Source: Spirochaetota bacterium (GTDB lineage: Bacteria; Spirochaetota; Spirochaetia; CADAEX01). Taken from it: a DNA stretch of 64,000 bases. The stretch covers positions 8,483 to 72,482 of the forward strand of contig WQTU01000139.1 in the NCBI GenBank assembly GCA_009786125.1, in the 5' to 3' direction. This document shows positions 1-64,000 of this stretch, one piece after another. Both the position numbers and the translations under genes were made by a program. The notes beneath the pieces are model-generated. The model saw nothing but the letters and a program-made list of their open reading frames with translations. It was not told where the DNA came from and ran no database searches. The first letter of the stretch is position 1; each line of letters starts with the position of its first letter.

Positions 1-457
1 CCAGATTCCATTCCGGCATTTGTGCAACTTGCTCCAGATACATTCGGGCGATATCGATGCGTTGTTGCAAATAGAAGAATTTAGCAAATTGAGCGAGGCG
101 CAAAAGAAAAAGGTCTCAGTGCGGGCGCAGTGCGCGTGGAGGTGGATAACGAATTTTGCGCCGGAAGATTTTAGGTTTTCGCTTAAATCTGCGACAGATC
201 CGGTTATAACTGTTGACGAGAACTCAGCGAAAATATTAAGAGCTTTGGCGTTAGAAGTAAAAAAGCTTGAAACCCATACAGAAACTTCTCTTGCGGAAGC
301 TATTTATAAAATAGCTCAGGATAACGGCGCAGACCCAAAAGATATTTTTAAGTTGGTGTATACTGTTCTTATTGGAAGAGAAAAAGGGCCAAGACTTGCG
401 GGGTTTATAATGACAGCAGGTAAAAATAAGATACTTCCCTTGCTGGAAAGATATTAA
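1..457 (+). CDS. Class I lysyl-tRNA synthetase-like protein, C-terminal fragment; the gene continues upstream of the window
   Basis: The frame is open from position 2. The C-terminal motif KDIFKLVYTVLIGREKGPRLAGFI resembles the tail of class I (archaeal/spirochaete-type) LysRS. This is recalled similarity only, with no alignment available. Confidence 0.5.
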   Translation, partial: QIPFRHLCNLLQIHSGDIDALLQIEEFSKLSEAQKKKVSVRAQCAWRWITNFAPEDFRFSLKSATDPVITVDENSAKILRALALEVKKLETHTETSLAEAIYKIAQDNGADPKDIFKLVYTVLIGREKGPRLAGFIMTAGKNKILPLLERY

Positions 458-509
458 CAAACAGTGCTTTTGCCAAAGGGTTTTGCCTGGCCCGGTTCCC
501 GACCGCTTT

Positions 510-3500
510 TCATCTTGATAATTCGTCGGCAATTAATTCCGCCTGTTTCAATACTGTCTCGGTTGCAAGCATCTGCATATCAGGCGGATAACCATACTGC
601 CTTAAAATTCTTTTAACAATTACTTTTAATTTTGCCCTAACACTTTCTTTTATTGTCCAATCAATAGAAGCATTTTCTTTGACCTTTTCAAAAAGAACAA
701 CCGCAAGCTCACGAAGTTTGTCCTGTTCCATTAGCTGCTTTGCGCTGTCATTATTTGCAATAGCAGTATAAAATGCGTATTCATAATCCGAAAGCCCCAT
801 CTCTTTGGGCTCTTTATCCATTTCGTGGATTTCTTTTGCCAGTCCAATAAGTTCTTCGATAACTTCAACAGCAGAAATAATTTTGTTCTGATATTTTTTG
901 ATGGAGTTTTCAAGCATTTCCATTAAGGTTTTACTTTGTATCAAGTTCTTTCTAGTGCGTGATTTTATTTCATCGTTAAGTAGTTTCTTTAATACCTCAA
1001 GGGCAATATTTTTATGCTTCATATTTTTAACTTCAAGAAGGAAATCTTCGGAAAGTATGGAAATATCAGGTTTTTTGATTCCCGCAGCATCAAAAATATC
1101 TATTACTTTTTCTGTAACAAGCGCTTTATCAATTACTTGACGAATTGTTGTTTCGATTTCTTCATCTGTTTTTCCAGAACCAAAACAATTAAACTTAACA
1201 AGCCGCGATTTAACTGCCTGAAAAAACGCGATTTCATCTTTAACATCCATTGCCTGTTCATGAGGAGTTGCTATTGAAAAAGCTTGCGATAAAGCCGTTA
1301 CTTCATCAATAAAACGTTTTTTGCCATTTTCAAGACCAAGTATGTGTTCTTCTGCAGAAAGAATATAAGATAATTTTCTTCCGGTATCTGCTTCAAAGTA
1401 TTGTTCATAAGCAAAACCATGAAACATTTGAGAAACAATTTCCAGTTTCTCCAGCATAAGCTGCACTGCTTTTTCTTGATTAACTGCCGGATCGCCTTTG
1501 CCTCCGGCATCTGAATAAAAAGAAAGCGCTTTTTTTAAGTCCGAGGCTATCCCAAGATAATCAACAATCAAACCACCTGTTTTATCTTTATACACTCGGT
1601 TAACGCGGGCAATTGCCTGCATTAAGTTGTGCCCTTTCATTGGCTTGTCAAGGTAAAGAGTGTGGAGCGAAGGCACATCAAATCCGGTAAGCCACATATC
1701 GCGAACAATTACGAGTTTTAGTTCATCCTCGGGATTTTTCATCCTGTCTGCCAAAAGCCGGCGTTGGTCTTTTGTTGTATGGTGCCTGGATATTTCCGCT
1801 CCATCCGAAGACGCAGAAGTCATAATTGTTTTGATTACGCCTTTTTTCAAGTCATCATTATGCCATTCAGGTCTTAATTCTATAATTGCTTTATAAAGTT
1901 CAGCAGCTATTCGGCGGGACATAGCAACAATCATCCCTTTCCCGTCGATTACTTCTTGGCGTTGCTCGAAATGAGCAACGATGTCTTTCGCAACTTGTTT
2001 TATCCTGTCGGCACTGCCAATGAGAGCTTCAAGCTGTGTCCACTTGGCTTTTGCCTTTTGAGTCTCGGATAAATCGTCATATACAAGCTCATCATCAAGC
2101 TCTTTTACAAGCTTTTTTCCTTTGTCACTTAACCTGATTTTCGCAAGACGGCTTTCATAATAGATTCTGACTGTAGCGCCATCAATAACAGCCTGCGCAA
2201 TATCATATACATCAACATAATTGCCAAAAACCGCTGGTGTGTTGACATCGGTGTTTTCTATAGGTGTGCCTGTAAAGCCGAGATATGTTGCATTAGGGAG
2301 CGCATCACGCATATATTTTGCAAAACCATAGACGATTTTTTTACCTATTGCATTGCCGTTTTCGTCTTTGTCATCTATTGTTTTTGCCTTAAATCCATAT
2401 TGTGTTCTGTGAGCTTCATCTGCAATAACGATAATATTGGTTCTCTCCGAAAGTTTTTCGTAAACATTTCCTTCCTCGGGCTGAAACTTCTGAATTGTTG
2501 TAAAAACAATCCCGCCGGATGCAACTCTCAATAACTTTTTTAAATGTTCCCGATCTTCTGCCTGAACAGGTTCTTGCCTAAGCAATTGCCTGGAAGCAGC
2601 AAAAGTATCAAATAGCTGGTCATCAAGGTCATTGCGGTCGGTGATTACAAGAATAGTTGGATTGTCCATAGCAAGAACAATCTTTCCGGCATAAAACACC
2701 ATTGAAAGTGATTTCCCCGAACCTTGGGTATGCCAGACAACGCCGCCTTTTTTATCGCCAACAGGCTGAGATTTTACGCCCGACAAGCCATATTTTTCCG
2801 GCGATTCCCCGACCTCTTCTGCGCCAAAAGAATCTGCTGGCTTTTTAACATAACCAGATGCACGTAACGTTGATTCAACAGCTCTGTTTACAGCATAATA
2901 CTGATGATACGCTGCCAGTTTTTTTACAGTCTGAATTGTTATAATACCTGTTTCTTTATCTTCTTTTTTGGATTTTTCAAAAACAATAAAATGGCGAATT
3001 AAATCCAGTACTGTTTTTTTGTTTAACATTCCGCAAATTAGTGTTTCCAGTTGACCAATGAGCGCAGATGCTTCATTCTTACCATCAGAAGTTTTCCACG
3101 CCATAAAACGGCTGAATCCGGCAGAGATCGTACCTGCTTTTGCTTCAAGCCCATCTGAAATAATTAAAAACCCATTGTACGTAAAAAGAGAAGGGATTGC
3201 TTGTTTATATGTTTCCAATTGAAGAAATGCCGAACGCACAGTAGCATTTTCATCAATTGGGTTTTTAAGCTCCATTACAGTAAGAGGCAAACCATTGATG
3301 AATAAAATTACATCGGGCCGTTTGTTAACATGATTTTCTATAATTGTGTATTGATTTAAAACAACAAAATCATTATTTTCCGGCTCATCAAAATCCATGA
3401 GCCAAACCAAATCGCCTCGGCTGCTTCCGGCTTTTTGATAAGTAACGCTAATGCCCTCGGTTAACATCCTGTGGAAAACTTCGTTATTTGCAACCAAATC

Positions 3501-3740
3501 AATCGAGTTAAGACGCTGAATCTGTTTTATTGCATCTTCCTGCGCATCTGTTGGTATTGTTGGATTTATTCTAGAAACAGCGGCTTTTAATTTTTCAAGC
3601 AAGATAATTTCTTCAAAGGAAGAACGCTGCGCTGTTTCGCTGTCCGGAGCAATATCAGGACCATATATATACTCATAGCCCTGTTTTTCGAGAAGCCTTA
3701 TCGCGAATTCTTCAATACCGGATTCAGTGATTTTATTCAT
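510..3740 (-). CDS. hsdR: Type I restriction enzyme R subunit HsdR
   Basis: 1076 aa. Helicase motifs are present: VWHTQGSGKSLSMVF (Walker A/motif I) and IVIADEAHRTQ (DEAH). Length and C-terminal region are typical of HsdR. It lies in a locus with hsdM and hsdS. Confidence 0.9.
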   Translation of the reverse strand: MNKITESGIEEFAIRLLEKQGYEYIYGPDIAPDSETAQRSSFEEIILLEKLKAAVSRINPTIPTDAQEDAIKQIQRLNSIDLVANNEVFHRMLTEGISVTYQKAGSSRGDLVWLMDFDEPENNDFVVLNQYTIIENHVNKRPDVILFINGLPLTVMELKNPIDENATVRSAFLQLETYKQAIPSLFTYNGFLIISDGLEAKAGTISAGFSRFMAWKTSDGKNEASALIGQLETLICGMLNKKTVLDLIRHFIVFEKSKKEDKETGIITIQTVKKLAAYHQYYAVNRAVESTLRASGYVKKPADSFGAEEVGESPEKYGLSGVKSQPVGDKKGGVVWHTQGSGKSLSMVFYAGKIVLAMDNPTILVITDRNDLDDQLFDTFAASRQLLRQEPVQAEDREHLKKLLRVASGGIVFTTIQKFQPEEGNVYEKLSERTNIIVIADEAHRTQYGFKAKTIDDKDENGNAIGKKIVYGFAKYMRDALPNATYLGFTGTPIENTDVNTPAVFGNYVDVYDIAQAVIDGATVRIYYESRLAKIRLSDKGKKLVKELDDELVYDDLSETQKAKAKWTQLEALIGSADRIKQVAKDIVAHFEQRQEVIDGKGMIVAMSRRIAAELYKAIIELRPEWHNDDLKKGVIKTIMTSASSDGAEISRHHTTKDQRRLLADRMKNPEDELKLVIVRDMWLTGFDVPSLHTLYLDKPMKGHNLMQAIARVNRVYKDKTGGLIVDYLGIASDLKKALSFYSDAGGKGDPAVNQEKAVQLMLEKLEIVSQMFHGFAYEQYFEADTGRKLSYILSAEEHILGLENGKKRFIDEVTALSQAFSIATPHEQAMDVKDEIAFFQAVKSRLVKFNCFGSGKTDEEIETTIRQVIDKALVTEKVIDIFDAAGIKKPDISILSEDFLLEVKNMKHKNIALEVLKKLLNDEIKSRTRKNLIQSKTLMEMLENSIKKYQNKIISAVEVIEELIGLAKEIHEMDKEPKEMGLSDYEYAFYTAIANNDSAKQLMEQDKLRELAVVLFEKVKENASIDWTIKESVRAKLKVIVKRILRQYGYPPDMQMLATETVLKQAELIADELSR

Positions 3741-3746
3741 TAAAAA

Positions 3747-4028
3747 TTATACCAACTCGAAGCGCAATTTTTTTCCTAAAACATGAGCTGCTTTTTTTAA
3801 GGTTAAAAGAGTAATCGACTCATTTTCAGGATCAAGAAGCCGGTTTACTGCAGCACGAGAAGTATCAAGCCGCGCTGCTAAATCGGTCTTTGATAAATGC
3901 TCTTTTTTAATTGCCTCATGCAATTGATATGCAATAATTTTTTTTATAGCTCCGGCTTCTACTTCCTCGCTGATATTTTCTTTAGCCAGAAAGTCATCAA
4001 ATGAACTGCCGATAGTTTTATTTTTCAT
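3747..4028 (-). CDS. higA: HigA-like antitoxin (XRE-family HTH)
   Basis: The HTH segment LSKTDLAARLDTSRAAVNRLL is present. I placed the start at the internal Met (MKNKTIG), which is preceded by GGAGG and lies 2 nt after the toxin stop. The track's longer ORF would overlap the toxin. Confidence 0.7.
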   Translation of the reverse strand: MKNKTIGSSFDDFLAKENISEEVEAGAIKKIIAYQLHEAIKKEHLSKTDLAARLDTSRAAVNRLLDPENESITLLTLKKAAHVLGKKLRFELV

Positions 4029-4030
4029 CT

Positions 4031-4393
4031 TTATACTCCTCCTGAAAATACTAAATCCCGCCGTTTTTTCGCAAGATCTAAGTCTTGTTTTGGTGTTTTT
4101 TGACTCTTTTTTATGATGCTGTGCAATAAAATCATATATTTTTTCCAAAATGTAAAAAAAATCCGGCATATCCCATCACGTAAATCAACTCTGACTTCCC
4201 ATAAATCTTTATCCAGTTTAGTAACTCGCGGATATCCAATTGGCCATAAATACTCAACCGCTTTGATCTCTTCTCCTATGATCTTTTTTTCCTCTTGTGT
4301 CCGATGCTTGAGCCAATCCCTTACCGGCTCATTTCCTGCCGAAGTTTTAAAGAAATACACTGTTAATGCTTTTTCTGCGCTTTTATAAGGCAT
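4031..4393 (-). CDS. higB: HigB/Gp49-family (RelE/ParE superfamily) toxin
   Basis: Recalled similarity to phage Gp49-like/HigB toxins: ...WEVRVDLRDGICRIFFTFWKKYMILLHSIIKKSQKTPKQDLDLAKKR. The toxin lies upstream of the antitoxin, as in higBA. Confidence 0.7.
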   Translation of the reverse strand: MPYKSAEKALTVYFFKTSAGNEPVRDWLKHRTQEEKKIIGEEIKAVEYLWPIGYPRVTKLDKDLWEVRVDLRDGICRIFFTFWKKYMILLHSIIKKSQKTPKQDLDLAKKRRDLVFSGGV

Positions 4394-4545
4394 ATTTAAA
4401 GCGTATCAAAATTGATACAACATGTCAAGCGATTATTTATAATCCCATATAAAACCTTTCACTGCGGATTTATAAGTTCCTTATCTGACATGGAAAAATC
4501 TTCGGCGAATTTTACTGTTGCTTTTCCCTTTAAAGTACCCAGTTC

Positions 4546-4640
4546 TCTTTTTTTGATTTTTTCCAGCAAGATTATTTCTTCAAAAGAAGAATGCTACGGT
4601 GTTTCGCTGTCCGAAGCAATGTCGGGACTATATATGTACT
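4546..4640 (-). pseudogene. Degenerate duplicate of the hsdR 5-prime end (remnant fragment with an in-frame stop)
   Basis: About 85% nucleotide identity to 3589-3672, which encodes HsdR residues ~24-55 (..FEEIILLEKL..). The fragment lacks a start and contains a TAA in frame. Confidence 0.7.
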
Positions 4641-4702
4641 AGTTCGATGGCAAAGGTTTCTATGAGGGGTGGTGGTCATTGTTCAAATATTATGACATAA
4701 GT

Positions 4703-5830
4703 TCAAAATTTATGATATGAGGAATAATATGTAATTCCGTCTATTACTGATCTTTCGGTGTCTTCAACAACAAATCCAACACTATATTTTGCCCTTGTTA
4801 TAGCTACATAAAACTTGGAACGACTTGTGTCTTTCAACTCTGATTGTTTGTTTTTTAACCACTTAAGCATTGGGGCAGTTGGGTATATAAGAATTCTATC
4901 AAAAGAAAGCCCCTTTGATTCCCCAAAGTTCATTACACGATGATTTTCACTTACAGTAGTTCTTCTACTGTCGCGTAATTGCAACGGTTCGTATTGATGT
5001 AAATATTTTTCGACATCTTTCTTTTTTACAAAAAATATTCCATCGTGGTCGGTTGTTCTATTATTTCCCGAAGTTGTTTTCTGCATTGTAGGAAACAGTT
5101 TATTTGACAATTCACAGATTGGTTTTATACATCTGTAATTAACTATGAGCATGGTATCATCTTTTGTTAACTTTTTTTCCTTATCTGTAAAAAAGTTAAC
5201 AATTTTGGCTTTTTTGAATTGTTTGTTTTTTGGTGCGCTATTGGTAGAATAAGTTCCTTGCCGAGGATCACCAACTAACAAAACATTTGAATTGCAATCA
5301 AACAACAATTTTAATAACTCTAAATCGTAACCCGCTAAATCTTGTACTTCGTCAATAAAAACATGTGCATATATTCTTGAAATTCTATCAATAACACTTC
5401 CTTTTGTTTTTTCATTGCAGCGAAATACAAATTTTGAAAGTTTGTCAGAGTAGATTTTTAGTTGATTAGAGAAATAATGTTTTTCAAAATCTTTTTCTTC
5501 CCCAAAATAGATAGGTTGCCCATTTCTCACATAACCTTTTATGCCTGACTGGCTATTTACTAAAATAAGCCCTTTGATTTTCTTATCAAGCAAAATTCCC
5601 TGAAATGGTCTTGCACCATGTTTCAATAGAAATGAAAACCAAGTTTGAACAGTAATATTTTCAGGAATACATTTGTTTAATTCAATAATTTTCGTTTTAA
5701 TTTCAGCCTCATTTGCTTGCGTATAAGTTGTAATCAGCACTTTTTCGTCTTTTATATTTAGTGCTTCATTTACAATGAGACTGGTTTTACCTGAACCCGC
5801 TGCTGCGATTATGAGTTTGTTATTTTTCAT
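4703..5830 (-). CDS. gajB: UvrD-like helicase, Gabija GajB-like
   Basis: Walker A AAAGSGKTS, motif II VFIDEVQDLAGYDL and motif VI-like YVAITRAKYSV are present. It overlaps the upstream OLD-like gene by 11 nt. Confidence 0.6.
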   Translation of the reverse strand: MKNNKLIIAAAGSGKTSLIVNEALNIKDEKVLITTYTQANEAEIKTKIIELNKCIPENITVQTWFSFLLKHGARPFQGILLDKKIKGLILVNSQSGIKGYVRNGQPIYFGEEKDFEKHYFSNQLKIYSDKLSKFVFRCNEKTKGSVIDRISRIYAHVFIDEVQDLAGYDLELLKLLFDCNSNVLLVGDPRQGTYSTNSAPKNKQFKKAKIVNFFTDKEKKLTKDDTMLIVNYRCIKPICELSNKLFPTMQKTTSGNNRTTDHDGIFFVKKKDVEKYLHQYEPLQLRDSRRTTVSENHRVMNFGESKGLSFDRILIYPTAPMLKWLKNKQSELKDTSRSKFYVAITRAKYSVGFVVEDTERSVIDGITYYSSYHKF

Positions 5831-7445
5831 TGCACCAATTGATTACATTGTCAATATAGGCAGGATATCTTATTTGCTTGTCTGAATTGAATATTTTTAA
5901 AGCAGAATTTGTTTTATTGTCTTGCATATATTTGGAAATCTTATCTGCAGTACTGTATTTGCTGTTTTGAATTTCTAAAACCTCACATAAAACAGCAAGT
6001 TTTTTATTGTTTGCATCAACAATTTGAGGCTCTAATGTATCCAGACTGTTGCGATTATCGGCGAAAATTTTGACTACTACAGAATCTTTATATAAGTCAT
6101 ATTTTTTCGTGATTTTGTTTTCGTAATCACCATCATTATCTGTAACTACCGCAACTTGTTTTTGAATTTTTTCCGCAATTTCCAAAAACCGTAAAAATGA
6201 TGTTCTAACCGAAATAACATCAACTCCGTCTTCTATTGGTAATTTCCCATTTTTTACTTGATACGCCTTTTGTACAATCAATTCATCTGAATCACCCTCT
6301 ACCAAGATTGCCTTTTTACATAAAATCAAGCGCAATGTATCATAACCTGATAATTTTTTGAAAAAATTAAAAGTATCATATGGCAAGTCATTTAGCTTGA
6401 TAGTTTGCTTATCATTAAGTAAAATTAAATTCTCTAATCCTAATTTGTTGGAAACAAAACTATTATGAGTAGAGATTAGTATTTGTTTATCGCTGTGGTC
6501 TTGGGTAATATCTTCTATCAATTGGTTAAGTTTTGTATGCGACAAATGGTTTTCGGGCTCTTCAAGCAAAATGATATTTGCTTCTTTTGCTTTTTTATGT
6601 CTTAATGCTAATTTCGTTTTGATTATACACTGCTCACCTTTACCAATATTCTGAAACGGAATTTCTTCTATACAAGTAATTAAACTATTTTCCCAAGCAT
6701 TTTTTGAAGATAGTTCAACCGATAATTCTACTTTTTTATCAGAGATTTTTGATGCATTTTTAATTTTTTCATTGATTGCTTGAATTGCCTCATGCTCAAC
6801 AAAAGTGTCTCTCATTTGTCGGTGGGCTTGTGAAACTTTTACAATTTCTTCTGATTCTAAAAAATCTTTCACTATGCGAGAAATGTAAATATCAGAACCA
6901 TTTTGTAGTTTATTGCTTGCAGAGTCAATCAAGGCAGACTTTATAGGGATTGTCCTAGTGGTAATATTTTCATCTCTCGCGAAACTTGACAATAAAACAT
7001 TATAGTATTCAATTGGAAGAGTTTTTATCCCGCCGATTTTTACTAACTCTTCATACTCCTTCTGATATTTTTCATCAAAAGCGATTTTCAATGAGATACC
7101 TGAAGATTTGGTCTTTTGACTATTGCCGTCTCCTTCAAACTCTGCTAAGTCTTCACCGTCCATATAAATTTCGATTAAAATATGTGGTAAAGATTTATTT
7201 TCTTTATCAGGTTCTAAACTCTGTATGTATTCTGCAACTACCTCATTATTAAATATATATTGAGTAAGTTCATTTTTTAGATATTTTGCGTTGTACAATC
7301 CTGTCAAAGCAAGGTGTATAGCTTCAATAATTGTAGATTTCCCTGATTCATTATTGCCAACAAGAATATTAACACCTTTATTCAAAACCAAATCAAAACT
7401 TTTGAAAATCTTGAAATTTTCAATATGTATTTTGTTAATATTCAT
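5820..7445 (-). CDS. gajA: OLD-family ATP-dependent endonuclease (ABC-type ATPase N-term + Toprim C-term), Gabija GajA-like
   Basis: N-terminus VGNNESGKSTIIEAIHLALTG is P-loop. C-terminus AILVEGDSDELIV ... VVTDNDGD is Toprim (E/DxD). The ATGA overlap with the hsdS stop gives translational coupling. Confidence 0.7.
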   Translation of the reverse strand: MNINKIHIENFKIFKSFDLVLNKGVNILVGNNESGKSTIIEAIHLALTGLYNAKYLKNELTQYIFNNEVVAEYIQSLEPDKENKSLPHILIEIYMDGEDLAEFEGDGNSQKTKSSGISLKIAFDEKYQKEYEELVKIGGIKTLPIEYYNVLLSSFARDENITTRTIPIKSALIDSASNKLQNGSDIYISRIVKDFLESEEIVKVSQAHRQMRDTFVEHEAIQAINEKIKNASKISDKKVELSVELSSKNAWENSLITCIEEIPFQNIGKGEQCIIKTKLALRHKKAKEANIILLEEPENHLSHTKLNQLIEDITQDHSDKQILISTHNSFVSNKLGLENLILLNDKQTIKLNDLPYDTFNFFKKLSGYDTLRLILCKKAILVEGDSDELIVQKAYQVKNGKLPIEDGVDVISVRTSFLRFLEIAEKIQKQVAVVTDNDGDYENKITKKYDLYKDSVVVKIFADNRNSLDTLEPQIVDANNKKLAVLCEVLEIQNSKYSTADKISKYMQDNKTNSALKIFNSDKQIRYPAYIDNVINWCNEK

Positions 7446-8542
7446 GCTCCCACCCTCACTTCCCCACTCATAAGCTTAGGCAAGAGAGTATCGCGGAGTT
7501 TTTCGAGAGTGTGGATTTGTATATTATTGTGTTCTATTTTTTCAAAAATTGAATCTGTAATATTTTCAAATTTTTTCAAATACTCCTCTGGTGGCTTTAT
7601 CAAAGGTAAGTTGTTTAATACTTCAGTTGTCATGCTTGGCACAGCCGAGCCAACATTCATGGAAACTAAATCCAGGTTTTTTACAAAAAAATAAATAAAT
7701 TTGGCAATGTGTGGCTGTTTCATTATTGTATAAAACATGGTATCAACAGTCCAAAACGGTTTGTTTATATAAAAGACATTTCCAAGTGTTCCTTTTCTCG
7801 GTATCAAAACTGATTCTTTATTGTAAAGAGCAGTTTCAGCAAAACGCATAATCCCACCCGATCCATAAACAGGGATGTTGCCATCAAAAAGATGTTTGTG
7901 GTCTTTACCATATTTTATATCAACAAAATAACTGAGAGAAACTTCTCCCCAAACATCCTGCGCTTCTTCTACAAACCACTGGCGGAACAGGGTTTCTGCC
8001 ATGGCTTCAAGTGTTTTGTTCTGGCGATGCAAAAGGTCTATTTTGTCGTCTAAGTTGGAAAGCACCTCGGCAATGGCGCGTTGTTCGGGGAGAGGGGGAA
8101 GGAGGAAAGTATGATTTTTAACAACATCCATTTCCACGCGTTGACGACCAGAACTACCCGTCATTGCAAGAATAGCTACATCACGAAATTCCGGAGAAAT
8201 GGAAAAATAGTATAAATAATGTTTATCGCTTAAATCTGCTTTTTCTCTTAAAACTATATATTCTGTTGAGCCAAAACCTATTTCTCCTGAATCTAAAACA
8301 TCAACATAAGCGGTCTTACCATTTTCCAAGCAAGGAGTTATTCTAGCTATAATAGTATCACCATTTCTGAATTTCGTGCCCCCATTAAAAGGTTCAATAG
8401 AAAATCCAGAAACCTTTTTTGTAAACGGCTTTAAGCATTCCATAGCAATCTTTTTAGCTGCCAGACCTTTCGCTATGGACTCAGCTGGATTTATTAATGC
8501 AATATCCTCTAGTTTATATTCCTGCCACTCACTCATCACCAC
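7442..8542 (-). CDS. hsdS: Type I restriction-modification specificity subunit HsdS
   Basis: Conserved HsdS central/C-terminal helix LPPLPEQRAIAEVLSNLDDKIDLLHRQNKTLEAMAETLFRQWF is present. It sits between hsdM and hsdR. Confidence 0.85.
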   Translation of the reverse strand: MVMSEWQEYKLEDIALINPAESIAKGLAAKKIAMECLKPFTKKVSGFSIEPFNGGTKFRNGDTIIARITPCLENGKTAYVDVLDSGEIGFGSTEYIVLREKADLSDKHYLYYFSISPEFRDVAILAMTGSSGRQRVEMDVVKNHTFLLPPLPEQRAIAEVLSNLDDKIDLLHRQNKTLEAMAETLFRQWFVEEAQDVWGEVSLSYFVDIKYGKDHKHLFDGNIPVYGSGGIMRFAETALYNKESVLIPRKGTLGNVFYINKPFWTVDTMFYTIMKQPHIAKFIYFFVKNLDLVSMNVGSAVPSMTTEVLNNLPLIKPPEEYLKKFENITDSIFEKIEHNNIQIHTLEKLRDTLLPKLMSGEVRVGA

Positions 8543-8714
8543 CGCCTCCTCCGGCTTTCAGCTTTTTTTGCATTTCGCGCAAAGCATCTAAATATGCTTT
8601 TTCTACATCAGTTAAATCATCCAAAAAAGCAATTTGCATATTTTGCACATTGCTTTTTCCGCCAAGTTTAATTGCGTCAACATTGCTGACACAATTTGGT
8701 ATCTGATTACTCAT
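8529..8714 (-). CDS. Small hypothetical protein (61 aa, Gly-rich C-terminus)
   Basis: ORF only. It is tightly packed between RhuM and hsdS (3-nt gap upstream, 14-nt overlap downstream). Confidence 0.25.
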   Translation of the reverse strand: MSNQIPNCVSNVDAIKLGGKSNVQNMQIAFLDDLTDVEKAYLDALREMQKKLKAGGGGGDE

Positions 8715-8717
8715 TTG

Positions 8718-9788
8718 TTAGCCCCCATCTCCGGCTTTTCCTTGTTTTTTCTTCCTCTTCTGCGTCTCTTCTGTCTTGGTCTCAAGTTCAATAAATCTAT
8801 CAAAATCACTTTTGAATAGTTTGTCCTGTACAATGCGATATTTTTCAAATTCGGTTTCTGCATGTTTTTGGGCAATTTCTGCGGAGACCTTTCCGGCATC
8901 ACTTAAAATTTCACGGTCTGTTGCCGCAATGAAGCGGTTAAGCCGGGTTTCCCAATCACTCATAGTCATGGGAATACGCCGAATAGCCATATCTTCTGCA
9001 ATATCCAGATAGGCGTTAACAAGTCGTTCAAGTTGCTTCATTTCAAATTCAGTTAAGTAATTTTTAGCAACAACAACATCGTATTTTTGGATTTTTCCTT
9101 TTGGAGCGTCATTCCAAGAAGTTAAACCCATGTGCTGTTTTTCGGAATTGGCGCGTTCGATAATTAATTCCGCGGCTGTATGACCATGAATAGCCCAGTG
9201 AAGTTTATTTTGCACAGTAGCAAAAAAACGTTTGGTCGCAGCGGCAGTTACATCATAATCAACGGAAGTAGCATAAATATCAGTAATTTTCTGATAGAAT
9301 TTTCGTTCGCTTAGGCGTATTTCTCGGATACGTGCCAGTTGTTCTTCAAAATACTTGTTTGTTAATATGCTGCCGGATTTCAGACGTTCATCGTCCATGA
9401 CGTAGGCTTTAATCGTAAATTCTTCAATTATGTTTGTTGCCCATTTGCGAAATTGAACAGCTCGTTCAGAGTTTACTTTGTAGCCGACAGCAATTATGGC
9501 TTTTAAGTTGTAATGCTTTGTATCATAAGTTTTGCCATCTGAAGCAGTTATCCGGAAATTCCGGATAACTGCTTTTTCGTCCAATTCACTATCAGCAAAT
9601 ATTTTTTTTAAGTGTTCGTTAATAGTACGAACATTTACATCATAAAGCACAGCCATCATCTTTTGCGACAGCCATACGTTTTCGTCAGCATATATTGCCT
9701 CAACTCCATCTTTGCCGCTTGCAGCAATAAAAGTTAAATATTCTGCAGCAGAACTGCGGATAGTGATTTCTTTTTTTGGGGATTTCAT
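8718..9788 (-). CDS. RhuM-family (virulence protein RhuM) DNA-binding protein
   Basis: The sequence IRNFRITASDGKTYDTKHYNLKAIIAVGYKVNSERAVQFRKWATNII matches the RhuM family, which is commonly embedded in type I R-M loci. Confidence 0.75.
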   Translation of the reverse strand: MKSPKKEITIRSSAAEYLTFIAASGKDGVEAIYADENVWLSQKMMAVLYDVNVRTINEHLKKIFADSELDEKAVIRNFRITASDGKTYDTKHYNLKAIIAVGYKVNSERAVQFRKWATNIIEEFTIKAYVMDDERLKSGSILTNKYFEEQLARIREIRLSERKFYQKITDIYATSVDYDVTAAATKRFFATVQNKLHWAIHGHTAAELIIERANSEKQHMGLTSWNDAPKGKIQKYDVVVAKNYLTEFEMKQLERLVNAYLDIAEDMAIRRIPMTMSDWETRLNRFIAATDREILSDAGKVSAEIAQKHAETEFEKYRIVQDKLFKSDFDRFIELETKTEETQKRKKKQGKAGDGG

Positions 9789-9816
9789 AGATTCACCTTT
9801 AATTTATTCCACTCAC

Positions 9817-10530
9817 TCATTGACTTTTCCCCCTCATAGAATATCTCACAATCCATTTGCCGGTTTTATCAGCACCAACACGCTCTATAACCCCTGATTT
9901 TTTCAGTTGAGCAACATTGTATTCCACTCTACGTTTAGTTATTTGAATGGTACCTGCAATTTTTTCAGCAGTAATTTCAGGGTTTTCAATCATTAAGGCA
10001 ACAATTTTCGCTTTTAATTCATCCAATCTATAATTTACACCACCATTTACACCACCATCTAATGCTTCTTCCCTTTTATTGTTATTTCTGATATGAAAGC
10101 AAATTGAAAACATAGTTGCCAAAATATCAAATTCGGGCTCAGGAAGGTTATCGGCAATGCAGCCGCTTTTCATTTTTTCAATACCTCTTCCCCAAGCTTC
10201 AATTTGCCCGGAACGAAAATAATATTTTCCTCTAAAGCTGATGGCATTCGGGTGCAGGCTTATCTTTATGACAATATAATCTAAGCTTTTTTCTGTGTAC
10301 AAATTGACATCAGCTAAAATCCCCATTGTTGAGCGAATTTTATTAGGAAGCTCTTCCAACAATTTTGATGCATTTGATATTCCGACAACTACACCACGAT
10401 TGTTTTTGCCAATTTCAAGAACACCTCCCTGTGCATTAGCAAAACCGCAAATCCACTTCAGGTATTCGTCGCGCCAAGTCTCTTTCCATTCAACAATCTG
10501 ATTTTCTCGGCTTTTAACTTTTTTATTCAT
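9817..10530 (-). CDS. AlbA_2 (Schlafen-like) domain protein with C-terminal winged-HTH
   Basis: N-terminal [27 protein letters not shown] is AlbA_2-like. A C-terminal HTH is present. There is a 4-nt overlap with hsdM. Confidence 0.65.
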
Positions 10531-12068
10531 ATTTTCACCCGTTTTAGGTTTTGCAAAATAGCTTTGTTAAGCCTTTCTTCTTCTTTTAATTGCGCCTCAA
10601 ATTCTGCCTTTAAGCTACTGAACCGTTCCTTAAAATCAAAGTCATCTTCTTCATCCGGAAGCCCAACATATCTGCCCGGTGTTAATACATAATCAAGTTC
10701 TTTGACACGCTCTATATTTGCAGAAAAACAAAACCCTTTTACATCTTCGTATTTTCCTTTAAACTTTCGCCATTCGTGATAAGTTGAAGCGATTTTTTTA
10801 ATATCATCTTGCGACAGCTCTTTTGTTCTGCGGTTAATCAAATGTCCTTCATTGCGTGCATCAATAAACAGAATCTCGTTAGTCCTGTTTCGACTACCTC
10901 CGTTAGCTTTATTGCGGGATAAAAACCACAAACAAGCAGGTATTTGGGTATTCAAAAAAAGCTTGCCGGGAAGATTAACAATACAGTCAACAAGCCGCGC
11001 TTCGATCAAAGCTTTGCGAATATCGCCCTCGCCCGAAGTTTTGGAAGTGAGCGAACCTTTTGCCAGAACAAATCCGGCAGTGCCGCTTGGGCTTAAATGA
11101 TAAAGAAAGTGCTGGATCCACGCATAGTTTGCATTCCCGACAGGGGGAACACCATACTTCCATCTGCCGTCTTTGCGAAGCAGATCCCCGGACCAGTCAC
11201 TGTCATTAAACGGCGGATTGGCAATAACAAAATCTGCCTTTAAATCTTTGTGCGCGTCATTCAAGAAAGAGCCTTCGTTATTCCACTTGACCTGCGAGCT
11301 GTCAATGCCGCGAATAGCAAGATTCATTTTTGCCAGGCGCCATGTTGTCTGATTACTTTCCTGACCAATAATGGATATATCGCTTATTTTACCTTTATGC
11401 TCTGCCACAAATTTTTCTGATTGCACAAACATACCGCCGGACCCGCAGCAAGGATCAAATACGCGGCCTTTGTATGGCTCAAGTATTTCTACCAGAAGTT
11501 CAACAACACTTCGGGGAGTATAGAACTGGCCGCCTTTTTTTCCTTCTGCAAGAGCGAATTCACCTAAAAAATATTCAAACACATGACCAAGCACATCTGC
11601 ACTTCGTGCTTTCGCGTTTCCAAGAGCAATATTTCCAATCAGGTCAATTAATCCGCCAAGGTTTGTGGGATCCAAATTGCCGCGCGCAAATACTTTTGGC
11701 AATACATCTTTCAGCGATGGATTATCTTTTTCGATTGCATCCATTGCATTATCTACATCTTTGCCTATGGTTGGCAATTTTGCCTTAGATTGCAGATATG
11801 TCCAGCGGGCAACTTCGGGAACAAAGAAAACATTTTCTGCTTTGTATTCATCTTTGTCTTCGGGGTCTGAGCCAGCGTATTCGCCTTTTTCGCTTTTTAG
11901 TTTTGCATAAAGTTCTTCGAAAGCATCTGAGATGTATTTTAAAAAAATCAGCCCGAGAACAACATGTTTGTATTCAGCAGCGTCGATATTTTTTCTTAGT
12001 TTGTCGGCAGATTTCCAGAGCTGCTTTTCGATTGGTTCGTTACTGATGTTTTCTTTAGTCTTTGCCAT
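10527..12068 (-). CDS. hsdM: Type I restriction-modification DNA methyltransferase subunit HsdM
   Basis: AdoMet motif [12 protein letters not shown] and catalytic motif IV NPPFN are present. The N-terminal HsdM_N-like region is present. Confidence 0.9.
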
Positions 12069-12104
12069 ATTTTATTCCTCTTTTGCCGGCGAAAAAATAT
12101 CGGG

Positions 12105-12250
12105 AAGTTTGCTCGCGACTCTCACTTATTCGGCGGATGTGCAAGCTCTGCAACATGGACGTCACTGCCTAGCAGTGGATCTGGCGCAGCGACACGGATG
12201 TCGCGATAAAGCGCCAGGCAGCTTGTCCGCGGTTCTTGCTCCGTCAGCGA
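12105..12250. repeat. GC-rich interspersed repeat, A-type module; inverted copy at ~53320-53440
   Basis: cgcgactctcacttattcggcggatgtgcaagctctgcaacatggacgt...ctggcgcagcgacacggatgtcgcgataaagcgccaggcagcttg is near-identical to the reverse complement of 53320-53440. The CTCACTTATTCGGCGGATG sub-module also occurs at 55673-55693 and, inverted, at 50140-50160. Confidence 0.8.
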
Positions 12251-13209
12251 ATGAGCCTGCTTAAAATACCTCTTTTCTTCCGCCAGTTGGAGTTAACTTT
12301 TACCCGTAAATCTATTATAACCGGATACGGAAAAATCGATTTTATTTCCCGTTTTGCAGCTTTTTTGATTGCGCGGATTTTCTCCCCGCCGCTGCCAATA
12401 ATTATTTTCTTTTGCGACTCACTCTCTGCAATCAAAAACGCCCGCACCCAAAGCTCCTCGCCGTGCTGACCCTGGTTCATTTCAATATCCGCGATTTCAA
12501 CATAAACACTGTGGGGGATTTCTTCTTTTGTTCTGTTTACTGCTTTTTCTCTTATTATCTCACTTATTCGAAAAGCAACATCCTGATCCGTATAAACATC
12601 ATCAGGATATAATTTCTCGCCTTCGGGCGCTTTCTCAAACATAACATCAAGAAGTTTATCCACGCCCTCGCCAGTCATTGCCGAAACATGGCAGATGGAA
12701 ATATCTTTAGCCGGCTCTTTTTTGCGAAGATTTTTTTTCAAAAAGTTCCCAAGGCTTTCGAGAAACTCCGGTATGTTTTTCTCCGCTACCGTAATAAGAT
12801 CAATTTTATTTAAAGCAACGATTACAACCGCGTTCAGCGCCGCAAGATATTCGAGTATTTTTTTCTCTTCTTCGCCGGGCTCCCGCGTGCAGTCAGTAAC
12901 GTAAAGAATTATTTCTGCATCATTAACAACAGTCTCGGTTACCTGCTTTAATTCGTTATTTATTTTTTTTTCTGAAATATGATATCCGGGAGTATCCTGA
13001 AAAATCAGCTGCCCCCGTTCTTCAGTTAAGATGCCGCGAATTACATTTCTTGTTGTCTGCGGAGTTGCAGACACAATGGAAACCTTATATCCGCATATCT
13101 TGTTCACGAGAGTCGATTTTCCGGAAGATGGCCTTCCTATAAGTGTAATAAAAGCTGATTTCACTATAAAATATCCTTTTTTGGCGACTAAACTGAAAAC
13201 AATCATCAA
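12244..13209 (-). CDS. era: GTPase Era
   Basis: G1 GRPSSGKSTL and G3 DTPG are present, with a C-terminal KH domain. The true start is probably GTG at 13164 (AAAGGA 9 nt upstream), which gives the canonical Era N-terminus. Confidence 0.9.
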   Translation of the reverse strand: MMIVFSLVAKKGYFIVKSAFITLIGRPSSGKSTLVNKICGYKVSIVSATPQTTRNVIRGILTEERGQLIFQDTPGYHISEKKINNELKQVTETVVNDAEIILYVTDCTREPGEEEKKILEYLAALNAVVIVALNKIDLITVAEKNIPEFLESLGNFLKKNLRKKEPAKDISICHVSAMTGEGVDKLLDVMFEKAPEGEKLYPDDVYTDQDVAFRISEIIREKAVNRTKEEIPHSVYVEIADIEMNQGQHGEELWVRAFLIAESESQKKIIIGSGGEKIRAIKKAAKREIKSIFPYPVIIDLRVKVNSNWRKKRGILSRLIR

Positions 13210-13431
13210 AAATGAAGAGAGTCACCGCTTGTCATTGCTTTCAATTATAATAGGCAGATTGTGTTGTTTTCAAGGTGTGGTTGTCTCAAAACAAAAATAT
13301 GTTTGTACGCTAGATAGTGCACAGAATCAATTAAAATTGCTAAATTTTATTTATCTATATTATCTTTTTTTTAAATTATCAGTATAATATAATTGCAGAT
13401 ATAGCAAACAAGCCCTAAAAAGAGGATAAAA

Positions 13432-14028
13432 ATGAAAAATATATTTAATGACAATGAAGAATGTGAACAAAATGAAAAAAAAGAAGACCCGATATCCGAA
13501 AAGTTTTTAAAGACGCGAACGATTCTTATCTCCGGGGAAATAAACAAGAAAAATGCAGAAAAAGTTGTTACGCAGATGCTGCTGCTCGAAGCAGACAATG
13601 ACAACCCCATTAAAATATTTATAGATTCTCCGGGCGGAGATGTCGATGCAGGGTATGCGATATTCGATATGGCGCGCTTTATCAAACCCGATGTATACAT
13701 GATAGGCATGGGGCTTGTTGCAAGCGCGGGCGCGCTCATACTTCTTGCAGCGCCAAAGGAACGGCGGCTTGGGCTTCCGAATTCGCATTATCTTATTCAT
13801 CAGCCCCTTAGCGGAATAAGGGGAGTTGCGACAGAAATTGAGATTCATGCAAAAGAGCTGGAAAAAACGCGGCAAAAAATCAATAAGCTGATATCTGATG
13901 AGACCGGCAAAAGTTTAAAGCAAGTTACAAAAGACACGGACAGGGATTTCTGGCTGAGTGCGGAAGAAGCTCTGGAGTATGGTCTTATTTCGAAGATAAT
14001 TACTAACAGAAAAGAGCTTGAAGTGTAA
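13432..14028 (+). CDS. clpP: ATP-dependent Clp protease proteolytic subunit ClpP
   Basis: ClpP signature regions are present: IDSPGGDVDAGYAIFD, catalytic Ser in LVASAGALIL, His in IHQP. Confidence 0.95.
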   Translation: MKNIFNDNEECEQNEKKEDPISEKFLKTRTILISGEINKKNAEKVVTQMLLLEADNDNPIKIFIDSPGGDVDAGYAIFDMARFIKPDVYMIGMGLVASAGALILLAAPKERRLGLPNSHYLIHQPLSGIRGVATEIEIHAKELEKTRQKINKLISDETGKSLKQVTKDTDRDFWLSAEEALEYGLISKIITNRKELEV

Positions 14029-14053
14029 TATTGCAGCATTTGCTTACCGTACA

Positions 14054-14560
14054 TTATAATATTACGCCCAACAAAATGAGGAATCCTGGAATAAATGTAC
14101 TTGCTATGCCATTCAAAATTAGAACATGAGGAGTAAGCCTATTAATAAATTTAATCCCCAGCATGATGGCAAAAAAACTTTGTGCCCATAAAATCCCCCA
14201 CATAGCCCAGAGGTAAACCATTATCCAGGGCGCGTTTGTAAAAAAAGCTTCTCCTGCAAATGTGAAAGAAACCAGAGATGCGAATAATCCGTACATTCCG
14301 AAAACTTTCCAGTTTTCGCTATTAAAGAAAATATGCGCTGCAATTATAAAATAATTAAGCGCAAACAGCCACATTGCTGCCGAAAAGCCGAATGTAACAT
14401 GACAGGTTGCAGTGGTAATTTGAAAAACCGCGTTTATTCCAATAATAACCCCGACCAGGGCATTTACCACTCCCCTTACTTTGTTGTCAATTGCCGTAAG
14501 AAAACTAACGCCATTCAATGATAAAGCAAATCCTGCAAATAGTAAGTTGACTCCTAGCAC
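14054..14560 (-). CDS. AmiS/UreI-family urea/amide channel
   Basis: Six-TM 168-aa protein. The N-terminus MLGVNLLFAGFALSLNGVSFLT and the WAMWGILWAQ segment resemble H. pylori UreI (recalled). Confidence 0.7.
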   Translation of the reverse strand: MLGVNLLFAGFALSLNGVSFLTAIDNKVRGVVNALVGVIIGINAVFQITTATCHVTFGFSAAMWLFALNYFIIAAHIFFNSENWKVFGMYGLFASLVSFTFAGEAFFTNAPWIMVYLWAMWGILWAQSFFAIMLGIKFINRLTPHVLILNGIASTFIPGFLILLGVIL

Positions 14561-14810
14561 AAAAACATCTCCTTTATGCCCTGTATATCAGATAACACAA
14601 ACTCAGCATAAAAGAGTGAAATCTCTTTGTCAAGACGCCGCATTGCCTCATGAAAAATGTTACCGAAAATAGTAAATGCCTCATTTAGAAAATGTTGCCC
14701 AAATTAAAATAAGGATGTCTTTAAGAGGGCATCATAATGGGGTTAGGCATGAAAGAAAAAAAGACTGTAACTAAGGAATACCAGCCCCGTTATAAAAAAG
14801 CACCAAAAAA

Positions 14811-15059
14811 ATGGTAATTCTGGACAAGTTCAGCAAGTCGACAGAACACCACAGAAAATCTGCTGTCCGCCTATTAAACAAACAGGCTATGGTCTATATA
14901 GACAGCAAGCAGGTAAAAATTAAGCCTGAGAAAAAGCGACCATCCAACCGAAAGGGAAACCGCATCTACACTGATAATGTCATCTTTTACAGCAAATCGC
15001 TCAATCAAACCGCATCATTACTATGTGGAATGAATAGCTTCGGTAACATTTCTAAATGA
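14811..15059 (+). CDS. Hypothetical small ORF (82 aa), possibly a gene remnant
   Basis: ORF only, in a 500-bp gap. No recognisable motif. Confidence 0.15.
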   Translation: MVILDKFSKSTEHHRKSAVRLLNKQAMVYIDSKQVKIKPEKKRPSNRKGNRIYTDNVIFYSKSLNQTASLLCGMNSFGNISK

Positions 15060-15069
15060 GGTATCTCGG

Positions 15070-15930
15070 CTAATACCTATAATATAGAACTCCAAATTGC
15101 TGTAATCGACCAATTCTGTCATGCGTGTTGGGGTGAGTTGAATACAGAGCTTTCAAAAATGATTCTTGTGGCTCACTTGTTCCGATGGCATCCAAACCTT
15201 TTGCTAATTCAAATCCATAACCTAACTCAGCGGCATATTTGTCGGCATCATATTCATTTTCCCGCGATGACCACATTAAAAACAGCATACAAAATTTTGT
15301 CCAAAGCCATATAATAGCAGCGAAAAACAATCCTATAATAACAGTACCAAAAGAACGACGTCTAATCCCGGAAATAAGAGAAAAAGCACCTATTATTGTG
15401 TATATTAGTTTTATGATTAGAAGTAATGTAGTTAGAATAAAATTGCCACCCCCGATTAAAAGCTGAATCTCATTATGACGATACGCTAAATGTGCTACTT
15501 CATGTGCTAAAATTCCTTGAATAACATCATCAGGTAGCTGAAAAAGCCCCTCGGTTACACAAATTGTCCTTCGCCCGATTGCGTAAGCGTTTGGTTCGGG
15601 GGAATAAATTACTTTCAAAACTATTTTATTTGTAAGCTTTGGTGTTTTTCTTTTTGCTTTATTGTATACAATTTCCAGCAATGGAATCATTCGAATTCTC
15701 ATGTCAACTCTTGTCATTTTTCTGGCTCCAGCCATTAAGCAGAGAATCCATTCGCCGATTGAAGAAAAAGCAATAAATATTGACAGGATATAAATAATGA
15801 CTATGACATACAGAGAATGAAAACCAATACTAGCGAAAAGTCCAATTATGATTAGCGCATTTAGGATAAAAAAAATAATTGTCCCAATACTTGATTTTTT
15901 AAATATATTTTTTGCTATATCCATACTCAT
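15070..15930 (-). CDS. M48-family (HtpX-like) membrane zinc metalloprotease
   Basis: HEVAH (HExxH) plus a downstream EYDADKYAAELG motif, with N-terminal and internal TM helices. It is the last gene of the operon, 16 nt after the FtsK-like gene. Confidence 0.75.
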   Translation of the reverse strand: MSMDIAKNIFKKSSIGTIIFFILNALIIIGLFASIGFHSLYVIVIIYILSIFIAFSSIGEWILCLMAGARKMTRVDMRIRMIPLLEIVYNKAKRKTPKLTNKIVLKVIYSPEPNAYAIGRRTICVTEGLFQLPDDVIQGILAHEVAHLAYRHNEIQLLIGGGNFILTTLLLIIKLIYTIIGAFSLISGIRRRSFGTVIIGLFFAAIIWLWTKFCMLFLMWSSRENEYDADKYAAELGYGFELAKGLDAIGTSEPQESFLKALYSTHPNTHDRIGRLQQFGVLYYRY

Positions 15931-15945
15931 TGTTACTGCCCTTTT

Positions 15946-18900
15946 CTAATCATGAATGGACAGACTTTTAATATATTTTTTTAATTCAGAATTATCGGGC
16001 ATGATATAAGGTTTATATTGGAAGATGTTTTTTACTCCATCAGAGTAATATACTGTATTATCTTTTAAACCAGCAACAGCAACGCCGTCAATGAGATTGT
16101 CAGCATCGCTGTTGCTCAAAGCAAAAATGATTCTTGCAGGAAATTTGGATAAAATGTTTTCACCATAATACATATTTTCCTTGACGCTTTGATATTCAAG
16201 CGAAGAAGTAATAAAATAAATTCCATAATTGGACCCATCGTCAATAAGCTGCAACAGTTTTTCTGAGATGGACAGGGATGGAGAGCCTGCATTTCCTGAT
16301 ACACCGAAATCAGCAAATTCATTTACGGACTTAGTGGCAATATTATCAATATATTCACTTTCATCTACGGACTCACCTTTAAACATTTTTTTTATAAGAT
16401 CAAGAAATTGCAGGTTCTTTATTACAACCAAAGATTGTTTATTATCCCCGCCCTTTTTTCTCTCTGAGTAAATTGTAAATAAATCGTTGATAATTTGAAT
16501 TATTTCTGTTCTGTTTTTTGCAGTCCTGAAACGTAAACTAAAACCGGTTAAACAATCATAAAATGCAGCCGAGATGCTTTCGCCTATTAAACTCTCTCCA
16601 TCTATACAGTAAACATTAGTATTTGTGTTCAGTAATGCTGAAAACATACAAAGGTTAGTAAGATTTTCAGCCATTTTTTCGTTTGCTCCACAAATTAATA
16701 AATTATGCCTTCTGCGCCGATCAAACTGCATAATAAATGGTGGTGCAACCTTTATGAGTGTCCCCATGTATATTTTTATAACGTTATCAGATGAAGAACC
16801 TGTTTTGCTTTGATTCAAATATTCAACAAGTGAAACCGTTCTGTTTCCTTCAAATATTTGCATCGTAGCTGGATAATCTGCATACTTTTCAGAAATAAGA
16901 GACAAATATTTTATTTGTGCTTTTTTTGAGCAATATGCGGCACGGAATCCTATATTATTTGATTCCATGTATTCCAAATTCATTACGGCTGTACCGATAG
17001 GGCCTTTCATCATTTCAATGATTTTATCATCGTTTCGATTTCCGAATAAATACCGTATATCATCCTCACCGCATTTTAAACCAATACGGATACGCATTTG
17101 TTCAATAATGCCATGCGATAGTGTCAGTTCACTTATAATTTTTGTAGTCTGCGTTGCCATCAAAAGATGAATGCCAAAGGCCCGACCTTCGGTGACGATC
17201 CGCTTAGTCAGTTCAGAGCAATTTCTGGCTACTTTGCGATTTGCAGAATCATTAAAAAGAATTTGAAACTCGTCCATGACAACTAAAATACGTGGCAGAG
17301 GATTTCCTGTGCCTTTTATATAATCAAAAAGGCTTGATTGTCCAGAATTTTTAAACAAGTCTCCACGGCGCAGCATTTCGCTGACTAGATTTTCCAATAT
17401 ACTCTCGCCAAATTCCTGCATGGCATCAAGCGCTAATAATTGAATATGCGGCAAATTGAAAGATTCATAAATCTTAAACTCTGTTCCGCTTTTAAAATCC
17501 ATCAAATACAAATGTAACTCATCTGGGCTATGGGATAACATACCACTCATAATTATTGTGTGCAGTAAAGTTGATTTGCCGGAGCCCGTAGCACCGGCGA
17601 TTATCCCATGATGTGATGAACCTTCTCCCAATATCAAGTCTACAGGGTTTTCGCCGTCGCCAATGCCCACGGTAATAGATAGTCTTTTTGCTGTTGAAGA
17701 AGAAAAAAGCGATGGACTTATAATGTCTTCAAGGGATAGACCTTTTTGTTTTAGGTTGGTAATAGCTTCTATGTATTGATTTATAAAATCGGAAATCCTG
17801 TTCTTTGATAGCTCAGGTGCTACATCAACTTGTAATCCAAAAGGTTGAAGAATATATTTTTTTTCAACATATTCCAACAAAGAACAGTGTTTTTTTATCT
17901 CTTCAAGATGTTCATCGATACTCTCATACTTTGAAAATAAGATATTTGGATTATGGCATATAACTGCGTAAATTCCGCATTTGCTGCCATTATTAAGAAT
18001 ATTTATTAACAACTCTATACTTCGGTTGTCAAAATTGCGGGGAAAATCAAATATAATCAACATAATAATAGGTTCGATACGATTAGGCGTGTTACTGTTG
18101 TATTCAATAATATTGGCAAAGCGATTGCCGAGCTTCTCCTGGATAAACTCGTCAATATATCTGTTTAATTTTTGCAGCGTACCTATCATAGCGTCTTGTG
18201 TGGTATAAATTTGTCCGTCAAAAATATCAGGAAGATTTTGGCGAAAATCCAAAAAAGGCGTTATGCTGTTACCCCGGCGTTCAGCATCAAATACGCAAAA
18301 TTTTATTTTTGAAACCGGAACAGAAGATAGAAAGCTCCACATTAAACCGTGTATAAATTTTATTACATGCTGCTGGACTGCTTCCGGGCAAATAATTAAT
18401 AGACTACTTTTTTCTTTAAGGTTAAAAATTGCCGGCAAAATAAAAGTTTGTGAATTTTGTGTTGTCAATTCAGTTTTTATTCTTGCAATCGTATTGTTAT
18501 CTGCTACTAAATCCAAAGGACAGGATAAATACCCTACTGAGATTTCCGCGGGGAAACTGTCTGTAACTGACGGAACTACACCAAAAGTATTGTTATACCT
18601 GTCAAGAGTATTTTTTATTGCACTTATTGCAAATTGAACTTTATCGGCATTTTCACTGTCTATCAGTTCACAGACTATAGAACCTAATAAAGCAATATTG
18701 CCGTGAAAACTACTGTAAGTGAATAAATAATTTTTGATATATCTTGATAAATCATTTCCTGCAAGGGCTTCATTATATGTTACCCGAAGATTGTAGTAGA
18801 GGAACATATCAACCGCTTGTTGGATGATAATACTGTTTTTTACATGGTAAGGCGGCAAGGCATTTCCTGACTGTACTCTATATACAATTACGGTATAAAC

Positions 18901-20226
18901 ACCAAGATTTTTTCCATTTTCAATAATGTTATTTATCGATGCTACATTTTTGTCTCCCAATGCTTCGGGAGAGTCGAAAACAATTAAAACCTTTATATCT
19001 GGTGTTGCCACTGTATTATTGCAAATACTCAGTTTTTCTAATGTTTCCCTTATTTCCTCATTGGATGTTTTTACTCCTCCATTAAACAGTTCCGGTATTT
19101 TTTTGATAAAATCCATATATGAAGACACATTTTTTCCCTGACCTTCTGAATCTATTATGCTGAAAGTCAAATGTGTAACCGGGGCAAAAGCAATAAAACT
19201 CTGTATTATGGAGCTAACAAGTTGGTTTTTAAGATTGCTATTTACCGTATATTTTACAAGTAAATTCAAATTATCGCTTAAAGAAAATACAAGAGGAAAC
19301 CTAAGTAATTTACTTTGTGAAATAATGGCCGCACATTTATCTTTAATAAGTGAAAACAAAATCTTGGAACTCACAAATAATTCTAATGGATAGTCAATAT
19401 TCCCTAAGACAATAGTATCATCCCATGCACAATAGCTTGATGTTATTCCTGTAAAGTTACTAATATAGCGTTCATTAATTGTTTTTAATGAACCTAACAG
19501 ACTATCAGGTAAAATCTTATCTAACTGTTCACAAATCTCATCAGCCAATATTTCTACGTTGCTTTCATACCTTGATTTTATTTTAGACAGTTCTGCTTGA
19601 TACTTTGATTCTATTTCCTCAGTTTTTTTGGCATGAGCATCTTTCTCAGCTTGTGTTGAATCATTGACCAGTTCAGCTATTGTTTTTTTGATTTCTTCCA
19701 TTAAATTTTCTAGTCTTATTTTCAGAACAATTAAATCTTCATAGTCTTGTTTTCGTTGTTTTGAAAAGGCAAAGTTTATACCATCAAAAAGAGCAGGTAA
19801 TTTCTCTTTTGAATATTTTAATGAAAGTGATTCAAATTGTTTTTTAACATTTTCTAAGGCTAAAAAAATGTCAGGATCATCAATGGTGGTTATTTCGGCT
19901 TTTTTTCCCAGCTCCTCTGTTTTAAGATCTCGCGCTTTAACATAATATTTATCAGCATTTGCCAGAGAAGTATCCAATGCCAATACTTCTTTATATATTT
20001 TTTCAGCATTGTTCTTTAATTCGGCACCTTTTTTTCTAGTAACATTAGCACTACTATCATATTGCCCAGCGGCATTTGACATGAATTGATTATATTGTTC
20101 TTCCAAGCTTTTTTTTGAGTTTTCAAAATTATTCCATAATTGCTGAATTCTCTGATCAGATTGTTCTGCAAAGGAATTAATGTTATTAATGAGTCTCAAA
20201 ACTGTTTGATATGTAATTTTACTCAT
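15946..20226 (-). CDS. Giant FtsK/SpoIIIE-family multi-domain ATPase with N-terminal coiled coil (EssC/EccC-like, no TM or FHA)
   Basis: One intact FtsK-type P-loop domain (HHGIIAGATGSGKSTLLHTII; Walker B RILVVMDEFQ) is flanked by three degenerate FtsK-like domains (VLIVFDSPE, IIMLIIFDFPRNFDN, SLVVIKNLQFLD). About 250 aa of N-terminal coiled coil. No hydrophobic TM segment. Confidence 0.7.
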   Translation of the reverse strand: MSKITYQTVLRLINNINSFAEQSDQRIQQLWNNFENSKKSLEEQYNQFMSNAAGQYDSSANVTRKKGAELKNNAEKIYKEVLALDTSLANADKYYVKARDLKTEELGKKAEITTIDDPDIFLALENVKKQFESLSLKYSKEKLPALFDGINFAFSKQRKQDYEDLIVLKIRLENLMEEIKKTIAELVNDSTQAEKDAHAKKTEEIESKYQAELSKIKSRYESNVEILADEICEQLDKILPDSLLGSLKTINERYISNFTGITSSYCAWDDTIVLGNIDYPLELFVSSKILFSLIKDKCAAIISQSKLLRFPLVFSLSDNLNLLVKYTVNSNLKNQLVSSIIQSFIAFAPVTHLTFSIIDSEGQGKNVSSYMDFIKKIPELFNGGVKTSNEEIRETLEKLSICNNTVATPDIKVLIVFDSPEALGDKNVASINNIIENGKNLGVYTVIVYRVQSGNALPPYHVKNSIIIQQAVDMFLYYNLRVTYNEALAGNDLSRYIKNYLFTYSSFHGNIALLGSIVCELIDSENADKVQFAISAIKNTLDRYNNTFGVVPSVTDSFPAEISVGYLSCPLDLVADNNTIARIKTELTTQNSQTFILPAIFNLKEKSSLLIICPEAVQQHVIKFIHGLMWSFLSSVPVSKIKFCVFDAERRGNSITPFLDFRQNLPDIFDGQIYTTQDAMIGTLQKLNRYIDEFIQEKLGNRFANIIEYNSNTPNRIEPIIMLIIFDFPRNFDNRSIELLINILNNGSKCGIYAVICHNPNILFSKYESIDEHLEEIKKHCSLLEYVEKKYILQPFGLQVDVAPELSKNRISDFINQYIEAITNLKQKGLSLEDIISPSLFSSSTAKRLSITVGIGDGENPVDLILGEGSSHHGIIAGATGSGKSTLLHTIIMSGMLSHSPDELHLYLMDFKSGTEFKIYESFNLPHIQLLALDAMQEFGESILENLVSEMLRRGDLFKNSGQSSLFDYIKGTGNPLPRILVVMDEFQILFNDSANRKVARNCSELTKRIVTEGRAFGIHLLMATQTTKIISELTLSHGIIEQMRIRIGLKCGEDDIRYLFGNRNDDKIIEMMKGPIGTAVMNLEYMESNNIGFRAAYCSKKAQIKYLSLISEKYADYPATMQIFEGNRTVSLVEYLNQSKTGSSSDNVIKIYMGTLIKVAPPFIMQFDRRRRHNLLICGANEKMAENLTNLCMFSALLNTNTNVYCIDGESLIGESISAAFYDCLTGFSLRFRTAKNRTEIIQIINDLFTIYSERKKGGDNKQSLVVIKNLQFLDLIKKMFKGESVDESEYIDNIATKSVNEFADFGVSGNAGSPSLSISEKLLQLIDDGSNYGIYFITSSLEYQSVKENMYYGENILSKFPARIIFALSNSDADNLIDGVAVAGLKDNTVYYSDGVKNIFQYKPYIMPDNSELKKYIKSLSIHD

Positions 20227-20254
20227 ATAACGCTCTCCTTAGCCATTTATGATT

Positions 20255-21379
20255 TTACTTCTCATACTTGCATTTTTTGCCGCATTTTTTTGAAAAACCA
20301 ACTTTTAGTGAAGTCGTAACCTGAAGGGGATAGCTAAATATCTCAACCATTTCGCCGCCGATTTTCGGATTACTTGTATTGCTTACAAGCGTATATTGCG
20401 TAAGATTATTCAATAAACGCGGGATATAACCCTCATTGTTTGCATTAAAAATATCGAGTATCAGCTTGATACCGATTGAAGTAGCAAAATTTATATCGAC
20501 TGATATACCAGGCTCAAACTTTACTCCTTCGGTATTTTCTTGATTTGAGTATACATGATGATTGGCCTCGGCTCTTGACGAAAGGCCGCTGCCATCGCCT
20601 AAAGCGCACTCATAACATGGCAAGCCTTTTCCATACAGGTGATAAAAAATCTCACCAGCAAAAGCCCTTTCCCAAAATCCTATAGAAACAAAAGAGGATT
20701 GATAGTATATGCTGATTCTATTTGTGTACACGTCCGCAATGCGGTTGTCAGCACAGCCGATAAAAACTGTGTTTCCAGCTACACAAAACGAATCCATAGT
20801 TTCTTTTGGCAAATTCTGTACGATGCCTTCAAAAGTAATTACCTCTGCACTTGGATTAATATTAAGAATCTTTCTTTTGAGAGCATATACTTTAAAATCA
20901 CCAACATCTTCTATTCCGCATTGATGGCGGCAAATATTATGATATTCTACTATATCTGCATCAACCAAAATAAAATGCTTTACTCCAGCCCGTGCCAACT
21001 CCAGGGCAACCAGGCTGCCGACAGAGCCGCAGCCTAATATTATTGCTTTTTTTTGGCACATTATATCAGATTCTAATATCCCCTTGTTACGTGAGAATAT
21101 ATTTTGATAGAGGCTGTATATTTCACATTTTATTTTTTTTCCATAACTATAAAAATCTATACCTGCACTTGTAATAACTCCACACAGCTTGTTCTTGTTA
21201 CAATTACTGCCTTTCGGTAACACTTTTCCTAGAAGCTCTCCTTTACTTTCCAGTTCGGGAGGAAATACATTATATATGGCAGATTCTTTGTAATACCTGC
21301 CATATATATTCCTTTCATTTTGAGTACTTGCCTGTATGTCTGATATGAATACCGTCTTTTCCATTTGTGGTTTTTTCAT
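20255..21379 (-). CDS. ThiF/MoeB/E1-like adenylyltransferase (ubiquitin-activating-enzyme-like)
   Basis: Rossmann nucleotide loop KKAIILGCGSVGSLVALELARAGVKHFILVDADIVEYHNICRHQ is present, with downstream CxxC (CYEC) and conserved Cys candidates. Confidence 0.8.
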   Translation of the reverse strand: MKKPQMEKTVFISDIQASTQNERNIYGRYYKESAIYNVFPPELESKGELLGKVLPKGSNCNKNKLCGVITSAGIDFYSYGKKIKCEIYSLYQNIFSRNKGILESDIMCQKKAIILGCGSVGSLVALELARAGVKHFILVDADIVEYHNICRHQCGIEDVGDFKVYALKRKILNINPSAEVITFEGIVQNLPKETMDSFCVAGNTVFIGCADNRIADVYTNRISIYYQSSFVSIGFWERAFAGEIFYHLYGKGLPCYECALGDGSGLSSRAEANHHVYSNQENTEGVKFEPGISVDINFATSIGIKLILDIFNANNEGYIPRLLNNLTQYTLVSNTSNPKIGGEMVEIFSYPLQVTTSLKVGFSKKCGKKCKYEK

Positions 21380-21381
21380 TC

Positions 21382-22368
21382 CTATAAATCCTTGTTTTCA
21401 TTTCCTATACCGAACGCACGCAGTAAACCAGACTTAAATGTGACATCTGCGGGGTTAAAGTCTGTTAATAAATTGGTGAATAGCCCTGGGGTATATAAAT
21501 AGCAATCATCGTCATGAGAAAAAACAATCTGCTTCTTATGTGCAACATATATAAAGTGAATCATTGTAACAATGTTACTTGACCCTTTATGAGATAAGCT
21601 TAAAACTCCCTTGTTTTGTTCAATTTTCAAAGCCAATTTTCGATTTTCAGAAAAATATGTTATATCGTCCAGCAAAGAATCAATTAAAAAATCTCGATAT
21701 TTTTCAGCCTCTTCTGGCTTGTAATCATCTTTAGACAGTGTAGTTTTCTGTAATTTTCCTTTGATGCTAACAAGTAAACGTAAAAAATCTATTTCCGGTT
21801 TGTCAAAGGTTTTATTTCCGGAATATAATTTGTCAGCGTAACTATTTATATATCCAAGTGATTTTTCCGCATTTCTTAACGCAAGTAAATGTTCAGGGAT
21901 TAAGTTATCACCCACTTTATAAGCGATTTTAGTATATTTAAGGGGCCATGCTACATGATATGGCGTAATGCGGAACTTTGGATCAATATTAACCAAAACA
22001 GAAACAGCGCCATTGGCAGACATTTTAGCATAATCAGAGTTAGTTCCATCGTCTGTGGAAGAAAACTCGTCAAAAGAACCCGGATGCCTGTGCCATAGCC
22101 CAATTAAAGTCAATTTTGCTTGATATATCTGTACTAATTTGTTTATTAAATGTTCTGTATATTTTTTATCGTACTCGAAGTATGCAACTTGAAAAATCGC
22201 CTTTGGGCCTGGGTCTATTGCTTCTATGACATACCAATTCCCATTCTCAAAGCAGCCTAAAAATATTCCGCCGGTTTCGGTTTTTATTTTTTCTGAGGTT
22301 TCCGAAATAACCGCCGTGTATGCGCGATTAGAAAAAATCACCTGCATAATTTTCCCCCGTTGATACAT
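21382..22368 (-). CDS. JAB/MPN (JAMM) metallo-isopeptidase-like protein with ~200-aa C-terminal extension
   Basis: Perfect JAMM motif H-x-H-x7-S-x2-D in LIGLWHRHPGSFDEFSSTDD, with an upstream conserved Glu (VIEAID). Confidence 0.8.
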   Translation of the reverse strand: MYQRGKIMQVIFSNRAYTAVISETSEKIKTETGGIFLGCFENGNWYVIEAIDPGPKAIFQVAYFEYDKKYTEHLINKLVQIYQAKLTLIGLWHRHPGSFDEFSSTDDGTNSDYAKMSANGAVSVLVNIDPKFRITPYHVAWPLKYTKIAYKVGDNLIPEHLLALRNAEKSLGYINSYADKLYSGNKTFDKPEIDFLRLLVSIKGKLQKTTLSKDDYKPEEAEKYRDFLIDSLLDDITYFSENRKLALKIEQNKGVLSLSHKGSSNIVTMIHFIYVAHKKQIVFSHDDDCYLYTPGLFTNLLTDFNPADVTFKSGLLRAFGIGNENKDL

Positions 22369-22431
22369 ATAAGATATGCAAGTCTAATAACAATCAAACC
22401 TGCATAACTATCCTCCGCATGTAAATTCAGA

Positions 22432-22674
22432 TCAAATAAATCGATCTCGATTCGCTAAACAAAAATTGACAAATGCATCTTTTTTAACAACAAGCTTCAC
22501 TGGAAATGGTAGCCCCTGGTAAACTAAAGAGAATATTGCTTCCACTGCTTTGTCATTTTCAGCTGCCGCTAAAGCAGCAGGCCCTACTTTCTCCTGAAAA
22601 ATCTTTTGTATCTGAGGCCAATGCTCCTCAATAGTTTTCTCGATCTGCTTATTCAGCACATTTCCTAAATCCAT
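22432..22674 (-). CDS. Hypothetical small protein (80 aa) between E2-like and JAB genes
   Basis: ORF with tight packing. Mostly helical with a C-terminal beta-like segment. No C-terminal Gly. Confidence 0.35.
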   Translation of the reverse strand: MDLGNVLNKQIEKTIEEHWPQIQKIFQEKVGPAALAAAENDKAVEAIFSLVYQGLPFPVKLVVKKDAFVNFCLANRDRFI

Positions 22675-22692
22675 ACACCCTCCTCTATAGTC

Positions 22693-23208
22693 TTAGTACA
22701 CACCTTCTATTGCTACTTCGTCACTTACCTCTCCGTTGATCCACATTTCACACAACATTATCCATTTGCACGCCCAACTTAGAGAGGAGGCGGCTGATGT
22801 AGAACGAGTCTGCGATGCTTTAAAATATTTGGGGTCGGCAGTACATATAAAATACTCTTCGTTACGTCCGAAGTTATCGCGGTAAATATGCGGAAGCCCC
22901 AAGCCCAAACCCTTTTCAGGCTTAATCGGTAATGTTTTCGCTATATCAACGAGACGCGGTTTAACGGGCAAAATTTGAATTGAGCCGCCATACATACCTT
23001 CTTCTGCCTGGGGATGGGTATTTTTATAAATCAACATCAAATCCCAAACCATTCCGCCTTTTCCGGTTGGCTGAACCTTTCCGCGCCAATATAGCCTTCC
23101 CGAACCATCTTCGAGTTTATAGAGCTTAAACGATGGGAAATATTTCCCCATTGCCATCTGTTCAGCCTCTAACAAATCAGGGTCACTCTGATACCAATAA
23201 AATCCCAT
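22693..23208 (-). CDS. UBC/E2-like ubiquitin-conjugating-enzyme-fold protein
   Basis: YWRGKVQPTGKGGMVWDLMLIYKNTHP resembles the E2 W.G.I.GP..TPYEGG.F.L.I.FP..YP layout. LPHIYRDNFGRNEEYFICTAD resembles HPNIY..G.ICLD, with a candidate catalytic Cys. A strong RBS (AAGGAGG) precedes the start. Confidence 0.55.
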   Translation of the reverse strand: MGFYWYQSDPDLLEAEQMAMGKYFPSFKLYKLEDGSGRLYWRGKVQPTGKGGMVWDLMLIYKNTHPQAEEGMYGGSIQILPVKPRLVDIAKTLPIKPEKGLGLGLPHIYRDNFGRNEEYFICTADPKYFKASQTRSTSAASSLSWACKWIMLCEMWINGEVSDEVAIEGVY

Positions 23209-23209
23209 T

Positions 23210-23392
23210 TTAACCCCTCCTTGCCAATTTTCCGTCAGGCACCTGAATGGCTGTGTGCCCCTGTTCTTCTGCTTCGCTTTGAAATTCTACTTCACCGGAA
23301 GGGGTGACAACTACATCTTCTCCTCCGCGCAAGGCTGCTGCTAACGCACGGCGTCTTGCTGCGACAGCATCCTCATCCGCATTATTATTCAT
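23210..23392 (-). CDS. Small low-complexity protein (60 aa) ending in Gly; candidate Pup/Ubl-like modifier
   Basis: MNNNADEDAVAARRRALAAALRGG...GKLARRG-stop sits 1 nt upstream of the E2-like start. It is GC-richer than its surroundings. The C-terminal codons overlap the E2 RBS. Confidence 0.3.
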   Translation of the reverse strand: MNNNADEDAVAARRRALAAALRGGEDVVVTPSGEVEFQSEAEEQGHTAIQVPDGKLARRG

Positions 23393-23449
23393 ATTGAACC
23401 TCCTAAAATACTATATTGATGAATCAGTTACTGCTGAATAATTTCTTAA

Positions 23450-23680
23450 CTAGTTGTTGTTACCAGAAGTAACTATTACATCCGAATTATCATACTTTGC
23501 AGCTATTAAATCATTACGTCTTTTTGTAATAATAGCGGTATTAACTTCTGTTATGCGAATGCAATCAGTGAGAACATCAGAAGTAATACCCTCTTTTTTA
23601 TATGACAAGGAATCCTCTTTGATGTTTCCGATGATTTTTACAAGCAGCGACTTTTTCTTTTTTTTGATAACACCACCCAT
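23450..23680 (-). CDS. Small protein (76 aa), candidate beta-grasp/YukD-like ubiquitin-like protein
   Basis: Ubiquitin-sized. Hydrophobic periodicity is consistent with beta strands (SLLVKIIGNI, VLTDCIRITEV, SDVIVTSG). It ends ..TSGNNN. It lies 12 nt after the upstream gene. Confidence 0.3.
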   Translation of the reverse strand: MGGVIKKKKKSLLVKIIGNIKEDSLSYKKEGITSDVLTDCIRITEVNTAIITKRRNDLIAAKYDNSDVIVTSGNNN

Positions 23681-23692
23681 ACAAACTCTTGG

Positions 23693-24622
23693 TTATGCTG
23701 TCGCTCTTTCTCTAGGTTTTTTATCAAAATTTCTGATAATTTCACCATTAGCAGAAATAGTAACCACACTCTCGCGTAATCCTGCTTGAGCCGCTTTCTC
23801 GCCATTCTTAAGAACAGATTGAGCGTATGTATTGTCAAATAATTCGCTGCCTTGCTCGGCCAGCTTAGCCAAATCAACGCCCTTATTATTTTCCATAGCT
23901 AAGGTATATGCAAAATAGTCTCTCATTCGCCGAAGAGCATTTTCATCGCTTGCAATAATCTCATCACATTTCTTTATCTGCCTAAACCGCTTGATGAAAC
24001 GATATATGGTAATAATTGGACTTACAACAGCTAAAAAAAACCCAGAAATAATTCCCAAAAGAAAACCTCCCCCTATATCGCCATCGCGCCCCTTCGCACC
24101 TCCAAAGAAAGCACCTATCATTAATTTAACTATAGTTCCTAATGAAGCGCCAATGAAAACCAAAAAAATAGTGGCAAACACCATATCCTCGGGGAAATCT
24201 GAACCAGCAGTCAAACCTAAGCCAACAATCAAACCTAAAACAGCACCAACAACCATCCATATACGTTCTTTTTTTACTTGCTTCCTGAAAGCCGTAACAT
24301 TATCAATATTTTCCTGTACTAAAATAGCGGTGCATTTATAACACAAAGCAGTTCCAGCATAGTCACCGATACTTACGCCATATGTATCATAACAATCTCG
24401 ACAAATACCTGTTCCACATCCCCTGCATAATGCTGCTGCTTGTTTTGACGGATGGTGACCACACTCAATACCTGCTTCCAATACACACTCGCGGCATAAA
24501 CCTGCATATTTATTACCAGGTTTGCTAAAAAGATTAACACAATTTCTACAAATCCCCTTTCCGCATCTTTTGCATTGCGCTACTGCTTGTTCGTCTTCAT
24601 GAAAATAACATCCAATTGCCAT
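23693..24622 (-). CDS. Membrane protein with N-terminal tandem zinc-ribbon/B-box-like Cys clusters
   Basis: Cys clusters C-x2-H-x8-C-x2-C-x4-C-x2-C and C-x2-C-x7-C-HH-x9-C-x2-C-x4-C-x2-C are followed by 3-4 Gly-rich TM helices and a ~110-aa C-terminal domain. Confidence 0.6.
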   Translation of the reverse strand: MAIGCYFHEDEQAVAQCKRCGKGICRNCVNLFSKPGNKYAGLCRECVLEAGIECGHHPSKQAAALCRGCGTGICRDCYDTYGVSIGDYAGTALCYKCTAILVQENIDNVTAFRKQVKKERIWMVVGAVLGLIVGLGLTAGSDFPEDMVFATIFLVFIGASLGTIVKLMIGAFFGGAKGRDGDIGGGFLLGIISGFFLAVVSPIITIYRFIKRFRQIKKCDEIIASDENALRRMRDYFAYTLAMENNKGVDLAKLAEQGSELFDNTYAQSVLKNGEKAAQAGLRESVVTISANGEIIRNFDKKPRERATA

Positions 24623-24702
24623 TCTAATTTCCTCCTCAATTTCCTTGTGTGTTTATATCTAATGGTTATTGAACCGTATAGACCAAATTTATTTCCCGCA
24701 TT

Positions 24703-24975
24703 CTAAAATTTAACACGGCTGTATGAATCCAGTGATTCTGCCAATCTGTTCAGTTTTGGTTGCGCTGCTTCAAGCGGACCAATAGGCGATTCAATTAAAG
24801 CCGCAATTTTCACCATTAGATTACGGTATTGCTCTCCCTGATAGTCATTCCATTCAGCCGACTGTTGTGATGTCTGTCGGACATCTCTTACGGCTTTTGC
24901 CAGCTCTTTAATGATCGCACCAATATCAGCATTAATTTTACGAATTGCCTCTGAATTTGCTTTGACATTTGACAC
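24703..24975 (-). CDS. WXG100-like small helical-hairpin protein (paralog 1)
   Basis: 90 aa. Central ..AEWNDYQGEQYRNL.. Starts xxVxxxSEAIRK like its paralogs. Confidence 0.45.
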   Translation of the reverse strand: MSNVKANSEAIRKINADIGAIIKELAKAVRDVRQTSQQSAEWNDYQGEQYRNLMVKIAALIESPIGPLEAAQPKLNRLAESLDSYSRVKF

Positions 24976-24989
24976 AATATTCTCCTTTT

Positions 24990-25265
24990 CTATAAGTTGA
25001 CTTTTTCGTATTCTTCAAGCGTTTTGTAGATTTCAACCAGTTTCTCAAGGATCTCAAATAAAGCATCCTTTGGTTCCCGCAATTTATCTGTACACTCTTT
25101 CACGATAATTCCGAGCTGATTATATTTTTGATCTCTCCATCCTTGCCCTGCATCTTTGTAGCTTTGGTCCAACCTTAATGTTGACTTGCTTAAGTCCTGT
25201 ATAACTTCATTGCATATTTTTTCCGCTTTTCTTATAGCTTCTTTTCCGACTGAAACCTGTGCCAT
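24990..25265 (-). CDS. WXG100-like small helical-hairpin protein (paralog 2)
   Basis: 91 aa. Central ..GQGWRDQKYNQL.. N-terminal KEAIRKAEKI parallels paralog 1. Confidence 0.45.
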   Translation of the reverse strand: MAQVSVGKEAIRKAEKICNEVIQDLSKSTLRLDQSYKDAGQGWRDQKYNQLGIIVKECTDKLREPKDALFEILEKLVEIYKTLEEYEKVNL

Positions 25266-25286
25266 ACAAATTCTCCTTTAAAACTC

Positions 25287-26036
25287 CTAGAAATTCTCAC
25301 TTAAATACTTATCAACTGCAGCAATACATTTCTCAATATTGCCTACATTTTGTTCCGTGCCTGAAACTGCCTGTGTTTCAAATGATTTTGAAGCAGATAA
25401 CATTGTGTTTATATTGTCATTCATTTTTGCAAGGGAAGCATTCATTCTTTCCTGCTTATTTCTCAATCTGTCTAAAAACCTTTCAGTTGTGCGAAGTTCA
25501 TCTTCCTTTTTCGCTTTTTCGGCTTGTATCACATGTACTTTTTGTTGTAATTGTAAACCGCACTCTTTTAATTTGAATAATTCATTTTCTGAACTTCTGA
25601 TTTCAGACTCTGTTTGATATAATTGATTCCTTCTATCATCGATTTGCTTTTGGATTTTCTCTTTTACCTCGCCTTCTGCTCTTGCAGCGGCTTGTTCCAT
25701 TTCCGAAATTTGCTTCTTAATGTGCATAGCGTTTGTCTGATTAGCCGTTAAATCGTTTTGTGCTGATACCAGTTTTTGTTCTGTCGATTTTATTTCGTTA
25801 TTCATTTGATTTATTGTATCGGCAAGTCTATTTATTTCTGCTTTGTACTGATTAATTCTATTTGTTGTCTCCTCAATTTTTTGCTTGATTTTCTGCATTT
25901 CTAAGTCTGCGGATTTGGAAACAACAGATATTTGTTGCCCTATTCTTGTTGAAAAGCCCGAAATATCAATATAGTAATCATTAAGTGCGGCTTTTACTTT
26001 TGTAAGAGCGTCTTTTGAAACGCTAATTTCGGACAT
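25287..26036 (-). CDS. Coiled-coil protein (249 aa) with N-terminal WXG/LXG-like helical region
   Basis: Extended heptad-like Q/E/K-rich sequence. The N-terminus MSEISVSKDALTKVKAALNDYY resembles its small neighbours. Confidence 0.4.
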   Translation of the reverse strand: MSEISVSKDALTKVKAALNDYYIDISGFSTRIGQQISVVSKSADLEMQKIKQKIEETTNRINQYKAEINRLADTINQMNNEIKSTEQKLVSAQNDLTANQTNAMHIKKQISEMEQAAARAEGEVKEKIQKQIDDRRNQLYQTESEIRSSENELFKLKECGLQLQQKVHVIQAEKAKKEDELRTTERFLDRLRNKQERMNASLAKMNDNINTMLSASKSFETQAVSGTEQNVGNIEKCIAAVDKYLSENF

Positions 26037-26038
26037 AG

Positions 26039-26275
26039 TTAAACTTCCTCTGCCGCTATGGCAAAAAATTTATCTATTCCGGAACAAGCTCTTTCGCCGC
26101 TCTCTATAACGGTTTTTGATGTTTTTGCCAACTCGCCAATCCGTGCCTGCAGCGAAGCATAATTGCCATCGTTCCATATATCCCCAACTCTGTTGATTTT
26201 TTCACTTACTTTTCCGGTTGACAGTTTGAAAGCATCAAGCTCCTTTTTTATAGCTGAAGCGTGGTTAATTACCAT
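26039..26275 (-). CDS. WXG100-like small helical-hairpin protein (paralog 3)
   Basis: 78 aa. Central ..GDIWNDGNYASLQARIGEL.. (W-N-D-G). Confidence 0.45.
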   Translation of the reverse strand: MVINHASAIKKELDAFKLSTGKVSEKINRVGDIWNDGNYASLQARIGELAKTSKTVIESGERACSGIDKFFAIAAEEV

Positions 26276-26480
26276 CTGGTAACCTGCCTTTATCTACAGG
26301 AACACCATTTACTGGGAATTCATAAGCATCCTTGATCAATTCTTGGTCATTTATCTCTTCTAGCATGTGTTGAGCTAAAGCAAAGAACCCTTCTTTTAGC
26401 GACTTTGGGAGCACGTTATATTGTGACCAAAGCAAGGAAAACCGTGCTTTGGGAGATAAATTCGATAAATTTTGCATCAT
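26265..26480 (-). CDS. Hypothetical small protein (71 aa), first gene of the operon
   Basis: ORF with an 11-nt overlap with the next gene. A divergent promoter region lies upstream. Confidence 0.3.
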   Translation of the reverse strand: MMQNLSNLSPKARFSLLWSQYNVLPKSLKEGFFALAQHMLEEINDQELIKDAYEFPVNGVPVDKGRLPDGN

Positions 26481-26582
26481 ACACTCAGTTGTTAAGCGAT
26501 TATATACTAAAATATTAAGTGCTGTAAAGATAGATTTGAATAATTCTTGTTATTTATCCGAAATCTTGCTAACTTATAAAGT

Positions 26583-26933
26583 ATGCTAGATCCGGCTATT
26601 CCTACTGTGAATGAAAGAATCCGACAGGTTCGTTCTGTTTTAGGGCTATCTCAGGTTAAATTTTCTTCAATTATAGCTCTGTCTAGCGGTTATATAGCTG
26701 GAGTAGAGACAGGTCGAATTTCTGTAAATAGCAGAATGATAAAACTGATATGTTCCTCCTTTAGGGTAAATGAATCTTGGCTGAGACATGGTGAAGGAGA
26801 GATGTTTTCAGAAGATATTATTGAAGATAAGCAGTTCAATAACCTGGTTAATACAGTACGGGCTCTGCCTCCAAAATATCAAGAGTTTCTATTCGAGGTT
26901 TTGGATATGCTGGTAAAACTGAAGGATAAATAA
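26583..26933 (+). CDS. XRE/Cro-C1-type HTH transcriptional regulator, divergent from the operon
   Basis: HTH ERIRQVRSVLGLSQVKFSSIIALSSGYIAGVETGRIS is present. A 102-bp shared intergenic region separates it from the 26480 operon start. Confidence 0.7.
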   Translation: MLDPAIPTVNERIRQVRSVLGLSQVKFSSIIALSSGYIAGVETGRISVNSRMIKLICSSFRVNESWLRHGEGEMFSEDIIEDKQFNNLVNTVRALPPKYQEFLFEVLDMLVKLKDK

Positions 26934-27174
26934 CTTCATTAACCGCTTCTACTGTTAAAAGAAGCCGTGGCTTTACCGGTTCTTCTGCCCGGGCAGAGAA
27001 TGTAAAAATAATAACAAAGACAATTAAAAAGAGAAAACGAGAATTGGATATATATTCATAAAAGCATCGTATCAGATTAAAAAAACAGGATTTTTTACAA
27101 AAAGCGGAAAAAATTGAATCGAAAATCAAAAACAGACAGTTTCCTTATGCAGCACAGCATAAAGGAGAAGTTTC

Positions 27175-28248
27175 ATGAAGAGTTTTTTAAGAGCATCGGT
27201 TTTTATTTTATCGGTTTTACTACTCACATCATTTTCAAAGTGTTCTTTTTTTCCTGAAGAGGGACAACCGAAAGAACTGGTGATTGTCTCGTACAATGTT
27301 TTTAATCTTTTTGATGATGTAAGAAACGGGACAGAGTATCCGGAGTTTGACCCTACGAACGGGATGTGGACATCTTCGATGTATAGGCAGCGCCTGCAAA
27401 ATACGGCAAAAGTTATTGCCGCGACAGCGCCCGGCCGCGGACCGGATATAATCTGCCTTCAAGAAATTGAAAACAGAAAGGTTCTGCGAGACCTTGCGAC
27501 AATATGGCTTAAGAATTATTCGTATCAATATTATGTATCTGCAGATAACGAAAGAAGCGCGATAACAACAGGAATAATAAGCAGGTATCCAATAAAAAGA
27601 ACGCTGAATCATTCTTTGTTTTTGGATGATTTTACTAACCTCAGAATTATCACAGAAACTGTTATTGAGATAGGCGATACTGATTTTTACATATTTAACT
27701 CTCATTTGAAATCAAAACTTGGGGGTGTTGAATTTACAGAGGCTGCGCGGATAAAAGCTGCGGAAGCTATAGCCGCAAGATGCAGGGAAATATACCGCGA
27801 AAATCCGCGGGCAAAAATAATTGTAACAGGAGACTTGAATGTAAACATAGATGAGTATATCCGGCAAGAGAGGCGCTATTTGACGGCAATAATGCCGTTG
27901 GACGAAATGTGTATATTTGCCGGCGAAGATGTTCTGGTTGTAACGAGGAACAGACATGAGGCTGTTTTGGCTGGAGATTCTGTTGTTTTTTATTCTCCCT
28001 GGTACAGGTGGTTTGACGAGGGGAATGAGGTTGGGAGTTTTATGTTCAGAGGCAGTTGGCAGACTCTGGATCATTTTCTTTTGACCGCACCGTTTTTTAA
28101 TGGAAGAAAATGGGAATATTCCGGGTTTAGGGTATTAAATAATCCGGAACTTGCCTGTTCGCTTGGTTATCCGCGCAGGTGGAACAACAGAATGCAGAGC
28201 GGCTATTCAGACCATTTTCCCATAGTGCTTTATTTAACCAGAAACTGA
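27175..28248 (+). CDS. Secreted endonuclease/exonuclease/phosphatase (EEP) family protein
   Basis: Signal peptide, then VIVSYNVFNLFDD ... DIICLQEIEN, typical of the EEP fold. Confidence 0.7.
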   Translation: MKSFLRASVFILSVLLLTSFSKCSFFPEEGQPKELVIVSYNVFNLFDDVRNGTEYPEFDPTNGMWTSSMYRQRLQNTAKVIAATAPGRGPDIICLQEIENRKVLRDLATIWLKNYSYQYYVSADNERSAITTGIISRYPIKRTLNHSLFLDDFTNLRIITETVIEIGDTDFYIFNSHLKSKLGGVEFTEAARIKAAEAIAARCREIYRENPRAKIIVTGDLNVNIDEYIRQERRYLTAIMPLDEMCIFAGEDVLVVTRNRHEAVLAGDSVVFYSPWYRWFDEGNEVGSFMFRGSWQTLDHFLLTAPFFNGRKWEYSGFRVLNNPELACSLGYPRRWNNRMQSGYSDHFPIVLYLTRN

Positions 28249-28249
28249 C

Positions 28250-28420
28250 CAATGGCCGGGAATTTTCCGCCGAGCCACGGAGTGGCGAAGGTTCCCCTCC
28301 GGCAAAGTGCCAATGTGCTGCCTTTACCCGTCGGCTTCGCCGCCATTCCGGAGTTTATCCCAGAGCCTGCCCCCGTTGAAAAACTGGGAAAATCGGGACC
28401 AGCGAAGGGGACTTTTGGGA
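28250..28420. repeat. GC-rich intergenic element (R4-type), related to 29820-29945
   Basis: A GC-rich block in AT-rich context. It shares ggttcccc(t/g)ccgg(c)aaag-like segments with 29880-29940. Confidence 0.5.
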
Positions 28421-28525
28421 AATATCAGACGTTGGTTGAGAAAGGTACGATATTTAGTACAAAATATTGACTATACCGCATTATGTGGTATAGTTACAAT
28501 ATATCCAATATTTTAGAGGAATATT

Positions 28526-28819
28526 ATGGTAAATTTAGCACAAGATATAAAATCTATTTCTTACGTAAAGGCACATACTACCGAAATCGTAAATTATGTA
28601 GGGAATACAAAATCCCCTGTTGTAATTACTCAAAATGGGGAAGCAAAAGCAGTAATTATCGATATAGAAAGTTATCAAAAAACACTTAATGCAATACATT
28701 TGGCGAAATTATTGAGTTTTAGCGAAAAGGATATTAAGAATAAAAAAACAATAAATCACGAGGCTGCGAAAAAAATATTTAAAGAGACATTGGGTCGAAG
28801 AAACGATGCGAAAAATTGA
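28526..28819 (+). CDS. Phd/YefM-family antitoxin
   Basis: ...EIVNYVGNTKSPVVITQNGEAKAVIIDIESYQ is the Phd/YefM fold signature. It overlaps the downstream toxin by 14 nt. Confidence 0.7.
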   Translation: MVNLAQDIKSISYVKAHTTEIVNYVGNTKSPVVITQNGEAKAVIIDIESYQKTLNAIHLAKLLSFSEKDIKNKKTINHEAAKKIFKETLGRRNDAKN

Positions 28820-29141
28820 ATGGACACAAGATGGCGTAGATTCATTTAATGAAATACTTGAATATTACAAGAACAATGCCGGAGAAAGTGTTGCAAATAA
28901 TATATATGATAAAATAATCAAAAAAATAGATCTTCTGGAGAATGATAAAGTTAAAACAAAGCAGGTTCAGGAATTAAAGGATATCGGAATATTTGATATT
29001 TATGAAATTGTTATATATCCATGGAAAGTGTACTGCAAAATTGAAAATGACAACAAAAGCGCATATATAATGTTTGTGCTAGACGCAAGAAGAAATATAG
29101 AAGAAATACTGCTATCAAAAGTAATTGATAACAAAATATAG
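28806..29141 (+). CDS. RelE/ParE-family toxin
   Basis: 111 aa. N-terminus KIEWTQDGVDSFNEILEYY is as in ParE/RelE. It is paired with the Phd-like gene. Confidence 0.65.
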   Translation: MRKIEWTQDGVDSFNEILEYYKNNAGESVANNIYDKIIKKIDLLENDKVKTKQVQELKDIGIFDIYEIVIYPWKVYCKIENDNKSAYIMFVLDARRNIEEILLSKVIDNKI

Positions 29142-29150
29142 TCAGAGGGG

Positions 29151-29822
29151 TTAACCCAGCAGGAAGTTTTTGAATTCTTCTACAGAATTAAGGTAAACAA
29201 CGCTGTTCTCTTTCATGTAGGCTTTTATCTCCGGAATATTGTATGCCCAGCCTGCTGCTGCAACATCAACGCCTGCACTGCGTCCCATAATAACTGCTGG
29301 TTTAAGGTCATCAATTATTACAGAATCTTTGGGGGCAATTCCAAAAGCCTCAAGCGCACTTAATACAGGCCAGGGAGCTGGCTTGCGCTTAGTTGCATCG
29401 GTTGTCCAGCCAAAAATCATATCAGGAAAAAATGATTCATCTCCGCAAAACCCCTTGGCTCTGTAATCCCTTTCAATAAGGTCTTTATCTGAATGAGAAA
29501 CAACAACAACTTTTCCGCCAAGTTTTTTATACTGAATAAGCGTTTCTATAATTCCAGGGAAAAAGTCCGGAATAATTGTTTTTGCATAGTCGCGCCAAAT
29601 ATTGTATTCAATCTGGATTTCCTCATCTGTCATGCCCAATTCGCCTTTCATATATCCCATAATTCCAGGGTCAAAGTTTTTTCTAAACCAGTCATCAAGA
29701 GAAAGATGCGGGAGATGGGGGCGCATTATTTTCATAACTTCTATATGCGCCTTGTAATGAATCGAAGGAGTGCTGTCTACAGCAGTATCATCATGATCAA
29801 GAAAGATGCACTTGTATCTCAA
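29151..29822 (-). CDS. HAD-superfamily hydrolase (5-prime end uncertain)
   Basis: HAD motif I FLDHDDTAVDS is present. The track ORF extends to 29948 through a GC-rich repeat. That N-terminal extension is probably not coding. Confidence 0.55.
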   Translation of the reverse strand: MRYKCIFLDHDDTAVDSTPSIHYKAHIEVMKIMRPHLPHLSLDDWFRKNFDPGIMGYMKGELGMTDEEIQIEYNIWRDYAKTIIPDFFPGIIETLIQYKKLGGKVVVVSHSDKDLIERDYRAKGFCGDESFFPDMIFGWTTDATKRKPAPWPVLSALEAFGIAPKDSVIIDDLKPAVIMGRSAGVDVAAAGWAYNIPEIKAYMKENSVVYLNSVEEFKNFLLG

Positions 29823-29945
29823 TGTCCGCCCCTGGCAGGAACTTCCCGTTGAGCAAGCATTAGCGGGTGCGCGAAGTCCCGACTTTGAGTCGGGGAAGTC
29901 CAGCCCACAAGGCTGGGAAGGTTCCCCGCCGGAAAGCAATTTACT
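29820..29945. repeat. GC-rich intergenic element (R4-type)
   Basis: ccgcccctggcagg...gcgggtgcgcgaagtcccgactttgagtcggggaagtcc... contains the hairpin gtcccgactt/gagtcgggg. It is related to 28250-28420. Confidence 0.5.
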
Positions 29946-31785
29946 CAAAGTCTTCTCGTATAACGTCTATGGCGCTCTGTATAGCTCCAAACGGAGGACT
30001 TATCTGTATGCCTTTTACGGCTGGTTTCACCTTGGCAAGAATTTCGCGGGCAATTAAAATGCCCTCTCTTACGCCTTCCTCTTTTGTCTGAGTCTTTTCC
30101 ATCCGCTTCATAATATGATCCGGAATAGTAACGCCAGGAACTTCGTTATTGAGAAAAAGAGCATTGCGGTACGAGGCAAGCGGCCATATTCCTGCAATTA
30201 CAGGAAGCTTTGTCTCTTTTATTTTATCCAGAAAATTCAAAAGATGTTCAAAATCAAAAACCGGCTGAGTAATAAAATAATCTGCGCCAACCTCTGCTTT
30301 CTGAAAACAGCGCTCAATTTCGCGCTCAAGCCCTGTTGTTGCAGGATTTGCCCCTGCGCCAATTACAAAACTTGTTTGGCCAGCGAGCTCTTTGCCGCCA
30401 AAATCGATTCCTTTGTTGAGCCTTTTTGCGAGCGCAATAAGCCCTATGGCGTCAACGTCAAAAACTCCGGTAACGTCCGGGTAGTTCCCGATTTTTGGCG
30501 GGTCGCCTGTAATTATAAAAGCATTTCGCAAGCCAACAGCCTGAAAACCAAGCAGCTCGGACTGAATCCCTATAAGGTTTTTATCCCGGCAGCAAATATG
30601 CGGGATTGTCTCGATCCCTGCTTTTCTTTCTATTTCGAGCGCTGTTATTCCAACAGAAATTCTCGAAGAAGCGCGCGGTCCGTCCGGTAAATTAATATAC
30701 TGAATCCCTTTTTTCTTTAATTCTGCAGAGCGCTCAATAATTTTTGTTAAATCCGTACCCATAGGCGGGATGAGCTCCACTGTTGTAATCCAGCTTCCGT
30801 CAGCAAGCGCTTTTCCGAGAGAAGTGCGGTTTGCCAATGGCACCTCTTCTTTTTCCTGCACTGCTTTCTCAGCTACAGAAGTAACTTTAACTTCAGAAAC
30901 AGCCGCACCCAGGAAGAGAACCATTTTCCCCGCCTCTTTAATATGAGCCGGCGTTGTACCGCAGCATCCGCCTATAATAGAAGCTCCTGCTTCCATAAAT
31001 TTAAGCGCATAGTTACCGAAATAAGCCGGGGATGCAAGGTACATATTTCTGTTGTCGATTTCGCGCGGCAAGCCTGCGTTTGGCATAACGGCAATTGGTT
31101 TTTTTACAAAAGGTTTTATAGCCATCAGTATTTCGAGAATGTGGTCGGGACCTACCGCGCAGTTAACGCCAACTGCATCTATGGCGCTTTCTGCCTCAAG
31201 CTGCTGCGCAATGGAAGGAGCCTGCCTTTTGTATTCTTCAACATTAAAGGGACCGAGAGTAAACTGCGCCTGAACCGGTATATCCGGAGCAAGCGATTTC
31301 GCAACCTTCACAGCAAGAAGCAGCTCATCTGTTTCCCGAAAGGATTCAAAAATAATAAGGTCTATATCTTCACTAACAAGGGCAGCGATCTGGGTTTTAA
31401 ATGCTTCTTCTGCATCTTTTATACTAATCGGACCAAGAGGAGCAAGCCGCTGCCCGAGCGGTCCCGCAGAACCGGCAACATAGATATCGTTGCCCGCTTC
31501 TTTTCTTGCAAGCCGCGCCGCTGCCCTGTTTATCTCTTCTGTTCTGTTTTCAATTTGATATGTTTTAAGTTTTATTGGATTTGCGCCAAAACTGTTTGTT
31601 TCGATAACTTGCGCGCCTGCGTCGATGTAGCGCCTGTGGATATTGCCAACAAGTGCTGGGTTGGAAACAGTGACCTCTTCAAAACAGCTGTTTAGCGGAA
31701 CGCCCTCTTCGTAAAGCATTGTTCCCATTGCGCCGTCAAAAAGAACTACTCCTTTTTTGATTCTCTCAAGATATTTTATTCTCAC
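29941..31785 (-). CDS. Bifunctional homocysteine S-methyltransferase / 5,10-methylenetetrahydrofolate reductase (YitJ-like)
   Basis: N-terminal Hcy S-methyltransferase domain (VLFDGAMGTMLYEEG) and C-terminal MTHFR domain. 614 aa, as for B. subtilis YitJ. Confidence 0.8.
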   Translation of the reverse strand: MRIKYLERIKKGVVLFDGAMGTMLYEEGVPLNSCFEEVTVSNPALVGNIHRRYIDAGAQVIETNSFGANPIKLKTYQIENRTEEINRAAARLARKEAGNDIYVAGSAGPLGQRLAPLGPISIKDAEEAFKTQIAALVSEDIDLIIFESFRETDELLLAVKVAKSLAPDIPVQAQFTLGPFNVEEYKRQAPSIAQQLEAESAIDAVGVNCAVGPDHILEILMAIKPFVKKPIAVMPNAGLPREIDNRNMYLASPAYFGNYALKFMEAGASIIGGCCGTTPAHIKEAGKMVLFLGAAVSEVKVTSVAEKAVQEKEEVPLANRTSLGKALADGSWITTVELIPPMGTDLTKIIERSAELKKKGIQYINLPDGPRASSRISVGITALEIERKAGIETIPHICCRDKNLIGIQSELLGFQAVGLRNAFIITGDPPKIGNYPDVTGVFDVDAIGLIALAKRLNKGIDFGGKELAGQTSFVIGAGANPATTGLEREIERCFQKAEVGADYFITQPVFDFEHLLNFLDKIKETKLPVIAGIWPLASYRNALFLNNEVPGVTIPDHIMKRMEKTQTKEEGVREGILIAREILAKVKPAVKGIQISPPFGAIQSAIDVIREDFE

Positions 31786-31968
31786 GATTTCTCCTGATTC
31801 TTCTATTCTAATCGTCTATATTATAGAAAGTATTAAACCACAAAGCAAGTCCCGGAATGTAATGGGTGTCGTACGGAGAAGGCACAAAGGCGCGGGTTTT
31901 GTCAGAAAAAATTGAAGCAGAATTCAGCGGAAGCCATGATACACGATACAAGCCCAACGCCTAAGAAG

Positions 31969-32721
31969 CTAAAAAATCGTTCCCTCGTTTTTCTGATACT
32001 TTTTTATAACAGAAGCAAGATCGAATTTCCCATCGTAAAAAGCTTTTCCGGTAATAATTCCTGCTATCTTGCCTTTTGCGGCAGCATCTTGGGTAATTTT
32101 TTGAAAATCATCTTCGCAGCTTATGCCGCCGGAGACTATAACAGGAAGTCCGGATTCTTCGGCTATTCGTTTTGTATTTTCAGTATCCGGCCCGGATAAA
32201 GTTCCGTCTCTTGAGATGTTTGTATAAATAATACTGCAAAACCCGGCTTCTGCTGCTTTTTTGGCAAGATCACTATCTTTAAGCCCGGAACCCTCTTCCC
32301 AGCCGGAAATGCGGACTTCTCCGTTAAGAGCATCTATTCCGGCAATAAATTTGCTGCCGCCATATTTCTTGATCCAGCTTAAACATTTCTCAGGCTCTCT
32401 TGCAAAAACAGTTCCAAGAATAAGCCTGTCGATCCCTATGGAAAGTAATTCGCTAATATCTTCTTCGCTTCGAATACCGCCGCCAAGCTCAAGAACAGCT
32501 TTTACCTTTTTTCTGATGTTTGAAATAATCTTCCTGTTGTTAATGCCTTTTCCGCGAGCAGCATCGAGATCAACAATATGTATGCGTTTTGCGTCGGCTG
32601 CCTCCAGGGCTGCGGCAACAGCAACAGCGTCATCGTTATACACTGTTACCTTGCTGTAGTCGCCCTTATAAAGCCTTACGCATTTTCCGCCAAGAATATC
32701 AATGGCCGGTATTATAAGCAT
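31969..32721 (-). CDS. hisA: ProFAR isomerase HisA
   Basis: MLIIPAIDILGGKCVRL...VIVSGGIS... is typical of HisA/HisF TIM-barrel phosphate sites. Confidence 0.85.
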   Translation of the reverse strand: MLIIPAIDILGGKCVRLYKGDYSKVTVYNDDAVAVAAALEAADAKRIHIVDLDAARGKGINNRKIISNIRKKVKAVLELGGGIRSEEDISELLSIGIDRLILGTVFAREPEKCLSWIKKYGGSKFIAGIDALNGEVRISGWEEGSGLKDSDLAKKAAEAGFCSIIYTNISRDGTLSGPDTENTKRIAEESGLPVIVSGGISCEDDFQKITQDAAAKGKIAGIITGKAFYDGKFDLASVIKKYQKNEGTIF

Positions 32722-32723
32722 TG

Positions 32724-34412
32724 TTATTTTGCCACCTTATGTCTTTTTACCTTTTTGGTCGAAGTCATTTCAAGCGGGGCATCCAATATTCCTATTTTCG
32801 TTATCCACATATATTGCGGAGACTGCTTGTTGACTTCGCTTACAATTTTTTCCATTTTTGCATAAATTTCTTCTTTTGTACAATTATTTCTTAATTCTTC
32901 GGAAGGGTAAAACATTATTTCAATCTCTTCTGCTACATCGTTTTTATTTTTTAAATATCCGCGAACAAAAACCTGTTCTGCTTCGTCACAAAGCTGGAAT
33001 TTATCCTCGATTTCTTCGGGAAAAACATTTTTTCCGCCGCCTGTAACAATCAAAGATTTTTTTCTTCCTGTAAGATATAGATAATTTTCAGAATCAAGAT
33101 AACCCACATCGCCTGTATAGAGAAAACCATCTTCCTTCAAAACTTCTTTTGTGGCTTCCGGGTTTCTATAATATCCCTGCATAACAATAGGTCCTTTTAT
33201 GGCTATCTCGCCTCTGCCAACGCTATCAGGCTCGACTATTTTTACCTCCACGCCCGGGATTATTTTCCCAACAGATTTTATTTTGAAATGCTCCACAGGG
33301 TTTAACGCGGCAATCGGAGATGTTTCTGTAAGTCCATAGCCCTGAACAAAATTTATTCCAAGCTGATTATATATTTTAAATGTAGAAGGATTGAGAGGAC
33401 CGCCGCCACTAATACAAATTCTTATTGTAGAGAGAGAAGCTTTGTCGAGAACGCTTTTGAAAAGCTTTTTCCCAATATTTATTCCAAAAAGTTTCTTTAC
33501 GATGCCGCTTACAAAAAGAAGATATCTTATAATACCATATACAATGACTCCTTTTGCCCTTACTCCTTTCAGAATCCCTTTTAATACTCTGTTAAAAAGC
33601 ATTGGCACGCCAAGAAACATGGTAACTTTACCCTGTTTCAAATCCGCAAGCATTTGCGTTACAACCAGCTTTGAGCCAAAAACTATCTCTGCACCAACAG
33701 ATATTGACTCTATAAAAACAGCAAGCATTGAATAAGAGTGGTGGAGAGGAAGAATAGCATAAAAAACATCTGTGTGAAAAATATTTAAATTCATCTGCGC
33801 TAAAAGACAGTCGTTAACAAAATTTGAATGAGTAAGCATAACCCCTTTAGGATTGCCGGTTGTTCCGGAAGTAAAAAGAATTGCTGCTAAATCATCAGGT
33901 GAAACCAAAACTGGCTTATCAACAGGCTCTCCTATTACATCAAAAATATAATTTGGTTTTGCTTTCGATAATGAAAACTTTACAAAATCTTTTCCGGGAG
34001 TTATTCCTACGCCGTCGTATTTTTCTTCATCTATAATTATTATTCTGGTATCGGTAAATGCTATAAGGTTTTCCATTTCTGTTTCGAGAAACTGATAGTC
34101 CAGAGGAATTACTACCCCGCCTGCTGCAATAATGCCAAGATAAGACACTGCCCATTCAATAGAATTTTTTCCTGTAAGCGCTACAAAGTCTCCTTTTTTA
34201 ACTCCATTGTCCATAAGAGTTTTGGCAACAGCAAAAATCTTCTTTTTTGCTTCTGTGAATGACAAAATTGTTGTTTCGGGGTAAAAAGAGGTAAAACAAT
34301 TTTTATTGGGAAATCTTGCTTCGGAAACAAGAAACAGCTCCAAAACAGTAGGAAGTTTGCCGGTAAATACTTTTCCGCGAAACTGTTCCAAGTATGCAAA
34401 TGTACTATACAT
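32724..34412 (-). CDS. AMP-dependent acyl-CoA synthetase/ligase (FadD-like)
   Basis: LFTSGTTGNPKGVMLTHSNF, YGLTETSP and YTGDVG motifs are present. Confidence 0.85.
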   Translation of the reverse strand: MYSTFAYLEQFRGKVFTGKLPTVLELFLVSEARFPNKNCFTSFYPETTILSFTEAKKKIFAVAKTLMDNGVKKGDFVALTGKNSIEWAVSYLGIIAAGGVVIPLDYQFLETEMENLIAFTDTRIIIIDEEKYDGVGITPGKDFVKFSLSKAKPNYIFDVIGEPVDKPVLVSPDDLAAILFTSGTTGNPKGVMLTHSNFVNDCLLAQMNLNIFHTDVFYAILPLHHSYSMLAVFIESISVGAEIVFGSKLVVTQMLADLKQGKVTMFLGVPMLFNRVLKGILKGVRAKGVIVYGIIRYLLFVSGIVKKLFGINIGKKLFKSVLDKASLSTIRICISGGGPLNPSTFKIYNQLGINFVQGYGLTETSPIAALNPVEHFKIKSVGKIIPGVEVKIVEPDSVGRGEIAIKGPIVMQGYYRNPEATKEVLKEDGFLYTGDVGYLDSENYLYLTGRKKSLIVTGGGKNVFPEEIEDKFQLCDEAEQVFVRGYLKNKNDVAEEIEIMFYPSEELRNNCTKEEIYAKMEKIVSEVNKQSPQYMWITKIGILDAPLEMTSTKKVKRHKVAK

Positions 34413-34439
34413 AATAAAATTTCTCCTTCAAATTATCCT

Positions 34440-34540
34440 GCTGTAATCTTACTACCCCAAGAGCCGAGTGTCGCGTTGACACCGAAAGCGAGCAAACGTA
34501 GTTCCGGCGCTCGCTTTCGCGTGCTTTGCGCATAGTAGCA
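34440..34540. repeat. GC-rich intergenic element
   Basis: gagccgagtgtcgcgttgacaccgaaagcgagcaaacgtagttccggcgctcgctttcgcgtgctttgcgc shares gagtgtcgcg / gtgcttgc-like motifs with the repeat family. Confidence 0.45.
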
Positions 34541-34761
34541 TTTACTTTCCAAGCATTGAAGTCTTTTTTATATATAGTTACATAGTAAAATCTTCATGTT
34601 TAAAAAAGCATAATCCAGGACAATTATACAAACTTATTATTTAATACTATAATTTTTTCTTGCGCAAGCTGTTTTTACAACTTTTTTAAAAAATTTGTAT
34701 ACTTCAAGGAATTTAAATCAAGGTGATGAGATGCTAAATTACGTGGTTAATTTTTACAAAA

Positions 34762-35055
34762 TTATAGTTCTTCTTCGGTGTCAGCCGGGTTTTCCAGAAT
34801 GTTTTTTATATAGAATTCCAATGCTGTAAGCCTGAGCGATACGCTATCTTCGTTAGATTTGCCTGCCTGAAATGACTTTAAAACCCCGATAAGGTTATCA
34901 ATAAGACCTTTTCCTGCCTTCATGTTTAATTCGGCAGCGTCCGCACCTATTTTTTCAAGTTTTTCCATACTCGCAGGGGCTATCTTAAAAGCAGAAGAAT
35001 TTATCTCTGAGATGATTGTATTTAATTCCTGGCACAGATTTTTTACATTACCCAT
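34762..35055 (-). CDS. Hypothetical protein (97 aa)
   Basis: ORF only. Confidence 0.35.
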   Translation of the reverse strand: MGNVKNLCQELNTIISEINSSAFKIAPASMEKLEKIGADAAELNMKAGKGLIDNLIGVLKSFQAGKSNEDSVSLRLTALEFYIKNILENPADTEEEL

Positions 35056-35090
35056 GACAATCTCCTAACCTTAATATTATGATACAGACA

Positions 35091-35135
35091 TAATATAATA
35101 TAATATAATATAATATAATATAATATAATATTTTT
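35091..35135. repeat. Pentanucleotide microsatellite (TAATA)9 in the promoter region of the 97-aa gene
   Basis: Direct reading taatataatataatataatataatataatataatataatat, 36-80 nt upstream of the start at 35055. Confidence 0.9.
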
Positions 35136-35422
35136 CTTTTTTTTATGTGCACTAATTTTTTTTATTAATCCACGGCAAACGCATGAAAAAAACCAAAAAA
35201 CATGATAAAATAGCAGTCAAGAGATGGGCTATCAATGAAAAAGCACTGAAATTCCCAAAAGTTGGTTGGTTTTGGAGTGCGCTAAAGCAATTTTTTTCGT
35301 TTTTTTTGACCAGCTAAAGTTTTCCCCGACTTTCACCGGGATAAATTATAACCGGAGCAGTGCTTTATCTAAAGCTTGCTCCTCCTTCGTCGGAGTAAAT
35401 TATAGGCAAAGTAGAACTTTGC

Positions 35423-36865
35423 CTATAATTTATCTATAAGCATGGAGCATTTTCCCGAAGGTATAGGAAGCGTCTTTTTCTTAACCCCAATTATGTTAAT
35501 CGTAAAATAGTATAGTTTTTCGGACTCAAGCCTAATCTCCCAACCGCGCCCGCTCTTGTTCGCAAGAATCGTAATCATGTTGCGCTTGAGCGATAAATCC
35601 TCTATGCCCATTATTTCTATAGTAGGAACTATCCAGTCAACTGTTTTTCTTGGCAGACTTATATACAGACCTATAACATTTTCAATCATCAGTGTAATTG
35701 TACTTAAAGCTGTATAGTTCAAAAAAAGCTCTCGCGGAAAATTATCAGCCTTATTATTACTTGGCACATAACCAACCGGCGGCTTGGCAGGACCTTCCCG
35801 CATGGGAAGATACGCTTCGTAAATATTGCCTTTTTTCTCTCCCTCCAGATGAAGAGTATCGAGAATAAAATAGAGATGCCTTATAGTACATTCCCTTGCA
35901 AGATCGTTCCGCGCATATTTTTCCAGACCTTTAATAATCATAAACGTAAGATGCGAAAAAACAGAGCCGCGAAAACCATTGCCGTCTTCGCTAAAAAATT
36001 CCGAGCGCGTGGAGAGAGACGGAAAAGGGTTTTCTGTTACAAATTCATCACTTGAAAGCTTGCTAATCATGAAATTAGCTTTATCTTCGTTTGGGATTTC
36101 CGCAAGAAGAGTCCAGTAAGAAGCGATAGTTTCCACTTTTGCGAAATTGCCCTCCTCGTCAAGGTCGTAGTAGAAGCGATCCTCGGCATCCCACATAAGA
36201 GCGTTTATTCTGGTCTTAAGCGAAAAATATTTCTTTTTATACCTAAAACTTACTTCTTTATCATTAAGAATATCGCCAATAGCAGAGAGATAAAGCGCAT
36301 TTATTGCCTGCATTGCATTAAAATCAATAAGATAGCAGGCTTTTTCCCTTGGCGTATTGCCCATTACAACCGACGCAAGAGGCGTTGCGTAAAGCCCATT
36401 TTCCCTCTGAAATGTTACTTCAAGCCAGCCATAATATTTTTCAAGAGTCGGAAGTATTTCCTTTAAGCGCTTTTTAAGCCCGATTTTGTGGTAGAGGTTA
36501 TATTCTGCCCACGAAAAAAGCGGCGGATGAACCACTTCTGGATTATCTTCCCTTACAATTGGCTTGCCATCTTCTTCGCTATATAATCCTCTGATAGCAC
36601 CGGACTCTTCTTGCTTGGAATAAAAGTTATCCAGAGACGCAAAAGGAGAAAATATATTATTGCTGTAAACCAAAAAGAACGTCGAAAGACACGCTTCATA
36701 CTGACTTATATAATTACTTTTAGGGTAATTAAAGTATTTTTGCTGTAATACATTTCTTTTCGACCCTTTTTTCCAGAAATCATAAAGCCATGTCCAGGTT
36801 TTGTTATATATATCAACAAAGTCTTGATCGTAAAAATGAACAATAGGAAACCCTGTTTTAGACAC
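35423..36865 (-). CDS. Glycoside hydrolase, (alpha/alpha)6-barrel type (GH63/mannosylglycerate-hydrolase-like)
   Basis: 480 aa. The assignment rests on general composition and recalled resemblance only. Confidence 0.35.
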   Translation of the reverse strand: MSKTGFPIVHFYDQDFVDIYNKTWTWLYDFWKKGSKRNVLQQKYFNYPKSNYISQYEACLSTFFLVYSNNIFSPFASLDNFYSKQEESGAIRGLYSEEDGKPIVREDNPEVVHPPLFSWAEYNLYHKIGLKKRLKEILPTLEKYYGWLEVTFQRENGLYATPLASVVMGNTPREKACYLIDFNAMQAINALYLSAIGDILNDKEVSFRYKKKYFSLKTRINALMWDAEDRFYYDLDEEGNFAKVETIASYWTLLAEIPNEDKANFMISKLSSDEFVTENPFPSLSTRSEFFSEDGNGFRGSVFSHLTFMIIKGLEKYARNDLARECTIRHLYFILDTLHLEGEKKGNIYEAYLPMREGPAKPPVGYVPSNNKADNFPRELFLNYTALSTITLMIENVIGLYISLPRKTVDWIVPTIEIMGIEDLSLKRNMITILANKSGRGWEIRLESEKLYYFTINIIGVKKKTLPIPSGKCSMLIDKL

Positions 36866-37037
36866 CTATCCTTAACTCCTTCACCAGAGCATAGTTGTAC
36901 CATAATCAAAAATCAAAAGTGATATTTTTTACTGTTATGGACATTATTACACTAGATAATAAAATGAGGATAATAAAATATTATCAGAGAAAAGTCTACA
37001 AGTCAATTTTCTTTTTTTATTTTTTTATTGACCGACG

Positions 37038-37100
37038 AAGAGAGGGTCGCGGGCAAGCTAGCTTGCACATGACCGAGCGAGGAGGTCAAAAAAGTATTAT
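37038..37100 (+). repeat. GC-rich interspersed repeat, R2-type with GAGGAGG and AAAAAGTATTATAC tail
   Basis: gagagggtcgcgggcaagctagcttgcacatgaccgagcgaggaggtcaaaaaagtattatac. Copies at 43049-43104 (inverted) and 50344-50412. Confidence 0.8.
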
Positions 37101-37485
37101 ACATATAATACCTTTTCTCGATAAGCGCTCCTCCGGCCTTTTTAGGTGCATTTTTCCAGAAAATTCACCTTTGCTCACAATATTTCGCACTAAGGATGCC
37201 ATGTCATCCCGTTGAAAAACGGAATCCACACAATGGCCTCTCGGCTTCACGTCGCAACGAAGTTTCCAGCGAAATCGCGTGCGGCCAACTGGTAAAACCG
37301 GTGACAACCACCCTTCGGAAGGCTGGAGACTGGGATGCGAGCCATCCGCAGTGTCAGCGAGGACTCGGAGAGCAGCACAGTCGCAAGCCGCGCGATATCA
37401 CGGTCTTTGCACGATGAAAATTGATTTCCATGACAAAACCCATCTTTTAATTGTTAAAAAATAGACAATGTAGTAGTGTGAAAGC

Positions 37486-39405
37486 GTGGAATTTTTGCCA
37501 ATTACCATAGAAGAAGCAAAAAAACGGGGCTGGGGCGAGCTTGATTTTGTCCTGGTTACAGGCGATGCTTATGTGGATCACCCTTCGTTCGGGGCAGCTA
37601 TAATTGCCCGCGTGCTTGAAAACAAAGGATACAGCATTGGAATTATTGCCCAGCCAGAGACGGGAACAGGCAAGCCCGATGCGTTCAAGGTTTTTGGCAA
37701 GCCGAAGCTGGGTTTTCTCGTAACTTCCGGAAATATCGATTCAATGGTTGCGAAATACACCTCGTTCAAAAAAAAACGCAGCGAAGACCTTTATTCTCCC
37801 GGCGGCGCACCTGATAAGCGGCCGGAAAGAGCGCTTATCGCCTACACTTCTGCGATACGTCAGGCTTACGGCAATATCCCCGTAATTCTCGGCGGGCTTG
37901 AAGCATCTTTGCGAAGGCTCGCGCACTATGATTACTGGAGCAACTCCATTCGGCGCAGCATACTGATTGATTCAAAGGCAGATATTCTGGTTTACGGAAT
38001 GGCAGAGAAAAGCATAAAAGAGATAGCGCAACGCCTTAAACAAGGCGAAGCGATTAAAACCATTACCAATGTGCGCGGAACTGTGTGGAAAACTTCTGCT
38101 CGCCCCGAACCCGGCAGCGGCGGCAAGGCAATCGAGTTTCTGCTTTCTTTTGAAGAAGCTTCCAAAGAGAAAAAACTCTTTGCCCAAAATTTTGCCGCAG
38201 CTTACAAAAACAACGACCCCATCACAGCCTCTGTTCTTGCAGAACAGACCGGCAATCAATATGTTGTGCAAAACCAGCCCGCCTTCCCCCTTACAAGAGA
38301 AGAGCTCGACGCAGTATACAGCCTTCCATACACAAGAGAAGCCCACCCCTCTTATGACAGCAAAGGCGGAGTTCCGGCGTTACTGGAAGTAAAGTTCAGC
38401 ATCGCAAGTTCGCGCGGCTGCTTTGGAAGCTGCAGCTTTTGCGCGCTCGCTTTTCATCAGGGTAAAAGAGTAGTCAGCCGAAGCCATGATTCCATACTGA
38501 TGGAAGCCAGGCAAATTGCCAGCATGGCAGACTTTAAAGGTTATATCCACGATGTCGGCGGGCCAACAGCAAATTTCCGAAACCCTTCGTGCAAAAAGCA
38601 GCTTGAAAAAGGAAGCTGCAGCCGCAGATGCCTAACGCCATCACCCTGCAAAAATCTTGAAGTAAGCCACAAGGAATATGTTGAGCTGTTAAGAAAATTA
38701 AGAAAAGTTGAGAAGGTTAAAAAAGTATTTATACGCTCCGGAATAAGGTTTGATTATCTACTGCTCGACCCGGATGTTGCGTCCAATAAAGCAGGGAATT
38801 TTCTGGAAGAACTTTGCGAGCACCACATAAGCGGGCAGCTTAAAGTAGCGCCTGAGCATATCTCCAACAAAGTGCTTGAGCTTATGGGCAAACCAAACAG
38901 AAAAATCTACGAAGAGTTCGTGATGCGATTTAAAAAAGAGAATGCACTGCTGGGGAAAAAGCAATATCTTATTCCATATTTTCTTTCTGCGCATCCCGGA
39001 TCAACTCTGGAAGATGCAATTGAGCTTGCCCTGCATCTTAAGGAAAGCAGATATATCCCGGATCAGGTGCAGGATTTTTACCCTACTCCGGGCACTCTTT
39101 CAAGCTGCATCTATTACACAGGATTAGATCCGCTAACTTTGAAAAAAGTCCATGTTCCGCTAACCGAAGAAGAAAAGAAAATGCAGAAAGCGCTAATTCA
39201 TTATAACAGGCCGGAAAACTATAATCTTGTTCGCAAAGCTCTTGAGAAAGCAAACCGCAAAGATTTAATCGGAAACCATTCAGGCGCGCTCATACCGCAC
39301 TGGAACAAGACAAAACCCGGCGACAGCGCTCGCTCTGCGAAGTCAAGCCCCAAACCTGCCAATAGCTCCCGCGGCGCAGCCCCCCGCAAAGCAAAGTCAA
39401 AGTAA
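37486..39405 (+). CDS. ygiQ: YgiQ-family (UPF0313) radical SAM protein
   Basis: N-terminus LPITIEEAKKRGWGELDFVLVTGDAYVDHPSFGAAIIARVLE is near-canonical for YgiQ. A radical-SAM Cys cluster is present. C-terminal basic Ser/Lys/Ala-rich tail. Confidence 0.9.
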   Translation: MEFLPITIEEAKKRGWGELDFVLVTGDAYVDHPSFGAAIIARVLENKGYSIGIIAQPETGTGKPDAFKVFGKPKLGFLVTSGNIDSMVAKYTSFKKKRSEDLYSPGGAPDKRPERALIAYTSAIRQAYGNIPVILGGLEASLRRLAHYDYWSNSIRRSILIDSKADILVYGMAEKSIKEIAQRLKQGEAIKTITNVRGTVWKTSARPEPGSGGKAIEFLLSFEEASKEKKLFAQNFAAAYKNNDPITASVLAEQTGNQYVVQNQPAFPLTREELDAVYSLPYTREAHPSYDSKGGVPALLEVKFSIASSRGCFGSCSFCALAFHQGKRVVSRSHDSILMEARQIASMADFKGYIHDVGGPTANFRNPSCKKQLEKGSCSRRCLTPSPCKNLEVSHKEYVELLRKLRKVEKVKKVFIRSGIRFDYLLLDPDVASNKAGNFLEELCEHHISGQLKVAPEHISNKVLELMGKPNRKIYEEFVMRFKKENALLGKKQYLIPYFLSAHPGSTLEDAIELALHLKESRYIPDQVQDFYPTPGTLSSCIYYTGLDPLTLKKVHVPLTEEEKKMQKALIHYNRPENYNLVRKALEKANRKDLIGNHSGALIPHWNKTKPGDSARSAKSSPKPANSSRGAAPRKAKSK

Positions 39406-39421
39406 GCAATCGTTTCCTGCC

Positions 39422-40723
39422 CTACGTTAGCTCTTTTGTTTTTCCTGCGAGATACAATGGAATATTCGTAAATCTTTCGCCCCTATGATATTCATTTTTT
39501 GAGTAGAGCACTGCTTTTTTTGGCGAGTATTTGTCCAGATACTTACTGAAACTGGCTGATTGCACATTTCCGCTGCTTTTTACCTCAACAGGAATTATGT
39601 TTAAGCTCTCTTGCAGCAAAAAATCAATCTCGTTTGCAGTTGTCTCCTTTTGAGAGAAAAATTTCGGCTCAACATCAAACATATCGCGTATCTGCTGCAA
39701 AACATAGTTTTCGGTCAAAGGTCCCTTAAATTGATAATCAAATTTTATTAGTATTGCCTCGTTACTGACACCGGCTGAGTGTTTTAACAAGCCTGTATCA
39801 AACATGAATAATTTAAAGTTCCCCGGTTGCTGAAAAACATTCAACGGATGTTCATTTTTACTAACATTGCAAACTCGTATAACCATGCCTGCCGAGACAA
39901 GCCATTCGATAGCTTCTTCAAACTCTCTTGCGCGCGCTCCTTCTTTTACGCAACCGTAGATAAATTTTTCGTTTGCTTTTGCAAGCTGGGTTACTATGCT
40001 GCGAAAAACAAGAAGTATTCGTCCGCTGTTAATCTTTCCGTTGTACTTTGAAAAATCATTTTCATAAAGCGTTAAAAGCTCGCTTTGAACCTGCTTAACT
40101 TTTTCCGGGTCTTTTGTATTTACCCATGTTAAAACACATTCCGGCATACCGCCGATTATAAGATAATAGTTATACGCTTCCAGTAACTTATTGTGGAATA
40201 TTTTTTCGATTGGCGTTTCTTTGTTTATTGAATTGTAATAGCCGTAAAGCGGTTCGTCAATTGCTGCCAGAAATTCATCAAAAACAAGGGGATATACGTT
40301 GATTATATTTACTTTTCCAACCGGATAAGATTTGGGCTGGCTAAGAAGCGTGCCCAACATACTGCCCGCCGAAACAATGTGATAATCATTCGCTTTCTCG
40401 CAAAAGTATTTTAAACTGTTCAGCGCCTCGGGACATTCCTGTATCTCGTCAAAAACTATTAAATGCTTTTTAGGCTCAATTTTCTTTCCGCTCAACATGC
40501 CAAGGCGTTCAATTATGCGCAGAGGATCTTTGTTTGTCTGGAATATTGAGCCCAACGCCTCTTCTTCGTCAAAGTTAAAAACAAAGGTATAATCGTAATA
40601 AAGCTTGCCAAACTCGTGCATTACCCAGGTTTTGCCTGTTTGCCGGGCGCCTTTAAGCACAACAGGTTTCCTGTTTGGGCTGTTTTTCCAGTTTAAAAGC
40701 GTGTTTAATACATTTCTCTTCAC
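39422..40723 (-). CDS. AAA+ ATPase, COG1373/DUF4143 family
   Basis: P-loop VVLKGARQTGKTW. Length and architecture are typical of ATPase + DUF4143. Confidence 0.8.
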   Translation of the reverse strand: MKRNVLNTLLNWKNSPNRKPVVLKGARQTGKTWVMHEFGKLYYDYTFVFNFDEEEALGSIFQTNKDPLRIIERLGMLSGKKIEPKKHLIVFDEIQECPEALNSLKYFCEKANDYHIVSAGSMLGTLLSQPKSYPVGKVNIINVYPLVFDEFLAAIDEPLYGYYNSINKETPIEKIFHNKLLEAYNYYLIIGGMPECVLTWVNTKDPEKVKQVQSELLTLYENDFSKYNGKINSGRILLVFRSIVTQLAKANEKFIYGCVKEGARAREFEEAIEWLVSAGMVIRVCNVSKNEHPLNVFQQPGNFKLFMFDTGLLKHSAGVSNEAILIKFDYQFKGPLTENYVLQQIRDMFDVEPKFFSQKETTANEIDFLLQESLNIIPVEVKSSGNVQSASFSKYLDKYSPKKAVLYSKNEYHRGERFTNIPLYLAGKTKELT

Positions 40724-40809
40724 ACTGATACTTTACACAATATTTAGGCTTTTTAAAAGTACTTTTTACACAATTTTTAGCTTTTTGAGAGCAAATTTTA
40801 CACATTTTG

Positions 40810-40900
40810 TTGATAGCCTCTCGGCTTCACGTCGCAACGAAGTCGTGTTTTTCGTCTGCGTCCGCACCCAAGACTCTGGTGTCCTGCCTATAAACTGGTA
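40810..40900. repeat. GC-rich intergenic element (R3-type, GCCTCTCGGCTTCACGTCGCAACGAAGT)
   Basis: The 28-nt core is identical to 37238-37266. Confidence 0.7.
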
Positions 40901-41126
40901 ACTTTCTCCGTTTCGAACCATTATAATTTATAGAAGTAGCAGCATAATCGATACTTATAAGAACGATGATAACACCTGTAACAAAGATATAAATAGACAG
41001 AACTAGAAGCACTAAGGATTTTTTTGACATTTTAGCCAGCTTTTGCCCCCATGTTTTATGATACACATTAACAAAAAAACTATAAATTCTATATTATATT
41101 GATATAAAGTCAGGCAAACCAGCCCG

Positions 41127-41660
41127 CTACTTTCGGGTGTAAACATTCAGGGTAAAGTCTGTAAAATCTTTTTCTTCTATTATATTCCACTCTGCTAAGT
41201 TAAATTCAGGAAAGTATGTATCTCCTGCATAATCTTTTTTTATCAAAGAGATATAGAGGATTTGGGCAAAAGGCAGGGCTTGCTCATAAACAGATGCGCC
41301 GCCAATAATAAAAGGGGTGCCATCAGTTCTAAAAGAAGCCTGGATAGCATCTTCCAAGGATTTAAAGTAGTACACTTTCCCGGGCTCGTATTGTGCAGCA
41401 CTAGACTCGCTTGCCTGTCTTGTAACTACAAAATTTTTTCTTCCGGGCAGCGGTTTGCCAATAGAATCATAAGTTTTTCTGCCCATCAGTATAATATTGC
41501 CCATTGTAACTTGCTTAAAGAGCTTGAGGTCTTCCGGGATATGCCAGGGCAATTTGTTTTCGCAGCCAATTACGCGATTTTTTGTCATGGCAACAATAAT
41601 CGAAATTGGTTTTTCGATAAGCCCCGGATCTGCGTCGGGGTTACGTAAGGAGAGGGACAT
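41127..41660 (-). CDS. folA: Dihydrofolate reductase
   Basis: IIVAMTKNRVIGCENKLPWHIPEDLKLFK..MGRKTYDSIG is the DHFR signature. 1-nt overlap with thyA. Confidence 0.85.
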   Translation of the reverse strand: MSLSLRNPDADPGLIEKPISIIVAMTKNRVIGCENKLPWHIPEDLKLFKQVTMGNIILMGRKTYDSIGKPLPGRKNFVVTRQASESSAAQYEPGKVYYFKSLEDAIQASFRTDGTPFIIGGASVYEQALPFAQILYISLIKKDYAGDTYFPEFNLAEWNIIEEKDFTDFTLNVYTRK

Positions 41661-42523
41661 TAAACCGCAACCTCAAATTTTATTACTGGATGAGGGTCGT
41701 AACCTATAAGTTCAAAGTCTTCGAACGTAAGCTGGGCAAAGGGCTTGTCTGCGATTTTTACTTTGGGGAGCTCGCGGGGGGTACGCAGGAGCTGGGTTTT
41801 AAGCCCTTCGATGTGGTTTTCGTAAATATGAGCATCAACCAGCGTGTGGGCAAATTCTCCGGGAAGAAAGCCGCTTTCTTTTGCGAGCATCATTGTAAGC
41901 AGGGAGTAGCACGCAAGGTTAAAGGGGACGCCCAGGGCTATGTCTGCGGATCTTTGCGTAAGGTGGCAGCTAAGCTTATCGCCTGCAACATAAAAACAAA
42001 ATGTGTAATGGCATGGCGGAAGAAGGCTTTCCGCAGCATTTGCAGGGTGCCATGCAGAGACAACCAGGCGTCGCGCTGCTTTGGAAGCAGGATTCTGCTT
42101 TATCTCTTTAAGGGAGTCTATAATGTATGCTATTTGGTCAAAAACTTTTTCGCCTGTGTGTTCATCAGTATTAATCCATTTCTCAGACCAGGCTTCCATA
42201 TCAAGTCCTTTGGCAGGCACGGGGAATCTTCTCCAAAATCTGCCATAAGCTGTTTCAAGGCGGCCTTCGGAATCTGCCCAGGCATCCCAAATCTTTGTGT
42301 GGTCTCTCAAATTTCTGATGTGCTCTTCGCCAGAAAGGTACCAAAGAAGCTCCCTGAGCATGGAGTTAAAAAAAATTTTTTTTGTTGTTATCAGCGGATA
42401 TGATTCTGAAATATCTACCTTATAAAAGCAGGAAAAACAGCTAAGTGTTGCAACTCCGGTGCGGTTTACTTTTCTTGTGCCATTTTCAAGTACATATTTT
42501 ACTAGATCGTGATATTGTTTCAT
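41660..42523 (-). CDS. thyA: Thymidylate synthase
   Basis: MKQYHDLVKYVLENGTRKVNRTGVATLS... is ThyA. Confidence 0.9.
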   Translation of the reverse strand: MKQYHDLVKYVLENGTRKVNRTGVATLSCFSCFYKVDISESYPLITTKKIFFNSMLRELLWYLSGEEHIRNLRDHTKIWDAWADSEGRLETAYGRFWRRFPVPAKGLDMEAWSEKWINTDEHTGEKVFDQIAYIIDSLKEIKQNPASKAARRLVVSAWHPANAAESLLPPCHYTFCFYVAGDKLSCHLTQRSADIALGVPFNLACYSLLTMMLAKESGFLPGEFAHTLVDAHIYENHIEGLKTQLLRTPRELPKVKIADKPFAQLTFEDFELIGYDPHPVIKFEVAV

Positions 42524-42556
42524 TAAAAACTCCCCGCCGCTTTTGGGCGTTCTTTT

Positions 42557-43171
42557 TTATGCAGATTTAAATACCCGCAAGTGATAGCCATAAAGAACAG
42601 GAATAACTTCTCCTCTGTGTTCCCGTGTTTCTTTTAGTCTTGCCACCACAATAAGCCCGGAATTCAGCGCGATTTCCATGGGACCAGGCGCGCCTCTGCG
42701 TCTTTCGGGAAACATGGCTTGAAACTCTCTGCCGCTAAAGACAATTATGGCTCTGAAGATTAAAACATCGGAAACCCCTACCCACTCCCCGTCTATAAGC
42801 TCGATCTCAACAGTATAAGTGGCTGGCGTGTTGTCAATAACAGTAAAAGAAACAAAAGAACCATTCAGGATAAGGTATCTATTTCGGACAGGTCCCAAGT
42901 CTCCGCTTTGCACATGGGCTGTAAGCTCTCTCATGGATATTCCAAAATTAACATAATTATCAAAACCGGGCGCAGAGCCGGCAAAAAGAGCGCTGCTGCA
43001 ACATATAAAAAGTATTATACCGCAGAGCAATCCCTGTGGTATAATACTTTTTGTTAGCCTCCTCACTCGGTCATGTGCAAGCTCTGCTTGCCCGCGGTTC
43101 TCGCTACGGCGGCTAATAAAAAACAGAAAAAAAGGAGCAAAAATTCTTTTTTGCATTAAATATTCCTCCAA
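42557..43171 (-). CDS. Hypothetical secreted/lipoprotein-like protein (5-prime end uncertain)
   Basis: Signal-like segment LLCGIILFICCSSALFAGSA. The first ~40 codons of the track ORF run through an R2 repeat and a 12-bp inverted repeat and are probably not coding. Confidence 0.4.
   Translation of the reverse strand: MEEYLMQKRIFAPFFLFFISRRSENRGQAELAHDRVRRLTKSIIPQGLLCGIILFICCSSALFAGSAPGFDNYVNFGISMRELTAHVQSGDLGPVRNRYLILNGSFVSFTVIDNTPATYTVEIELIDGEWVGVSDVLIFRAIIVFSGREFQAMFPERRRGAPGPMEIALNSGLIVVARLKETREHRGEVIPVLYGYHLRVFKSA
43049..43104 (-). repeat. GC-rich interspersed repeat, R2-type (inverted copy)
   Basis: The reverse complement reads agccgccgtagcgagaaccgcgggcaagcagagcttgcacatgaccgagtgaggagg, followed by ctaacaaaaagtattatacc. 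Confidence 0.8.
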
Positions 43172-43354
43172 AGTTAAATAAAAGTATAGAAAAATATGTA
43201 TAAATATTATAAGATATTTACAAAATAAACTAGAAATAATATCATTATTTGATATAAAGCACCGATAATATCAAATAGAGATGATAGTGTTTATCAATCA
43301 TTTGACAAAACAGCAAAAAACTTATATTATTAAGATAAAAAATAAGTTTGTGTT

Positions 43355-43939
43355 TTGCAAATTATTTTTTGGATAGAAGGGAAATTTATGTCGAATAATG
43401 AAATCGTGCCTGGATTTGATGACGAAAAAGATGACAGCCTAAAAATCAGGTTACAAAAAGTTGAGTCCGATAATAAAGTCATTGTAATATATCTTACTGG
43501 TTATATTGATACATATAACTCCAACTCTTTCCAAAAAAGAATTTCCAAAGCTGTGGAAGCTGGATTTACTAAGCTGATTTTCAACTGCAATGGGCTTAAT
43601 TATGTATCAAGTACAGGTATAGGCTCTTTTACGGCGTTTCTTAAGACATTAAAGCCAAGGGGCGGAGATATTGTTCTTCTGGAAATACAACCAAAAGTTT
43701 ATGAAGTTTTTCAGCTTCTTGGATTTTCGCAGTTTTTCAATATTAAAGACTCTTTTGACGATGCTATAGACTTTTTCAACAAAGGAAATATCCAAAAAAC
43801 ATCAGATTTATTTCCTAAAATATTCAAATGCCCTATTTGCTCGAAAAAGCTTAAAGCAATTAAGGCAGGCAGATTCCGATGTTCTGAATGCAAGACAATT
43901 CTTGCTATCGATAATAATGGTCAGGTTTTTCTAGGGTAA
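43355..43939 (+). CDS. STAS-domain (anti-sigma-factor-antagonist-like) protein with C-terminal zinc ribbon
   Basis: STAS-like core (VIVIYLTGYIDTYNS...LNYVSSTGIGSF) with CPIC...CSEC at the C-terminus. The start is probably the internal Met at ~43388. Confidence 0.55.
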   Translation: MQIIFWIEGKFMSNNEIVPGFDDEKDDSLKIRLQKVESDNKVIVIYLTGYIDTYNSNSFQKRISKAVEAGFTKLIFNCNGLNYVSSTGIGSFTAFLKTLKPRGGDIVLLEIQPKVYEVFQLLGFSQFFNIKDSFDDAIDFFNKGNIQKTSDLFPKIFKCPICSKKLKAIKAGRFRCSECKTILAIDNNGQVFLG

Positions 43940-44160
43940 TATTGCTAATAATCTGTTGATTCCTATATTATTGAGACAATAGTGATTTTTAAATATTAGA
44001 ATACCCAAGCTGTCGCATTGCTCTCATAATTACTTATAATTATTTTGACTTCACACTATTTTCTCCAAAAATTTACAAGCCTGCTTTTTGCAATGATAGC
44101 TTGTGGGTATCTGAAATAGTTATTGCAAGTCATACAGCAGCATGGTAAAATTCTGCTTGA

Positions 44161-45078
44161 ATGACTTCCCAAAAAATGTCTATTATAAAAAGTGCTTTAT
44201 ATTTTCTATTTTTCATTGTCATAGCTTTTTTTATTACTTTTGCCAAAAATTTCATGCCCAATGATGCTGAAAAAGGAATTAATTTAATCATTTTTCTAAA
44301 AAACAATCTCTCATTGATTATCCTGCTCTGCGCAATTTTTTGCATTCCTGCTTTTTGGAAGAACAAAAGAACAAACAGTGTATTAAAATACTTTGCAATA
44401 GCCTTGTTGTTGTCATTATTGCTTTCAGGTGCAGCTATTTTTTTTCCTTTTAAAAGCCAGGCTGTCTCTTTTGAGGTGGAGTCCGGGCGTTTTTATACAT
44501 CAGGCAGAAACATTATTTTTGCTGATAAAGTCCAAGACAACCAATTGTCAGGGGTTATAGTAAGCAAAAGAGATTTTCCAGGAAGCCGGATCGGAACTTT
44601 TTCCGGCATCTATTCTGTTTCAGACGATAAACTGTTAAGAATTCAGGGAATTGATGACAGATTTATTGTTGGAGAACCGGGCTTTCCCGGCAAATTCTTT
44701 GGCTTTCTTATAAAACACTCTTCTTTTATGGCTGAAAGCGTGGGGAAATCCGGCAACTCCGATTTATTGACAACATTTATAAAGGCTTTTGCGATAATAG
44801 CAACTATCTCCTCCATATCTTTTTTTCTCTCAACAGGAAAATGGCCTTTAATTAATTATTTTTTTTCCCAATCGTTGATTTTCTGTTTTCTTTGGTTTAA
44901 TTATTTTATTCAAAAGACTCCTTTTCCAGGCTTTTTGCAGCCAATAAAAAATTTAATTTTTTTTGACCCTGGTTCATATTATTTTGCATATATTGTAATT
45001 TCTTTTTCTGTTCTATTAATAAAAATATTATTGCTCATGAAGCCCGGTCCCGGCGCAAAACAGAAGGCTCGCACATGA
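44161..45078 (+). CDS. Hypothetical polytopic membrane protein
   Basis: Multiple hydrophobic helices. ATGA overlap with the next gene. Confidence 0.45.
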   Translation: MTSQKMSIIKSALYFLFFIVIAFFITFAKNFMPNDAEKGINLIIFLKNNLSLIILLCAIFCIPAFWKNKRTNSVLKYFAIALLLSLLLSGAAIFFPFKSQAVSFEVESGRFYTSGRNIIFADKVQDNQLSGVIVSKRDFPGSRIGTFSGIYSVSDDKLLRIQGIDDRFIVGEPGFPGKFFGFLIKHSSFMAESVGKSGNSDLLTTFIKAFAIIATISSISFFLSTGKWPLINYFFSQSLIFCFLWFNYFIQKTPFPGFLQPIKNLIFFDPGSYYFAYIVISFSVLLIKILLLMKPGPGAKQKART

Positions 45079-46766
45079 AGCTAGCAACCAGCAGAAATAT
45101 AAAATATCTTCTTCTTACTCATCTTGCTTTTCTGGTTCTTATAGCGCTTTATGCCTTTTTTCTGCTTCCAAGACCTGCTGTCGAAATACTAATTCCCCCT
45201 TTTCTTTTAATATCATCTCTTTTGATTTTTTCATCTCTTTTTTTGCCAATTTCCGCAGGCGCTATCTTTATTCTTATTGTATTGGCAGAAAAAAATAAAT
45301 ACGCTGGCGAAGAAGAAGACGGGGCGGCGCGGCTTATTTCATTTCTCCCTGCCCTAGTTCCAACACTGCTAGTTTACATTTTTCTCGTTTTTTTTGGGGA
45401 ACCCAGATTGATTGAGAGAAAGAAGTGGTTTGAAGAACTTTCCAATTCCGGGGTGTTTTATTTTCAGCAGGCAGAAAAAAATCTGGCAGCCGGAAATGTG
45501 GAAAAAGCATTAATTTTTATAGACCTATATTTACATATTGATAGAAACAATACGCGAGCTATTGATCTTAGAAATGAAATAAGAATTGCCTGGCCGATTG
45601 TTTTTCCGGATGAAATCATCGAGGACAGAATGCAAGCTATCCCGGGCGACGATAGAACAGGTCAACGGCTTCTTGAAATGGCAGAGGAGTTTTATACGCG
45701 GGGGAAATATTCGTCTGCTGCTTTTTATGCGCAAATGGCGGGCGGGTTTAGAAACACCAGGGTCAGGGCTGGTCAGCTTCTGGAAAGAGCGGCAGAAAAC
45801 CTCTTGGTTTTTGCTCCTGCCAGAATAGCAGAACAGAGGCTCTTTAGCGGGAAAATTGATCTTGCAAGCCGCATTGAATCGAGGGATCTTTACGGGGCAT
45901 ATTACCTTTTTCATACACTTTCCGATGAGTTTCCGCTTGATCGGGAACTGGCAGGTCTGGGAGAGAAGCTTTTTTTATTACTTTCGGAAAATGCTTTTTT
46001 TTATGAGGATGTGCAAAGGATATATTTTGCACCGGGAAAACATGATATTGCTTTTATAAACAATGCAGATAACGGGAAAGAACTTGTTTTTGCCAGAAAA
46101 ATTGTTTTTACAGGCAATAATGTCTATCTTTTTGATATTAACATAATAAATCTTAATTCATCAGGCGAAATAGAAAGACATATTAAATCGCAGTATGGCA
46201 AAGTTATGAGAAATACGCTTTACATGCTGTGCGTAGGAAGGGAAAGAAGATTATTTCTATATCCAGAGATTATTACAGGAAACAGGAATGAAAGGGTTTC
46301 ATCTATTGACCTCAATATTCCTCAAGAAGCTTTTATGTATCTTGGAATAGAGGGAAACAGGTTTTCAAAAATGAGAACTTCTTTTTTGATACAGAACCTT
46401 GAGCTGCTTTCAAAAATAGGTGCAGGAAAGTATGCTCCTGCTGAGGCTCTTTTTATAAGATTTATACGGTCTTTTAACTATATTTTTGTCTTGCTATTGG
46501 TTATAACAGCGGGAATATCTTTTTTAAAGAGAAGAACAAACAAAACTTATCTGGCGCTTTTAATGCTTCCGGCTGTAGTATTTGCAATTTATTTTCTTGA
46601 AAAATGCATTATATATCTTAAAAGCGAAATATTGCTGATTTTTATGAGGCAAATAGGAATGCTTGGGGCTGCTTTGTGCCTGATTACGATAATAATAATA
46701 GAGCTTGCAGCAGCAATTTTTTATACAGTATATAAAGCTTCTTCTATTGAGAGTTATAAAGAGTAG
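45075..46766 (+). CDS. Hypothetical membrane protein with a central TPR-like soluble region
   Basis: N- and C-terminal TM clusters. Coupled to the upstream gene. Confidence 0.45.
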   Translation: MKLATSRNIKYLLLTHLAFLVLIALYAFFLLPRPAVEILIPPFLLISSLLIFSSLFLPISAGAIFILIVLAEKNKYAGEEEDGAARLISFLPALVPTLLVYIFLVFFGEPRLIERKKWFEELSNSGVFYFQQAEKNLAAGNVEKALIFIDLYLHIDRNNTRAIDLRNEIRIAWPIVFPDEIIEDRMQAIPGDDRTGQRLLEMAEEFYTRGKYSSAAFYAQMAGGFRNTRVRAGQLLERAAENLLVFAPARIAEQRLFSGKIDLASRIESRDLYGAYYLFHTLSDEFPLDRELAGLGEKLFLLLSENAFFYEDVQRIYFAPGKHDIAFINNADNGKELVFARKIVFTGNNVYLFDINIINLNSSGEIERHIKSQYGKVMRNTLYMLCVGRERRLFLYPEIITGNRNERVSSIDLNIPQEAFMYLGIEGNRFSKMRTSFLIQNLELLSKIGAGKYAPAEALFIRFIRSFNYIFVLLLVITAGISFLKRRTNKTYLALLMLPAVVFAIYFLEKCIIYLKSEILLIFMRQIGMLGAALCLITIIIIELAAAIFYTVYKASSIESYKE

Positions 46767-46796
46767 CCGGATTTTTTTAGGCTTCAAGATGCCTAC

Positions 46797-47081
46797 TTGC
46801 CTTATATGGACTCTGGAGGCATAATTATATTTATGGGTAACATTTGGATAATAAATGGTATTACCCAACGGTTAAGCTCCACCTGGACAAACGCTTTTTC
46901 TGTTTTTGTATCTGGCAATGATGTTTTTATAATGGGCAGAGAAGCAGGAACTCCAGTTTTCCGGAGAAATGGCACAGTTCAGCGTTTAAGCACTCCTGCT
47001 AGTGCGAATGTTTTTCATTTTTATGTATCCCCGGCAGGCGATGTTTTTATGGTAGGATCTGAAACGATTTATTGCTGGTAG
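46797..47081 (+). CDS. Hypothetical small protein with internal ~22-aa repeats (beta-propeller-blade-like)
   Basis: GNDVFIMGREAGTPVFRRNGTVQRLS / AGDVFMVGSETIY repeats. Possibly a fragment. Confidence 0.25.
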   Translation: MPYMDSGGIIIFMGNIWIINGITQRLSSTWTNAFSVFVSGNDVFIMGREAGTPVFRRNGTVQRLSTPASANVFHFYVSPAGDVFMVGSETIYCW

Positions 47082-47201
47082 TTTTGAAATTACTTTTGAT
47101 AATAATTGTTATAAAATATATTTGCAAACATTATTGACGCAGCGTACGCTACATAGCAAACGATATACACTGCGTCGCCGAACAGGCGGCACCTAGAACA
47201 T

Positions 47202-48488
47202 TTACGCGATATCTGAGTCTTTTTTTTCTATTCTTGCGCCCAGTTTTTTAAGCCGCGAAACAAGGTTTTCATAGCCGCGCTCAACCTGGAAAACATTTCG
47301 TATTTCGCTTCTTCCTTCTGCGCACAGAGCTGCAATAACCATTGCCATGCCTGCTCTTATGTCCGGCGAAACAAGCTGACTGCCTTTAAGCCTTGCAGGC
47401 CCGCTGACAACTGCTCTGTGCGGGTCACACAAAATAATTTTCGCGCCCATTCCTATAAGCTTGTCTACAAAAAACATTCTTGATTCATACATTTTTTCAT
47501 GTATAAGAACTGTTCCCTCAACCTGAGTCGCTACTACAACCATAATGCTTGTGAGATCCGGCGGGAAACCCGGCCAGGGAGCGTCATCAATCCTGGGAAT
47601 ATGCCCGCCAAAGTCAGAAACAACCTGAAGCCTCTGCCCGGAGTTTATTTTTATTACAGAGCCATCTGTCTCCCAGTGTATCCCAAGCTTTGCATAAGCA
47701 ATTTTAACCATTCTAAGGTCCGAAGGTATTGCGTCTTCAATTTCTAGTTCGCCGCGCGTAACTGCTGCAAGACCTATAAACGAACCTACTTCTATAAAAT
47801 CAGAGCCGATTCTAAATTTTGTACCTGAAAGTTTTTTTACGCCATCTATAAAAAGTATGTTTGAGCCTATTCCCGTAATTTTTGCTCCCATTGAGACGAG
47901 CATTCTGCACAAATCCTGAACATGAGGTTCGGATGCAGCATTTTGTATAATTGTTTTGCCTTCTGCAAGAACAGATGCCATTATTGCATTCTCGGTTGCT
48001 GTAACAGAAGCTTCATCGAGAAAAAGATCTGCGCCAACCAGTTTGTTGGTAGTAAGCTTAAAAAACCCGTCGATCTCTATTCTTGCTCCAAGTTCTTCGA
48101 AAGCCAGAAAATGGGTATCGAGCCTGCGCCTTCCGATTACATCGCCTCCAGGAGGCGGGAATACAGCTTTCCCTGTTCTTGCAAGCAGGGGGCCGGCAAA
48201 CAAAATCGATGCACGTATGGACTTTGCTTCTTCCTGAGGAAGTTCGGATTTTATATCATCGCTTTTTATTGAGTATTCGTTTGATTTAATTTTTGTAACA
48301 GTTGCGCCAAGCTTGGTCGCTATAGAAAGCATGACAGACACATCTTCTATTTCAGGAACATTTTCAAGAATTACTTCGCCGTCCGCAAGAAGCGCTGCGG
48401 CAATACAGGGAAGAGCAGCGTTTTTATTACCACTTGCTTTTATTTTTCCTTTTATGGGGAAAGAGCCATCAATAAAATATTTGCACAT
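47202..48488 (-). CDS. murA: UDP-N-acetylglucosamine 1-carboxyvinyltransferase
   Basis: N-terminus [31 protein letters not shown].. is characteristic of MurA (EPSP-synthase fold). 428 aa. Confidence 0.85.
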
Positions 48489-48634
48489 ATTGGGACTTTA
48501 TATTTTTTAGAATTTATTGTCAACAATGATTTTTTTTATACTGATAATTCCACTACTCCGCCTTGCGGGGTTACTACATTTTCCTGCACCCAATTGCGCC
48601 AGCGAAAAGGGTTTTGGGTTAGTACCTATCAGCT

Positions 48635-49960
48635 TTAATGAACAAAAAAGAAAAATCTGTTATCTTCAAATGGATTTTCTGCCATATAAATTCTTACAAG
48701 GTAAATTTCTTCGTTTATTATAATATCGGTATCCATATTTTCGGAGGATATTGCTACGCCGCCATTTCGCAGCAGAACTCTCACGTATGTAGTAAAACTG
48801 TACAGACCATCCCGATCTCTTCTAAAAGGGCTTTCATATATTTCGGGAAAAATAAAACTAATCTCGTTACCAGCCGCCAACATTCTGTTTATATCGATTA
48901 AAAATGAGTACTCCCATTTTACAGGGTAAAAAATTCTTTGCATGATTCTTTCCTGCCCGATTCTTGCTGCATTGAGCTTTTCTAAAACAGGCGGAGCAAC
49001 TGCTCTTCTAATAAATCTATCTGTTCGCCTTGCTTCCAGGTGCATCTGTGACTCCCTAAGAAATACACGAAGATCTTTTACTGTATTCACTGTTTTTACA
49101 GATCTAAATCTTTCCCCGTCAAATATATACCAGGTAATGAAAGTCTCAACGCCAAGCCCGTCAACAAATACTTTATTATGGCGCAAGAGATCGATTACTC
49201 CAGTATTGTTGATATCCTCTTTTCTTGTTGAGTCTGACAACGTATTTCTTATGGAAGTTATTGAATATGCCTGTCTTCCTTTTATAACTATATCTTCGTG
49301 TGTGCCGGCGCTTGTTACAAAGGTTGCAGATATTCCGTAAATTTTATTGTTTCTGTCTATCTTCAGTTCTTTTAATGAAGAAAAAGCTCCGGTGCCTTCC
49401 AAAATAATATTTTGCTCATGTATAAATTTTTTTTCATTATTAGTTTCATGATATCTGAATACTGCCAGGATAAATTGCCGCTGATAAATATCACTTCTGT
49501 AGATATTTCGCAGATCGCTTACAACACTTCGCAATATGCCTGAAGTTTCATTCTCCAAAATACTTTCTGCAAACAAAGCAAAAAACTCTGTATGCCCATT
49601 ATTATTAATGTCGCGGGCAACGAAAACAGGCCGTCTGTTATCTATTACAGGCAGGAATCTTTTATTCCCAATCCGTATTTGCTGCCTCATAACGCTGTTA
49701 AAAAAAAGCTGCATTTCTTGCGGAGTAAAGTGGGTCTTGGGGGTTCCCTGCAGTATTTTTTTTTCGCCTTCTCTTCCGGTTTCTTTTTTTTGCTCCGAAG
49801 ATTCCAAAGAAGAGCCGGTTACGCATGAGATAGTTAAAATAATGAGCATAATGCTTATGCTTAATTTGCCGGATATGCTAAATAAGTCAAATATGCTTAA
49901 AAACCGGCGATTTTTTGTTTTATTTTGCAAAAAAACTGTTTTCCCTCTTAAAAAATTCAA
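48635..49960 (-). CDS. Hypothetical secreted protein/lipoprotein
   Basis: Signal peptide MLIILTISCVTGSS. The start is probably internal (~49852). Confidence 0.45.
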   Translation of the reverse strand: MNFLRGKTVFLQNKTKNRRFLSIFDLFSISGKLSISIMLIILTISCVTGSSLESSEQKKETGREGEKKILQGTPKTHFTPQEMQLFFNSVMRQQIRIGNKRFLPVIDNRRPVFVARDINNNGHTEFFALFAESILENETSGILRSVVSDLRNIYRSDIYQRQFILAVFRYHETNNEKKFIHEQNIILEGTGAFSSLKELKIDRNNKIYGISATFVTSAGTHEDIVIKGRQAYSITSIRNTLSDSTRKEDINNTGVIDLLRHNKVFVDGLGVETFITWYIFDGERFRSVKTVNTVKDLRVFLRESQMHLEARRTDRFIRRAVAPPVLEKLNAARIGQERIMQRIFYPVKWEYSFLIDINRMLAAGNEISFIFPEIYESPFRRDRDGLYSFTTYVRVLLRNGGVAISSENMDTDIIINEEIYLVRIYMAENPFEDNRFFFFVH

Positions 49961-50084
49961 TTATGGCAACTAATTATAATCAAATTTTAGACTTTTTTCC
50001 ACAATTTTTATATATTAATACAGCAAATTAATATAGCAAAAAATACTTATTTAAACAGAAAAAAAATGATAATTTGTATTTCTG

Positions 50085-50420
50085 AAAGAAGCGAGAGTCG
50101 CGCCGAAGCCGGACCCGAAGGGGACGTGCTTGCACGGGCATCCGCTGAATAAGTGAGGGTCGCGGGCGTGCTTGCACGCACATGACCGAACGATGAGGTG
50201 GACAAAGAGGCTTTGCCTCTTATGTACCGAGCGAATGAGGAAACAAATGGTCGCGTACGCGTACCCCGCAGCTTTGGCTGCGGAGCATGCGCCGTAGGCG
50301 CAGGGTGTGCAGGGCAAAGCCCTGCGGTATTCGTCGACGAAACGAGAGTTGCGGGCAAGCAAAGCTTGCACATAACCGAGTGAGGAGACGAACACGAGGT
50401 ATAATACCATTTATTTGATT
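50085..50420. repeat. Cluster of GC-rich interspersed repeat modules (R5-inverted, R1, R2, then GGTATAATACC) upstream of lysC
   Basis: catccgctgaataagtgag (inverse of CTCACTTATTCGGCGGATG). R1 at 50176-50239 (gcacatgaccgaacgatgaggtggacaaag..cttatgtaccgagcgaatgagg). R2 at 50344-50387. tataat at 50401-50406, ~45 nt before the lysC ATG. Confidence 0.85.
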
Positions 50421-50449
50421 CGTCAATTCTAAAAACATAGGAAAAGTAA

Positions 50450-51835
50450 ATGATTAAAGTACTGAAATTCGGCGGAAGTTCTGTGCAAGATGCTGAAAAA
50501 ATTAAACATGTCTGCTCGATAGTTATCGAAGAAAGCAAAAAATCAAGGGTTGCAGTTGTTTTTTCAGCGATGAAGGGAATCACAGACCTGCTTCTTAATT
50601 CTGCTAAAATTGCCGCAGAAGGAAAAACCAATTATATAGAAAATATTGGTACGCTGCTTTTAAGGCAGGAAAAAGCTGTAAACGAACTTATGAGCGGCAA
50701 TTTTGCACAGGAAGCAATGGCAAGCATAAAAGAGATGATCGAAGAACTTGAAAGTCTTCTTAAAGGAGTTGAGCTTGTAAGAGAGTGTTCTCCAAGAAGC
50801 CTTGATCTTATTGCAAGCTTTGGAGAAAGGCTTAATAACTTTCTTATTGCATCATATCTAAATTCGATTGGGCAAAAAGCTCATTATGTGGATTCACGGG
50901 AAATTATAAAAACAAATAAGCAGTATACGCGGGCTATTGTTTACTACGAAGAAACATATAAAAACATAAAGCAGCGGATTTTCAAGGAAGAAGGGATTCC
51001 TGTAATTACTGGTTTTATTGCGTCTGCAGAAGATGGTTCAACAACTACTTTGGGAAGAAACGGCTCGGACTTTTCTGCGTCAATAATTGCTGCAGGAGTA
51101 GGCGCAAACATAATTGAAATATGGACAGATGTTGATGGCGTATTAAGCGCAGATCCCAAAATTGTAAAAAGCGCTTTTGTGGTTCCGGAAATAAGTGTGG
51201 AAGAGGCGATGGAGCTTTCTTACTTTGGCGCTAAGGTAATTCACCCCAGCACAGTTATTCCTGCTTTCGAAAAAGGAATTCCCATGTGTATAAAAAATAC
51301 CCTTAATCCTTCTGCGCCGGGAACAATGATTGTTAAAAAGCCCAAGGCTCACAATATGCCTATAATTGGTATTGCAAGCATTAACGATGTTTCAATTATC
51401 AATGTTGTTGGCGGCGGAATGATTGGTCAGCCGGGATTTGCTTCCAAAGTTTTTGAAACTTTTACAAAAAATAATATAAATATGATAATGATTTCCCAGG
51501 CTTCTTCTGAGCATACGATATGTATTGTATGTCTTGCTGATGATGCGAAAAAAGCAATTGCGCTTATGAAAGAGGATTTGAGTTTTGAGCTTAAGTCCAA
51601 GGCAATTGAAAAATTTGAACTCAAAGAAAATCTTGTAATTGTATCGATAATCGGTGAAAATATGAGAGGCACTCCGGGAGTTGCGGGAAAATTGTTCAGC
51701 ACTTTGGGCGATAACAACATAAATGTTTATGCGATTGCGCAAGGGTCTTCCGAACGAAATATTTCGTTTGTAATTAAAAAAGAAGAGACAGAGAAATCTA
51801 TCAATGTTATTCACAAATCTTTTTTGGGTGTGTAG
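50450..51835 (+). CDS. lysC: Aspartate kinase
   Basis: MIKVLKFGGSSV... amino-acid kinase fold with C-terminal ACT domains. Confidence 0.9.
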   Translation: MIKVLKFGGSSVQDAEKIKHVCSIVIEESKKSRVAVVFSAMKGITDLLLNSAKIAAEGKTNYIENIGTLLLRQEKAVNELMSGNFAQEAMASIKEMIEELESLLKGVELVRECSPRSLDLIASFGERLNNFLIASYLNSIGQKAHYVDSREIIKTNKQYTRAIVYYEETYKNIKQRIFKEEGIPVITGFIASAEDGSTTTLGRNGSDFSASIIAAGVGANIIEIWTDVDGVLSADPKIVKSAFVVPEISVEEAMELSYFGAKVIHPSTVIPAFEKGIPMCIKNTLNPSAPGTMIVKKPKAHNMPIIGIASINDVSIINVVGGGMIGQPGFASKVFETFTKNNINMIMISQASSEHTICIVCLADDAKKAIALMKEDLSFELKSKAIEKFELKENLVIVSIIGENMRGTPGVAGKLFSTLGDNNINVYAIAQGSSERNISFVIKKEETEKSINVIHKSFLGV

Positions 51836-51862
51836 GTTTTTGGTGTAAAATGAGGGAGAAAT

Positions 51863-53179
51863 ATGAAATTTTATAGCACAAGAAATAAAAATCATTTGGT
51901 TAGTTTTAAAGAAGCGATATTCCAGGGGCTTTCGCCCGAAGGCGGATTATATAATCCTGAGGAAATGCCTGATCTTTCAAATTTGTTTAATTCAATGGAT
52001 GAAAAAACTTCTTTTGTTGATTCATCGGCAATGTTTGCTTATGAAATTTTAAAAGATGATCTTTCTGCAGAGAGAGTGCAAAATATCTGCAAAAAAGCTT
52101 TTCCGTTTAAGCCGGAAATTACCGATGCCGGAGATAACATTTTTATACTTGAGCTTTATCATGGTCCTTCTTGCGCTTTTAAAGATTTTGGCGCTTCTTT
52201 TCTTGCTGCATCCATGGAAGAGCTGTTAACAGGGGATGACAGAAAAGCCATAATACTTACAGCAACTTCGGGTGATACAGGCAGCGCAGTAGCTCAAGCT
52301 TTTTTTAACAAAAAAAATATTGATGTTGTAATATTATATCCTTCGGGAAGAGTAAGTAATCTTCAGGAGAAGCAGCTTACAACACTTGGCGGAAACGTTA
52401 CTGCGCTTGAGGTAAGGGGTTCTTTTGATGACTGCCAGAAAATGGTGAAGGAGGCTTTTCTTAGCAAGGGACTTGCGGCACTTCCGCTTACTTCTGCGAA
52501 TTCGATTAACCTTGGCAGGCTTATTCCGCAGGCTTTTTATTATGTCTATGCCATAAATCAGCTTAAGAAAAAGTTCGCAGACATAATTTTTACTGTGCCG
52601 AGCGGGAACTTTGGGAATCTTACTGCGGGTGTGCTTGCTGCAAAGTGGGGGCTTCCTGTGAAAAAGTTTATTGCGGCAACCAACGCAAACAAGGAAGTGC
52701 CTGAGTATCTTGAATCGGGAATATACTCACCGCGGCAGTCTGTGCAAACTTATTCGAACGCAATGGATGTGGGTAACCCAAGCAACTTTGAACGGCTTAA
52801 AGATATTTTTAATGATGATTACAAAAAGATGGGAGAAATGCTTGTTGGCGAATGGGTTAGCGATGATGAGACTCTTGATGCAGTAAAAAGTTATTATAAG
52901 GATAAAAGACGCTTTATTGATCCTCACACAGCTGTAGGGTATGTGGCTTCGCAAAGATATGCCAGGAAACTATCGGGCTCTTGTGCCAAAAATAGTGCGA
53001 TAATAGCTTTGTCAACAGCTCATCCTGGGAAATTCCTCGAAGTTGTTGAGCTTGCTACAGGGGTAAAGCAGATTTTGCCGCCGCAGCTTGAGAAGGTTCT
53101 TAGCCTTAAAAAAGAATCTGTATTGATTGATAATACAACCGAGGCGCTAAGTAATTATTTGCTGGAAAAATTTAGCTGA
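51863..53179 (+). CDS. thrC: Threonine synthase
   Basis: N-terminus MKFYSTRNKNHLVSFKEAIFQGLSPEGGLYNPEE is as in ThrC. A PLP-lysine region is present. Confidence 0.85.
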   Translation: MKFYSTRNKNHLVSFKEAIFQGLSPEGGLYNPEEMPDLSNLFNSMDEKTSFVDSSAMFAYEILKDDLSAERVQNICKKAFPFKPEITDAGDNIFILELYHGPSCAFKDFGASFLAASMEELLTGDDRKAIILTATSGDTGSAVAQAFFNKKNIDVVILYPSGRVSNLQEKQLTTLGGNVTALEVRGSFDDCQKMVKEAFLSKGLAALPLTSANSINLGRLIPQAFYYVYAINQLKKKFADIIFTVPSGNFGNLTAGVLAAKWGLPVKKFIAATNANKEVPEYLESGIYSPRQSVQTYSNAMDVGNPSNFERLKDIFNDDYKKMGEMLVGEWVSDDETLDAVKSYYKDKRRFIDPHTAVGYVASQRYARKLSGSCAKNSAIIALSTAHPGKFLEVVELATGVKQILPPQLEKVLSLKKESVLIDNTTEALSNYLLEKFS

Positions 53180-53204
53180 TATAAACACAGAAGAGGGCAC
53201 AGGC

Positions 53205-53232
53205 TAAAACCGACCATTGGTCTTTTTTTTCA
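53205..53232 (+). terminator. Weak candidate intrinsic terminator after thrC
   Basis: Short GACC/GGTC stem followed by T8. The stem is weak. Confidence 0.3.
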
Positions 53233-53289
53233 CTAATTTCCCAACCATTTAGGTCTCGCCTAGCCTCGAAGGTTTAAGAACAAATTTAA

Positions 53290-53520
53290 TTGAGTCCCAC
53301 AAATTTATTTCTGAATGGAGCGAAAGCCGCAAGCAAGCTGCCTGGCGCTTTATCGCGACATCCGTGTCGCAGCGCCAGACACAACGTCCATGTTGCAGAG
53401 CTTGCACATTCGCCGAAGAAGTGAGTGTCGCGGACGTGCTTGCAAGCACATGACCAAACGATAAGGTGGACAAAGGCACTATGCTCCTTATGTACTGAGC
53501 GAGTGAGGCGCCTAAAAAGA
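53290..53520. repeat. GC-rich interspersed repeat cluster (A-type inverted + R5-inverted + R1)
   Basis: 53320-53440 is the reverse complement of the 12105-12250 element. R1 copy at 53447-53508 (gcacatgaccaaacgataaggtggacaaaggcactatgctccttatgtactgagcgagtgagg). Confidence 0.85.
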
Positions 53521-54069
53521 GTTATCAATAAGTTCGCACACTATATGATATGCCAACAAGTGTGTTTCCTGTATCCTTGCTGTTACAGGCGCCGGAACAA
53601 CAAATGAGATATTGCATTTGCTTTTTATTGTTCCGCCATCTTTTCCAAGAAAACCAATTGTTTTACAGCCTATCTCAAGCGCTTTATCTGCGGCTTTAAA
53701 TATATTCGGGCTGTTTCCGGATGTAGAAAAGCAGACAAAAACATCTCCGGGTTTTGCAATAGCTTCGACCTGCCTGGAAAAGACATTTTCATAACCATAA
53801 TCATTCGCAATTGCAGTTAACGCAGAAGTATCTGTTGTTAAAGCTATGCCGGGAAGCCCTCTTCTCTCTTTTTTAAACCTGCCGGACATTTCTGCAGCAA
53901 AATGCTGGCAATCTGCTGCGCTGCCGCCATTCCCTGCGAATAATACTTTATTCCCATTATTGACTGCTTCTACGATTACAGAAGCAATTTCCTCCAACAC
54001 AGCAGATTCTCTTTTAAGATAATCAACTGCTTTAATATGCTCTTCAAGAATATTTTCAATTAAACTCAT
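53512..54069 (-). CDS. gmhA: Phosphoheptose isomerase (SIS domain)
   Basis: ..LFAGNGGSAADCQHFAAEMSGRF.. is GmhA. The start is taken at MSLIENI, since the track ORF extends upstream through a repeat. Confidence 0.8.
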   Translation of the reverse strand: MSLIENILEEHIKAVDYLKRESAVLEEIASVIVEAVNNGNKVLFAGNGGSAADCQHFAAEMSGRFKKERRGLPGIALTTDTSALTAIANDYGYENVFSRQVEAIAKPGDVFVCFSTSGNSPNIFKAADKALEIGCKTIGFLGKDGGTIKSKCNISFVVPAPVTARIQETHLLAYHIVCELIDNSF

Positions 54070-54097
54070 AGCTATTCTCCGTTTAGAACACTTATAA

Positions 54098-54289
54098 TTA
54101 TTCTTTCTTTTTTGCACAAAATGCCCAAATGAAAACAAAAACCCACAACGCTACTGTCCACCCGCCAAAAAGATTTACTAAAAATATCAAAAATGTTGCC
54201 ACAGAATTTCTGCCAGCCGCTATGATAGTTGGCAAAAAATAAATACACAAAGCAGCAATGCCAAGTAATATAATAAAAATTATTTCCAT
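54098..54289 (-). CDS. Small 2-TM membrane protein (63 aa)
   Basis: Two hydrophobic helices with a KKKE tail. ORF-level evidence only. Confidence 0.3.
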   Translation of the reverse strand: MEIIFIILLGIAALCIYFLPTIIAAGRNSVATFLIFLVNLFGGWTVALWVFVFIWAFCAKKKE

Positions 54290-54299
54290 TTCTATTCCC

Positions 54300-55508
54300 T
54301 TATTCCCCTGCTTTAAAATTATACACAGGCTTAATGTGCAGAAGAATTTCAGCAGTAGGCGTAATCTGTTTCACAATCGATTCCATGCTTTTGTATGCCA
54401 TTGGCGCTTCATCAAGCGTATCCTTTCCTATACAGGTTGTGAATATGCCCGCCATTTCTTCTCTGTATTTATCCATCGAAAGCGCGCTGAATGCAGCTGT
54501 GCGGCTCATAATTCTGCCGGCGCCATGCGGAGCAGACTGGTTCCAGTCATCGTTACCTTTGCCAATGCAAATCAGGCTGCCGTCGCGCATATTCATCGGA
54601 ATCAATAATTTTTCACCCTGCTTCGCCGACACTGCGCCTTTTCGCAAAATCATGGTATCTGTATCAATATAATTATGAATCGTTGTAAATTCACTGTTTT
54701 TTGTTAATCTCATTTGGGTTAAAATCACATCCACCATTGCCTTGCGGTTAAGAACAGCAAAGCGCTGAATAATCTTCATATCGTGAATATAATCATCGAA
54801 TAAATCTCCGGTAACGTATGTTAAATCCTTGGGAACAGGCAAAGAACGCGCGCTTTCGCGTTTCATCTGTTTTACAGCAGAATCTATTTCCTTTTTCCGG
54901 CCGTCCCTTTTAAGCTGTGCAACAAGCTCGTCAATCTGTGCGTCCAGGTTGCCGGAAAGCTGTTTTAAAGCTTTATCCTGATAATAGTCTGCAACCTCTG
55001 TTCCCAAATGGCGGCTGCCTGAATGCACCACAACAAAGAGTGTTCCGTTATCTGCGCGACCAACCTCGACAAAGTGATTTCCGCCACCTAACGTGCCGAT
55101 GCTGTGGCGGGCGCGGCTTAGGTTAACCTTTGCAGCGCATCGCAACCGGGTCAAGTCGATTTCCGAATTAAGAGCGTGAAGATCGCGGCGTATTCCGCGC
55201 CCGGATGGAATATTTCTGCGAATTGCGCTATCCAGTTTTTCAAAGCTGATTTCTTTTTCTGCAAGCTCAACTGTTTCCATGCCGCAGCCTATATCAACAC
55301 CCACCATGCCCGGAACAATTTTATCCGTGATCGTCATTGTTGTACCGATTGTGCAGCCTTTCCCTGCGTGTACATCCGGCATTATGCGTATTTTGCTGTC
55401 AGAAAATACAGCTTGATCGCAAACTATTCGAATTTGTTCCCATGCTTTGTCATCCAATTCATCACAAAAACAAAGAGCAGTATTATGTGTGCCTTTTACT
55501 TCAATCAT
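54300..55508 (-). CDS. rtcB: RNA-splicing ligase RtcB
   Basis: MPDVHAGKGCTIGTTMT..GVDIGCGM and the C-terminal HGAGR region are RtcB hallmarks. Confidence 0.9.
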   Translation of the reverse strand: MIEVKGTHNTALCFCDELDDKAWEQIRIVCDQAVFSDSKIRIMPDVHAGKGCTIGTTMTITDKIVPGMVGVDIGCGMETVELAEKEISFEKLDSAIRRNIPSGRGIRRDLHALNSEIDLTRLRCAAKVNLSRARHSIGTLGGGNHFVEVGRADNGTLFVVVHSGSRHLGTEVADYYQDKALKQLSGNLDAQIDELVAQLKRDGRKKEIDSAVKQMKRESARSLPVPKDLTYVTGDLFDDYIHDMKIIQRFAVLNRKAMVDVILTQMRLTKNSEFTTIHNYIDTDTMILRKGAVSAKQGEKLLIPMNMRDGSLICIGKGNDDWNQSAPHGAGRIMSRTAAFSALSMDKYREEMAGIFTTCIGKDTLDEAPMAYKSMESIVKQITPTAEILLHIKPVYNFKAGE

Positions 55509-55555
55509 ATTTATTTATACCAATTTTTCGAATAATTTCAAATCTTTTTTTATAT

Positions 55556-55590
55556 AAAAGGTATCATACCGCGGTATGATACCTTTTGTT
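55556..55590. promoter_or_regulatory. Perfect 24-bp palindrome GGTATCATACCGCGGTATGATACC flanked by A4/T4 (operator-like or bidirectional hairpin) in the rtcB/formyltransferase divergent intergenic region
   Basis: Direct reading aaaaggtatcataccgcggtatgataccttttg. Related GGTATAATACC/GGTATTATACC palindromes at 50399-50409 and 57486-57496. Confidence 0.6.
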
Positions 55591-55591
55591 T

Positions 55592-55720
55592 CCTCACGCG
55601 CTCGGTTCACAAGTGGCATAGCCCCTTTGCCCACCTCATCGTTCGGTCATGTGCAAATTACATTTGCCCGCAACTCTCACTTATTCGGCGGATGAGCGTG
55701 CTTGCACGTCGCGACACTCG
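55592..55720. repeat. GC-rich interspersed repeat (R1 inverted copy + R5 module)
   Basis: The reverse complement of 55592-55654 reads gcacatgaccgaacgatgaggtgggcaaaggggctatgccacttgtgaaccgagcgcgtgagg. ctctcacttattcggcggatg at 55673-55693. Confidence 0.85.
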
Positions 55721-55835
55721 CTTTGTTCGGAAATAAAACAAGAGATATACGAACAGCATAAATTATGCCTTGACCATGTTGTGTTTAATCAAGTAAAGTG
55801 CTTGAATATGTATTATGAATATTTTTATTTGAATT

Positions 55836-56630
55836 ATGTTAGGTGGACGAATGTTAAAAACAGTTATTTTTACGCAAGAAGACAAGTTTTTTATTCCCGC
55901 AAATATTCAAAAAATAATTGATAATTCCGAGGTTTTGTTGATAGTTAATAACAATTGTAAATTTGCTTTGCAAAATAAAGTTTCGGATTTTTTGAAGTGG
56001 TTCGGATTTTTCCAGGTCGCGAAAATGGGATTTGCCGAGATTTTCCGCACTTTTATTGGATGGCTGGATTTTGTCTGCAGATACAAGCTTTGCCGCGGGT
56101 TATGTTCTGTTAAAGCAGTTGCGAAAAAAAACAAAATAAAATATATAAAAATGCCCAATATCAATAATCCTGCATTTTTTGAACAAATCAAAGCGATTAA
56201 CCCGGATGTAATATTATCTTTCTCAATGCCGCAGGTTATAAAAGACCCTTTGCTTAGTTTTCCGAAATTTGGCATTTTAAATGTGCATGGCAGCCTTCTG
56301 CCGGATAACCGCGGCTGTTTGCCAAGTTTCTGGTATTTGTTTCAGGGCAAGGAAGAGGCTGGCGCGACTGTTCATTTTATGTCTGCGAAAATCGATGACG
56401 GTGATATTGTTGATCAGGAAAAAGTCTTCATCGGTGACTGCAAAACCATGTTTCAAGTAATAGCGCGCACCAAAAAGGTCGGCGGAGAATTGATGGTTAG
56501 GGTGCTTCATGCCCTTGAGCAGGGAACGCTCAACCGGCGGCCCAATCCGCAGGATCAAGGGTGCTACAATACATGGCCTACTGTTGAGCAGACCAGACAA
56601 TTCAGAAAAGACGGGAAAAAATTGATTTGA
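55836..56630 (+). CDS. Formyltransferase-domain protein (Fmt/ArnA-N-like; possibly sugar N-formyltransferase)
   Basis: ILNVHGSLLPDNRGCLPSFWYL..GATVHFMSAKIDDGDIV is the formyl_trans_N catalytic region. The start is probably at MLKTVIF (55851). Confidence 0.7.
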   Translation: MLGGRMLKTVIFTQEDKFFIPANIQKIIDNSEVLLIVNNNCKFALQNKVSDFLKWFGFFQVAKMGFAEIFRTFIGWLDFVCRYKLCRGLCSVKAVAKKNKIKYIKMPNINNPAFFEQIKAINPDVILSFSMPQVIKDPLLSFPKFGILNVHGSLLPDNRGCLPSFWYLFQGKEEAGATVHFMSAKIDDGDIVDQEKVFIGDCKTMFQVIARTKKVGGELMVRVLHALEQGTLNRRPNPQDQGCYNTWPTVEQTRQFRKDGKKLI

Positions 56631-56643
56631 GGATATTCGAATA

Positions 56644-57483
56644 ATGCATAAAGTTTTTTTAACAATGGATTTTGAGGACTGGACAGATGTGCCTTATTTT
56701 AAAGGTCATCTTGATTCAGACAAGCGTTTAGCTCGCCATGCGCTCCCCTTTATGCAAGAAATGGCGGACATGGGTATATTCTTCACTGTTTTTGCGTTAG
56801 GTCGTTATGCCAAAGACGATCCTGAAACTATACGCTCTCTTGCAAAGATGGGTCACGAGATCGCGTGTCACGGACTAGATCACACTTTGCTTTATAACCT
56901 TTCGCCGGAAGATTTTGTACAAGCCTCGCGCGAGGCTAAAATCCGCCTTGAAGAATTATCCGGAAAGCCGGTTATTGGTTACAGAGCACCCTGTTTCTCC
57001 ATGCAGAACGACAAGCTTTCAGCGTTATGGGAGTTGGGGTTTAAATATGATGCGTCAATGATCAGGTTTAAAGAGCACAGGTATTACAATGTTATGGATT
57101 TGTCCAGATTTAAAAAACGTGACGGGTTAATACATGAAATAGACGGGCATATTGAGTTTGAAACGCCCACAGTGAATATTTTCGGTAAGTATATTCCGTT
57201 TACGGGCGGCGGATATTTCAGACTCTTTCCTTTATTTATTTTAAAGTTTCTTGCAAAAAGATATTTGAAAAAAGAAGGTAACTACATGCTTTATATTCAC
57301 CCGTGGGAGCTTGCCAAAGATTCACCGGAAACTGCAAGCAAAATAAAGCTAATCAATCAGTTTGTGTTTAAGGTCGGAAGGAAAAGACTCGTCGGAAAGC
57401 TAAAAAAATTCATCTTGTGGCTGCAAAAACAGAACGTACAGTTTATACGCATGGGAGATTTCTGCAATATTTCATCGAAATAA
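56644..57483 (+). CDS. Polysaccharide deacetylase (NodB-like/ArnD-like) family protein
   Basis: TMDFEDW..MGHEIACHGLDH motifs are typical of the NodB-homology/DUF3473 family. Confidence 0.65.
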   Translation: MHKVFLTMDFEDWTDVPYFKGHLDSDKRLARHALPFMQEMADMGIFFTVFALGRYAKDDPETIRSLAKMGHEIACHGLDHTLLYNLSPEDFVQASREAKIRLEELSGKPVIGYRAPCFSMQNDKLSALWELGFKYDASMIRFKEHRYYNVMDLSRFKKRDGLIHEIDGHIEFETPTVNIFGKYIPFTGGGYFRLFPLFILKFLAKRYLKKEGNYMLYIHPWELAKDSPETASKIKLINQFVFKVGRKRLVGKLKKFILWLQKQNVQFIRMGDFCNISSK

Positions 57484-57498
57484 ATGGTATTATACCAT

Positions 57499-58692
57499 TT
57501 ATTTACTCTCTCGTTCTGTCATAGCATTAATGTAAATATCTTTTATTATTTCAATTGTTTTGTCTTCATTAAAATTTTCAAGACAATGTTTTTTTGCATT
57601 TGTCCCAAGTTCTTTTCTTATATCATCGTTTGTTAATAAACAATACATTTTCTCTGCAAATTTTTCACAATCATTAAGTTCCACAAGATATCCATTATAA
57701 TTATCCACAATAACTTCATTTGTCCCAATTACATTTGTCCCAATACATGGAATCGAATAATACATAGATTCCATTAGACTGCGCGGCATCCCTTCGTTAA
57801 TCGAAGTCAATACAGAAATATCAGCAATTTCAAGGTACTCTGCTACTTCTTTCCGCTGTAATTTCCCTGTAAAAACAACATTTTCAGACAAGTTATATTG
57901 CGTTACTATTTTCTCCAAATACTGGTATTCGCCTTCCCCTATGATATAAATTATAAATTTATTGTATTGATACTGAGTTCTTAATAAATTGGCAACTTCT
58001 AACAGCATTTTATGATTCTTAACCGGCTCTATTCTAGCAACGCATATAATTATTTTTACATCATTGTCTCTGCTGCCGGAGATTCCGCTAAAATGATCAA
58101 AATTTATTCCATTTTTTATCATGTGGAATTTAGTTTTTTTGGGTTTAAACTTCATGGACAATTCATACTCATATTTGTTTTGGAACAAAAGTGCATCGGT
58201 TATAAATGCCAGCATTTTCTCTATCCAGTAAAATATTTTTCTTTTAAATCCTTTCAGTCTAAAAAAATAGTATCCATGAACCTGGTGTATTATATATATT
58301 TTCTTTTTTCTGAATAAATTTATATACCAACACACAATTCTTCCAAGCGCACCTGCTTTGGAAGTATGGGTATGAATAATATGGGGAGAGTTGTTTTTAA
58401 TAATTTTATATAATTCAACAAACTCGCAAATAATATTAAAAATCCCAAGTTCCCTGCTAATTTTCATTGTTAAAACCGGAACACCTGCTTCTGCAATTCG
58501 GTGCGCCTCTTCGCCTTCCGGGCAAATTATTGAATTATTAAATCTTATATCATTATGAACCATTTTTACACGACTAAAAAGAAGCCTTTCCGCGCCTTTT
58601 CCGGTATTTATGAAATCAATTACTTGAATTTTATTCATCTTATATTTTCTCCAAATTAAGGTTTTTAAATCTTCCGGTGCTTTTTGCTTCAA
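57499..58692 (-). CDS. Glycosyltransferase family 4 (GT-B, retaining)
   Basis: E-x7-E region EGMPRSLMESMYYSIPCIGTNVIG. 4-nt overlap with the downstream epimerase gene. Confidence 0.8.
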   Translation of the reverse strand: MKQKAPEDLKTLIWRKYKMNKIQVIDFINTGKGAERLLFSRVKMVHNDIRFNNSIICPEGEEAHRIAEAGVPVLTMKISRELGIFNIICEFVELYKIIKNNSPHIIHTHTSKAGALGRIVCWYINLFRKKKIYIIHQVHGYYFFRLKGFKRKIFYWIEKMLAFITDALLFQNKYEYELSMKFKPKKTKFHMIKNGINFDHFSGISGSRDNDVKIIICVARIEPVKNHKMLLEVANLLRTQYQYNKFIIYIIGEGEYQYLEKIVTQYNLSENVVFTGKLQRKEVAEYLEIADISVLTSINEGMPRSLMESMYYSIPCIGTNVIGTNEVIVDNYNGYLVELNDCEKFAEKMYCLLTNDDIRKELGTNAKKHCLENFNEDKTIEIIKDIYINAMTERESK

Positions 58693-59663
58693 TCATAATA
58701 ATCTATCCCTTTCATAAGCTCTCTGTTTTCATGATACCACTCAACGGATTTAGTTACACCTTCATCAATTTCTGTTATAGGCTGCCAGCCGAGAAGCTTG
58801 TGTGCTTTTGATATATCTGCCATTGTTTCTTTCATATCAGCTTTGTTAAACGGGAAATATTCAATTACAGCTTTTTTGTTTGTTTTTTCTTCGATTGATT
58901 TAATGAAATCATTAATTGTTACCGGACTTCTGCCGCCACCCAAGTTTATTATTTCATATCCCAACGGAGCAAGAGCTTTTATTGTTCCTTCCGCAATATC
59001 ATCAATATAAGTAAAGTCTCTTGATTGATTCCCGTCACCATAAAGCTTAAGCGGCTTCCCTTCAACAATCGAGTGTATGAAACGAAGCGGACTCATATCC
59101 GGCCTGCCGGCAGGACCATAAACCGTAAAGTATCTTACAACAGTAACATCAACCCCATAAAGATAGTGATATGTATAGGATAAAACTTCCGCAGCTTTTT
59201 TAGATGCTGCATACGGAGAAATAGGTTCATTTACCGGATATTTTTCAGAAAACGGAATTGGTTCCCCGGAGTATAATGAAGAAGTTGACGCAAGCACAAA
59301 TTTATTTATTTTATGTTCAACACAGAGTTTTAGAAGATTCAGGGTTCCTTGCACATTGGTTGAAAAATAAATATCAGGATTTTCTATACTTGCACGCACC
59401 CCTGCTCTTGCCGCAAGATTGATAACTGCATCGAATTTTTTTTCTTCAAATAGTTTTTTTAATTCAAGATAATTTTCTATATCTATTTGCCGGAACTCAA
59501 TATATTTTTTTGCAAGATGTTTGAGCCTGTGTTCTTTTAGCCTGACATCGTAATAATCATTTACATTATCAATGCCTGTTACTTTATAACCATAATCTGC
59601 CAGTTTTTCACAAGTTCTGCTGCCAATAAAACCTGCTGACCCTGTTACAAGTATATTTTTCAC
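58689..59663 (-). CDS. NAD-dependent nucleotide-sugar epimerase/dehydratase (SDR family)
   Basis: VTGSAGFIGS Rossmann motif. Catalytic YxxxK (YAASKKAAE). Confidence 0.8.
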   Translation of the reverse strand: MKNILVTGSAGFIGSRTCEKLADYGYKVTGIDNVNDYYDVRLKEHRLKHLAKKYIEFRQIDIENYLELKKLFEEKKFDAVINLAARAGVRASIENPDIYFSTNVQGTLNLLKLCVEHKINKFVLASTSSLYSGEPIPFSEKYPVNEPISPYAASKKAAEVLSYTYHYLYGVDVTVVRYFTVYGPAGRPDMSPLRFIHSIVEGKPLKLYGDGNQSRDFTYIDDIAEGTIKALAPLGYEIINLGGGRSPVTINDFIKSIEEKTNKKAVIEYFPFNKADMKETMADISKAHKLLGWQPITEIDEGVTKSVEWYHENRELMKGIDYYD

Positions 59664-60199
59664 TTTAACAGCCTTTTTATTATATTTTCTATCTCATAGA
59701 AATCTTTAACAGAATAATCAGCAGATGTCTCTTCATTATCTGTATTTATTAAAATTGTTTTCATGCCGGCATTTTTTCCAAACTCTACATCGCTTTCCCT
59801 GTCGCCTATTAAAATAGCTTTTTTTAAATCAATGGCAGGAAAATCATTTTTTGCCATATATGCCATTCCTGGATTAGGTTTCCTGCACTGGCAATTTTCA
59901 TCTTTAAGATGCGGGCAAAAATAAATTCTGTTAATTTTTTTTGCCAGAGTTCCAAGCGCGTCCAGCATTTTATTATGTACTACTTCAAGTTCCTCGATTG
60001 TCATAAGACCTTTGCCAATTCCCTGCTGGTTCGTAACTATAAAAATATGCTTAAACCCAGATGCAATTTTTGGAAAGACATCGAGAAAATCTTTTTTAAA
60101 TTTAAAGTCATTAAAGTCGTATATATATGCATCCGGCATTCTTTCGTTAATAACACCATCTCTGTCAAGAAAAAGAGTCCATGCAGCCTTTTCACACAT
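59660..60199 (-). CDS. gmhB: D-glycero-D-manno-heptose 1,7-bisphosphate phosphatase
   Basis: HAD motif FLDRDGVIN plus the Zn-binding CPHLKDENCQCRKP insert typical of GmhB/HisB-N. Confidence 0.8.
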   Translation of the reverse strand: MCEKAAWTLFLDRDGVINERMPDAYIYDFNDFKFKKDFLDVFPKIASGFKHIFIVTNQQGIGKGLMTIEELEVVHNKMLDALGTLAKKINRIYFCPHLKDENCQCRKPNPGMAYMAKNDFPAIDLKKAILIGDRESDVEFGKNAGMKTILINTDNEETSADYSVKDFYEIENIIKRLLK

Positions 60200-60203
60200 A
60201 ATA

Positions 60204-61148
60204 TTATTTATAATACCCCTGATCTTTGGTTAATATTTTCAAATATTGAGATGCACCTTTATGAATATCTGTCATCTCTTTATCATATTTTCCAATTTTT
60301 CTTAAATCTTCAAGATCTGCCTTTGTATATGCCTGATATTTGCCTTTTAATTTCTCCGGGAAAGGTATTTCCTCTATTCTTATCTCTTTATCAGCAAACT
60401 GCTCTTTTATGGCAATTGCAGCATCATAAAAGCTTTTGCACTGTCCTGTACCACAATTAAATATTCCCGAAATATTGTTATCAAGAAAATGGAGATTGAT
60501 TTTTACTATATCATCCACAAAAACAAAATCTCTTAAAAAATTCTTACTTCCTTCAAATACTTTTATAACACCTGTCTCTTTTGCCTGGTTGCAAAAGTGA
60601 AAAAAAACAGAAGCCATCTTTCCTTTGTGATTTTCTTGCGGCCCGTAAACATTAAAATACCTAAGTCCTACAATCTGGTTTTTACTTGATTTTGCGTTGT
60701 CCCTTACATATTGATCAAATAAGTATTTTGAATACGCATATATATTCAGGGGATACTCGTTACTTCTCTCTTCTTTAAAGCCTTTGTCTCCGTTTCCGTA
60801 CACCGAAGCAGATGAAGCATAAATGAATTTTATGTTTTTTCTGCTGCAGAAATTATAAAGCTGTTTGCTAAACTCATAATTATTTTTCATCATAAAAGCG
60901 CCGTCAGTTTCCATTGTATCTGAACATGCACCCTGATGGGAAATAGCTGAAATATTATCAATAGAATCCAGCTTATTTAAAAAATCTTCTGTGAGTAAAA
61001 TATCTTTGAATTTTAAACTATTAAGATTAAGGTGCTTTTCACTATGTCTTAAATTATCAACTATAATTATATCTTCAATACCTCTGTCATTTAGCCCTTT
61101 AACAATATTGCTGCCAATAAATCCGGCTCCTCCGGTTACTATTATCAT
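60204..61148 (-). CDS. hldD: ADP-L-glycero-D-manno-heptose 6-epimerase
   Basis: MIIVTGGAGFIGSNIVKGLNDRGIEDIIIVDNL is near-identical in pattern to the HldD/RfaD N-terminus. Confidence 0.9.
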   Translation of the reverse strand: MIIVTGGAGFIGSNIVKGLNDRGIEDIIIVDNLRHSEKHLNLNSLKFKDILLTEDFLNKLDSIDNISAISHQGACSDTMETDGAFMMKNNYEFSKQLYNFCSRKNIKFIYASSASVYGNGDKGFKEERSNEYPLNIYAYSKYLFDQYVRDNAKSSKNQIVGLRYFNVYGPQENHKGKMASVFFHFCNQAKETGVIKVFEGSKNFLRDFVFVDDIVKINLHFLDNNISGIFNCGTGQCKSFYDAAIAIKEQFADKEIRIEEIPFPEKLKGKYQAYTKADLEDLRKIGKYDKEMTDIHKGASQYLKILTKDQGYYK

Positions 61149-62593
61149 TTATTGTTTCTCCTGTATTTTTTTAATTATATTTGTACTTGAATATCCATCA
61201 AGAAATTTTACAAGCTTTACTTCTTTTACATATTCGTTGCCAACAACAGATTCAACAGAATAATCTCCGCCTTTAACAAGAACATCCGGGGTTATCTTTT
61301 TTATTATTTCAAGCGGAGTATCTGTATCAAAAACAACAACATAATCTATAAAAGAAAAGTTTGTAAGAACTGTAAGCCTGTCGGAAAGATTATTTATTGG
61401 TCTGGATTCGCCTTTAAGTCTTTTAATTGATGAATCACTGTTAAGACCAAGAATAAGAATATCGCCGAAAGATTTTGCTTCTTTTAAAACTTTTACATGA
61501 CCTGCATGGAAAAGATCAAAGCAGCCATTGGTAAAAACTATTTTTTTACCTCTACCCCTAAGGCCTGCAACCAAGGATTCCAACTCATTTAAACCAACAA
61601 CTTTTTTTCTTTCTTCGTCAAAAGATTGTTCTATCTCTTCTGCAGAAACAGATGCTGTCCCCAATTTTCCGACAACAATACCTGCTGCTTTATTGGTAAC
61701 CAGAAGAGATTCTTCGAGATTAAATTTCGCTCCTAGACATACAGACAATATTGCAACAACTGTATCACCTGCTCCTGATACATCAAAAACTTCTTTTGCT
61801 TTTGTTGGCATGTGAATAATTGATTTGCCGTCAAAACAGCTCATTCCTTTCTCAGACCTCGTTACTAGAAGTTTTTGGAGATTATATTTTTCTGCGATAT
61901 AACATATATATTTCTCGATGTCTTCGTCGTTATTTGATATTTCTTTGCCGACCATTGCTTTAAATTCTGAAAAATTTGGCGTAACAATATAACTGCCTGA
62001 ATACTTTTCCCAGTTTGTTCCTTTGGGATCAACTATTGTTGGGATATTTTTTTCTTTGCATACATTTATTATAAATTGGCAAAGTTCTTTTGAGCAAATT
62101 CCTTTTCCATAGTCTGATAGGATAACTGCTGTTCTGTTCTGTTCTGTTCTGTTCTGTTCATCGCAGTTTTTTCTACCTGCTGCATGAAGGCTTTCTTAAG
62201 AAACTCTTCTGCCTCTTTGTTATCTTCTACTGGGTCTTCAAAATCCATTCTTACAATTTGCTGACGCTCGCCTATAATTCTTGCTTTTGTTATTGTAGGT
62301 TTTTTTATAGAAATAAAATCACGTTCTATCTTTTTCTCGGCTAACAGTTTTTCAAGCTTTTTTCTGTTTTCATCATCGCCTGCATAACCTAACAGAAAAG
62401 CAGATGCTCCAACATCTGCAATATTTACAGCAACATTCGCAGCGCCGCCGGGAGTGTAAGTAATGTGATCAACTTTAACTACAGGCACCGGCGCTTCCGG
62501 AGAAAGCCTGTTTACTTTCCCATAGTAATAAATATCAAGCATTATATCGCCAATTACAATTATGCGAATATTATCAAAATTCAAGCTTCCCAT
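61149..62593 (-). pseudogene. hldE: Bifunctional heptose 7-phosphate kinase / heptose 1-phosphate adenylyltransferase HldE, frameshifted at an internal (AGAAC)n repeat (putative phase-variable, currently OFF)
   Basis: The kinase N-terminus (62593-62161, IGDIMLDIYYYGKVNRLSPEAPVPVV..) and the kinase C-terminus plus adenylyltransferase (DVSGAGDT; FTNGCFDLFHAGH) are split in the ORF track. A third frame just after the repeat reads VILSDYGKGICSKELCQFIINVCKEKNIPTIVDPKGTNWEKY..., continuous with HldE homology. Confidence 0.8.
62126..62160. repeat. Pentanucleotide repeat (GTTCT)5 perfect, 7 with flanking near-units, inside hldE
   Basis: ctgct gttct gttct gttct gttct gttct gttca read directly. It encodes NRTEQNRTEQ on the coding strand. 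Confidence 0.95.
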
Positions 62594-62652
62594 ATATAAT
62601 CCTTGCTTGTCTTCATAATTTTATGGGTATATATAAAAGACTAACCCTTTTA

Positions 62653-63807
62653 TTATCTATCAGAGTCTAATAATTCAGAAGCTGCTGTTATTATTTTTTC
62701 AGCAGGAATAGAAGTTAAGCATTTTCTTTCAAACGGGCAACTTCTGCTGCCATTTAAGTCCCAGCAATTAAAACAATCACAGTTTTCGTTTTTTACAACT
62801 CTTACAGTTTTAGACAAGCCTCCCAGGGGCACGCATCGCTTATCATCTGTAGGACCAAAAATTGATATAACAGGTATTCCTGTAGCTGCAGCTATGTGGG
62901 AAGGACCTGTATCTGCGCTTATAAGTAGTTTTGCATGGCTTAACACAGCTGCAAGAATTCTTATATTAGATATATCATCAAATATTTTAACTTTGCTCTT
63001 AATTTTAGAAAAATCATTTTTTTCAATAAAAAACTTTTCATCCGGACCACACAGAAGAACAAACTCGTATGCATTGGAAAATTTTTCCAGCACTTCTTCT
63101 ATAAATTTAAGGGGAATTGCTTTTACCGCTGCTGCTTTTGCAAATCCTCCATGTATAATAATCATTCTGGATTTATCAACACTGTGTTTTTCCAAATAAT
63201 TAATTGCTTGTTCATTTTCCTGTTTTGTTATACTAATTCTTGGAACCTCTATTTTACTATTTTCATCTGTCAAATATTTTAAAGCAGCTAAATTGAGCTC
63301 TATTTCACTTTTCCCTTCTTCGTATTCAATATTTATTGCATTTTCTATTGCTGCTACATTTTTATATTTTACAAAAATAATTTTTTTAGCAAGACCTATT
63401 TTTTTTAGAAAAGCAGACCAGCCATCACAGGAATAAGGAATAATTACATATTTATAAAAATCAATAAAAGCTATCTGATTATTATGTCTTTTAGTAATCA
63501 ATAATTCCAGCAAAAAAGTCAACAGTTTTTTTCTATCACCGTCATAAGTATATGCCTCATCGTACAGTTTTCTATCGTCAGTAACTAGCAATATATTGGA
63601 TTTATTGCCAGCAACAATAATTTTGTAATTTGGCTTTAATCTTCTTAATTCTGTTAACAAAGGAATTGTCATAATTGTATTGCCAAGACCAGATGTAAGA
63701 ATTAAAAGTATATTTTTTTTACGAGAAAAACGACCAAAAATCATTTTAAAAGCTAGTCTGCAAATTTTTAATAAAAACACTATTTGACAAATCTCCTCTT
63801 TGTGCAA
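62653..63807 (-). CDS. ADP-heptose:LPS heptosyltransferase (GT9 family)
   Basis: N-terminus ILLILTSGLGNTIMTIPLL. C-terminus LISADTGPSHIAAATGIPVISIFGPTD is the GT9 signature. The start is probably the internal Met at 63744. Confidence 0.8.
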   Translation of the reverse strand: MHKEEICQIVFLLKICRLAFKMIFGRFSRKKNILLILTSGLGNTIMTIPLLTELRRLKPNYKIIVAGNKSNILLVTDDRKLYDEAYTYDGDRKKLLTFLLELLITKRHNNQIAFIDFYKYVIIPYSCDGWSAFLKKIGLAKKIIFVKYKNVAAIENAINIEYEEGKSEIELNLAALKYLTDENSKIEVPRISITKQENEQAINYLEKHSVDKSRMIIIHGGFAKAAAVKAIPLKFIEEVLEKFSNAYEFVLLCGPDEKFFIEKNDFSKIKSKVKIFDDISNIRILAAVLSHAKLLISADTGPSHIAAATGIPVISIFGPTDDKRCVPLGGLSKTVRVVKNENCDCFNCWDLNGSRSCPFERKCLTSIPAEKIITAASELLDSDR

Positions 63808-63817
63808 ACTTGTAGAA

Positions 63818-63853
63818 TTTGTTTGTTTGTTTGTTTATTTATTTATTTTTTTT
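63818..63853. repeat. Compound tetranucleotide repeat (TTTG)4(TTTA)3T8 just upstream of the heptosyltransferase gene
   Basis: tttgtttgtttgtttgtttatttatttatttttttt read directly, 10-110 nt upstream of the candidate starts. Confidence 0.9.
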
Positions 63854-64000
63854 ATTTATAATTCTTTTTGGCATTTTCTTTTTTATTTCTCTAATAATTT
63901 TACCTGTAAACTCTTTGACGATTTCTCCGTTAACAACTTTAATAACACGCGTAGTTGATACATCTTTTGTTCTTGGAACAATAACAAGTTTTCCTTGCGC

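Follow-up and report, generated by a model that had tools for sequence, protein, structure and literature searches.

A conserved GKLA-ended small protein as the probable modifier of a Cap2/Cap3-type E1/E2/JAB cassette

Two small open reading frames precede an E2-like gene in the 64,000-nucleotide stretch of DNA that was analysed (the window). The 60-codon frame, p60, probably encodes the modifier that a Cap2/Cap3-type E1/E2/JAB module conjugates, in effect its "ubiquitin". This modifier would lack a beta-grasp fold and end in GKLA. The analysis shows that p60 is conserved and syntenic and has fused and repeated forms, and that the enzymes are homologues of known ones with their catalytic motifs intact; the chemical steps proposed below are inferred.

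Conservation and predicted fold of p60

The p60 gene lies on the minus strand (23210..23392, TAA stop included) and encodes MNNNADEDAVAARRRALAAALRGGEDVVVTPSGEVEFQSEAEEQGHTAIQVPDGKLA followed by a three-residue extension, RRG, the C-terminus in the window reading ...VPDGKLARRG. It has its own Shine-Dalgarno sequence (AGGAGG, 7 nt 5' of the start), and one base (A) separates its stop codon from the ATG of the E2-like ORF (23208..22693, minus strand, 171 aa). The GC content across 23200-23399 was 0.50, versus 0.30-0.45 in the flanks. Both small ORFs of the first-pass annotation were confirmed, and they lie on the minus strand (p60 at 23392-23210 and p76 at 23680-23450). The annotation had noted that the 60-residue ORF ends in glycine 1 nt before the E2 start, its last codons doubling as the E2 ribosome-binding site; the coordinates bear this out.

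A p60 homologue was found directly upstream of E2 in 46/46 related loci from diverse gut bacteria, nearly all of which keep the order B-box membrane protein, p60, E2, JAB, E1 and EssC-like ATPase, and p60 homologues formed 120+ clusters. Among the carriers of the cassette is a strain that can be cultured, Faecalibacterium prausnitzii ATCC 27768 (locus L018). The median dN/dS was 0.16, indicating purifying selection, and the comparison with the homologue in locus L002 gave dN 0 and dS 1.29 over 49 codons. The invariant residues are R13, R14, A16, A20, G33, I49, V51, P52, G54, K55, L56 and A57. Thus p60 is a real, strongly conserved small protein and a core gene of the cassette, and its dN/dS rules out an untranslated GC-rich spacer. 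The first-pass annotation had left room for the ORF to be unconserved in homologous operons and non-coding; both points were settled in its favour by the synteny and the purifying selection. The description of the ORF as low complexity was partly fair, although its Ala/Arg-rich stretch is a conserved helix.

Scans of p60 against Pfam, NCBIfam and PADLOC gave no meaningful match, and neither p60 nor p76 matched Pfam Ubl, ThiS or YukD at E ≤ 1. No operon protein matched the Ubl, ThiS, MoaD or YukD families in profile scans. In the AF2 model of a natural p60-E2 fusion (P0002), the p60 part showed a helix at residues 3-20, strands at 25-27 and 33-35, a helix at 36-41 and a disordered tail, with a pLDDT of about 60. 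Only the last ~7 residues of p60 were clearly disordered in it. The model tentatively suggests a core of ~50 aa in which a helix at the N-terminus and a beta-hairpin precede a flexible tail, predicted not to be a beta-grasp. A p60 profile search of PDB sequences returned de novo TIM-barrel designs and noise with 0 significant stretches, and these were set aside as mimicry of composition and helix-strand pattern.

Enzymes and other genes of the cassette

The E1, E2 and JAB proteins resemble CBASS Cap2 and Cap3, to which they are homologous by sequence, and their catalytic motifs are kept. The E2-like protein matched the PADLOC CBASS E2 HMMs at E about 1e-8 (9.6e-9), and every E2 homologue carries Pfam PF26395, "E2-CBASS". 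Residues N63, H65 and P66 are invariant, and Cys122 is the candidate catalytic residue. Foldseek with the fusion model gave weak top matches (E 0.1-2), almost all of them E2/UEV proteins, which were taken as supporting evidence only; an E2 profile search of PDB sequences gave no match. The HMM, Pfam and weak Foldseek matches agree with the earlier identification of this gene as E2-like.

The JAB/JAMM metallopeptidase (21382..22368, minus strand, 328 aa, with the start probably at M8, 22347) gave Prok-JAB and CBASS JAB/Cap3-like matches (1.7e-12 for the PADLOC CBASS JAB model), and its motif E26/E31, H93-x-H95, S103 and D106 is complete, with conservation of 95% or more. The E1-like adenylating enzyme of the ThiF/MoeB family (20255..21379, minus strand, 374 aa) matched ThiF at 9.5e-25 and the PADLOC CBASS E1-E2 HMMs at down to 1.8e-25. 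Its conserved features are G116xGxxG121, R151/Q153, D211-N-R213, and C255xxC258 with C366/C370. No conserved Cys was seen where the crossover loop usually carries one, after D211-N-R213 and before the CxxC at 255, and the E1 thioester step is therefore uncertain; in Cap2 the E1 Cys is dispensable in vitro. The matches of the cassette enzymes to NCBIfam 6A-MBL cap2_3 and Cap3 were below the cut-offs of those models. No CD-NTase or CBASS effector was among the matches of the operon proteins scanned, and on this account the cassette does not qualify as a CBASS system.

The gene immediately 5' of p76 and p60 (23693..24622, minus strand) encodes a membrane protein that has three TM segments and, at its N-terminus, a pair of B-box-like zinc fingers (zf-B_box E 5e-4, below the Pfam cut-off); it is conserved in 44/46 loci and is possibly an E3-like adaptor. 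An 80-aa ORF with a good Shine-Dalgarno sequence, p80 (22432..22674, minus strand), separates E2 from JAB in this locus only. It has no homologue in the 46 loci, whose E2-JAB gaps usually measure 45-125 nt. Downstream of E1 is an EssC/EccC-like FtsK-family ATPase (15946..20226, minus strand, 1426 aa), which matches TIGR03924 EccCa at 1.8e-34, short of the equivalog cut-off; its N-terminus forms a coiled coil, and it lacks TM segments. The last conserved cassette gene encodes an M48 zinc peptidase (15070..15930, minus strand; Peptidase_M48 2.7e-23; conserved in 24 loci).

Upstream of the B-box gene are five minus-strand genes for small helical proteins: w90 (24703..24975), a weak, sub-threshold WXG100 match; w91 (24990..25265); the coiled-coil protein cc249 (25287..26036); w78 (26039..26275); and p71 (26265..26480). 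The proteins w90, w91, cc249 and w78 were each detected in most of the 46 loci, and p71 was not found in any of the other loci. A divergently transcribed XRE-type HTH regulator (26583..26933, plus strand; HTH_19 1.8e-6) was not found in other loci. WXG100 matches were sub-threshold in the window and weak in L047 and L048. A polymorphic toxin gene was present in some loci. Within the incompletely covered literature, which included Iyer 2006, Kaur 2020 and the T7SSc-j survey, neither a system combining E1/E2/JAB with EssC/WXG100 nor an Ala-terminated mini-modifier is described.

The p60 tail, its precursor forms and alternative readings

The first-pass annotation had proposed the 60-residue ORF as a modifier on the cue of its terminal glycine. 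The comparative evidence supports the proposal and not the cue, the conserved end being Ala57 of GKLA. The tail motif I-Q-V-P-D-G-K-L-A (23222..23248, minus strand) occurs once over the six frames of the window and is invariant in close and distant relatives in the form I-x-V-P-x-G-K-L-A (phi-x-[VI]-P-x-G-K-L-A across the relatives). The codon of Ala57 (23222-23224, minus strand) would mark both the mature C-terminus and the site of E1 adenylation. In the 46 loci, KLA is followed by a stop codon in 34, by an unrelated extension of 3-4 residues in 11 and by an in-frame E2 fusion in 1. Of 120 close clusters, 22 end at KLA, 88 have 1-5 variable residues and 10 have longer junk.

Natural in-frame p60-E2 fusions were found (P0002, P0005, P0014, P0015, P0020, P0023 and P0024), and the distant relatives P0254, P0256, P0266, P0284, P0307 and P0319 consist of a leader, 2-4 tandem p60 units and E2. 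Every tandem unit in the distant relatives ends in GKLA, and in both fusions and repeats the next unit begins right after KLA. An N-terminal leader is present in about a third to a half of the close homologues, and its end is a degenerate copy of the tail motif. Frameshift artefacts were rejected as the source of the fusions, which occur in several independent clusters, with all the distant poly-p60 forms in frame.

In the proposed mechanism, p60 would be translated with the RRG extension, present only through read-through of the E2 ribosome-binding site, and would be cut by JAB after Ala57. An equivalent cut in relatives would free p60 units from leaders, poly-p60 chains and p60-E2 fusions. 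The ThiF-type E1 would bind the extended tail and adenylate the Ala57 carboxylate, and p60 would be handed to Cys122 of E2 and transferred to an amine of a target. The upstream B-box membrane protein may assist as an E3-like adaptor, and JAB could undo the modification.

A reading in which p60 is never conjugated is unlikely. The protein would then be an E2 partner or pro-domain (inhibitor, chaperone or adaptor) or a non-covalent assembly factor like YukD/EsaB, with GKLA as a linker, docking or cleavage site. This would suit a protein that is always beside E2 and sometimes fused to it; YukD and EsaB are small, non-conjugated proteins of EssC/WXG100 clusters, and a p60-like module also occurs inside vWA-TIR proteins with no E1/E2/JAB nearby. 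However, a pro-domain fails to explain why the free-standing genes of 34/46 loci stop exactly at the invariant Ala, and the tandem whole units with the motif at each boundary and the leaders ending in the motif would likewise be unexplained. On this reading the active E1 adenylating enzyme would have no substrate, and the p60 tail resembles a proven Cap2 substrate tail.

It is very unlikely that p60 is conjugated through its encoded Gly60 without trimming. The window sequence does end in RRG, glycine is the classical end of an E1 substrate, and among close relatives it is the commonest last residue of short extensions. Yet it is the last residue in only 35 of the 88 clusters with 1-5 variable residues, and it is enriched there because a G-rich Shine-Dalgarno spacer encodes these extensions. 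In the window the extension R58-R59-G60 occupies 23213..23221 on the minus strand, and the codons of R58 and R59 (23216-23221) are AGGAGG, a perfect Shine-Dalgarno sequence of E2 lying 7-12 nt before its ATG. In 41/46 loci, 13-23 nt separate the Ala codon from the ATG of E2, and the extension is read through only where KLA is not immediately followed by a stop. The terminal glycine was checked for conservation and did not hold up. Residues after Ala57 vary freely or, in the 34 loci that stop at KLA, are absent; the extensions present in the 46 loci end in S, E, V, A, D or G, and near-identical relatives end in RRS, RRD, RRA or GRN. The direct start of the next unit after KLA in fusions and repeats also stands against Gly60. 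On sequence grounds, the RRG of the window is read-through of the E2 Shine-Dalgarno sequence, its glycine an accident of the E2 ribosome-binding site, and its removal is predicted. Trimming of the three-residue extension was also considered as the main, CAAX-like role of the M48 peptidase and was rejected, as M48 is also kept where p60 has no extension.

We give just as little credence to the reading that p60 serves the EssC/WXG100-like machinery as a substrate or as the carrier of an export signal, such as a small peptide to be secreted, with E1, E2 and JAB acting elsewhere. The EssC-like ATPase and WXG100-like genes do accompany p60-E2 even in distant loci, but the p60 model has no WXG/helical-hairpin architecture, p60 is tightly coupled to E2 (by fusion and translational coupling) and not to the ATPase, and the ATPase has no TM segment.

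The 76-aa ORF, p76 (23450..23680, minus strand), starts 12 nt past the stop of the B-box membrane protein gene, carries a VIKKKKK patch at its N-terminus and ends in ...VTSGNNN. The first-pass annotation had seen beta-strand-like periodicity in it and had suggested a ubiquitin-sized modifier, to be examined by structure prediction for a beta-grasp. The single-sequence AF2 model instead has two helices and no strand (pLDDT 69, pTM 0.35), and Foldseek with this model gave no match. Homologues occur in only 3/46 loci, which restricts p76 to 4 closely related loci, and the C-termini of the four homologues are unrelated (TSGNNN, VFGNKQNINY, FNSGDQP and FTGKNKNT). A homology search of a 5.8-billion-protein set returned the self-match only, and scans of Pfam, NCBIfam and PADLOC gave no meaningful match. 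That p76 is a ubiquitin-like modifier trimmed by JAB to the Gly of TSG is hardly credible: it is ubiquitin-sized, lies within the operon and has a Gly within the last 4-7 residues of all four homologues, but that Gly is not alignable, the model is all-helical, and the gene is confined to one clade while E1, E2 and JAB are universal. We conclude that p76 is not a modifier. Its residues 45-74 resemble the p60 head, covering the helix and first strand (hhalign probability 70%, E 4e-5); a GKLA tail is missing. It thus looks like a clade-specific, tail-less paralogue of the p60 head and may act as a regulator, decoy or acceptor.

Comparison with known tagging systems

The proposed p60 conjugation comes closest in its enzymes to type II CBASS, against whose models the E1, E2 and JAB score best, the E2 belonging to a Pfam family named for CBASS. 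The CBASS substrate, too, is recognised by a disordered C-terminal tail and not by a beta-grasp. The E. cloacae CdnD tail, ...KTGRFA, ends in Ala, and its residues 375-381 lie in the Cap2 E1 site, conjugated to AMP. This tail and that of p60, ...VPDGKLA, are both flexible and conserved and end in a small residue. The differences are that E1 and E2 are separate proteins here, that the neighbours are EssC/WXG100-like, and that p60, the putative substrate, is a free-standing protein of ~55 aa with tandem-repeat and E2-fused forms as well.

In type I Bub (6E/DUF6527) operons, as here, the modifier is directly upstream of or fused to E2 and multi-unit modifiers occur. The JAB domain of BubCD cleaves BubAB Ubl-E2 fusions behind a conserved C-terminal Gly (PMC11601596), and release by JAB after a conserved C-terminal residue, known for Bub, is proposed for p60. 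In contrast to p60, predicted not to be a beta-grasp and ending in Ala, BubA consists of beta-grasp domains ending in Gly. The Bub E1 and E2 use Tyr/Ser oxyesters, whereas the E2 here keeps an invariant Cys, and the DUF6527 protease of the Bub operon has no counterpart here. In Bil (BilABCD), the conserved Gly of type II BilA precedes as many as nine residues that are not conserved (PMC10557695), which resembles the conserved p60 end with non-conserved residues after it; trimming is required in Bil. The head-to-tail repeats recall polyubiquitin and ubiquitin-fusion precursors, which are freed by a dedicated peptidase. Unlike p60, the modifiers of Bil and polyubiquitin are beta-grasp proteins with a terminal Gly, and the Bil E1 is a multidomain IAD-AAD-CYS enzyme. 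Set against the ubiquitin-like beta-grasp class as a whole, p60 differs in fold (on a low-pLDDT model) and in having no conserved C-terminal Gly, and agrees in its co-encoding with E1, E2 and JAB and in its precursor, repeat and fusion forms.

Known bacterial E1/E2/JAB systems act on beta-grasp Ubls (Bil, Bub) or on the tail of a large enzyme (CBASS). If the proposal is true, p60, with its ~50 residues, non-beta-grasp fold, Ala end and polyprotein or E2-fusion precursors, would be a third solution. E1/E2 machinery would then need only a suitable tail, which bears on the evolution of ubiquitin signalling, and many "Ubl-less" E1/E2/JAB operons would gain a candidate substrate and a searchable signature, phi-x-V-P-x-G-K-L-A. 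A direct test in E. coli would take four or five small genes.

Pup uses a helix to dock on an ATPase, at the coiled coil of the latter. It is, like p60, a small (64 aa) tag without a beta-grasp, and the p60 N-terminal helix has a possible counterpart in the N-terminal coiled coil of the EssC-like ATPase. The "Pup-like" label of the first-pass annotation holds loosely, for the small size and the lack of a beta-grasp. In pupylation the glutamine-synthetase-like PafA/Dop attach Pup by the side chain of its C-terminal Glu, without E1 or E2; no PafA/Dop was among the Pfam, NCBIfam and PADLOC matches of the operon proteins, the p60 tail is GKLA and not a Pup-type GGQ/GGE, and the chemistry implied is that of E1/E2. 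A bolder reading, which we consider improbable and offer as speculation, is that p60 represents a new modifier class (~50 aa, non-beta-grasp, Ala-terminated, with poly-tag and E2-fusion precursors) that directs its targets to the cassette's own EssC-like ATPase in the cytoplasm. The helix of p60 would sit on the ATPase coiled coil as Pup does on Mpa, and tagged cargo (WXG100-like proteins, toxins or phage proteins) would then be translocated, unfolded or exported. Type VII-like transport or defence would thereby have a branch steered by a covalent tag.

YukD/EsaB/TsxB, the ubiquitin-fold proteins of type VII secretion systems, are small and cytoplasmic and share their loci with an EssC-family ATPase and WXG100 proteins. 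The small p60 resembles them in this, its neighbours being EssC-like and WXG100-like, but YukD is a beta-grasp that is not conjugated, and no YukD match was found here. The T7SSa-j survey describes membrane-bound ATPases, with ThiF and JAB unmentioned; the ATPase here has no TM segment, its EccC/EssC matches fall well short of the equivalog cut-offs, and E1, E2 and JAB are all encoded. The constant linkage to EssC/WXG100-like genes, together with the toxin gene in some loci, suggests that covalent tagging is tied to type VII-like transport or to interbacterial or antiphage conflict in gut bacteria.

p60 and its conservation

All genes of interest lie on the minus strand of the window. The p60 ORF (23392..23210, minus strand; 60 codons plus TAA) ends with the codons AGG AGG GGT, encoding R58-R59-G60, and one base separates its stop from the ATG of the 171-aa E2-like ORF (23208..22693, minus strand). 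AGGAGG thus serves both as codons R58-R59 and as the Shine-Dalgarno (SD) of the E2-like gene. The p60 ORF has an AGGAGG of its own 7 nt 5' of its ATG, and GC over p60 reached 0.50 versus 0.30-0.45 nearby. Re-reading of the sequence bore out the first-pass annotation in its description of the ends of p60 and the neighbouring 76-aa ORF (p76), and of the ribosome-binding site shared with the last p60 codons. A 45-aa ORF antisense to p60 (23304-23441, plus strand) is most simply a by-product of GC-rich, Ala/Arg-rich coding on the opposite strand.

Genome loci with an E2 homologue were gathered (46, mostly from gut Clostridia, with a few MAGs assigned to other phyla). The possibility had been raised that p60 would be absent from homologous operons; a p60 homologue was found directly upstream of E2 in 46/46 loci, with 49-100% identity. 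The order B-box membrane protein, p60, E2, JAB, E1, ATPase was conserved in nearly all of them. The median dN/dS of p60 was 0.16 (43 alignable 49-codon cores), and the core protein was identical between the window and the related locus L002 at a dS of 1.29. By these measures the p60 ORF is translated and under strong constraint. Near-identical cassettes (E2 66-89% identical) were observed in MAGs labelled Fibrobacteria, Phycisphaerales, Muribaculaceae and Bacteroidetes (L001, L003, L006, L041) as well as in many Clostridia, a spread that reflects either horizontal movement or mis-binning of some contigs.

The C-terminal end of p60

Invariant residues of p60 include I49, V51, P52, G54, K55, L56 and A57 (I-x-V-P-x-G-K-L-A). 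Of the 46 loci, 34 had a p60 ending at KLA, 11 carried a short extension of 3-4 residues (RRS, RGE, TTEV, FKEA, SSEV, KED twice, RED, KEG, GEA and GED), and 1 was an in-frame E2 fusion. Among 120 close metagenomic clusters, 22 ended at KLA, 88 had 1-5 variable residues, with Gly last in 35 of these 88, and 10 had longer extensions, a zinc ribbon among them. The Ala codon and the E2 ATG lie a nearly constant distance apart (13-23 nt in 41/46 loci; exceptions L001, a fusion, L011, L019 and L022). This spacing argues that the extension is a G-rich ribosome-binding spacer, translated when no stop directly follows Ala, and reading of that spacer would account for the RRG in the window and for the Gly enrichment. 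The terminal Gly, previously taken as the cue to a modifier, was not conserved; the invariant end is G-K-L-A, and Ala57 instead of Gly60 is supported as the putative conjugation end.

Seven close E2 homologues were natural p60-E2 fusions (...VPDGKLA-[M/S]GFYWYQ...). When 1.84 billion representatives were searched with a profile, 88 relatives emerged, several with a leader, 2-4 tandem p60 units and E2 (P0254, P0256, P0266, P0284, P0307, P0319), in which each unit ended P-x-G-K-L-A and the next began immediately. About a third to half of close p60 homologues begin with a leader of the form M-x(3-15)-phi-x-[VI]-P-x-G-phi-[FL]-[AS], which the window p60 lacks. This leader is a degenerate copy of the p60 tail directly before the core (e.g. 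MISTFIKVPIGKLA, followed by ADDD...; P0122-P0213; L002:7112-7153) and suggests either that both ends are processed or that a half-repeat persists as a remnant. The fusion, repeat and leader architectures point to a p60 unit that would be released with an Ala end.

The same precursor logic is seen in polyubiquitin and ubiquitin-fusion genes. It is shared by Type I Bub, where BubCD's JAB domain cuts the BubAB Ubl-E2 fusion after a conserved C-terminal Gly (PMC11601596). The variable residues past Ala57 may be compared with Type II BilA, which has up to 9 non-conserved residues beyond its conserved Gly (PMC10557695). The E1, E2 and JAB of this operon belong to the CBASS Cap2/Cap3 type, whose E1 recognises a disordered tail and not a beta-grasp domain. 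The cyclase CdnD of E. cloacae has the C-terminal sequence ...K-T-G-R-F-A, the same G-basic-hydrophobic-A pattern as G-K-L-A, and its residues 375-381 were observed AMP-conjugated in the Cap2 adenylation site. An Ala end for p60 is plausible because the enzymes are of this type and the CdnD tail is adenylated with an Ala end.

Predicted folds and p76

The natural fusion P0002 was modelled with AF2 from an alignment of 68 sequences (overall pLDDT 66). The E2 part was modelled as a helix, four strands and a long helix, the pattern expected of a UBC fold, and its weak Foldseek matches were nearly all to E2/UEV. For p60 (pLDDT about 60), the model shows a helix (3-20), then a short hairpin (25-27/33-35) and a second, short helix before a disordered tail. 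With modest confidence, p60 is predicted not to be beta-grasp, and it may fold on binding. Of its proposed Pup-like nature, small size and non-beta-grasp character stand, and the likeness goes no further.

The p76 ORF (23680-23450, minus strand; ending ...VTSGNNN) had homologues only in the three closest of the 46 loci (L001-L003); where it is missing, p60 begins 30-150 nt after the B-box gene. A large protein search returned only p76 itself, and an identical copy is annotated as a hypothetical protein in a Spirochaetes MAG. Common to the four homologues are a VIKKK[KR]x patch at the N-terminus and the segment A-I-x-x-R-R-x-x-L...N-[ST]-D-x-[IV]-V; the C-termini are unrelated. The single-sequence AF2 model had two helices (pLDDT 69, pTM 0.35), for which no fold match was found. 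On these grounds p76 was rejected both as a modifier and as the ubiquitin-like protein suggested earlier. Profile-profile comparison aligned p76 residues 45-74 to p60 residues 4-33 (probability 70%, E 4e-5), and p76 therefore looks like a diverged, tail-less copy of the p60 head. It may act as a regulator, decoy or lysine-rich acceptor.

Proposed mechanism and operon context

The E2-like protein matched the PADLOC CBASS E2 (E about 1e-8) and Pfam PF26395 'E2-CBASS'. Downstream are the JAB/JAMM peptidase (22368-21382, minus strand) and the ThiF-type E1 (21379-20255, minus strand). Catalytic signatures were complete in E1 (GxGxxG, R151/Q153, D211-N-R213, two Cys pairs), E2 (N63/H65/P66 and Cys122) and JAB (E, HxH, S, D), and at least 95% conserved among relatives; no Cys in the usual crossover loop proved conserved when E1 was compared with its relatives. 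The earlier proposal of p60 as the modifier of this E1/E2/JAB system is supported by synteny in 46/46 loci, constraint and precursor architectures, with the end moved from Gly60 to Ala57. In the proposed pathway, JAB would trim pre-p60 after Ala57, E1 would adenylate Ala57, and p60 would pass to Cys122 of E2 and then to targets, possibly assisted by the B-box membrane protein; JAB would also reverse the modification.

The listed JAB start is an ATG without SD (22347-22368, minus strand). Met8 (22347), preceded by AGAGGA, is the start that relatives conserve, so JAB is probably 321 aa. Between E2 and JAB lies an 80-aa ORF, p80 (22674-22432, minus strand), with a strong SD, GAGGAGG; none of the 46 loci had a homologue, the E2-JAB gap there usually being only 45-125 nt, and p80 is a locus-specific insertion.

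Upstream of p76 is the gene for a membrane protein (24622-23693, minus strand) that has three TM segments and two zinc fingers of B-box-like type. Before it come genes for four small proteins, all helical, and for a coiled-coil protein of 249 aa (26480-24703, minus strand; one weak WXG100 match). One related locus has two tandem paralogues of the B-box protein 5' of p60 (L038:8160-9781). E1 is followed by a 1426-aa EccC/EssC-like FtsK-family ATPase without a TM segment (20226-15946, minus strand) and an adjoining M48-family zinc peptidase (15930-15070, minus strand). The latter is conserved in 24 related loci and is therefore probably a cassette member, a second protease beside JAB.

The cassette is not among the 2006 operon classes 6a-6e, and the T7SSc-j survey text leaves ThiF and JAB unmentioned and describes the ATPases as membrane-bound. 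Neither the cassette nor an Ala-terminated mini-modifier was found described in the literature, of which coverage was incomplete, so that an earlier description is possible. The chemistry and precursor logic are already known; novelty lies in the family of modifiers and in its association with an EssC/WXG100-like cluster.

Large proteins (P0283, P0297; L050:4277-6181) were also observed to contain a p60-like module whose ...QVPDGKLA tail is intact; a vWA domain lies N-terminal to the module, and a zinc ribbon plus a C-terminal TIR_2 domain follow it. No E1, E2 or JAB was called on the L050 contig, where the neighbouring genes encode an HTH protein and a protein kinase.

The window cassette is flanked by a type I R-M methylase HsdM, RhuM and a Schlafen/AlbA_2-wHTH protein (8718-12068, minus strand) and, on the other side, by a Phd/ParE toxin-antitoxin pair (28526-29141, plus strand), which fits a conflict or defence-island-like setting. 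In the distant poly-p60-E2 loci L047 and L048, the cassette still lies alongside FtsK-family ATPase, WXG100, JAB and ThiF genes. These loci are near-identical except for the gene after WXG100 (L047:2609-3939 versus L048:4402-5882; 353 aa versus 403 aa), of which the 403-aa allele carries an ADP-ribosyl exotoxin domain, the same pattern as the exported polymorphic toxins of type VII systems.

Follow-up and report, generated by a model that had tools for sequence, protein, structure and literature searches.

WXG100 proteins and the EccC/EssC ATPases define type VII secretion (T7SS), which has been studied almost wholly in Actinobacteria and Firmicutes. To our knowledge there is no settled answer to why canonical systems of this type carry ubiquitin-like (Ubl) proteins; as far as we know YukD has been reported as unconjugated, and we know of no description of a canonical T7SS locus with E1, E2 and JAB genes. 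Genomic linkage to an FtsK/SpoIIIE-family ATPase was reportedly used by Pallen in 2002 as a criterion for WXG100 proteins, and Burroughs, Iyer and Aravind are said to have treated YukD-like Ubl conjugation in Mol Biosyst in 2011, along with B-box proteins that partner membrane peptidases in prokaryotes. Ubiquitin-like biology has been tied to WXG100/FtsK-ATPase systems through YukD/EsaB and the ubiquitin-like domain of EccD (PMC1779556). HP0062 of H. pylori forms an ESAT-6-like dimer of hairpins whose bend reads WRD, and its gene is clustered with an FtsK/SpoIIIE gene (PMC3397514). Footnote 6 to Table 1 of Zhang et al. 2012 (Biol Direct 7:18) speaks of 'mobile versions of T7SS' with solo WXG-domain proteins and a distinct YueA-like ATPase that has only one active FtsK/HerA domain among several; the paper assigns them to proteobacteria, planctomycetes and further lineages that are not Gram-positive. 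Small helical proteins encoded beside a longer helical protein or toxin are described in the reports on Lap1/Lap2 with LXG toxins (T7SSb) and on TapA1/TapA2 with EatA, where several of them are believed to combine into a targeting signal for the EssC/EccC ATPase (PMC9600955, PMC10730906, bioRxiv 10.64898/2026.08.24.746431). Exported polymorphic toxins have a constant N-terminal domain and variable toxin domains, with a small ORF downstream (PMC3482391).

The window, that is the whole 64-kb stretch of DNA analysed here, contains three small ORFs and a 249-aa coiled-coil ORF, all on the minus strand as described in the initial annotation: A (26039..26275, 78 aa), the coiled-coil protein CC (25287..26036) between A and B, B (24990..25265, 91 aa) and C (24703..24975, 90 aa). 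The peptides quoted for the three small proteins (IWNDGNYASLQARI, GWRDQKYNQLGIIV and EWNDYQGEQYRNLM) are correct. Their sizes fit the WXG100 norm of about 100 residues, and in all three W-x-G is absent and W-x-D stands in its place. The common centre W-x-D-x2-Y-x2-L first ascribed to them is exact in A (W34-N-D-G-N-Y-A-S-L42, 26150-26176, minus strand) and B (W43-R-D-Q-K-Y-N-Q-L51, 25113-25139, minus strand), but C (W42-N-D44; W-N-D plus the following Y..L at 24817-24852, minus strand) matches the strict motif only with a three-residue insertion (YQG), and the supposedly common N-terminal EAIRK is exact in B and C but reads SAIKKEL in A. According to the profile alignment, the aromatic residue of C lies at +8 from W, the canonical WXG100 spacing known from ESAT-6; in A and B the turn is shorter and the aromatic lies at +5. 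Translation of the full window in six frames gives two instances of the strict pattern W.D..Y..L, at the centres of A and B, against an expected count of about 0.15 (per-position probability times roughly 128,000 positions), and a chance origin of the motif was rejected on these numbers. Across the wider family only W and D are invariant, W-x-D being carried by 76 of the 77 family representatives. A C-terminal tail Y-x-x-V-K-F is conserved in C (Y..V[KR]F at the extreme end across its relatives), and the hairpins hold 7-12 lysines each.

Pairwise BLASTP among A, B and C gave zero alignments, and with shallow first alignments the hhalign probabilities of A vs B and A vs C were 4-12%. The relationship appeared at the level of profiles. 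B and C were matched at 95.7% (E 1e-8, hhalign), and elsewhere at 99.8%, a value inflated because both alignments have members in common; the B homologues were drawn from neighbouring loci, as a word-index search with B returned B alone. The profile comparison of A became informative once diverged members from other loci had joined the alignment, reaching 91% (E 1e-6) against the B-like profile and 93% (E 3e-7) against the whole family in hhalign, in register on W-x-D, with reversed and column-shuffled controls for the A/family comparisons at 16% or lower. The HMM matches were reciprocal and, among all ORFs of the window and of the related loci, confined to A, B, C and CC. The paralogy proposed earlier can be seen in profiles, where B is clearly paralogous to C and A more remotely so, but it is invisible by pairwise BLASTP. 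Pfam WXG100 (PF06013) was matched by 54/77 family representatives at E<=0.01 (best 5e-11) and WXG100_2 by 26, and a W-N-D member (P0122) scored 31.2 bits, above the WXG100 gathering cut-off of 27.3 bits. Of the window proteins, C remained under this cut-off at 16.8 bits and A and B had no WXG100 match; none of the 27 A-family members, homologues at 58-79% identity, matched any Pfam family, WXG100 included. The C profile matched HP0062, the closest solved structure by sequence (PDB 3FX7, 2GTS), with an E of 1.6e-4, and S. aureus EsxA weakly. The idea of a divergent ESAT-6/WXG100-like family agrees with the Pfam and HP0062 matches; within ESAT-6/WXG100, HP0062 belongs to a W-x-D branch, and A, B and C are paralogues in that branch. 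For B and C the superfamily relationship follows from the family-level Pfam matches, and for A the support is of the profile-profile kind alone; the kinship with WXG100 is solid in the case of B and C, and for A it is good.

The AlphaFold check that had been proposed for the helix-turn-helix hairpin came out in favour of it, as both A (helices at 2-28 and 37-77 with W34 in the loop between them, pLDDT 86) and C (pLDDT 89) were predicted by AF2 to be hairpins with W-x-D at the turn. B would be expected to form the same hairpin because of its homology to C. Fold searches with the hairpins were unspecific. In the alignment of CC the ends are conserved (residues 1-40 and 205-249) and the middle is variable. 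Its N-terminal 80 residues or so are similar to the hairpin family without carrying W-x-D (89%, E 2e-6 against C and 88% against the family in hhalign; reversed control 2.5%), and CC lies between A and B in 27/31 loci, so that it may be an elongated fourth relative of the hairpins. LXG, DUF3130 and DUF3958 were not among the Pfam matches listed for the window proteins (for CC, the best 25 of 47).

With a narrow C alignment as query, 53 independent loci from at least five phyla were gathered, originating from Spirochaetes, Fibrobacteria, Phycisphaerales, Clostridia and Eubacteriales MAGs and from termite-gut metagenomes. Their gene order is conserved: A, the coiled coil, B, C, a B-box membrane protein, a small protein ending in GKLA, E2, JAB, E1 and an EccC-like ATPase. 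B is directly upstream of C in 48/48 loci, the B-box/TM protein follows C in 22/23, E2 is present in 14/14 and E1 in 12/12, and every sufficiently long locus has a complete E1/E2/JAB module after the W-x-D hairpin genes. In the window, 14 co-directional genes are separated by gaps of -11 to 80 nt. The operon, of 12-13 genes, is conserved and has spread horizontally. E2 relatives were not found in plasmid and phage collections, nor C relatives in viral contigs, and these empty searches leave a phage or plasmid origin without evidence. One locus (L015) has W-x-D hairpins with an FtsK-like ATPase and a vWA-PP2C-kinase-helicase operon, and no E1/E2/JAB was called there. In the literature on E1/E2/JAB together with FtsK, EssC, WXG100 or type VII secretion we found no description of the operon, which is apparently undescribed so far, an earlier account in the 2011 article of Burroughs, Iyer and Aravind being conceivable.

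The ATPase of the window (15946..20226, minus strand, 1426 aa) is an EccC/EssC-like member of the FtsK family. It consists of an N-terminal coiled coil, a duplicated degenerate pair of domains (261-560 and 561-840), a single active P-loop domain with Walker A at 878 and Walker B at 981, and, C-terminal to these, another degenerate domain. EccC and EssC were its best matches: it matched TIGR03924 (EccCa) at 1.8e-34 and TIGR03928 (EssC) at 2.7e-26, with 119.5 bits against a cut-off of 509 and 91.5 bits against a cut-off of 778, and in PDB it was matched by EccC (4nh0) at 1.4e-30 vs FtsK at 1.6e-9. No convincing TM helix (one marginal window at 340-358) and no match to an FHA domain was found in it. 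Linkage of the hairpin genes to an FtsK/SpoIIIE-family ATPase was seen in the window operon and in 11/11 related loci with enough flank, where the EccC-like ATPase belongs to the same operon; this answers positively the question raised earlier, whether homologues elsewhere lie beside FtsK-like ATPases. Only in L003 are the E2, JAB and E1 genes without an adjacent ATPase. EssA/EssB/EsaA, EccB/EccD/EccE, MycP (mycosin) and YukD/EsaB had no Pfam or NCBIfam match among the scanned operon proteins, the search for T7SS membrane partners being a Pfam scan only for orf71, p76, p60 and p80. Diderm phyla are among the hosts, and an outer-membrane component is not evident.

The B-box/TM protein (23693..24622, minus strand, 309 aa) has two B-box-like Zn modules (six CxxC; Pfam zf-B_box at a sub-threshold 5e-4), three predicted TM helices (windows 119-210) and a conserved cytoplasmic C-terminal domain, and in one relative (P0092) a C-type hairpin is fused to it. 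An M48 (HtpX-like) membrane Zn-peptidase (15070..15930, minus strand; Pfam Peptidase_M48 2.7e-23, with TM windows) ends the operon in the window and is also found in two other loci (L011, L049). Upstream of the operon is a promoter-like site, TTTACA-18-TATAAT (26499..26528, minus strand, 11/12), which is a consensus match only, such sites not being enriched over shuffles. A divergent gene for an XRE-type HTH protein (26583..26933, plus strand; Pfam HTH_19 1.8e-6, sub-threshold at 28.2 bits vs a cut-off of 30.2) possibly encodes a regulator, and an HTH gene also adjoins the cassette in L006 and L007.

The conjugation module includes a CBASS-type E2-like protein (22693..23208, minus strand, 171 aa; PADLOC E2 models 1e-8) that has a candidate catalytic Cys122 downstream of an HIYRDN motif and homologues of which weakly match PF26395 (E2-CBASS). 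The JAB/MPN metallopeptidase (21382..22368, minus strand, 328 aa; Pfam Prok-JAB 2.5e-7, Cap3-like matches in NCBIfam and PADLOC) has an intact H93-x-H...S-x-x-D motif and a C-terminal extension of about 200 aa. The E1-like adenylating enzyme (20255..21379, minus strand, 374 aa; Pfam ThiF 9.5e-25, PADLOC E1-E2 of Cap2 type 1.8e-25) has the ThiF fold, GCGSVG at 116 and CYEC at 255. A type II CBASS was considered and rejected as the identity of the operon, since the CD-NTase and CBASS effector models match no operon protein. Ahead of E2 lies p60 (23210..23392, minus strand, 60 aa), with a conserved core ending in an invariant GKLA; its relatives stop right after GKLA in 5 loci, are fused to E2 in 3 and carry 3-8 variable residues after it in the rest, a signature of C-terminal processing. 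It has no Pfam match, to a Ubl family or any other, its PDB matches being sub-threshold and spurious (designed repeat proteins, designed TIM barrels), and it looks like a candidate for the conjugated modifier of the E1/E2/JAB module. The small basic protein p76 (23450..23680, minus strand), found in some loci only, resembles with its C-terminal half the N-terminal half of p60. Between E2 and JAB is p80 (22432..22674, minus strand, 80 aa), which is not conserved in other loci; L003 has an MNT/HepT pair at this position.

In related loci the W-x-D domain is fused to toxins directly after the ATPase. The toxin domains are an ADP-ribosyltransferase, Colicin-DNase/WHH (twice) and Gln_amidase (deamidase), and a 133-aa ORF, a putative immunity gene, overlaps the end of the ADP-ribosyltransferase toxin gene. 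The B-like profile matches these fusions at 3e-19 to 6e-21, the B subtype being the N-terminal domain of the toxins, and their Y..I[RH]F motif lies inside the protein and not at its C-terminus. A constant N-terminal part, a variable C-terminal toxin and an adjacent candidate immunity gene are seen together in the related loci but not in the window, whose own operon has no toxin fusion. The suggestion that the hairpins are substrates or adaptors of the ATPase is backed by these fusions, but the role itself is one that we infer.

Homology, the hairpin fold, the toxin fusions and a conserved synteny that takes in both the ATPase and the E1/E2/JAB genes are shown here; pairing, recognition by the ATPase, export and the target of conjugation we only infer. 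By analogy we think it rather probable that a mobile T7SS-like apparatus, to which ubiquitin-like conjugation is coupled, uses the hairpins as substrates or as targeting partners. As in type VII secretion, B would pair with C, and A with CC, to give helical bundles, which the ATPase would recognise, probably via the conserved tail Y-x-x-V-K-F of C. The motor would be the EccC/EssC-like multi-domain FtsK ATPase with its one active P-loop, and the bundles would be exported substrates and/or targeting partners of a cargo, in relatives possibly the polymorphic toxin with its N-terminal W-x-D domain. The membrane part could come from the B-box protein and the M48 peptidase, and E1, E2 and JAB may conjugate and process p60 through its GKLA end, thereby controlling or driving the apparatus. 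Against a secretion apparatus, however, speak the lack of detectable canonical T7SS membrane components in the operon (Pfam, NCBIfam), an ATPase without a convincing TM helix or FHA domain, diderm hosts with no evident outer-membrane component, the absence of a toxin fusion from the window operon and of an adjacent ATPase from L003, and the lack of a WXG100 match in A and B together with the score of C under the cut-off.

Some of these points would suit an intracellular conflict or anti-phage defence system, which we regard as unlikely, where E1/E2/JAB and the ATPase would sense or respond to infection and the hairpins, acting in the cytoplasm as scaffolds or adaptors, would hold effectors or let them go, these effectors being the toxins, the membrane protein or the M48 peptidase. 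The E1, E2 and JAB are most similar to Cap2/Cap3-type defence proteins; the ATPase lacks TM segments and matches the SspH, mad8 and HerA defence models; the surroundings look like a defence island, with a Phd/ParE pair (Pfam-supported) and a type I restriction-modification system (7442-12068, read from sequence only) encoded nearby; the MNT/HepT pair is inserted in L003 and integrases adjoin L007 and L008; and no outer-membrane conduit is visible in the diderm hosts. However, none of the known defence systems was matched in full, neither a CD-NTase nor another signal generator was seen, the toxin architecture is that of exported polymorphic toxins (PMC3482391), and the ATPase is nearer to EccC than to HerA or SspH (PDB, NCBIfam). 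It is less probable still that the hairpins are mainly substrates of E1/E2, one of them being adenylated at its C-terminus and conjugated, as the CD-NTase is in type II CBASS, or modified on lysines, with the link to the ATPase secondary. Such a role would account for the highly conserved extreme C-terminus of C, the richness in lysine and the constant co-occurrence with E1/E2/JAB, but p60 is the better modifier by its invariant GKLA end, the stop there in 5 loci, the removable tails and the E2 fusion in 3; moreover, the hairpins of L015 go with an ATPase and no called E1/E2/JAB, HP0062 is reported beside an FtsK/SpoIIIE gene (PMC3397514), and the corresponding motif is internal in the toxin fusions. 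We give very little credence to the likeness of A, B and C being convergent, that is, to unrelated small coiled-coil proteins outside WXG100 having arrived at a W-x-D turn by chance or composition. The empty BLASTP, the low values of the shallow comparisons, the A family without a WXG100 match and the unspecific fold searches could be read that way, but the deeper alignments bring A to 91-93% in register against controls of at most 16%, the HMM matches are reciprocal and confined to the four proteins, the B-C link stands at 95.7-99.8% (the upper value inflated by common members), and the strict motif is limited to A and B in the whole window.

The operon seems to be a conserved mobile relative of T7SS carried by Spirochaetes, Fibrobacteria, Planctomycetes and Clostridia from the termite gut and from other communities. 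As a relative that has retained conjugating enzymes, it would allow a direct test of whether conjugation controls export of the T7SS kind, it would widen the uses of Cap2/Cap3-like enzymes past CBASS and Bil-type defence, and p60 would be a very small candidate modifier unlike ubiquitin. A bolder possibility, which we hold only tentatively and consider doubtful, is a new T7SS-like machine for the export of toxins or other proteins, horizontally spread in diderm and monoderm gut bacteria and dependent on covalent conjugation of p60, where Cap2-like E1/E2 attach and JAB processes the modifier and the hairpins are a composite export signal and possibly conjugation targets. If true, p60-dependent export would connect ubiquitin-like proteins mechanistically to type VII secretion, a connection at which YukD/EsaB and the Ubl domain of EccD only hint.

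Compared to the systems described before, W-x-D in place of W-x-G, pointed out in the initial annotation, is not new, as it was already noted for HP0062 (PMC3397514); HP0062 differs in that its sequence likeness to the hairpins is remote and that it is described as a homodimer. With canonical WXG100 proteins (ESAT-6/CFP-10, EsxA/EsxB; PF06013) the hairpins share size, hairpin fold, the +8 aromatic in C, tandem gene pairs (here B-C, 48/48), linkage to a multi-domain FtsK-family ATPase and a place at the N-terminus of toxins, whereas the Gly of W-x-G is here an invariant Asp, the turn of A and B is shorter with its aromatic at +5, and most of the hosts belong to neither Firmicutes nor Actinobacteria. 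To the LXG/Lap and TapA/EatA systems, A, CC, B, C and the W-x-D toxins are analogous in architecture only. With the ATPase of the mobile T7SS of Zhang et al. the window ATPase shares a single active domain, having one Walker A flanked by degenerate domains; the window ATPase differs by having two degenerate domains ahead of the active one and a coiled-coil N-terminus. In contrast to the YukD/EsaB/EccD systems, the conjugating enzymes are present here and a YukD-like protein was not detected. The E1, E2 and JAB are most similar to those of type II CBASS (Cap2/Cap3) and Bil-type modules, and here, too, a protein C-terminus is probably activated and JAB would trim or reverse the modification. Unlike in those modules, a CD-NTase is absent, as is any recognisable Ubl of the beta-grasp type, a protein of about 50 aa with a GKLA end is the putative modifier, and the module lies inside a T7SS-like operon.

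The four ORFs are tightly packed on the minus strand, A (26039-26275, 78 aa), the coiled-coil protein CC (25287-26036, 249 aa), B (24990-25265, 91 aa) and C (24703-24975, 90 aa), and both the ORFs and the peptides quoted from them in the initial annotation were confirmed. Of the motif W-[NR]-D-x2-Y-x2-L, described there as common to A, B and C, only part stood. When all six frames of the 64-kb window were translated, the strict pattern W.D..Y..L (per-position probability ~1.2e-6) occurred only twice, in the middle of A and of B, and a relaxed pattern added C as the sole further match, but to fit the motif as written C needs three inserted residues. Profile alignments place the aromatic residue of C at +8 from the tryptophan. 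An aromatic at +8 is the canonical WXG100 spacing, as in ESAT-6 (W-G-G-S-G-S-E-A-Y).

No mutual similarity of A, B and C was found by pairwise BLASTP, and the suggestion that they are paralogous was therefore tested by profiles. Database searches gave 20 homologues for C, 27 for A and for B only itself; homologues of B were collected from neighbouring loci. In profile-profile comparison B and C matched over their full length (95.7%, E 1e-8), and A, insignificant against B or C with shallow alignments, reached 91% (E 1e-6) against a B-like profile once diverged members were included and 93% (E 3e-7) against the whole family, with W-x-D in register. Reversed-sequence controls stayed at 16% or below and column-shuffled controls (n=20) at 2.4% or below, which speaks against a convergent likeness of the three proteins. 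When every ORF of the window and the fetched loci was searched with the family HMMs, only A, B, C and CC were matched, reciprocally. CC is without W-x-D, yet its first ~80 residues also show likeness to the family (88-89%, against 2.5% for the reversed control).

Searched exhaustively with HMMER, the C profile gave 95 cluster representatives, and a canonical W-S-G tandem protein lies at the edge of this search; only W and D are invariant columns. W-x-D is present in 76 of 77 family representatives, and the aromatic residue is at +8, as in C, in 59 of them and at +5, as in B and A, in 12. The proposal of a divergent WXG100-like family holds for much of this set, as 54/77 representatives match Pfam WXG100 at E<=0.01 (best 5e-11) and the C profile finds Helicobacter pylori HP0062, an ESAT-6-like hairpin with WRD, in the PDB (E 1.6e-4; Staphylococcus aureus EsxA weakly), but no member of the A family matches WXG100 in Pfam. 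WXG100_2 is matched by 26/77, and one W-N-D member passes the Pfam cut-off. AlphaFold predicts the expected helix-turn-helix hairpin for both A (H2-28, W34 in the loop, H37-77; pLDDT 86) and C (H8-41, turn W42-N-D44, H45-62 and H65-89; pLDDT 89, pTM 0.72).

The hairpins belong to an operon of 14 co-directional genes (26480 to 15070, gaps of -11 to 80 nt) in the order orf71, A, CC, B, C, a 309-aa membrane protein (three TM helices, two B-box-like zinc modules), p76, p60, E2-like, p80, a JAB peptidase whose HxH...SxxD motif is intact, a ThiF-type E1, an FtsK-family ATPase (15946-20226, minus, 1426 aa) and an M48 membrane peptidase. The small ORFs orf71 and p80 are not conserved. Genome scanning turned up four MAG loci (Fibrobacteria, Eubacteriales, Phycisphaerales, Clostridia) and metagenome scanning 46 loci, mostly termite-gut going by sample accessions; the window itself comes from a Spirochaetes MAG. 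Among 53 independent loci, each gene being scored only where the flank suffices, B is directly upstream of C in 48/48, and CC is present in 27/31, A in 25/29, the B-box/TM protein in 22/23, E2 in 14/14, E1 in 12/12 and the ATPase in 11/11. The association with an FtsK-like ATPase recurs elsewhere, with the exception of locus L003, which has E2, JAB and E1 and no adjacent ATPase. In L003 an MNT/HepT (nucleotidyltransferase/HEPN) toxin-antitoxin pair (11901-12522) is inserted between E2 and JAB, in the position of p80.

A distant W-N-D WXG100 protein is also found beside a 922-aa FtsK-family ATPase in a different operon, L015 (762-11520; vWA, hairpin, 377 aa, 68 aa, ATPase, 138 aa, PP2C, Ser/Thr kinase, SF1 helicase). 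In L011, vWA, PP2C-like and kinase-ankyrin proteins, identified by sequence reading alone, lie upstream of the main operon, and a TerY_C zinc protein follows the ATPase in L010 and L013; together these loci suggest that an association with TerY-type vWA/PP2C/kinase modules recurs. Proteins with Sel1/TPR repeats or ankyrin repeats are also seen repeatedly in or beside the cassette (L003:8650-9261, L011:10287-11156, L016:2329-4209; L003:560-7047); in L011 such a protein separates C from the B-box gene.

In several relatives the gene directly 3' of the ATPase joins a B-type W-x-D domain to a toxin. In L013 an ADP-ribosyltransferase fusion (P0125, PF03496 1.4e-26) is followed by an overlapping 133-aa ORF, likely an immunity gene, and a second W-x-D fusion (the fusions at 10001-10954 and 11393-12115). 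Other fusions carry Colicin-DNase/WHH nucleases (L042:19311-20099; L049:11238-12008), a Gln_amidase papain-fold toxin (L044:16023-17006) or uncharacterised C-terminal domains (L010:19442-20143; L045:10987-11667); none was found in the window's own operon. A 360-aa protein, P0092 (L016:1237-2319, L017, L018), joins the B-box/TM protein and a C-type hairpin in one chain, and this natural fusion, by 'Rosetta stone' reasoning, suggests a possible interaction of C with the membrane protein. The gene after P0092 encodes a 626-aa Sel1-repeat protein, and a NikA-like gene lies nearby.

Upstream of E2, p60 (23210-23392, minus, 60 aa) has no Pfam match and no recognisable Ubl signature. Its core ends in an invariant ...VP.GKLA. 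Because the ORF stops directly at GKLA in five loci, forms an in-frame fusion with E2 in three (L009:11374-12054, L029:5590-6267, L039:10500-11249) and elsewhere carries a tail of 3-8 variable residues (RRG in the window), p60 looks like a very small modifier, C-terminally processed and activated, and is most likely the substrate of the E1/E2/JAB module. In its C-terminal half (A..RR..L...D.VV), p76 (23450-23680, minus) is similar to the first half of p60; p76 has a strongly basic N-terminus (KKKKKSLL) and is found in part of the loci only.

We propose that B and C, and A and CC, would pair into helical bundles, by analogy with EsxA/EsxB pairs and with the small helical proteins that help to target LXG toxins, and that the ATPase would recognise these, possibly via the conserved C tail Y-x-x-V-K-F. 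A similar C-terminal signal, with M-G-F at its end, is carried by CFP-10. The bundles may themselves be exported and/or direct the W-x-D toxins, and E1/E2/JAB would act on p60. Alternatively, the operon could be an intracellular defence or conflict system, a reading that fits the Cap2/Cap3-like enzymes, the defence-island neighbours, the soluble ATPase and the diderm hosts, or the hairpins could be conjugation substrates.

Around the operon, sequence reading indicates a type I restriction-modification-like unit (7442-12068, minus) made up of an HsdS-like specificity protein (7442-8542), two inserted genes and an HsdM-like methyltransferase (10527-12068) that carries NPPF. Beyond a divergent XRE regulator, Pfam matches in the identical contig L001 identify an endonuclease/exonuclease/phosphatase-family protein just past it (27175-28248, plus) and a Phd/YefM-ParE toxin-antitoxin pair (28526-29141, plus).

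W-x-D hairpins of the WXG100 superfamily adjoining FtsK-like ATPases are already known from HP0062 (PMC3397514) and a footnote of Zhang et al. (PMC3482391) on mobile T7SS. In the literature, incompletely covered, we found no account of their obligatory coupling to E1/E2/JAB, p60, the B-box protein and polymorphic toxins. The duplicated ATPase region (residues 261-560 vs 561-840; BLASTP 6e-20, hhalign 100%) is without a P-loop motif and precedes the single active FtsK domain. The ATPase is nearest to T7SS EccC and EssC (TIGR03924 1.8e-34; PDB 4nh0 1.4e-30; FtsK 1.6e-9), but differs from them in an N-terminal coiled coil, two duplicated degenerate domains, a single Walker A (residue 878) and the lack of a convincing TM or FHA segment. 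The W-x-D toxin fusions of the relatives are built like those polymorphic toxins that T7SS export by way of WXG and LXG domains (PMC3482391).

Follow-up and report, generated by a model that had tools for sequence, protein, structure and literature searches.

The GC-rich repeats scattered through this spirochaete DNA are copies of one small element of ~90-110 nt with no genes of its own, and form a new family within a well-known type of selfish DNA repeat. We infer, with moderate confidence, a gene-less mobile hairpin element that most likely moves as a single strand, strand-specifically, through an enzyme of the IS200/IS605 type acting in trans. The family is apparently undescribed, its sequence having no match in Rfam, among phages or plasmids, or in the literature. 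Throughout, the window denotes the whole 64,000-nt stretch of DNA analysed.

Repeat family and architecture of the element

All of the repeats picked out in a preliminary description of this DNA were recovered at or near their reported positions, and they are real, not due to chance. A 19-nt core, ACATGACCGAGCGAGGAGG, occurs five times with ≤3 mismatches (0 expected from 100 shuffles), palindromes of the AAAGGTATAATACC type occur eight times against 0.6 expected, and across the window a covariance model detected six cores without interruption (E-values 1e-13 to 1e-25). Element sites number six in the window, with a seventh 8 kb further on the same contig, a density of six or seven per 82 kb.

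The modules into which the repeats had been divided were likewise found as pairwise matches: R1 relates 50139-50240 to 53407-53508 (84%) and, inverted, 50178-50258 to 55574-55654 (85%); R2 occurs at 37038-37094, 50151-50207 and 50328-50409, with an inverted copy at 43037-43118; R5 relates 12108-12147 to 55663-55702; and the A-type module matches between 12114-12242 and 53317-53432 (inverted, 89-94%). R3 also recurs (37233-37263 and 40813-40843, 97%) but is part of a different GC-rich element (37220-37414). The scheme of separate modules had to be given up, however: R1, R2 and R5 are segments of a single element and junctions between nested copies, and a single element with nesting resolves the five-module puzzle. 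The best reading of the "arrays" is that entire elements lie within other copies, after the CAT of the host rod, because the inner copies are as complete as a free-standing copy (own tail included) and the outer copy matches an uninterrupted copy at another locus (L024:1705-1800).

The element consists of three parts: a closing helix (P1) of 5-6 bp starting from the element's first base, a 63-nt imperfect rod, and an AT-rich tail hairpin (ACAAAAGG...CCTTTTAT) ending in TTTTAT, with whose final base the element stops. Along the rod follow, in order, a purine-rich GACGA/GAGGA loop, a 2-bp R-Y/R-Y helix, a GAG/GA loop, GGUCG/UGACC, C.A and G.A mismatches, and finally GCAAGC-loop-GCUUGC; extra GC-rich hairpins are tolerated in the rod loops and in the tail. 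The stems covary, with 92.5% of cells pairing (versus ~31% when partners are slid) and double changes at 16 of 20 pairs, values reached in none of 500 shuffles. The folded (sense) strand is identified by G.U pairs, one of them invariant and further ones in P1. Under RNA parameters the rod is the minimum-energy fold (z-scores -2.7 to -6.2); under DNA parameters the full rod is not, and both strands fold about equally well. Across phyla, conservation of the core is far above that of P1, loop and tail.

Copies in the window

Array D (50080-50414, + strand) occupies 335 nt of the lysC promoter region and is made up of an outer element with another nested in it, a cluster of GC-rich hairpins, and one more element, D5. 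It starts 4 nt downstream of the native lysC extended -10 (TGaTAATTT, 50067-50075, +), which is conserved in three related spirochaete genomes (aTGaTATAAAT, aTGgTATATAT and aTGaTATATAT in L030, L031 and L033, respectively); the whole 335-nt block is missing from the orthologous intergenic region in all three. The 5' part of the outer element (50080-50141, +) contains the P1 5' strand (TTTC), the J5' strand and the 5' side of the rod, carries a 21-nt GC-rich mini-insert and ends in ...GGGCAT; from 50123 onward the outer element is 91.5% identical to a composite copy in L028. The complete nested element (50142-50223, +) has P1 CCGCT/GGTGG, the rod and the tail ACAAAGAGGC-TTT-GCCTCTTAT, and was matched by the covariance model at 50138-50209 (72.7 bits). 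The outer element then resumes at 50224-50244 (+) with GTACCGAGCGAATGAGGAAAC, representing the J3' strand and the P1 3' strand and nearly identical to the 3' part of both the uninterrupted L024 copy and the L028 copy. The hairpin cluster (50245-50330, +), supported by RNA folding, lies within or after the outer tail and had no homologue by BLAST among the fetched loci. D5 (50331-50414, +) is a complete simple element with left flank GGTAT, P1 TCGTC/GACGA and tail ACACGAGGTATAATACCATTTAT, which holds TATAAT at 50400-50405; its covariance-model match (50327-50399, 92 bits) is the best in the window. The spurious antisense 119-aa ORF of array D, used to look for further copies of the element, matched nothing but itself.

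Copies B and C are simple elements. Copy B (37029-37116, +, 84.5 bits) has left flank TTTTTTTAT, P1 TGACC/GGTCA and tail AAAAAGTATTATACATATAATACCTTTT. Copy C (43005-43115, - strand, 111 nt, 85.7 bits under the covariance model) is an in-frame insertion in the part of a small secreted protein's gene that encodes the signal peptide (ATG at 43156), inside the 204-aa ORF upstream of which it had previously been placed. Its length is a multiple of three, amounting to a 37-codon insert, and its removal restores MQKRIFAPFFLFFICCSSALFAG..., the reading frame and the length seen in the L033 orthologue, which lacks the copy and represents an empty site. The 60-aa N-terminus containing copy C, searched for more copies, yielded nothing.

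The remaining sites are arrays in various states of preservation. Array F (55554-55732, -, 81.6 bits) has an outer P1 TTTCC/GGAAA, a nested inner element at ~55609-55691 and a tail forming a perfect 14-bp hairpin (AAAAGGTATCATACC-GC-GGTATGATACCTTTT); the nested arrangement is its minimum-energy fold, and the rtcB start codon lies 46 nt downstream of its end. Array E (53309-53515, +, 54 bits), located between convergent genes, carries a ~100-nt expansion (the A-type module) at the outer rod tip and an inner element at 53410-53491, and is decaying, with mutated conserved junction bases, a broken outer P1 and a lost outer tail. Array A (12108-12250, -) is a 3'-truncated relic that retains the 5' half of the outer element, A-type expansion included, plus ~40 nt from the start of an inner copy; its left flank is CTCAT, the era stop codon (TGA) falls in the element's first bases, and it is 91% identical to L023:1820-1909. 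Outside the window, a copy in L035 is also decaying (56.6 bits) and is possibly a second in-gene case. A look-alike of the tail palindrome lies between convergent stop codons at 57484-57504.

Insertion sites and distribution

The two orthologous empty sites, at array D and at copy C, indicate that the copies are insertions and, along with copies found elsewhere, bear out the earlier proposal of MITE- or REP-like interspersed elements. Local duplication, which the preliminary description had set against that proposal, is not the case, with copies present on other contigs and in other phyla.

Insertions share a left flank, which is TTAT in 13 of 22 aligned copies (a motif at ~1% of window positions) and CAT in all six nested copies; the forms observed are (T)TTAT, ATTAT, GTTAT, GTAT and CAT. 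The right end is always (C)TTTTAT. Since the left-flank variants are not mirrored there, the shared motif is not a target duplication, and the right-end T-run can be assigned to the element because it pairs with an internal A-run. Flank comparison accordingly revealed no target duplication, though at copy C, the one fully clean empty site, both readings fit. Terminal inverted repeats are likewise absent: no copy has ends (TCGCCGACG... and ...CCTTTTAT) that are reverse complements of each other.

Homologues come from termite-gut MAGs and metagenomes of 33-67% GC and belong to Spirochaetota, Bacillota (loci L009/L013) and Actinobacteria (loci L002, L005 and L007). Many of these copies are at contig ends, as expected of a multicopy repeat. 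Close relatives (L030, L031 and L033) have no element at orthologous sites or in 3 x 21 kb, and in one genome (L022, L025) the element is carried as a passenger in a separate, genuine MITE with 20-bp inverted repeats. Viral contigs scanned with the core pattern gave 0 matches, array D had no BLASTN match among plasmids and phages, and literature on termite or Treponema repeats and on the core sequence held nothing relevant.

A compact, strongly structured mobile element common to several phyla in one habitat could serve as a marker for horizontal exchange within termite guts. It also presents a practical hazard for annotation, generating spurious GC-rich ORFs and 5' extensions and leaving assemblies broken; in this contig it has split a signal peptide, replaced the era stop codon and placed a 335-nt structured leader between the lysC -10 and the gene. 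These effects on the host (the lysC leader, the signal-peptide insert and the era stop) look incidental.

Proposed mechanism of movement

We propose that one strand of the element would be transferred as single-stranded DNA by "peel-and-paste", catalysed by an HUH (Y1) transposase supplied in trans, which would make the element a derivative resembling a PATE (palindrome-associated transposable element). In the folded element, the cleavage sites would fall one at either end of stacked helices. New copies land immediately 3' of TTTAT, ATTAT or GTTAT, or of CAT in an existing rod, and landing inside existing copies produces the nested "arrays". TTTAT and TTCAT are the transposon-adjacent motifs (TAMs) of the IS200/IS605 elements ISGst2 and ISGst5, and gene-less PATEs exist (bioRxiv 10.1101/2023.03.14.532601); IStrons related to IS200/IS605 insert after TTGAT, ATTAT or TTTAT (PMC4227781).

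Pfam scans of window ORFs, together with precomputed Pfam families for the contig extensions, found no gene for a Y1 transposase, TnpB, IS110-type enzyme, reverse transcriptase or recombinase in the window plus an 18-kb extension (82 kb of the 181-kb contig). ORF listings for the other loci showed no obvious transposase-type gene beside the copies, and the Rfam IS605/HEARO-type RNA models did not match the element. IS608 and ISDra2 have a known lagging-strand bias, which is not evident in the orientations of the few copies here: GC skew is negative across the whole window, suggesting a single replichore, and copies point both ways, three + and three - (A-, B+, C-, D+, E+, F-), numbers at which post-insertion selection could blur a bias. 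Should the transposase be identified, the conserved rod, which has tandem G.A pairs, would be unusual as a structure recognised by a single-strand transposase.

Alternative explanations

The element might instead be a functional RNA family, each copy being an sRNA gene or a cis-acting leader whose rod binds a protein or RNA polymerase, with the tail as terminator or its TATAAT as an outward promoter, and with lysC, rtcB and ygiQ regulated. Strong covariation, conserved unpaired purines, sense-strand G.U pairs, the RNA-parameter fold of the rod and the superior conservation of the core across phyla all favour such a role, as do a consensus TTGACA-17-TATACT promoter ending 7 nt before the element in L013, the native lysC -10 box ending 4 nt before array D, and the co-orientation of 7 of 10 informative copies with local transcription. 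We nevertheless regard it as unlikely, given that the downstream genes are mutually unrelated (hsdM, ygiQ, lysC, rtcB, a lipoprotein gene and tRNA flanks), that copy C is within a coding sequence, that three copies (one in L023, two in L024) are antisense to both neighbours, and that the element is missing from close relatives, both at orthologous sites and throughout the 3 x 21 kb surveyed. Most copies have no promoter-like site upstream, our scan showed neither promoters nor canonical terminators at elements, the copies at E and in L035 are decaying, and nested copies retain an internal "terminator" that would be senseless in a single RNA. Rfam 15 gave 0 matches at gathering score for the window, 0 at E≤10 for array D and only noise for 36950-37500; Rfam matches in other loci (tRNA, SRP RNA and NiCo riboswitch) never corresponded to the element, and a tRNA/tmRNA scan of the window and of actinobacterial loci with tRNA-3'-like flanks found nothing. 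A riboswitch or cis leader was rejected in view of the unrelated neighbours, the copy in a coding sequence, the three doubly antisense copies and absence from orthologous leaders. The tail was likewise rejected as an intrinsic terminator, its T-run being paired with the A-run inside the stem and the scan flagging none.

The regulatory roles suggested in the preliminary description fare similarly, and neither donation of promoters or ribosome-binding sites nor an sRNA role is supported. GAGGAGG is a conserved, structural part of the rod and is too distant from start codons (62 nt in the case of lysC) to be placed as a ribosome-binding site. The tail hairpin often has TATAAT, yet a two-hexamer scan gives no promoter at elements; the native extended -10 of lysC is upstream of array D, and rtcB has its own -10/-35-like pair downstream of the element. 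Against a dispersed sRNA family stand the consensus promoter found before only one copy (L013), the copy in a coding sequence, the decaying copies and the absence of any Rfam match. Orientation toward genes persists as a tendency (7 co-oriented versus 3 anti-oriented informative cases), but it is automatic in four intergenic regions because those regions are divergent.

Other routes of spread seem less probable still. REP/BIME-type repeats kept by a domesticated RAYT, as in enterobacteria and pseudomonads, are also extragenic GC-rich imperfect palindromes that cluster and show compensatory stem changes, but here no conserved GTAG-type tetranucleotide marks the hairpin foot, clustered copies are all direct and never inverted doublets, four of the six sites are in divergent (promoter) regions and not at gene 3' ends, REPs are species-specific while this core is shared by several phyla, and the 82 kb hold no RAYT gene. 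We therefore consider this origin quite improbable; of the earlier MITE/REP-like designation, the mobility stands and the specific link to REP and RAYT does not. A further scenario, to which we give very little credence, is a retroposed, SINE-like RNA, in which a transcript running from the start site to a U-rich 3' end is copied into TTTAT sites by a reverse transcriptase that uses nicked, A-rich target DNA for priming. In L013 and at lysC the element begins at a predicted transcription start, at its 3' end a hairpin precedes UUUUAU, the TTTAT common to the left flank and the 3' end would permit micro-homology priming, and the conserved rod, which folds best as RNA, could be a recognition structure for the enzyme. 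No reverse transcriptase gene was seen in the window plus 18-kb extension, however, the tail does not qualify as an intrinsic terminator, most copies are promoterless, copies are nested inside other copies, and we know of no retroposition mechanism of this sort for short non-coding elements in bacteria. More broadly, there is a slim chance that the rod is a functional RNA that spreads through an RNA intermediate (SINE-like) or through an enzyme class new to such elements, which would explain the RNA-best fold of the rod, the two 5' ends at -10 boxes and the lack of an evident replication-strand bias. An ordinary MITE of a DDE transposase, bounded by terminal inverted repeats and a target-site duplication of fixed length, would account for the identical TTTTTAT on both sides of copy C, and in one genome the element does travel in a genuine MITE (L022, L025). 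The element's own ends (TCGCC... / ...CCTTTTAT) are nonetheless not inverted repeats, the left-flank variants are not duplicated at the right end, and the right-end T-run, paired with the internal A-run, is element-owned, which makes this explanation highly improbable.

Comparison with known systems

Judged against the known consensus sequences, the defining features of the K-turn, box C/D, sarcin-ricin and hammerhead motifs, and of integron attC sites, CsrA sponges, group II intron domain V and Helitron/IS91 elements, are absent. GC clusters of yeast mitochondria offer an analogy only: they too are GC-rich hairpins scattered over an AT-rich background, and they insert at AT-rich sites and within one another, though in another domain of life and with other sequences. 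By description, the pneumococcal BOX element (boxA-boxB(n)-boxC) is similar in its variable internal hairpin modules, pairing ends, intergenic location and capacity to affect neighbours. BOX modularity consists of tandem boxB copies, whereas the modules described here are best explained as whole elements nested in others, and BOX is restricted to one genus. Rickettsia palindromic elements (RPEs) are hairpin-folding sequences of ~100-150 nt in an AT-rich genome that can lie in frame in protein genes without breaking them. Copy C recalls them in its in-frame position (again compared by description), but RPEs occur only in Rickettsia and have no defined target motif, while our family has one clear in-gene case. 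REP/BIME repeats resemble the element as clustered, GC-rich imperfect palindromes outside genes that are probably handled as single-stranded DNA, and differ in that the present family spans several phyla, favours promoter-side intergenic regions and has neither the GTAG-type motif nor inverted doublets.

The left- and right-end palindromes of IS200/IS605 elements resemble each other, whereas here the GC-rich rod bears no similarity to the AT-rich tail; moreover, the hairpins of IS608 lie 10-20 nt inside the element ends, while those described here abut them. Compared with PATEs, the 5' structure is distinctive in being a long conserved rod with purine-rich internal loops that differs from the 3' hairpin. 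In other respects the element is like PATEs: both are non-coding multicopy elements that lack terminal inverted repeats and leave no target duplication, both have same-strand hairpins near both ends (here the rod and the tail hairpin), and PATEs are moved in trans, as we propose for the present element. Both also insert directly 3' of a T-rich pentanucleotide, and the flanks of our element match the published TAMs TTTAT, TTCAT and ATTAT.

The repeats are copies of a single hairpin element

The preliminary description had listed five GC-rich repeat modules (R1, R2, R3, R5 and the A-type) and read them as MITE- or REP-like. Its observation is confirmed, and its interpretation was right in part. 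Self-comparison of the window (38% GC) recovered every listed repeat: a 19-nt core (ACATGACCGAGCGAGGAGG) occurs five times at three or fewer mismatches versus zero in 100 shuffles, and the AAAGGTATAATACC-type palindrome occurs eight times versus 0.6 expected. The repeats are held by six GC-rich blocks, A (12108–12250, minus strand), B (37029–37116, plus), C (43005–43115, minus), D (50080–50414, plus), E (53309–53515, plus) and F (55554–55732, minus). Alignment of the simplest copies from the window and other genomes shows a single unit instead of separate modules. The repeats are MITE- or REP-like, and copies spread far outside this window.

In these copies a left flank (...TTTAT) is followed by the 5' strand of a closing helix, P1 (TCGCC), a conserved imperfect hairpin, the rod (GACGAA-RY-GAG, then G-GUCG-C-G-G-GCAAGC-loop-GCUUGC-A-C-A-UGAC-C, then GA-RY-GAGGA), the 3' strand of P1 (GGCGA) and an AT-rich tail hairpin (ACAAAAGG-loop-CCUUUUAU) that terminates the element. 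RNAalifold on a MAFFT alignment folds the unit into one long imperfect hairpin closed by P1. The sequence of P1 varies between copies with complementarity kept (pairs seen include TTCGCC/GGCGAA, TTGACC/GGTCAA, TTAGCC/GGCTAA, TTCGTC/GACGAA, TTTCC/GGAAA, TTCACC/GGTGAA and CCCC/GGGG), and the two R-Y dinucleotides covary (GC/GC, AC/GU, AU/AU). Across 21 distinct copies in a covariance-model alignment, whose fitting to the model somewhat inflates pairing, 92.5% of cells paired versus ~31% with partners slid by 1–3 columns, two-sided changes occurred in 16 of 20 pairs, and none of 500 shuffles matched the observed values; the independent MAFFT/RNAalifold result agrees with this pairing. The unpaired purine-rich strands are near-invariant (GACGA opposite GAGGA; GAG opposite GA) and might associate through tandem sheared G.A pairs. 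The sense strand alone is the folded one, as shown by one invariant G.U pair and by others in P1.

The arrays D (upstream of lysC), E and F are best read as nested copies. In all three, and in loci L028 and L014 from elsewhere, the host rod is broken directly 3' of ...CAT by a sequence with all parts of a free-standing element (P1 CCGCC/GGTGG, rod, ACAAAG-hairpin-CTTAT tail and closing ...TTAT), after which the host resumes as G(T)ACCGAGCGAATGAGGAAAC and ends in its own tail. An uninterrupted copy (L024:1705–1800) matches the host part on either side of the interruption, and F shows the same nesting in its minimum-energy fold. The element can target its own rod. R5 is therefore the point where the host CAT joins the start of an inner copy; R1 combines the 3' end of the inner copy with the resumed host, and R2 is a simple copy. 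The A-type module is a ~100-nt expansion at the rod tip (in A, E and L023), and large GC-rich hairpin clusters occupy the tail loop in D (50245–50330), L013 and L026. The composite has itself spread (84–85% likeness among D, E and F; 91.5% identity between D and L028), and L020 resembles one that has undergone an internal deletion.

R3 does not belong to this family. It is part of a second, unrelated GC-rich conserved element (37220–37414 and 40813–40843; L024 1586–1892), which has no Rfam match; two of its segments are 80–89% identical to L024, where the second element is split by a main-element copy. Another occurrence of R3 is next to an AAA_14/DUF4143 ATPase gene (39422–40723) that is absent between ygiQ and the DHFR gene in a related spirochaete (L033).

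Insertion sites, ends and host genes

Comparison with relatives shows that the copies are insertions. The window belongs to a termite-gut Spirochaetota MAG, judging by the organism names that NCBI gives for its LysC and by the contig's record (ENA ERZ27257345 k141_4339100, 181 kb). At lysC, three related spirochaetes (LysC 72–82% identical) share the flanking genes, but the space between them is short: aTGaTATAAATATTATTCGTCAATTT in L030 versus aTGaTAATTTGTAT-[335 nt]-TTGATTCGTCAATTC in the window, which places the start of D 4 nt downstream of the conserved extended -10 box of lysC. No element copies were found in 3 x 21 kb of these relatives. Copy C lies inside a gene: the ORF from ATG 43156, which follows a GGAGG ribosome-binding site, encodes MQKRIFAPFFLFFI-[37 residues from the element]-ICCSSALFAGSAPGFDN, and its L033 orthologue (55% identical) reads MNKNLFIFFIIFISYSAALTAQEAPGFDN. 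The 111-nt insert is a multiple of three and stop-free in the ORF's frame, and its removal restores a normal signal peptide that matches the orthologue in length. Copies decay after insertion. One decayed copy ~8 kb past the window's right end on the same contig (L035 3672–3768) forms the 5' end of another gene for a secreted protein: both its annotated GTG start and its positively charged N-terminal region (…RKLTK…) come from the element, whose rod mismatches are 'repaired' to a perfect 14-bp stem. The TGA that stops the era ORF is part of the opening bases of relic A (TCGCTGA; 12244–12250), so this insertion replaced the gene's original 3' end.

In a model-anchored alignment, the four bases 5' of P1 were TTAT in 13 of 22 copies (background ~1% of window positions), and each of the six nested copies had CAT before P1. 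The right end is (C)TTTTAT in every copy; the tail hairpin has an A-run at its base, and the T-run of the right end pairs with it. Since deviant left flanks (ATTAT in L016, L020 and L023; GTTAT in L026; GTAT in D; CAT in nested copies) leave the right end unchanged, the shared motif reflects target preference plus an element-encoded end, not target-site duplication. Terminal inverted repeats are absent from the element ends. Each copy is thus a gene-less insertion that lies 3' of a T-rich motif and has a hairpin structure specific to one strand, and we regard a mobile, non-autonomous insertion family as highly probable.

Relic A also marks the upstream edge of a defence island (510–12068, minus strand), where it is truncated. 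The island is built on a type I restriction-modification system (hsdR, 510–3740; hsdS, 7442–8542; hsdM, 10527–12068) and includes, all on the minus strand, an OLD-type ATPase/TOPRIM gene (5820–7445) and a UvrD-like helicase (4703–5830) that look like a Gabija pair, RhuM (8718–9788), a Schlafen/AlbA_2 protein (9817–10530) and a Gp49/HTH pair (3747–4393). An 89-nt direct repeat (3585–3673 and 4552–4640; 85% identical, 967 nt apart) lies in the Gp49/HTH region. A further minus-strand cluster (15946–26036), encoding a 1426-aa FtsK/SpoIIIE-like protein, one ThiF (E1-like) and one prokaryotic JAB protein plus several ORFs without a Pfam match, may be a ubiquitin-like defence or conjugation-type island.

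Distribution across termite-gut bacteria

Scanning one genome per species for an exact pattern produced nine matches, which by our own estimate is near chance level for the pattern; only four carry the whole element, all from termite-gut MAGs: Bacillota Emb289P3bin92 (one copy), Propionibacteriaceae Md513_bin21 (two) and Bifidobacteriaceae Md513_bin114 (one). The prefix Emb289 occurs in a study of higher-termite gut MAGs (PMC7024585), and Md513 in one on the termite Mastotermes darwiniensis and its Mixotricha paradoxa holobiont (PMC12483993). A metagenome scan gave 16 true copies from four JGI data sets, one being the Emb289 sample, in backgrounds of 33%–56% GC; many sit at contig ends, the signature of a multicopy repeat. 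The search pattern was narrow, so termite guts are to be taken as the family's minimum range and its confinement to them as apparent, not proven.

Several copies lie directly downstream of tRNA genes. The actinobacterial copies (L002 2157–2267, L005 5399–5510, L007 2115–2245) have a tRNA-3'-end-like P1 5' strand, GGTTCAAATCCTGTCACCCCGA, followed in L002 and L005 by a degenerate repeat of it; no tRNA gene was called at these three copies. A 112-nt block is 94% identical between the Bifidobacteriaceae and Propionibacteriaceae MAGs of the same sample. In Ga0123353 (~53% GC) the element is a passenger in a MITE of ~290 bp, which is bounded by perfect inverted repeats of 20 bp (TAGACCTGTCCACTAACCTA) and found in at least eight places (L022 12540–12748; L025 2560–2830; contig ends of L012, L015, L017, L019, L021 and L027); the L025 copy is directly upstream of a NiCo riboswitch.

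Regulatory readings

The repeats had also been proposed to donate promoters or ribosome-binding sites, or to form a dispersed sRNA family. GAGGAGG belongs to the rod structure and is 62 nt away from the ATG of lysC, which argues against ribosome-binding-site donation. TATAAT is frequent in the tail, yet a promoter scan finds no two-hexamer site there, and direct reading of the sequence gives rtcB its own TTGAAA-16-TATAAA pair between element and ATG. The scan flagged no canonical terminators at the tail. Promoter donation and an sRNA family are not supported either. The Rfam scan matched no family; phage and plasmid searches and the literature likewise gave no match to the element sequence. 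Orientation toward genes is automatic in the four divergent intergenic regions. In the contexts that are informative, seven copies run in the direction of transcription (A, C, L035, L013, L023 after tRNA-Leu, L026, and L028 after tRNA-Asn) versus three antisense to both neighbours (L023:10697–10769, L024:1713–1785, L024:5364–5433).

A solitary palindrome, AAATGGTATTATACCATTTAT (57484–57504), near-identical to the element tail, sits exactly between two convergent stop codons. Either it is a bidirectional terminator native to the site, which the tail happens to resemble, or an element has left it behind as a solo remnant.

Mobility and relation to known elements

An IS200/IS605-type mechanism, for which we infer the enzyme, is a tentative reading that we consider possible. 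On the folded strand, the left cleavage site would be the start of P1 and the right one the end of the tail, and stacking of the P1 and tail helices might bring the element ends together. Several observations count against it: the rod and tail hairpins are dissimilar and both abut the element ends, no TnpA was seen in 82 kb (the window plus an 18-kb contig extension), both orientations are present on an apparent single replichore, and folding favours the complete rod under RNA parameters, not under DNA parameters. In the TTTCC subfamily (DNA fold, L024 1705–1730), the left-flank TTTATT is complementary to AATAAA of the 5' junction strand directly before the rod, which recalls the guide-to-cleavage-site pairing of IS608, though the complementarity does not extend to all subfamilies.

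In behaviour, the nearest known systems are IS200/IS605 elements and their derivatives without genes, the palindrome-associated transposable elements (PATEs). TTTAT and TTCAT are the motifs next to ISGst2 and ISGst5, and mobilisation of PATEs takes place in trans (bioRxiv 10.1101/2023.03.14.532601); IStrons, which are related to IS200/IS605, insert after TTGAT, ATTAT or TTTAT (PMC4227781). The element is a new family of an already known kind of element, unusual in its conserved purine-rich rod, its self-nesting, its in-frame residence in signal peptides and its cross-phylum spread within one habitat.

Follow-up and report, generated by a model that had tools for sequence, protein, structure and literature searches.

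In a 64-kb stretch of DNA from an uncultured spirochaete (hereafter, the window), the gene for the heptose-pathway enzyme HldE was found to be put out of frame by a perfect pentanucleotide repeat, (AACAG)6, that is specific to this lineage, and the rest of the gene is intact. We consider it somewhat probable that this repeat makes hldE phase-variable through slipped-strand mispairing, and that the gene is currently in its off phase. The wider proposition, that pentanucleotide contingency loci are in use in an uncultured, probably gut-symbiotic spirochaete and that one such locus switches the committed enzyme of ADP-heptose synthesis, is put forward tentatively, with rather less than even confidence. 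The gene and the features within it are as follows:

61149..62593, minus strand: hldE, bifunctional D-beta-D-heptose 7-phosphate kinase / D-beta-D-heptose 1-phosphate adenylyltransferase, with a frameshift at the repeat
62166..62173, minus strand: GAAAAAAC, an A-run region 1 nt shorter than that of relatives, which have GA8TG or GAGA6TG
62129..62158, minus strand: perfect (AACAG)6 tract (plus-strand unit CTGTT), with a G at 62159 that extends the periodic run to 31 nt
62069..62593, minus strand: off-state product, a 174-aa N-terminal kinase fragment ending at the TAA at 62069..62071
61149..62135, minus strand: remainder of HldE, stop-free over 328 aa in the +2 frame, with the C-terminal portion of the kinase and a complete adenylyltransferase domain

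As deposited, the window encodes HldE only as fragments and has no full-length frame. The protein restored with five copies of the repeat scored 536.6 bits against the NCBIfam equivalog NF008454 (cut-off 521), over residues 5-478 of 479, and each of its domains exceeded the cut-off of its own model (kinase, TIGR02198, rfaE domain I, 362.3 bits with a cut-off of 345; adenylyltransferase, TIGR02199, rfaE domain II, 187.3 bits with a cut-off of 181.5). Pfam identified PF00294 (PfkB) and PF01467 (CTP_transf_like) in the restored protein, and its relatives in the PDB are Burkholderia HldA (4e84) and HldC (5x9q). A first-pass annotation of this DNA had described hldE as broken out of frame by a pentanucleotide tract, and re-translation of the minus strand bore this out. 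In the frame that opens at the ATG at 62593, 145 residues of a PfkB-type kinase ending in ...EKTAM are followed by NRTEQNRTEQ-QLSYQTMEKEFAQKNFANL, and the product has neither the GAGDT region nor the adenylyltransferase domain. Between the tract and the TAA there are 19 sense codons encoding unrelated residues, which differs trivially from the 18 codons counted previously. The true continuation of HldE is in the +2 frame, which reads RTAVILSDYGKGICSK...DPKGTNWEKY... and is open to 61149; the same frame, given as RTAVILSDYGKG...DPKGTNWEKY..., is uninterrupted up to its stop at 61149. A tblastn search of the 64-kb window with the restored protein placed the two HldE segments in frames -1 and -3 and returned neither a further hldE or hldA nor a pfkB-like heptose kinase.

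On the minus strand the repeat is read as ATG(AACAG)6CAGTT, and the coding strand across it is ...GAAAAAACTGCGATG(AACAG)6CAGTTATCC.... Tandem Repeats Finder reported a period-5 array at 62129..62159 with 6.2 copies and 100% perfection; the GTTCT/AGAAC unit named in the first-pass annotation is a rotation of the CTGTT/AACAG unit reported by the program. The tract corresponds to codons 146-155, approximately 30% of the way into hldE and inside the kinase domain. When the gene was rebuilt in silico with 2-10 units, full-length proteins were obtained only with n = 2, 5 and 8 (474, 479 and 484 aa, respectively), and all of the other copy numbers (n = 3, 4, 6, 7, 9 and 10) gave products of 169-194 aa. 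This is because 5n - 1 must be divisible by 3, so that full-length copy numbers are those with n = 2 modulo 3; it is the shortening of the A-run region by 1 nt that places n = 2, 5 and 8 in frame. The earlier proposal that loss of one unit or gain of two would restore a full-length HldE held in this rebuild.

Chance does not account for the (AACAG)6 tract. When the window was simulated 100 times with a third-order Markov model, pentanucleotide tracts of at least 4 copies had a mean of 0.01 and the longest had 4 copies, and the window itself has two such tracts, of 6 and 8 copies. The second, (ATAAT)8 at 35090..35129, is in a promoter region, 35 nt upstream of a start codon. Pentanucleotide tracts are enriched in this genome (two in the window versus ~0.01 expected), and the presence of (ATAAT)8 suggests that the genome tolerates or uses them. 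The hldE tract is within an ORF, has a unit whose length is not a multiple of 3 and, at 6 units, is above the cut-off of at least 5 pentanucleotide units that PhasomeIt applies for putative phase variation (PMC6321876). High switching rates have been reported for a pentanucleotide tract of 4 units in H. influenzae hsdM (PMC2651432). As six units is short in comparison to classic contingency tracts, the switching rate of hldE may be low.

DNA alignments showed the tract to be missing in five related spirochaete loci (L004, L005, L010, L011 and L013). These loci read GA(A/G)A(A/G)AAAATG(C/T)GAT up to the junction and GCAGTTAT beyond it, encoding EKKCD and AVILSDY, respectively, and in the window, which reads GAAAAAACTGCGATG(AACAG)6CAGTTAT, there is an insertion of 30 nt. 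In a wider alignment, none of 56 homologues had extra residues at this helix-to-strand turn. These alignments mark the tract as a lineage-specific insertion. The A-run region differs from that of the relatives separately, by a deficit of 1 nt located 7-14 nt upstream of the tract together with an A-to-C change. Both the lineage-specific insertion and the contribution of the 1-nt deficit to the frame are features additional to those in the first-pass annotation. Relative to the related proteins, the on form would have KCD replaced by TAM before the tract, plus eight added residues. The nearest full-length HldE proteins, 83-86% identical, are from spirochaete MAGs, including Spirochaetia EPI_MAG_00173 (L004) and Spirochaetaceae Lab288P3bin165 (L005). 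The intact orthologues (L004, L005 and P0001-P0004) resemble the window gene in this degree of amino acid identity and in the gene order GT9-hldE-hldD-gmhB, but have no repeat and an A-run region that is 1 nt longer. In a sister species, one Logan assembly has a different hldE frameshift, from A7 to A8, which splits the gene cleanly between its two domains.

Aside from the frame break at the tract, there was no sign in hldE of the decay expected of a pseudogene, in the form of extra disabling mutations or relaxed selection. No further stops or indels were present in its 1.4 kb, and all 83 columns that are invariant in an alignment of 57 sequences were kept. By the Nei-Gojobori method, dN/dS between the window hldE and three relatives was 0.107-0.135, and that among intact relatives was 0.097-0.109. 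As the dN/dS is like that of intact orthologues and there is no other lesion, any inactivation of the gene must have been very recent or be reversible. An AlphaFold2 model of the 5-copy form had a mean pLDDT of 90.4, and in it the tract residues 146-152 form a loop (pLDDT ~72) between a helix (residues 126-145) and a strand (153-158). The predicted loop is compatible with a tolerated surface insertion. The n = 5 on form may nevertheless be impaired, since no homologue carries an insertion at this turn and KCD is changed to TAM.

The genes next to hldE are on the same strand and are intact:

62653..63807, minus strand: GT9-family heptosyltransferase, directly upstream of hldE (PF01075, 2.2e-18)
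60204..61148, minus strand: hldD, ADP-glyceromanno-heptose 6-epimerase (TIGR02197, 383.5 bits, cut-off 274.6)
59660..60199 (L003 8395-8934), minus strand: gmhB-like heptose 1,7-bisphosphate phosphatase, the next gene in the cluster

The stop codon of hldE abuts the ATG of hldD (TAAATG), and the cluster also has genes for an SDR epimerase/dehydratase, a GT4 transferase, a polysaccharide deacetylase and a formyltransferase. The best match of the gmhB-like protein was NF006506, at 131.9 bits and under the cut-off of 178, and HAD-IIIA domain models matched it above their cut-offs. The cluster is one for the supply of ADP-L-glycero-D-manno-heptose and for glycan assembly. It had been proposed that the switch acts on the LPS core. 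That the heptose is attached to LPS is an assumption. No lipid A or Kdo genes (lpx, kds, waaA) were found among the 20 other window ORFs scanned, and the GT9 protein falls below the NCBIfam cut-offs for WaaC, WaaF and WaaQ (heptosyltransferase II, 60.8 bits with a cut-off of 134.6; WaaC and WaaQ, lower scores still). A 171-aa cytidylyltransferase-family gene beyond the window end was considered as a stand-alone HldC and rejected, as it scored 62 bits against rfaE domain II (cut-off 181.5). The defence genes in the window are a Type I R-M system with a nested Gabija pair, plus an E1/JAB-type module, and the Type I R-M and Gabija island fits a genome under phage pressure.

The identical 174-aa off product, which implies 6 copies of the repeat, recurs in the records of NCBI, JGI, ENA and MetaClust, where the contigs measure 137,773 and 181,331 bp (the window is within the 181-kb ENA contig ERZ27257345:k141_4339100); a single set of reads may underlie all of these records. 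A search of 5.8 billion protein clusters gave no on allele of this species, the best full-length match being only 85% identical. In JGI metagenome contigs, a search with an exact pattern of both flanks and a 10-40 nt gap returned no copy-number variants, and a protein-guided scan returned other species only (82-88% identity), all without the tract. Among GTDB representative genomes there were two related MAGs only, the species itself not being present. The source ENA contig and a single Logan contig were all that was matched by exact look-ups of HldD, the GT9 protein, the N-terminal ORF and P0122. When partial products with different tails were sought by homology to the 174-aa fragment, it matched only itself.

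The matching Logan contig (k=31) is identical in two samples and has 100% identity to 55558..62156 of the window. It starts inside the tract, as CAG(AACAG)5CAGTT, and its opposite end is at a perfect 32-nt palindrome, so that its ends coincide with a repeat and a palindrome and not with arbitrary positions. As this contig has at least 5.6 copies and the same right flank, n = 5 is excluded as its assembled allele. A lone 6-copy allele has no repeated 30-mer to force a contig break, and the break at the tract hints weakly at extra k-mers, either from longer alleles or from unrelated (AACAG)n tracts. Allele heterogeneity was considered as a reading of the contig end and set aside, because the end overshoots by 2 nt every branch point that a simple mixture of 5/6 or 6/7 copies would give, and it is suggestive only. 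Another Logan contig begins within the (ATTAT) tract, likewise at an unexpected offset.

The main alternative to a phase-variable hldE is that the gene is a recent and effectively fixed pseudogene in a lineage in which ADP-heptose is no longer needed, the repeat being a chance microsatellite and either the 1-nt deletion in the A-run or a slippage step having killed the gene. We regard this as unlikely, although several observations are in its favor. The window differs from all relatives in two independent ways (the -1 nt A-run with its A-to-C change, and the +30 nt), and the 30-nt insertion by itself would keep the frame if the upstream sequence were the ancestral one. If the upstream sequence of the relatives is taken to be ancestral, 6 copies are in frame, the 1-nt loss or a slippage step is a candidate inactivating event, and the deletion could equally be named the inactivating lesion. 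In addition, the strain is off in every record, the insertion is in a turn at which homologues do not have extra residues, and the A7 to A8 frameshift of the sister species hints that loss of hldE is tolerated in the clade. Against these points are the freedom of the gene from other lesions and the retention of its invariant residues, a lineage dN/dS that is indistinguishable from that of intact orthologues, the intact hldD, gmhB and GT9 neighbors, and a tract that is still perfect. The perfection of the tract indicates that slippage is recent or ongoing, and the frame would therefore go on toggling, whether or not this is selected.

Two further explanations would leave the gene functional, and both are, in our judgment, very improbable. 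If the repeat had been miscounted in assembly or sequencing, the true copy number could be in frame; the sequence was assembled from metagenomes, assemblers classically err at repeats, and the k=31 Logan assembly does break at the tract. However, the 31-nt tract is far below both the Illumina read length and the final MEGAHIT k-mer (the contig name has k141), and one off product recurs across NCBI, JGI, ENA and MetaClust on contigs that differ in length, so that a miscount by the assembler is unlikely. Nor is the neighboring difference a homopolymer miscount, since it includes the A-to-C change. There is a similarly small chance that the 6-copy gene is still functional as it stands, by ribosomal frameshifting, by transcriptional slippage, or through a separate C-terminal adenylyltransferase with a kinase supplied elsewhere. 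An internal ATG at 61955 opens a 268-aa ORF that covers the whole adenylyltransferase domain, NCBI annotates a 306-aa version of it, and the frameshift of the sister species divides hldE cleanly between the domains. In the window, however, the break is at residue 146 of the ~320 of the kinase and neither fragment is a complete PfkB fold, which, together with the lack of a second heptose kinase within the 64-kb window, makes residual function unlikely. Programmed frameshifting was ruled out, as the tract is without a slippery heptamer of the X XXY YYZ type.

We hypothesize that slipped-strand mispairing on the hypermutable (AACAG)n tract in the kinase domain acts as a translational contingency switch. 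With n = 2, 5 or 8, the tract would be read as an extra loop (NRTEQNRT at n = 5) and full-length HldE would be made; with any other n, translation would end 24-39 codons past the start of the tract. Because the break is inside the PfkB fold, the kinase step would be abolished and no ADP-heptose formed, and premature termination may also lower the expression of the downstream hldD and gmhB. The sampled population, with n = 6, would be off and one unit-loss (6 to 5) from on. With each switch, all of the surface glycans with heptose that the GT9 transferase and the remainder of the cluster make would be lost or regained, and the most plausible benefit is escape from phages that bind the heptose glycan. 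As the Type I R-M and Gabija genes are in the same window, phage would be the likely selective pressure. Immune evasion, which the first-pass annotation had also proposed, is doubtful, as the nearest relatives are MAGs whose isolate or contig names point, presumably, to the termite gut. The tract, its frames, the identity and intactness of hldE and the lineage-specific origin of the repeat are established by the sequence comparisons, and it is inferred that the copy number changes at a useful rate, that the on form is active, and to what the heptose is attached. Overall, the proposed phase variation is favored by the frame arithmetic, the PhasomeIt cut-off and the purifying selection on the gene, and it has against it that all of the full records specify the off product with 6 copies and that no second copy number was seen in the records.

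The mechanism that we propose is, by analogy, of the classic contingency-locus design, as in the Haemophilus lic/lgtC/lex2 genes, the hsdM and mod tracts, and Neisseria opa. As in the H. influenzae LOS genes lic1A, lic2A, lgtC and lex2A, a perfect intragenic repeat with a unit that is not a multiple of 3 would toggle a surface-glycan gene. The H. influenzae LOS tracts differ in that they have tetranucleotide units, are close to the 5' end of the gene and are as a rule much longer, and their switching has been measured. Those tracts control transferases that decorate the outer core, and to our knowledge none of the H. influenzae LOS contingency genes controls the synthesis of a nucleotide-sugar precursor. 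The poly-A tracts of Vibrio cholerae O1 wbeL and manA are also frameshift-prone repeats in surface-polysaccharide genes, and their reversible loss of function guards against phage that use the glycan; they differ from hldE in that they are homopolymers, affect the O-antigen and not heptose, and have been demonstrated experimentally. The H. influenzae LOS tracts vary between lineages (PMC2651432). Intragenic units of 5 nt that turn a frame on and off, as in hldE, occur in H. influenzae hsdM (GACGA)n, the Mannheimia haemolytica type III mod gene (CACAG)n and Neisseria opa (CTCTT)n (PMC2651432; reference 49 of PMC6321876). Unlike hldE, these encode restriction-modification enzymes or outer-membrane proteins, and their hosts are vertebrate-adapted Proteobacteria.

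Both the target and the host would be unusual for such a locus, the target being the committed bifunctional enzyme of the precursor pathway and not a decorating transferase, and the host an uncultured, apparently non-pathogenic spirochaete. If our hypothesis is correct, a single slippage would remove or restore all heptose-bearing surface glycans, plus the release of heptose metabolites, which departs from the known pattern, where the genes toggled are those of single decorating transferases. The titles and abstracts surveyed in the literature gave no sign of an earlier report of repeat-driven phase variation of hldE/rfaE, and nothing came up for the sample accessions; this would be the first, as far as we have found, and would be among the first contingency loci in Spirochaetota other than those of host-adapted pathogens. 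A tract that switches would also indicate that repeat-based bet-hedging is not restricted to vertebrate pathogens, and that it can operate at the head of a nucleotide-sugar pathway, on the whole heptose surface in one step. If the tract does not switch, hldE is no more than a pseudogene of very recent origin and holds little interest.

The frameshift also has a consequence for the annotation of MAGs. In NCBI, the N-terminal half is MCL2295400.1, 'MAG: PfkB family carbohydrate kinase [Spirochaetes bacterium]', and the downstream half is MCL2295399.1, labelled adenylyltransferase, in its 306-aa version. These two separately named products belong to a single hldE gene in the off phase.

Comparison of hldE in L010, the related locus of a sister species (Logan SRR23967707), with that of the Spirochaetia MAG EPI_MAG_00173 revealed a sole difference, in that an A7 run had become A8 at L010 position ~1350, in the linker joining the kinase and adenylyltransferase domains. 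This change splits the gene into a 350-aa ORF and a 142-aa ORF. Either the extra A is a sequencing error in the homopolymer, or the hldE of this clade has here a second, independent frameshift-prone site.

A second pentanucleotide tract was observed within the window:

35090..35129, intergenic: perfect (ATAAT)8 tract (TRF, 8.4 copies)
34762..35055, minus strand: downstream 97-aa ORF, its ATG 35 nt from the tract

No Pfam match was found for the ORF. The tract could change promoter spacing and is a candidate site of transcriptional phase variation. The start of Logan contig L025 also falls within it.

Upstream of the GT9 heptosyltransferase gene, a short low-complexity run was noted between the stop of a cytidylyltransferase-family gene and the heptosyltransferase start:

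63817..63859 (4740..4780 of L003, the longer locus extending beyond the window): (AAAT)3(AAAC)4, motif as on the coding strand
L003 4240..4755, just past the window end: 171-aa cytidylyltransferase-family protein

This protein scored 62 bits against HldC (rfaE domain II), for which the cut-off is 181.5, and its glycerol-3-phosphate cytidylyltransferase score was also under the cut-off.

Downstream of the RtcB gene there is a perfect palindrome that probably forms a bidirectional terminator hairpin, and one end of the k=31 Logan contig L002 lies exactly at it:

54300..55508, minus strand: RtcB gene
~55557..55588: 32-nt palindrome, AAAAGGTATCATACCG/CGGTATGATACCTTTT

Elsewhere in the window, a defence island (510..12068) was found to comprise a Type I R-M system, a RhuM-family gene and, nested within, a Gabija pair:

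510..3740: hsdR
4703..5830: GajB (479.8 bits)
5820..7445: GajA (710.4 bits)
7442..8542: hsdS
8718..9788: RhuM-family gene
10527..12068: hsdM

Further along, 15946..22368 may represent a ubiquitin-like defence module, in which ThiF/E1-like and JAB-domain genes adjoin the gene of a 1426-aa protein containing an SspH/mad8-like stretch:

15946..20226: 1426-aa protein
20255..21379: ThiF/E1-like gene
21382..22368: JAB-domain gene
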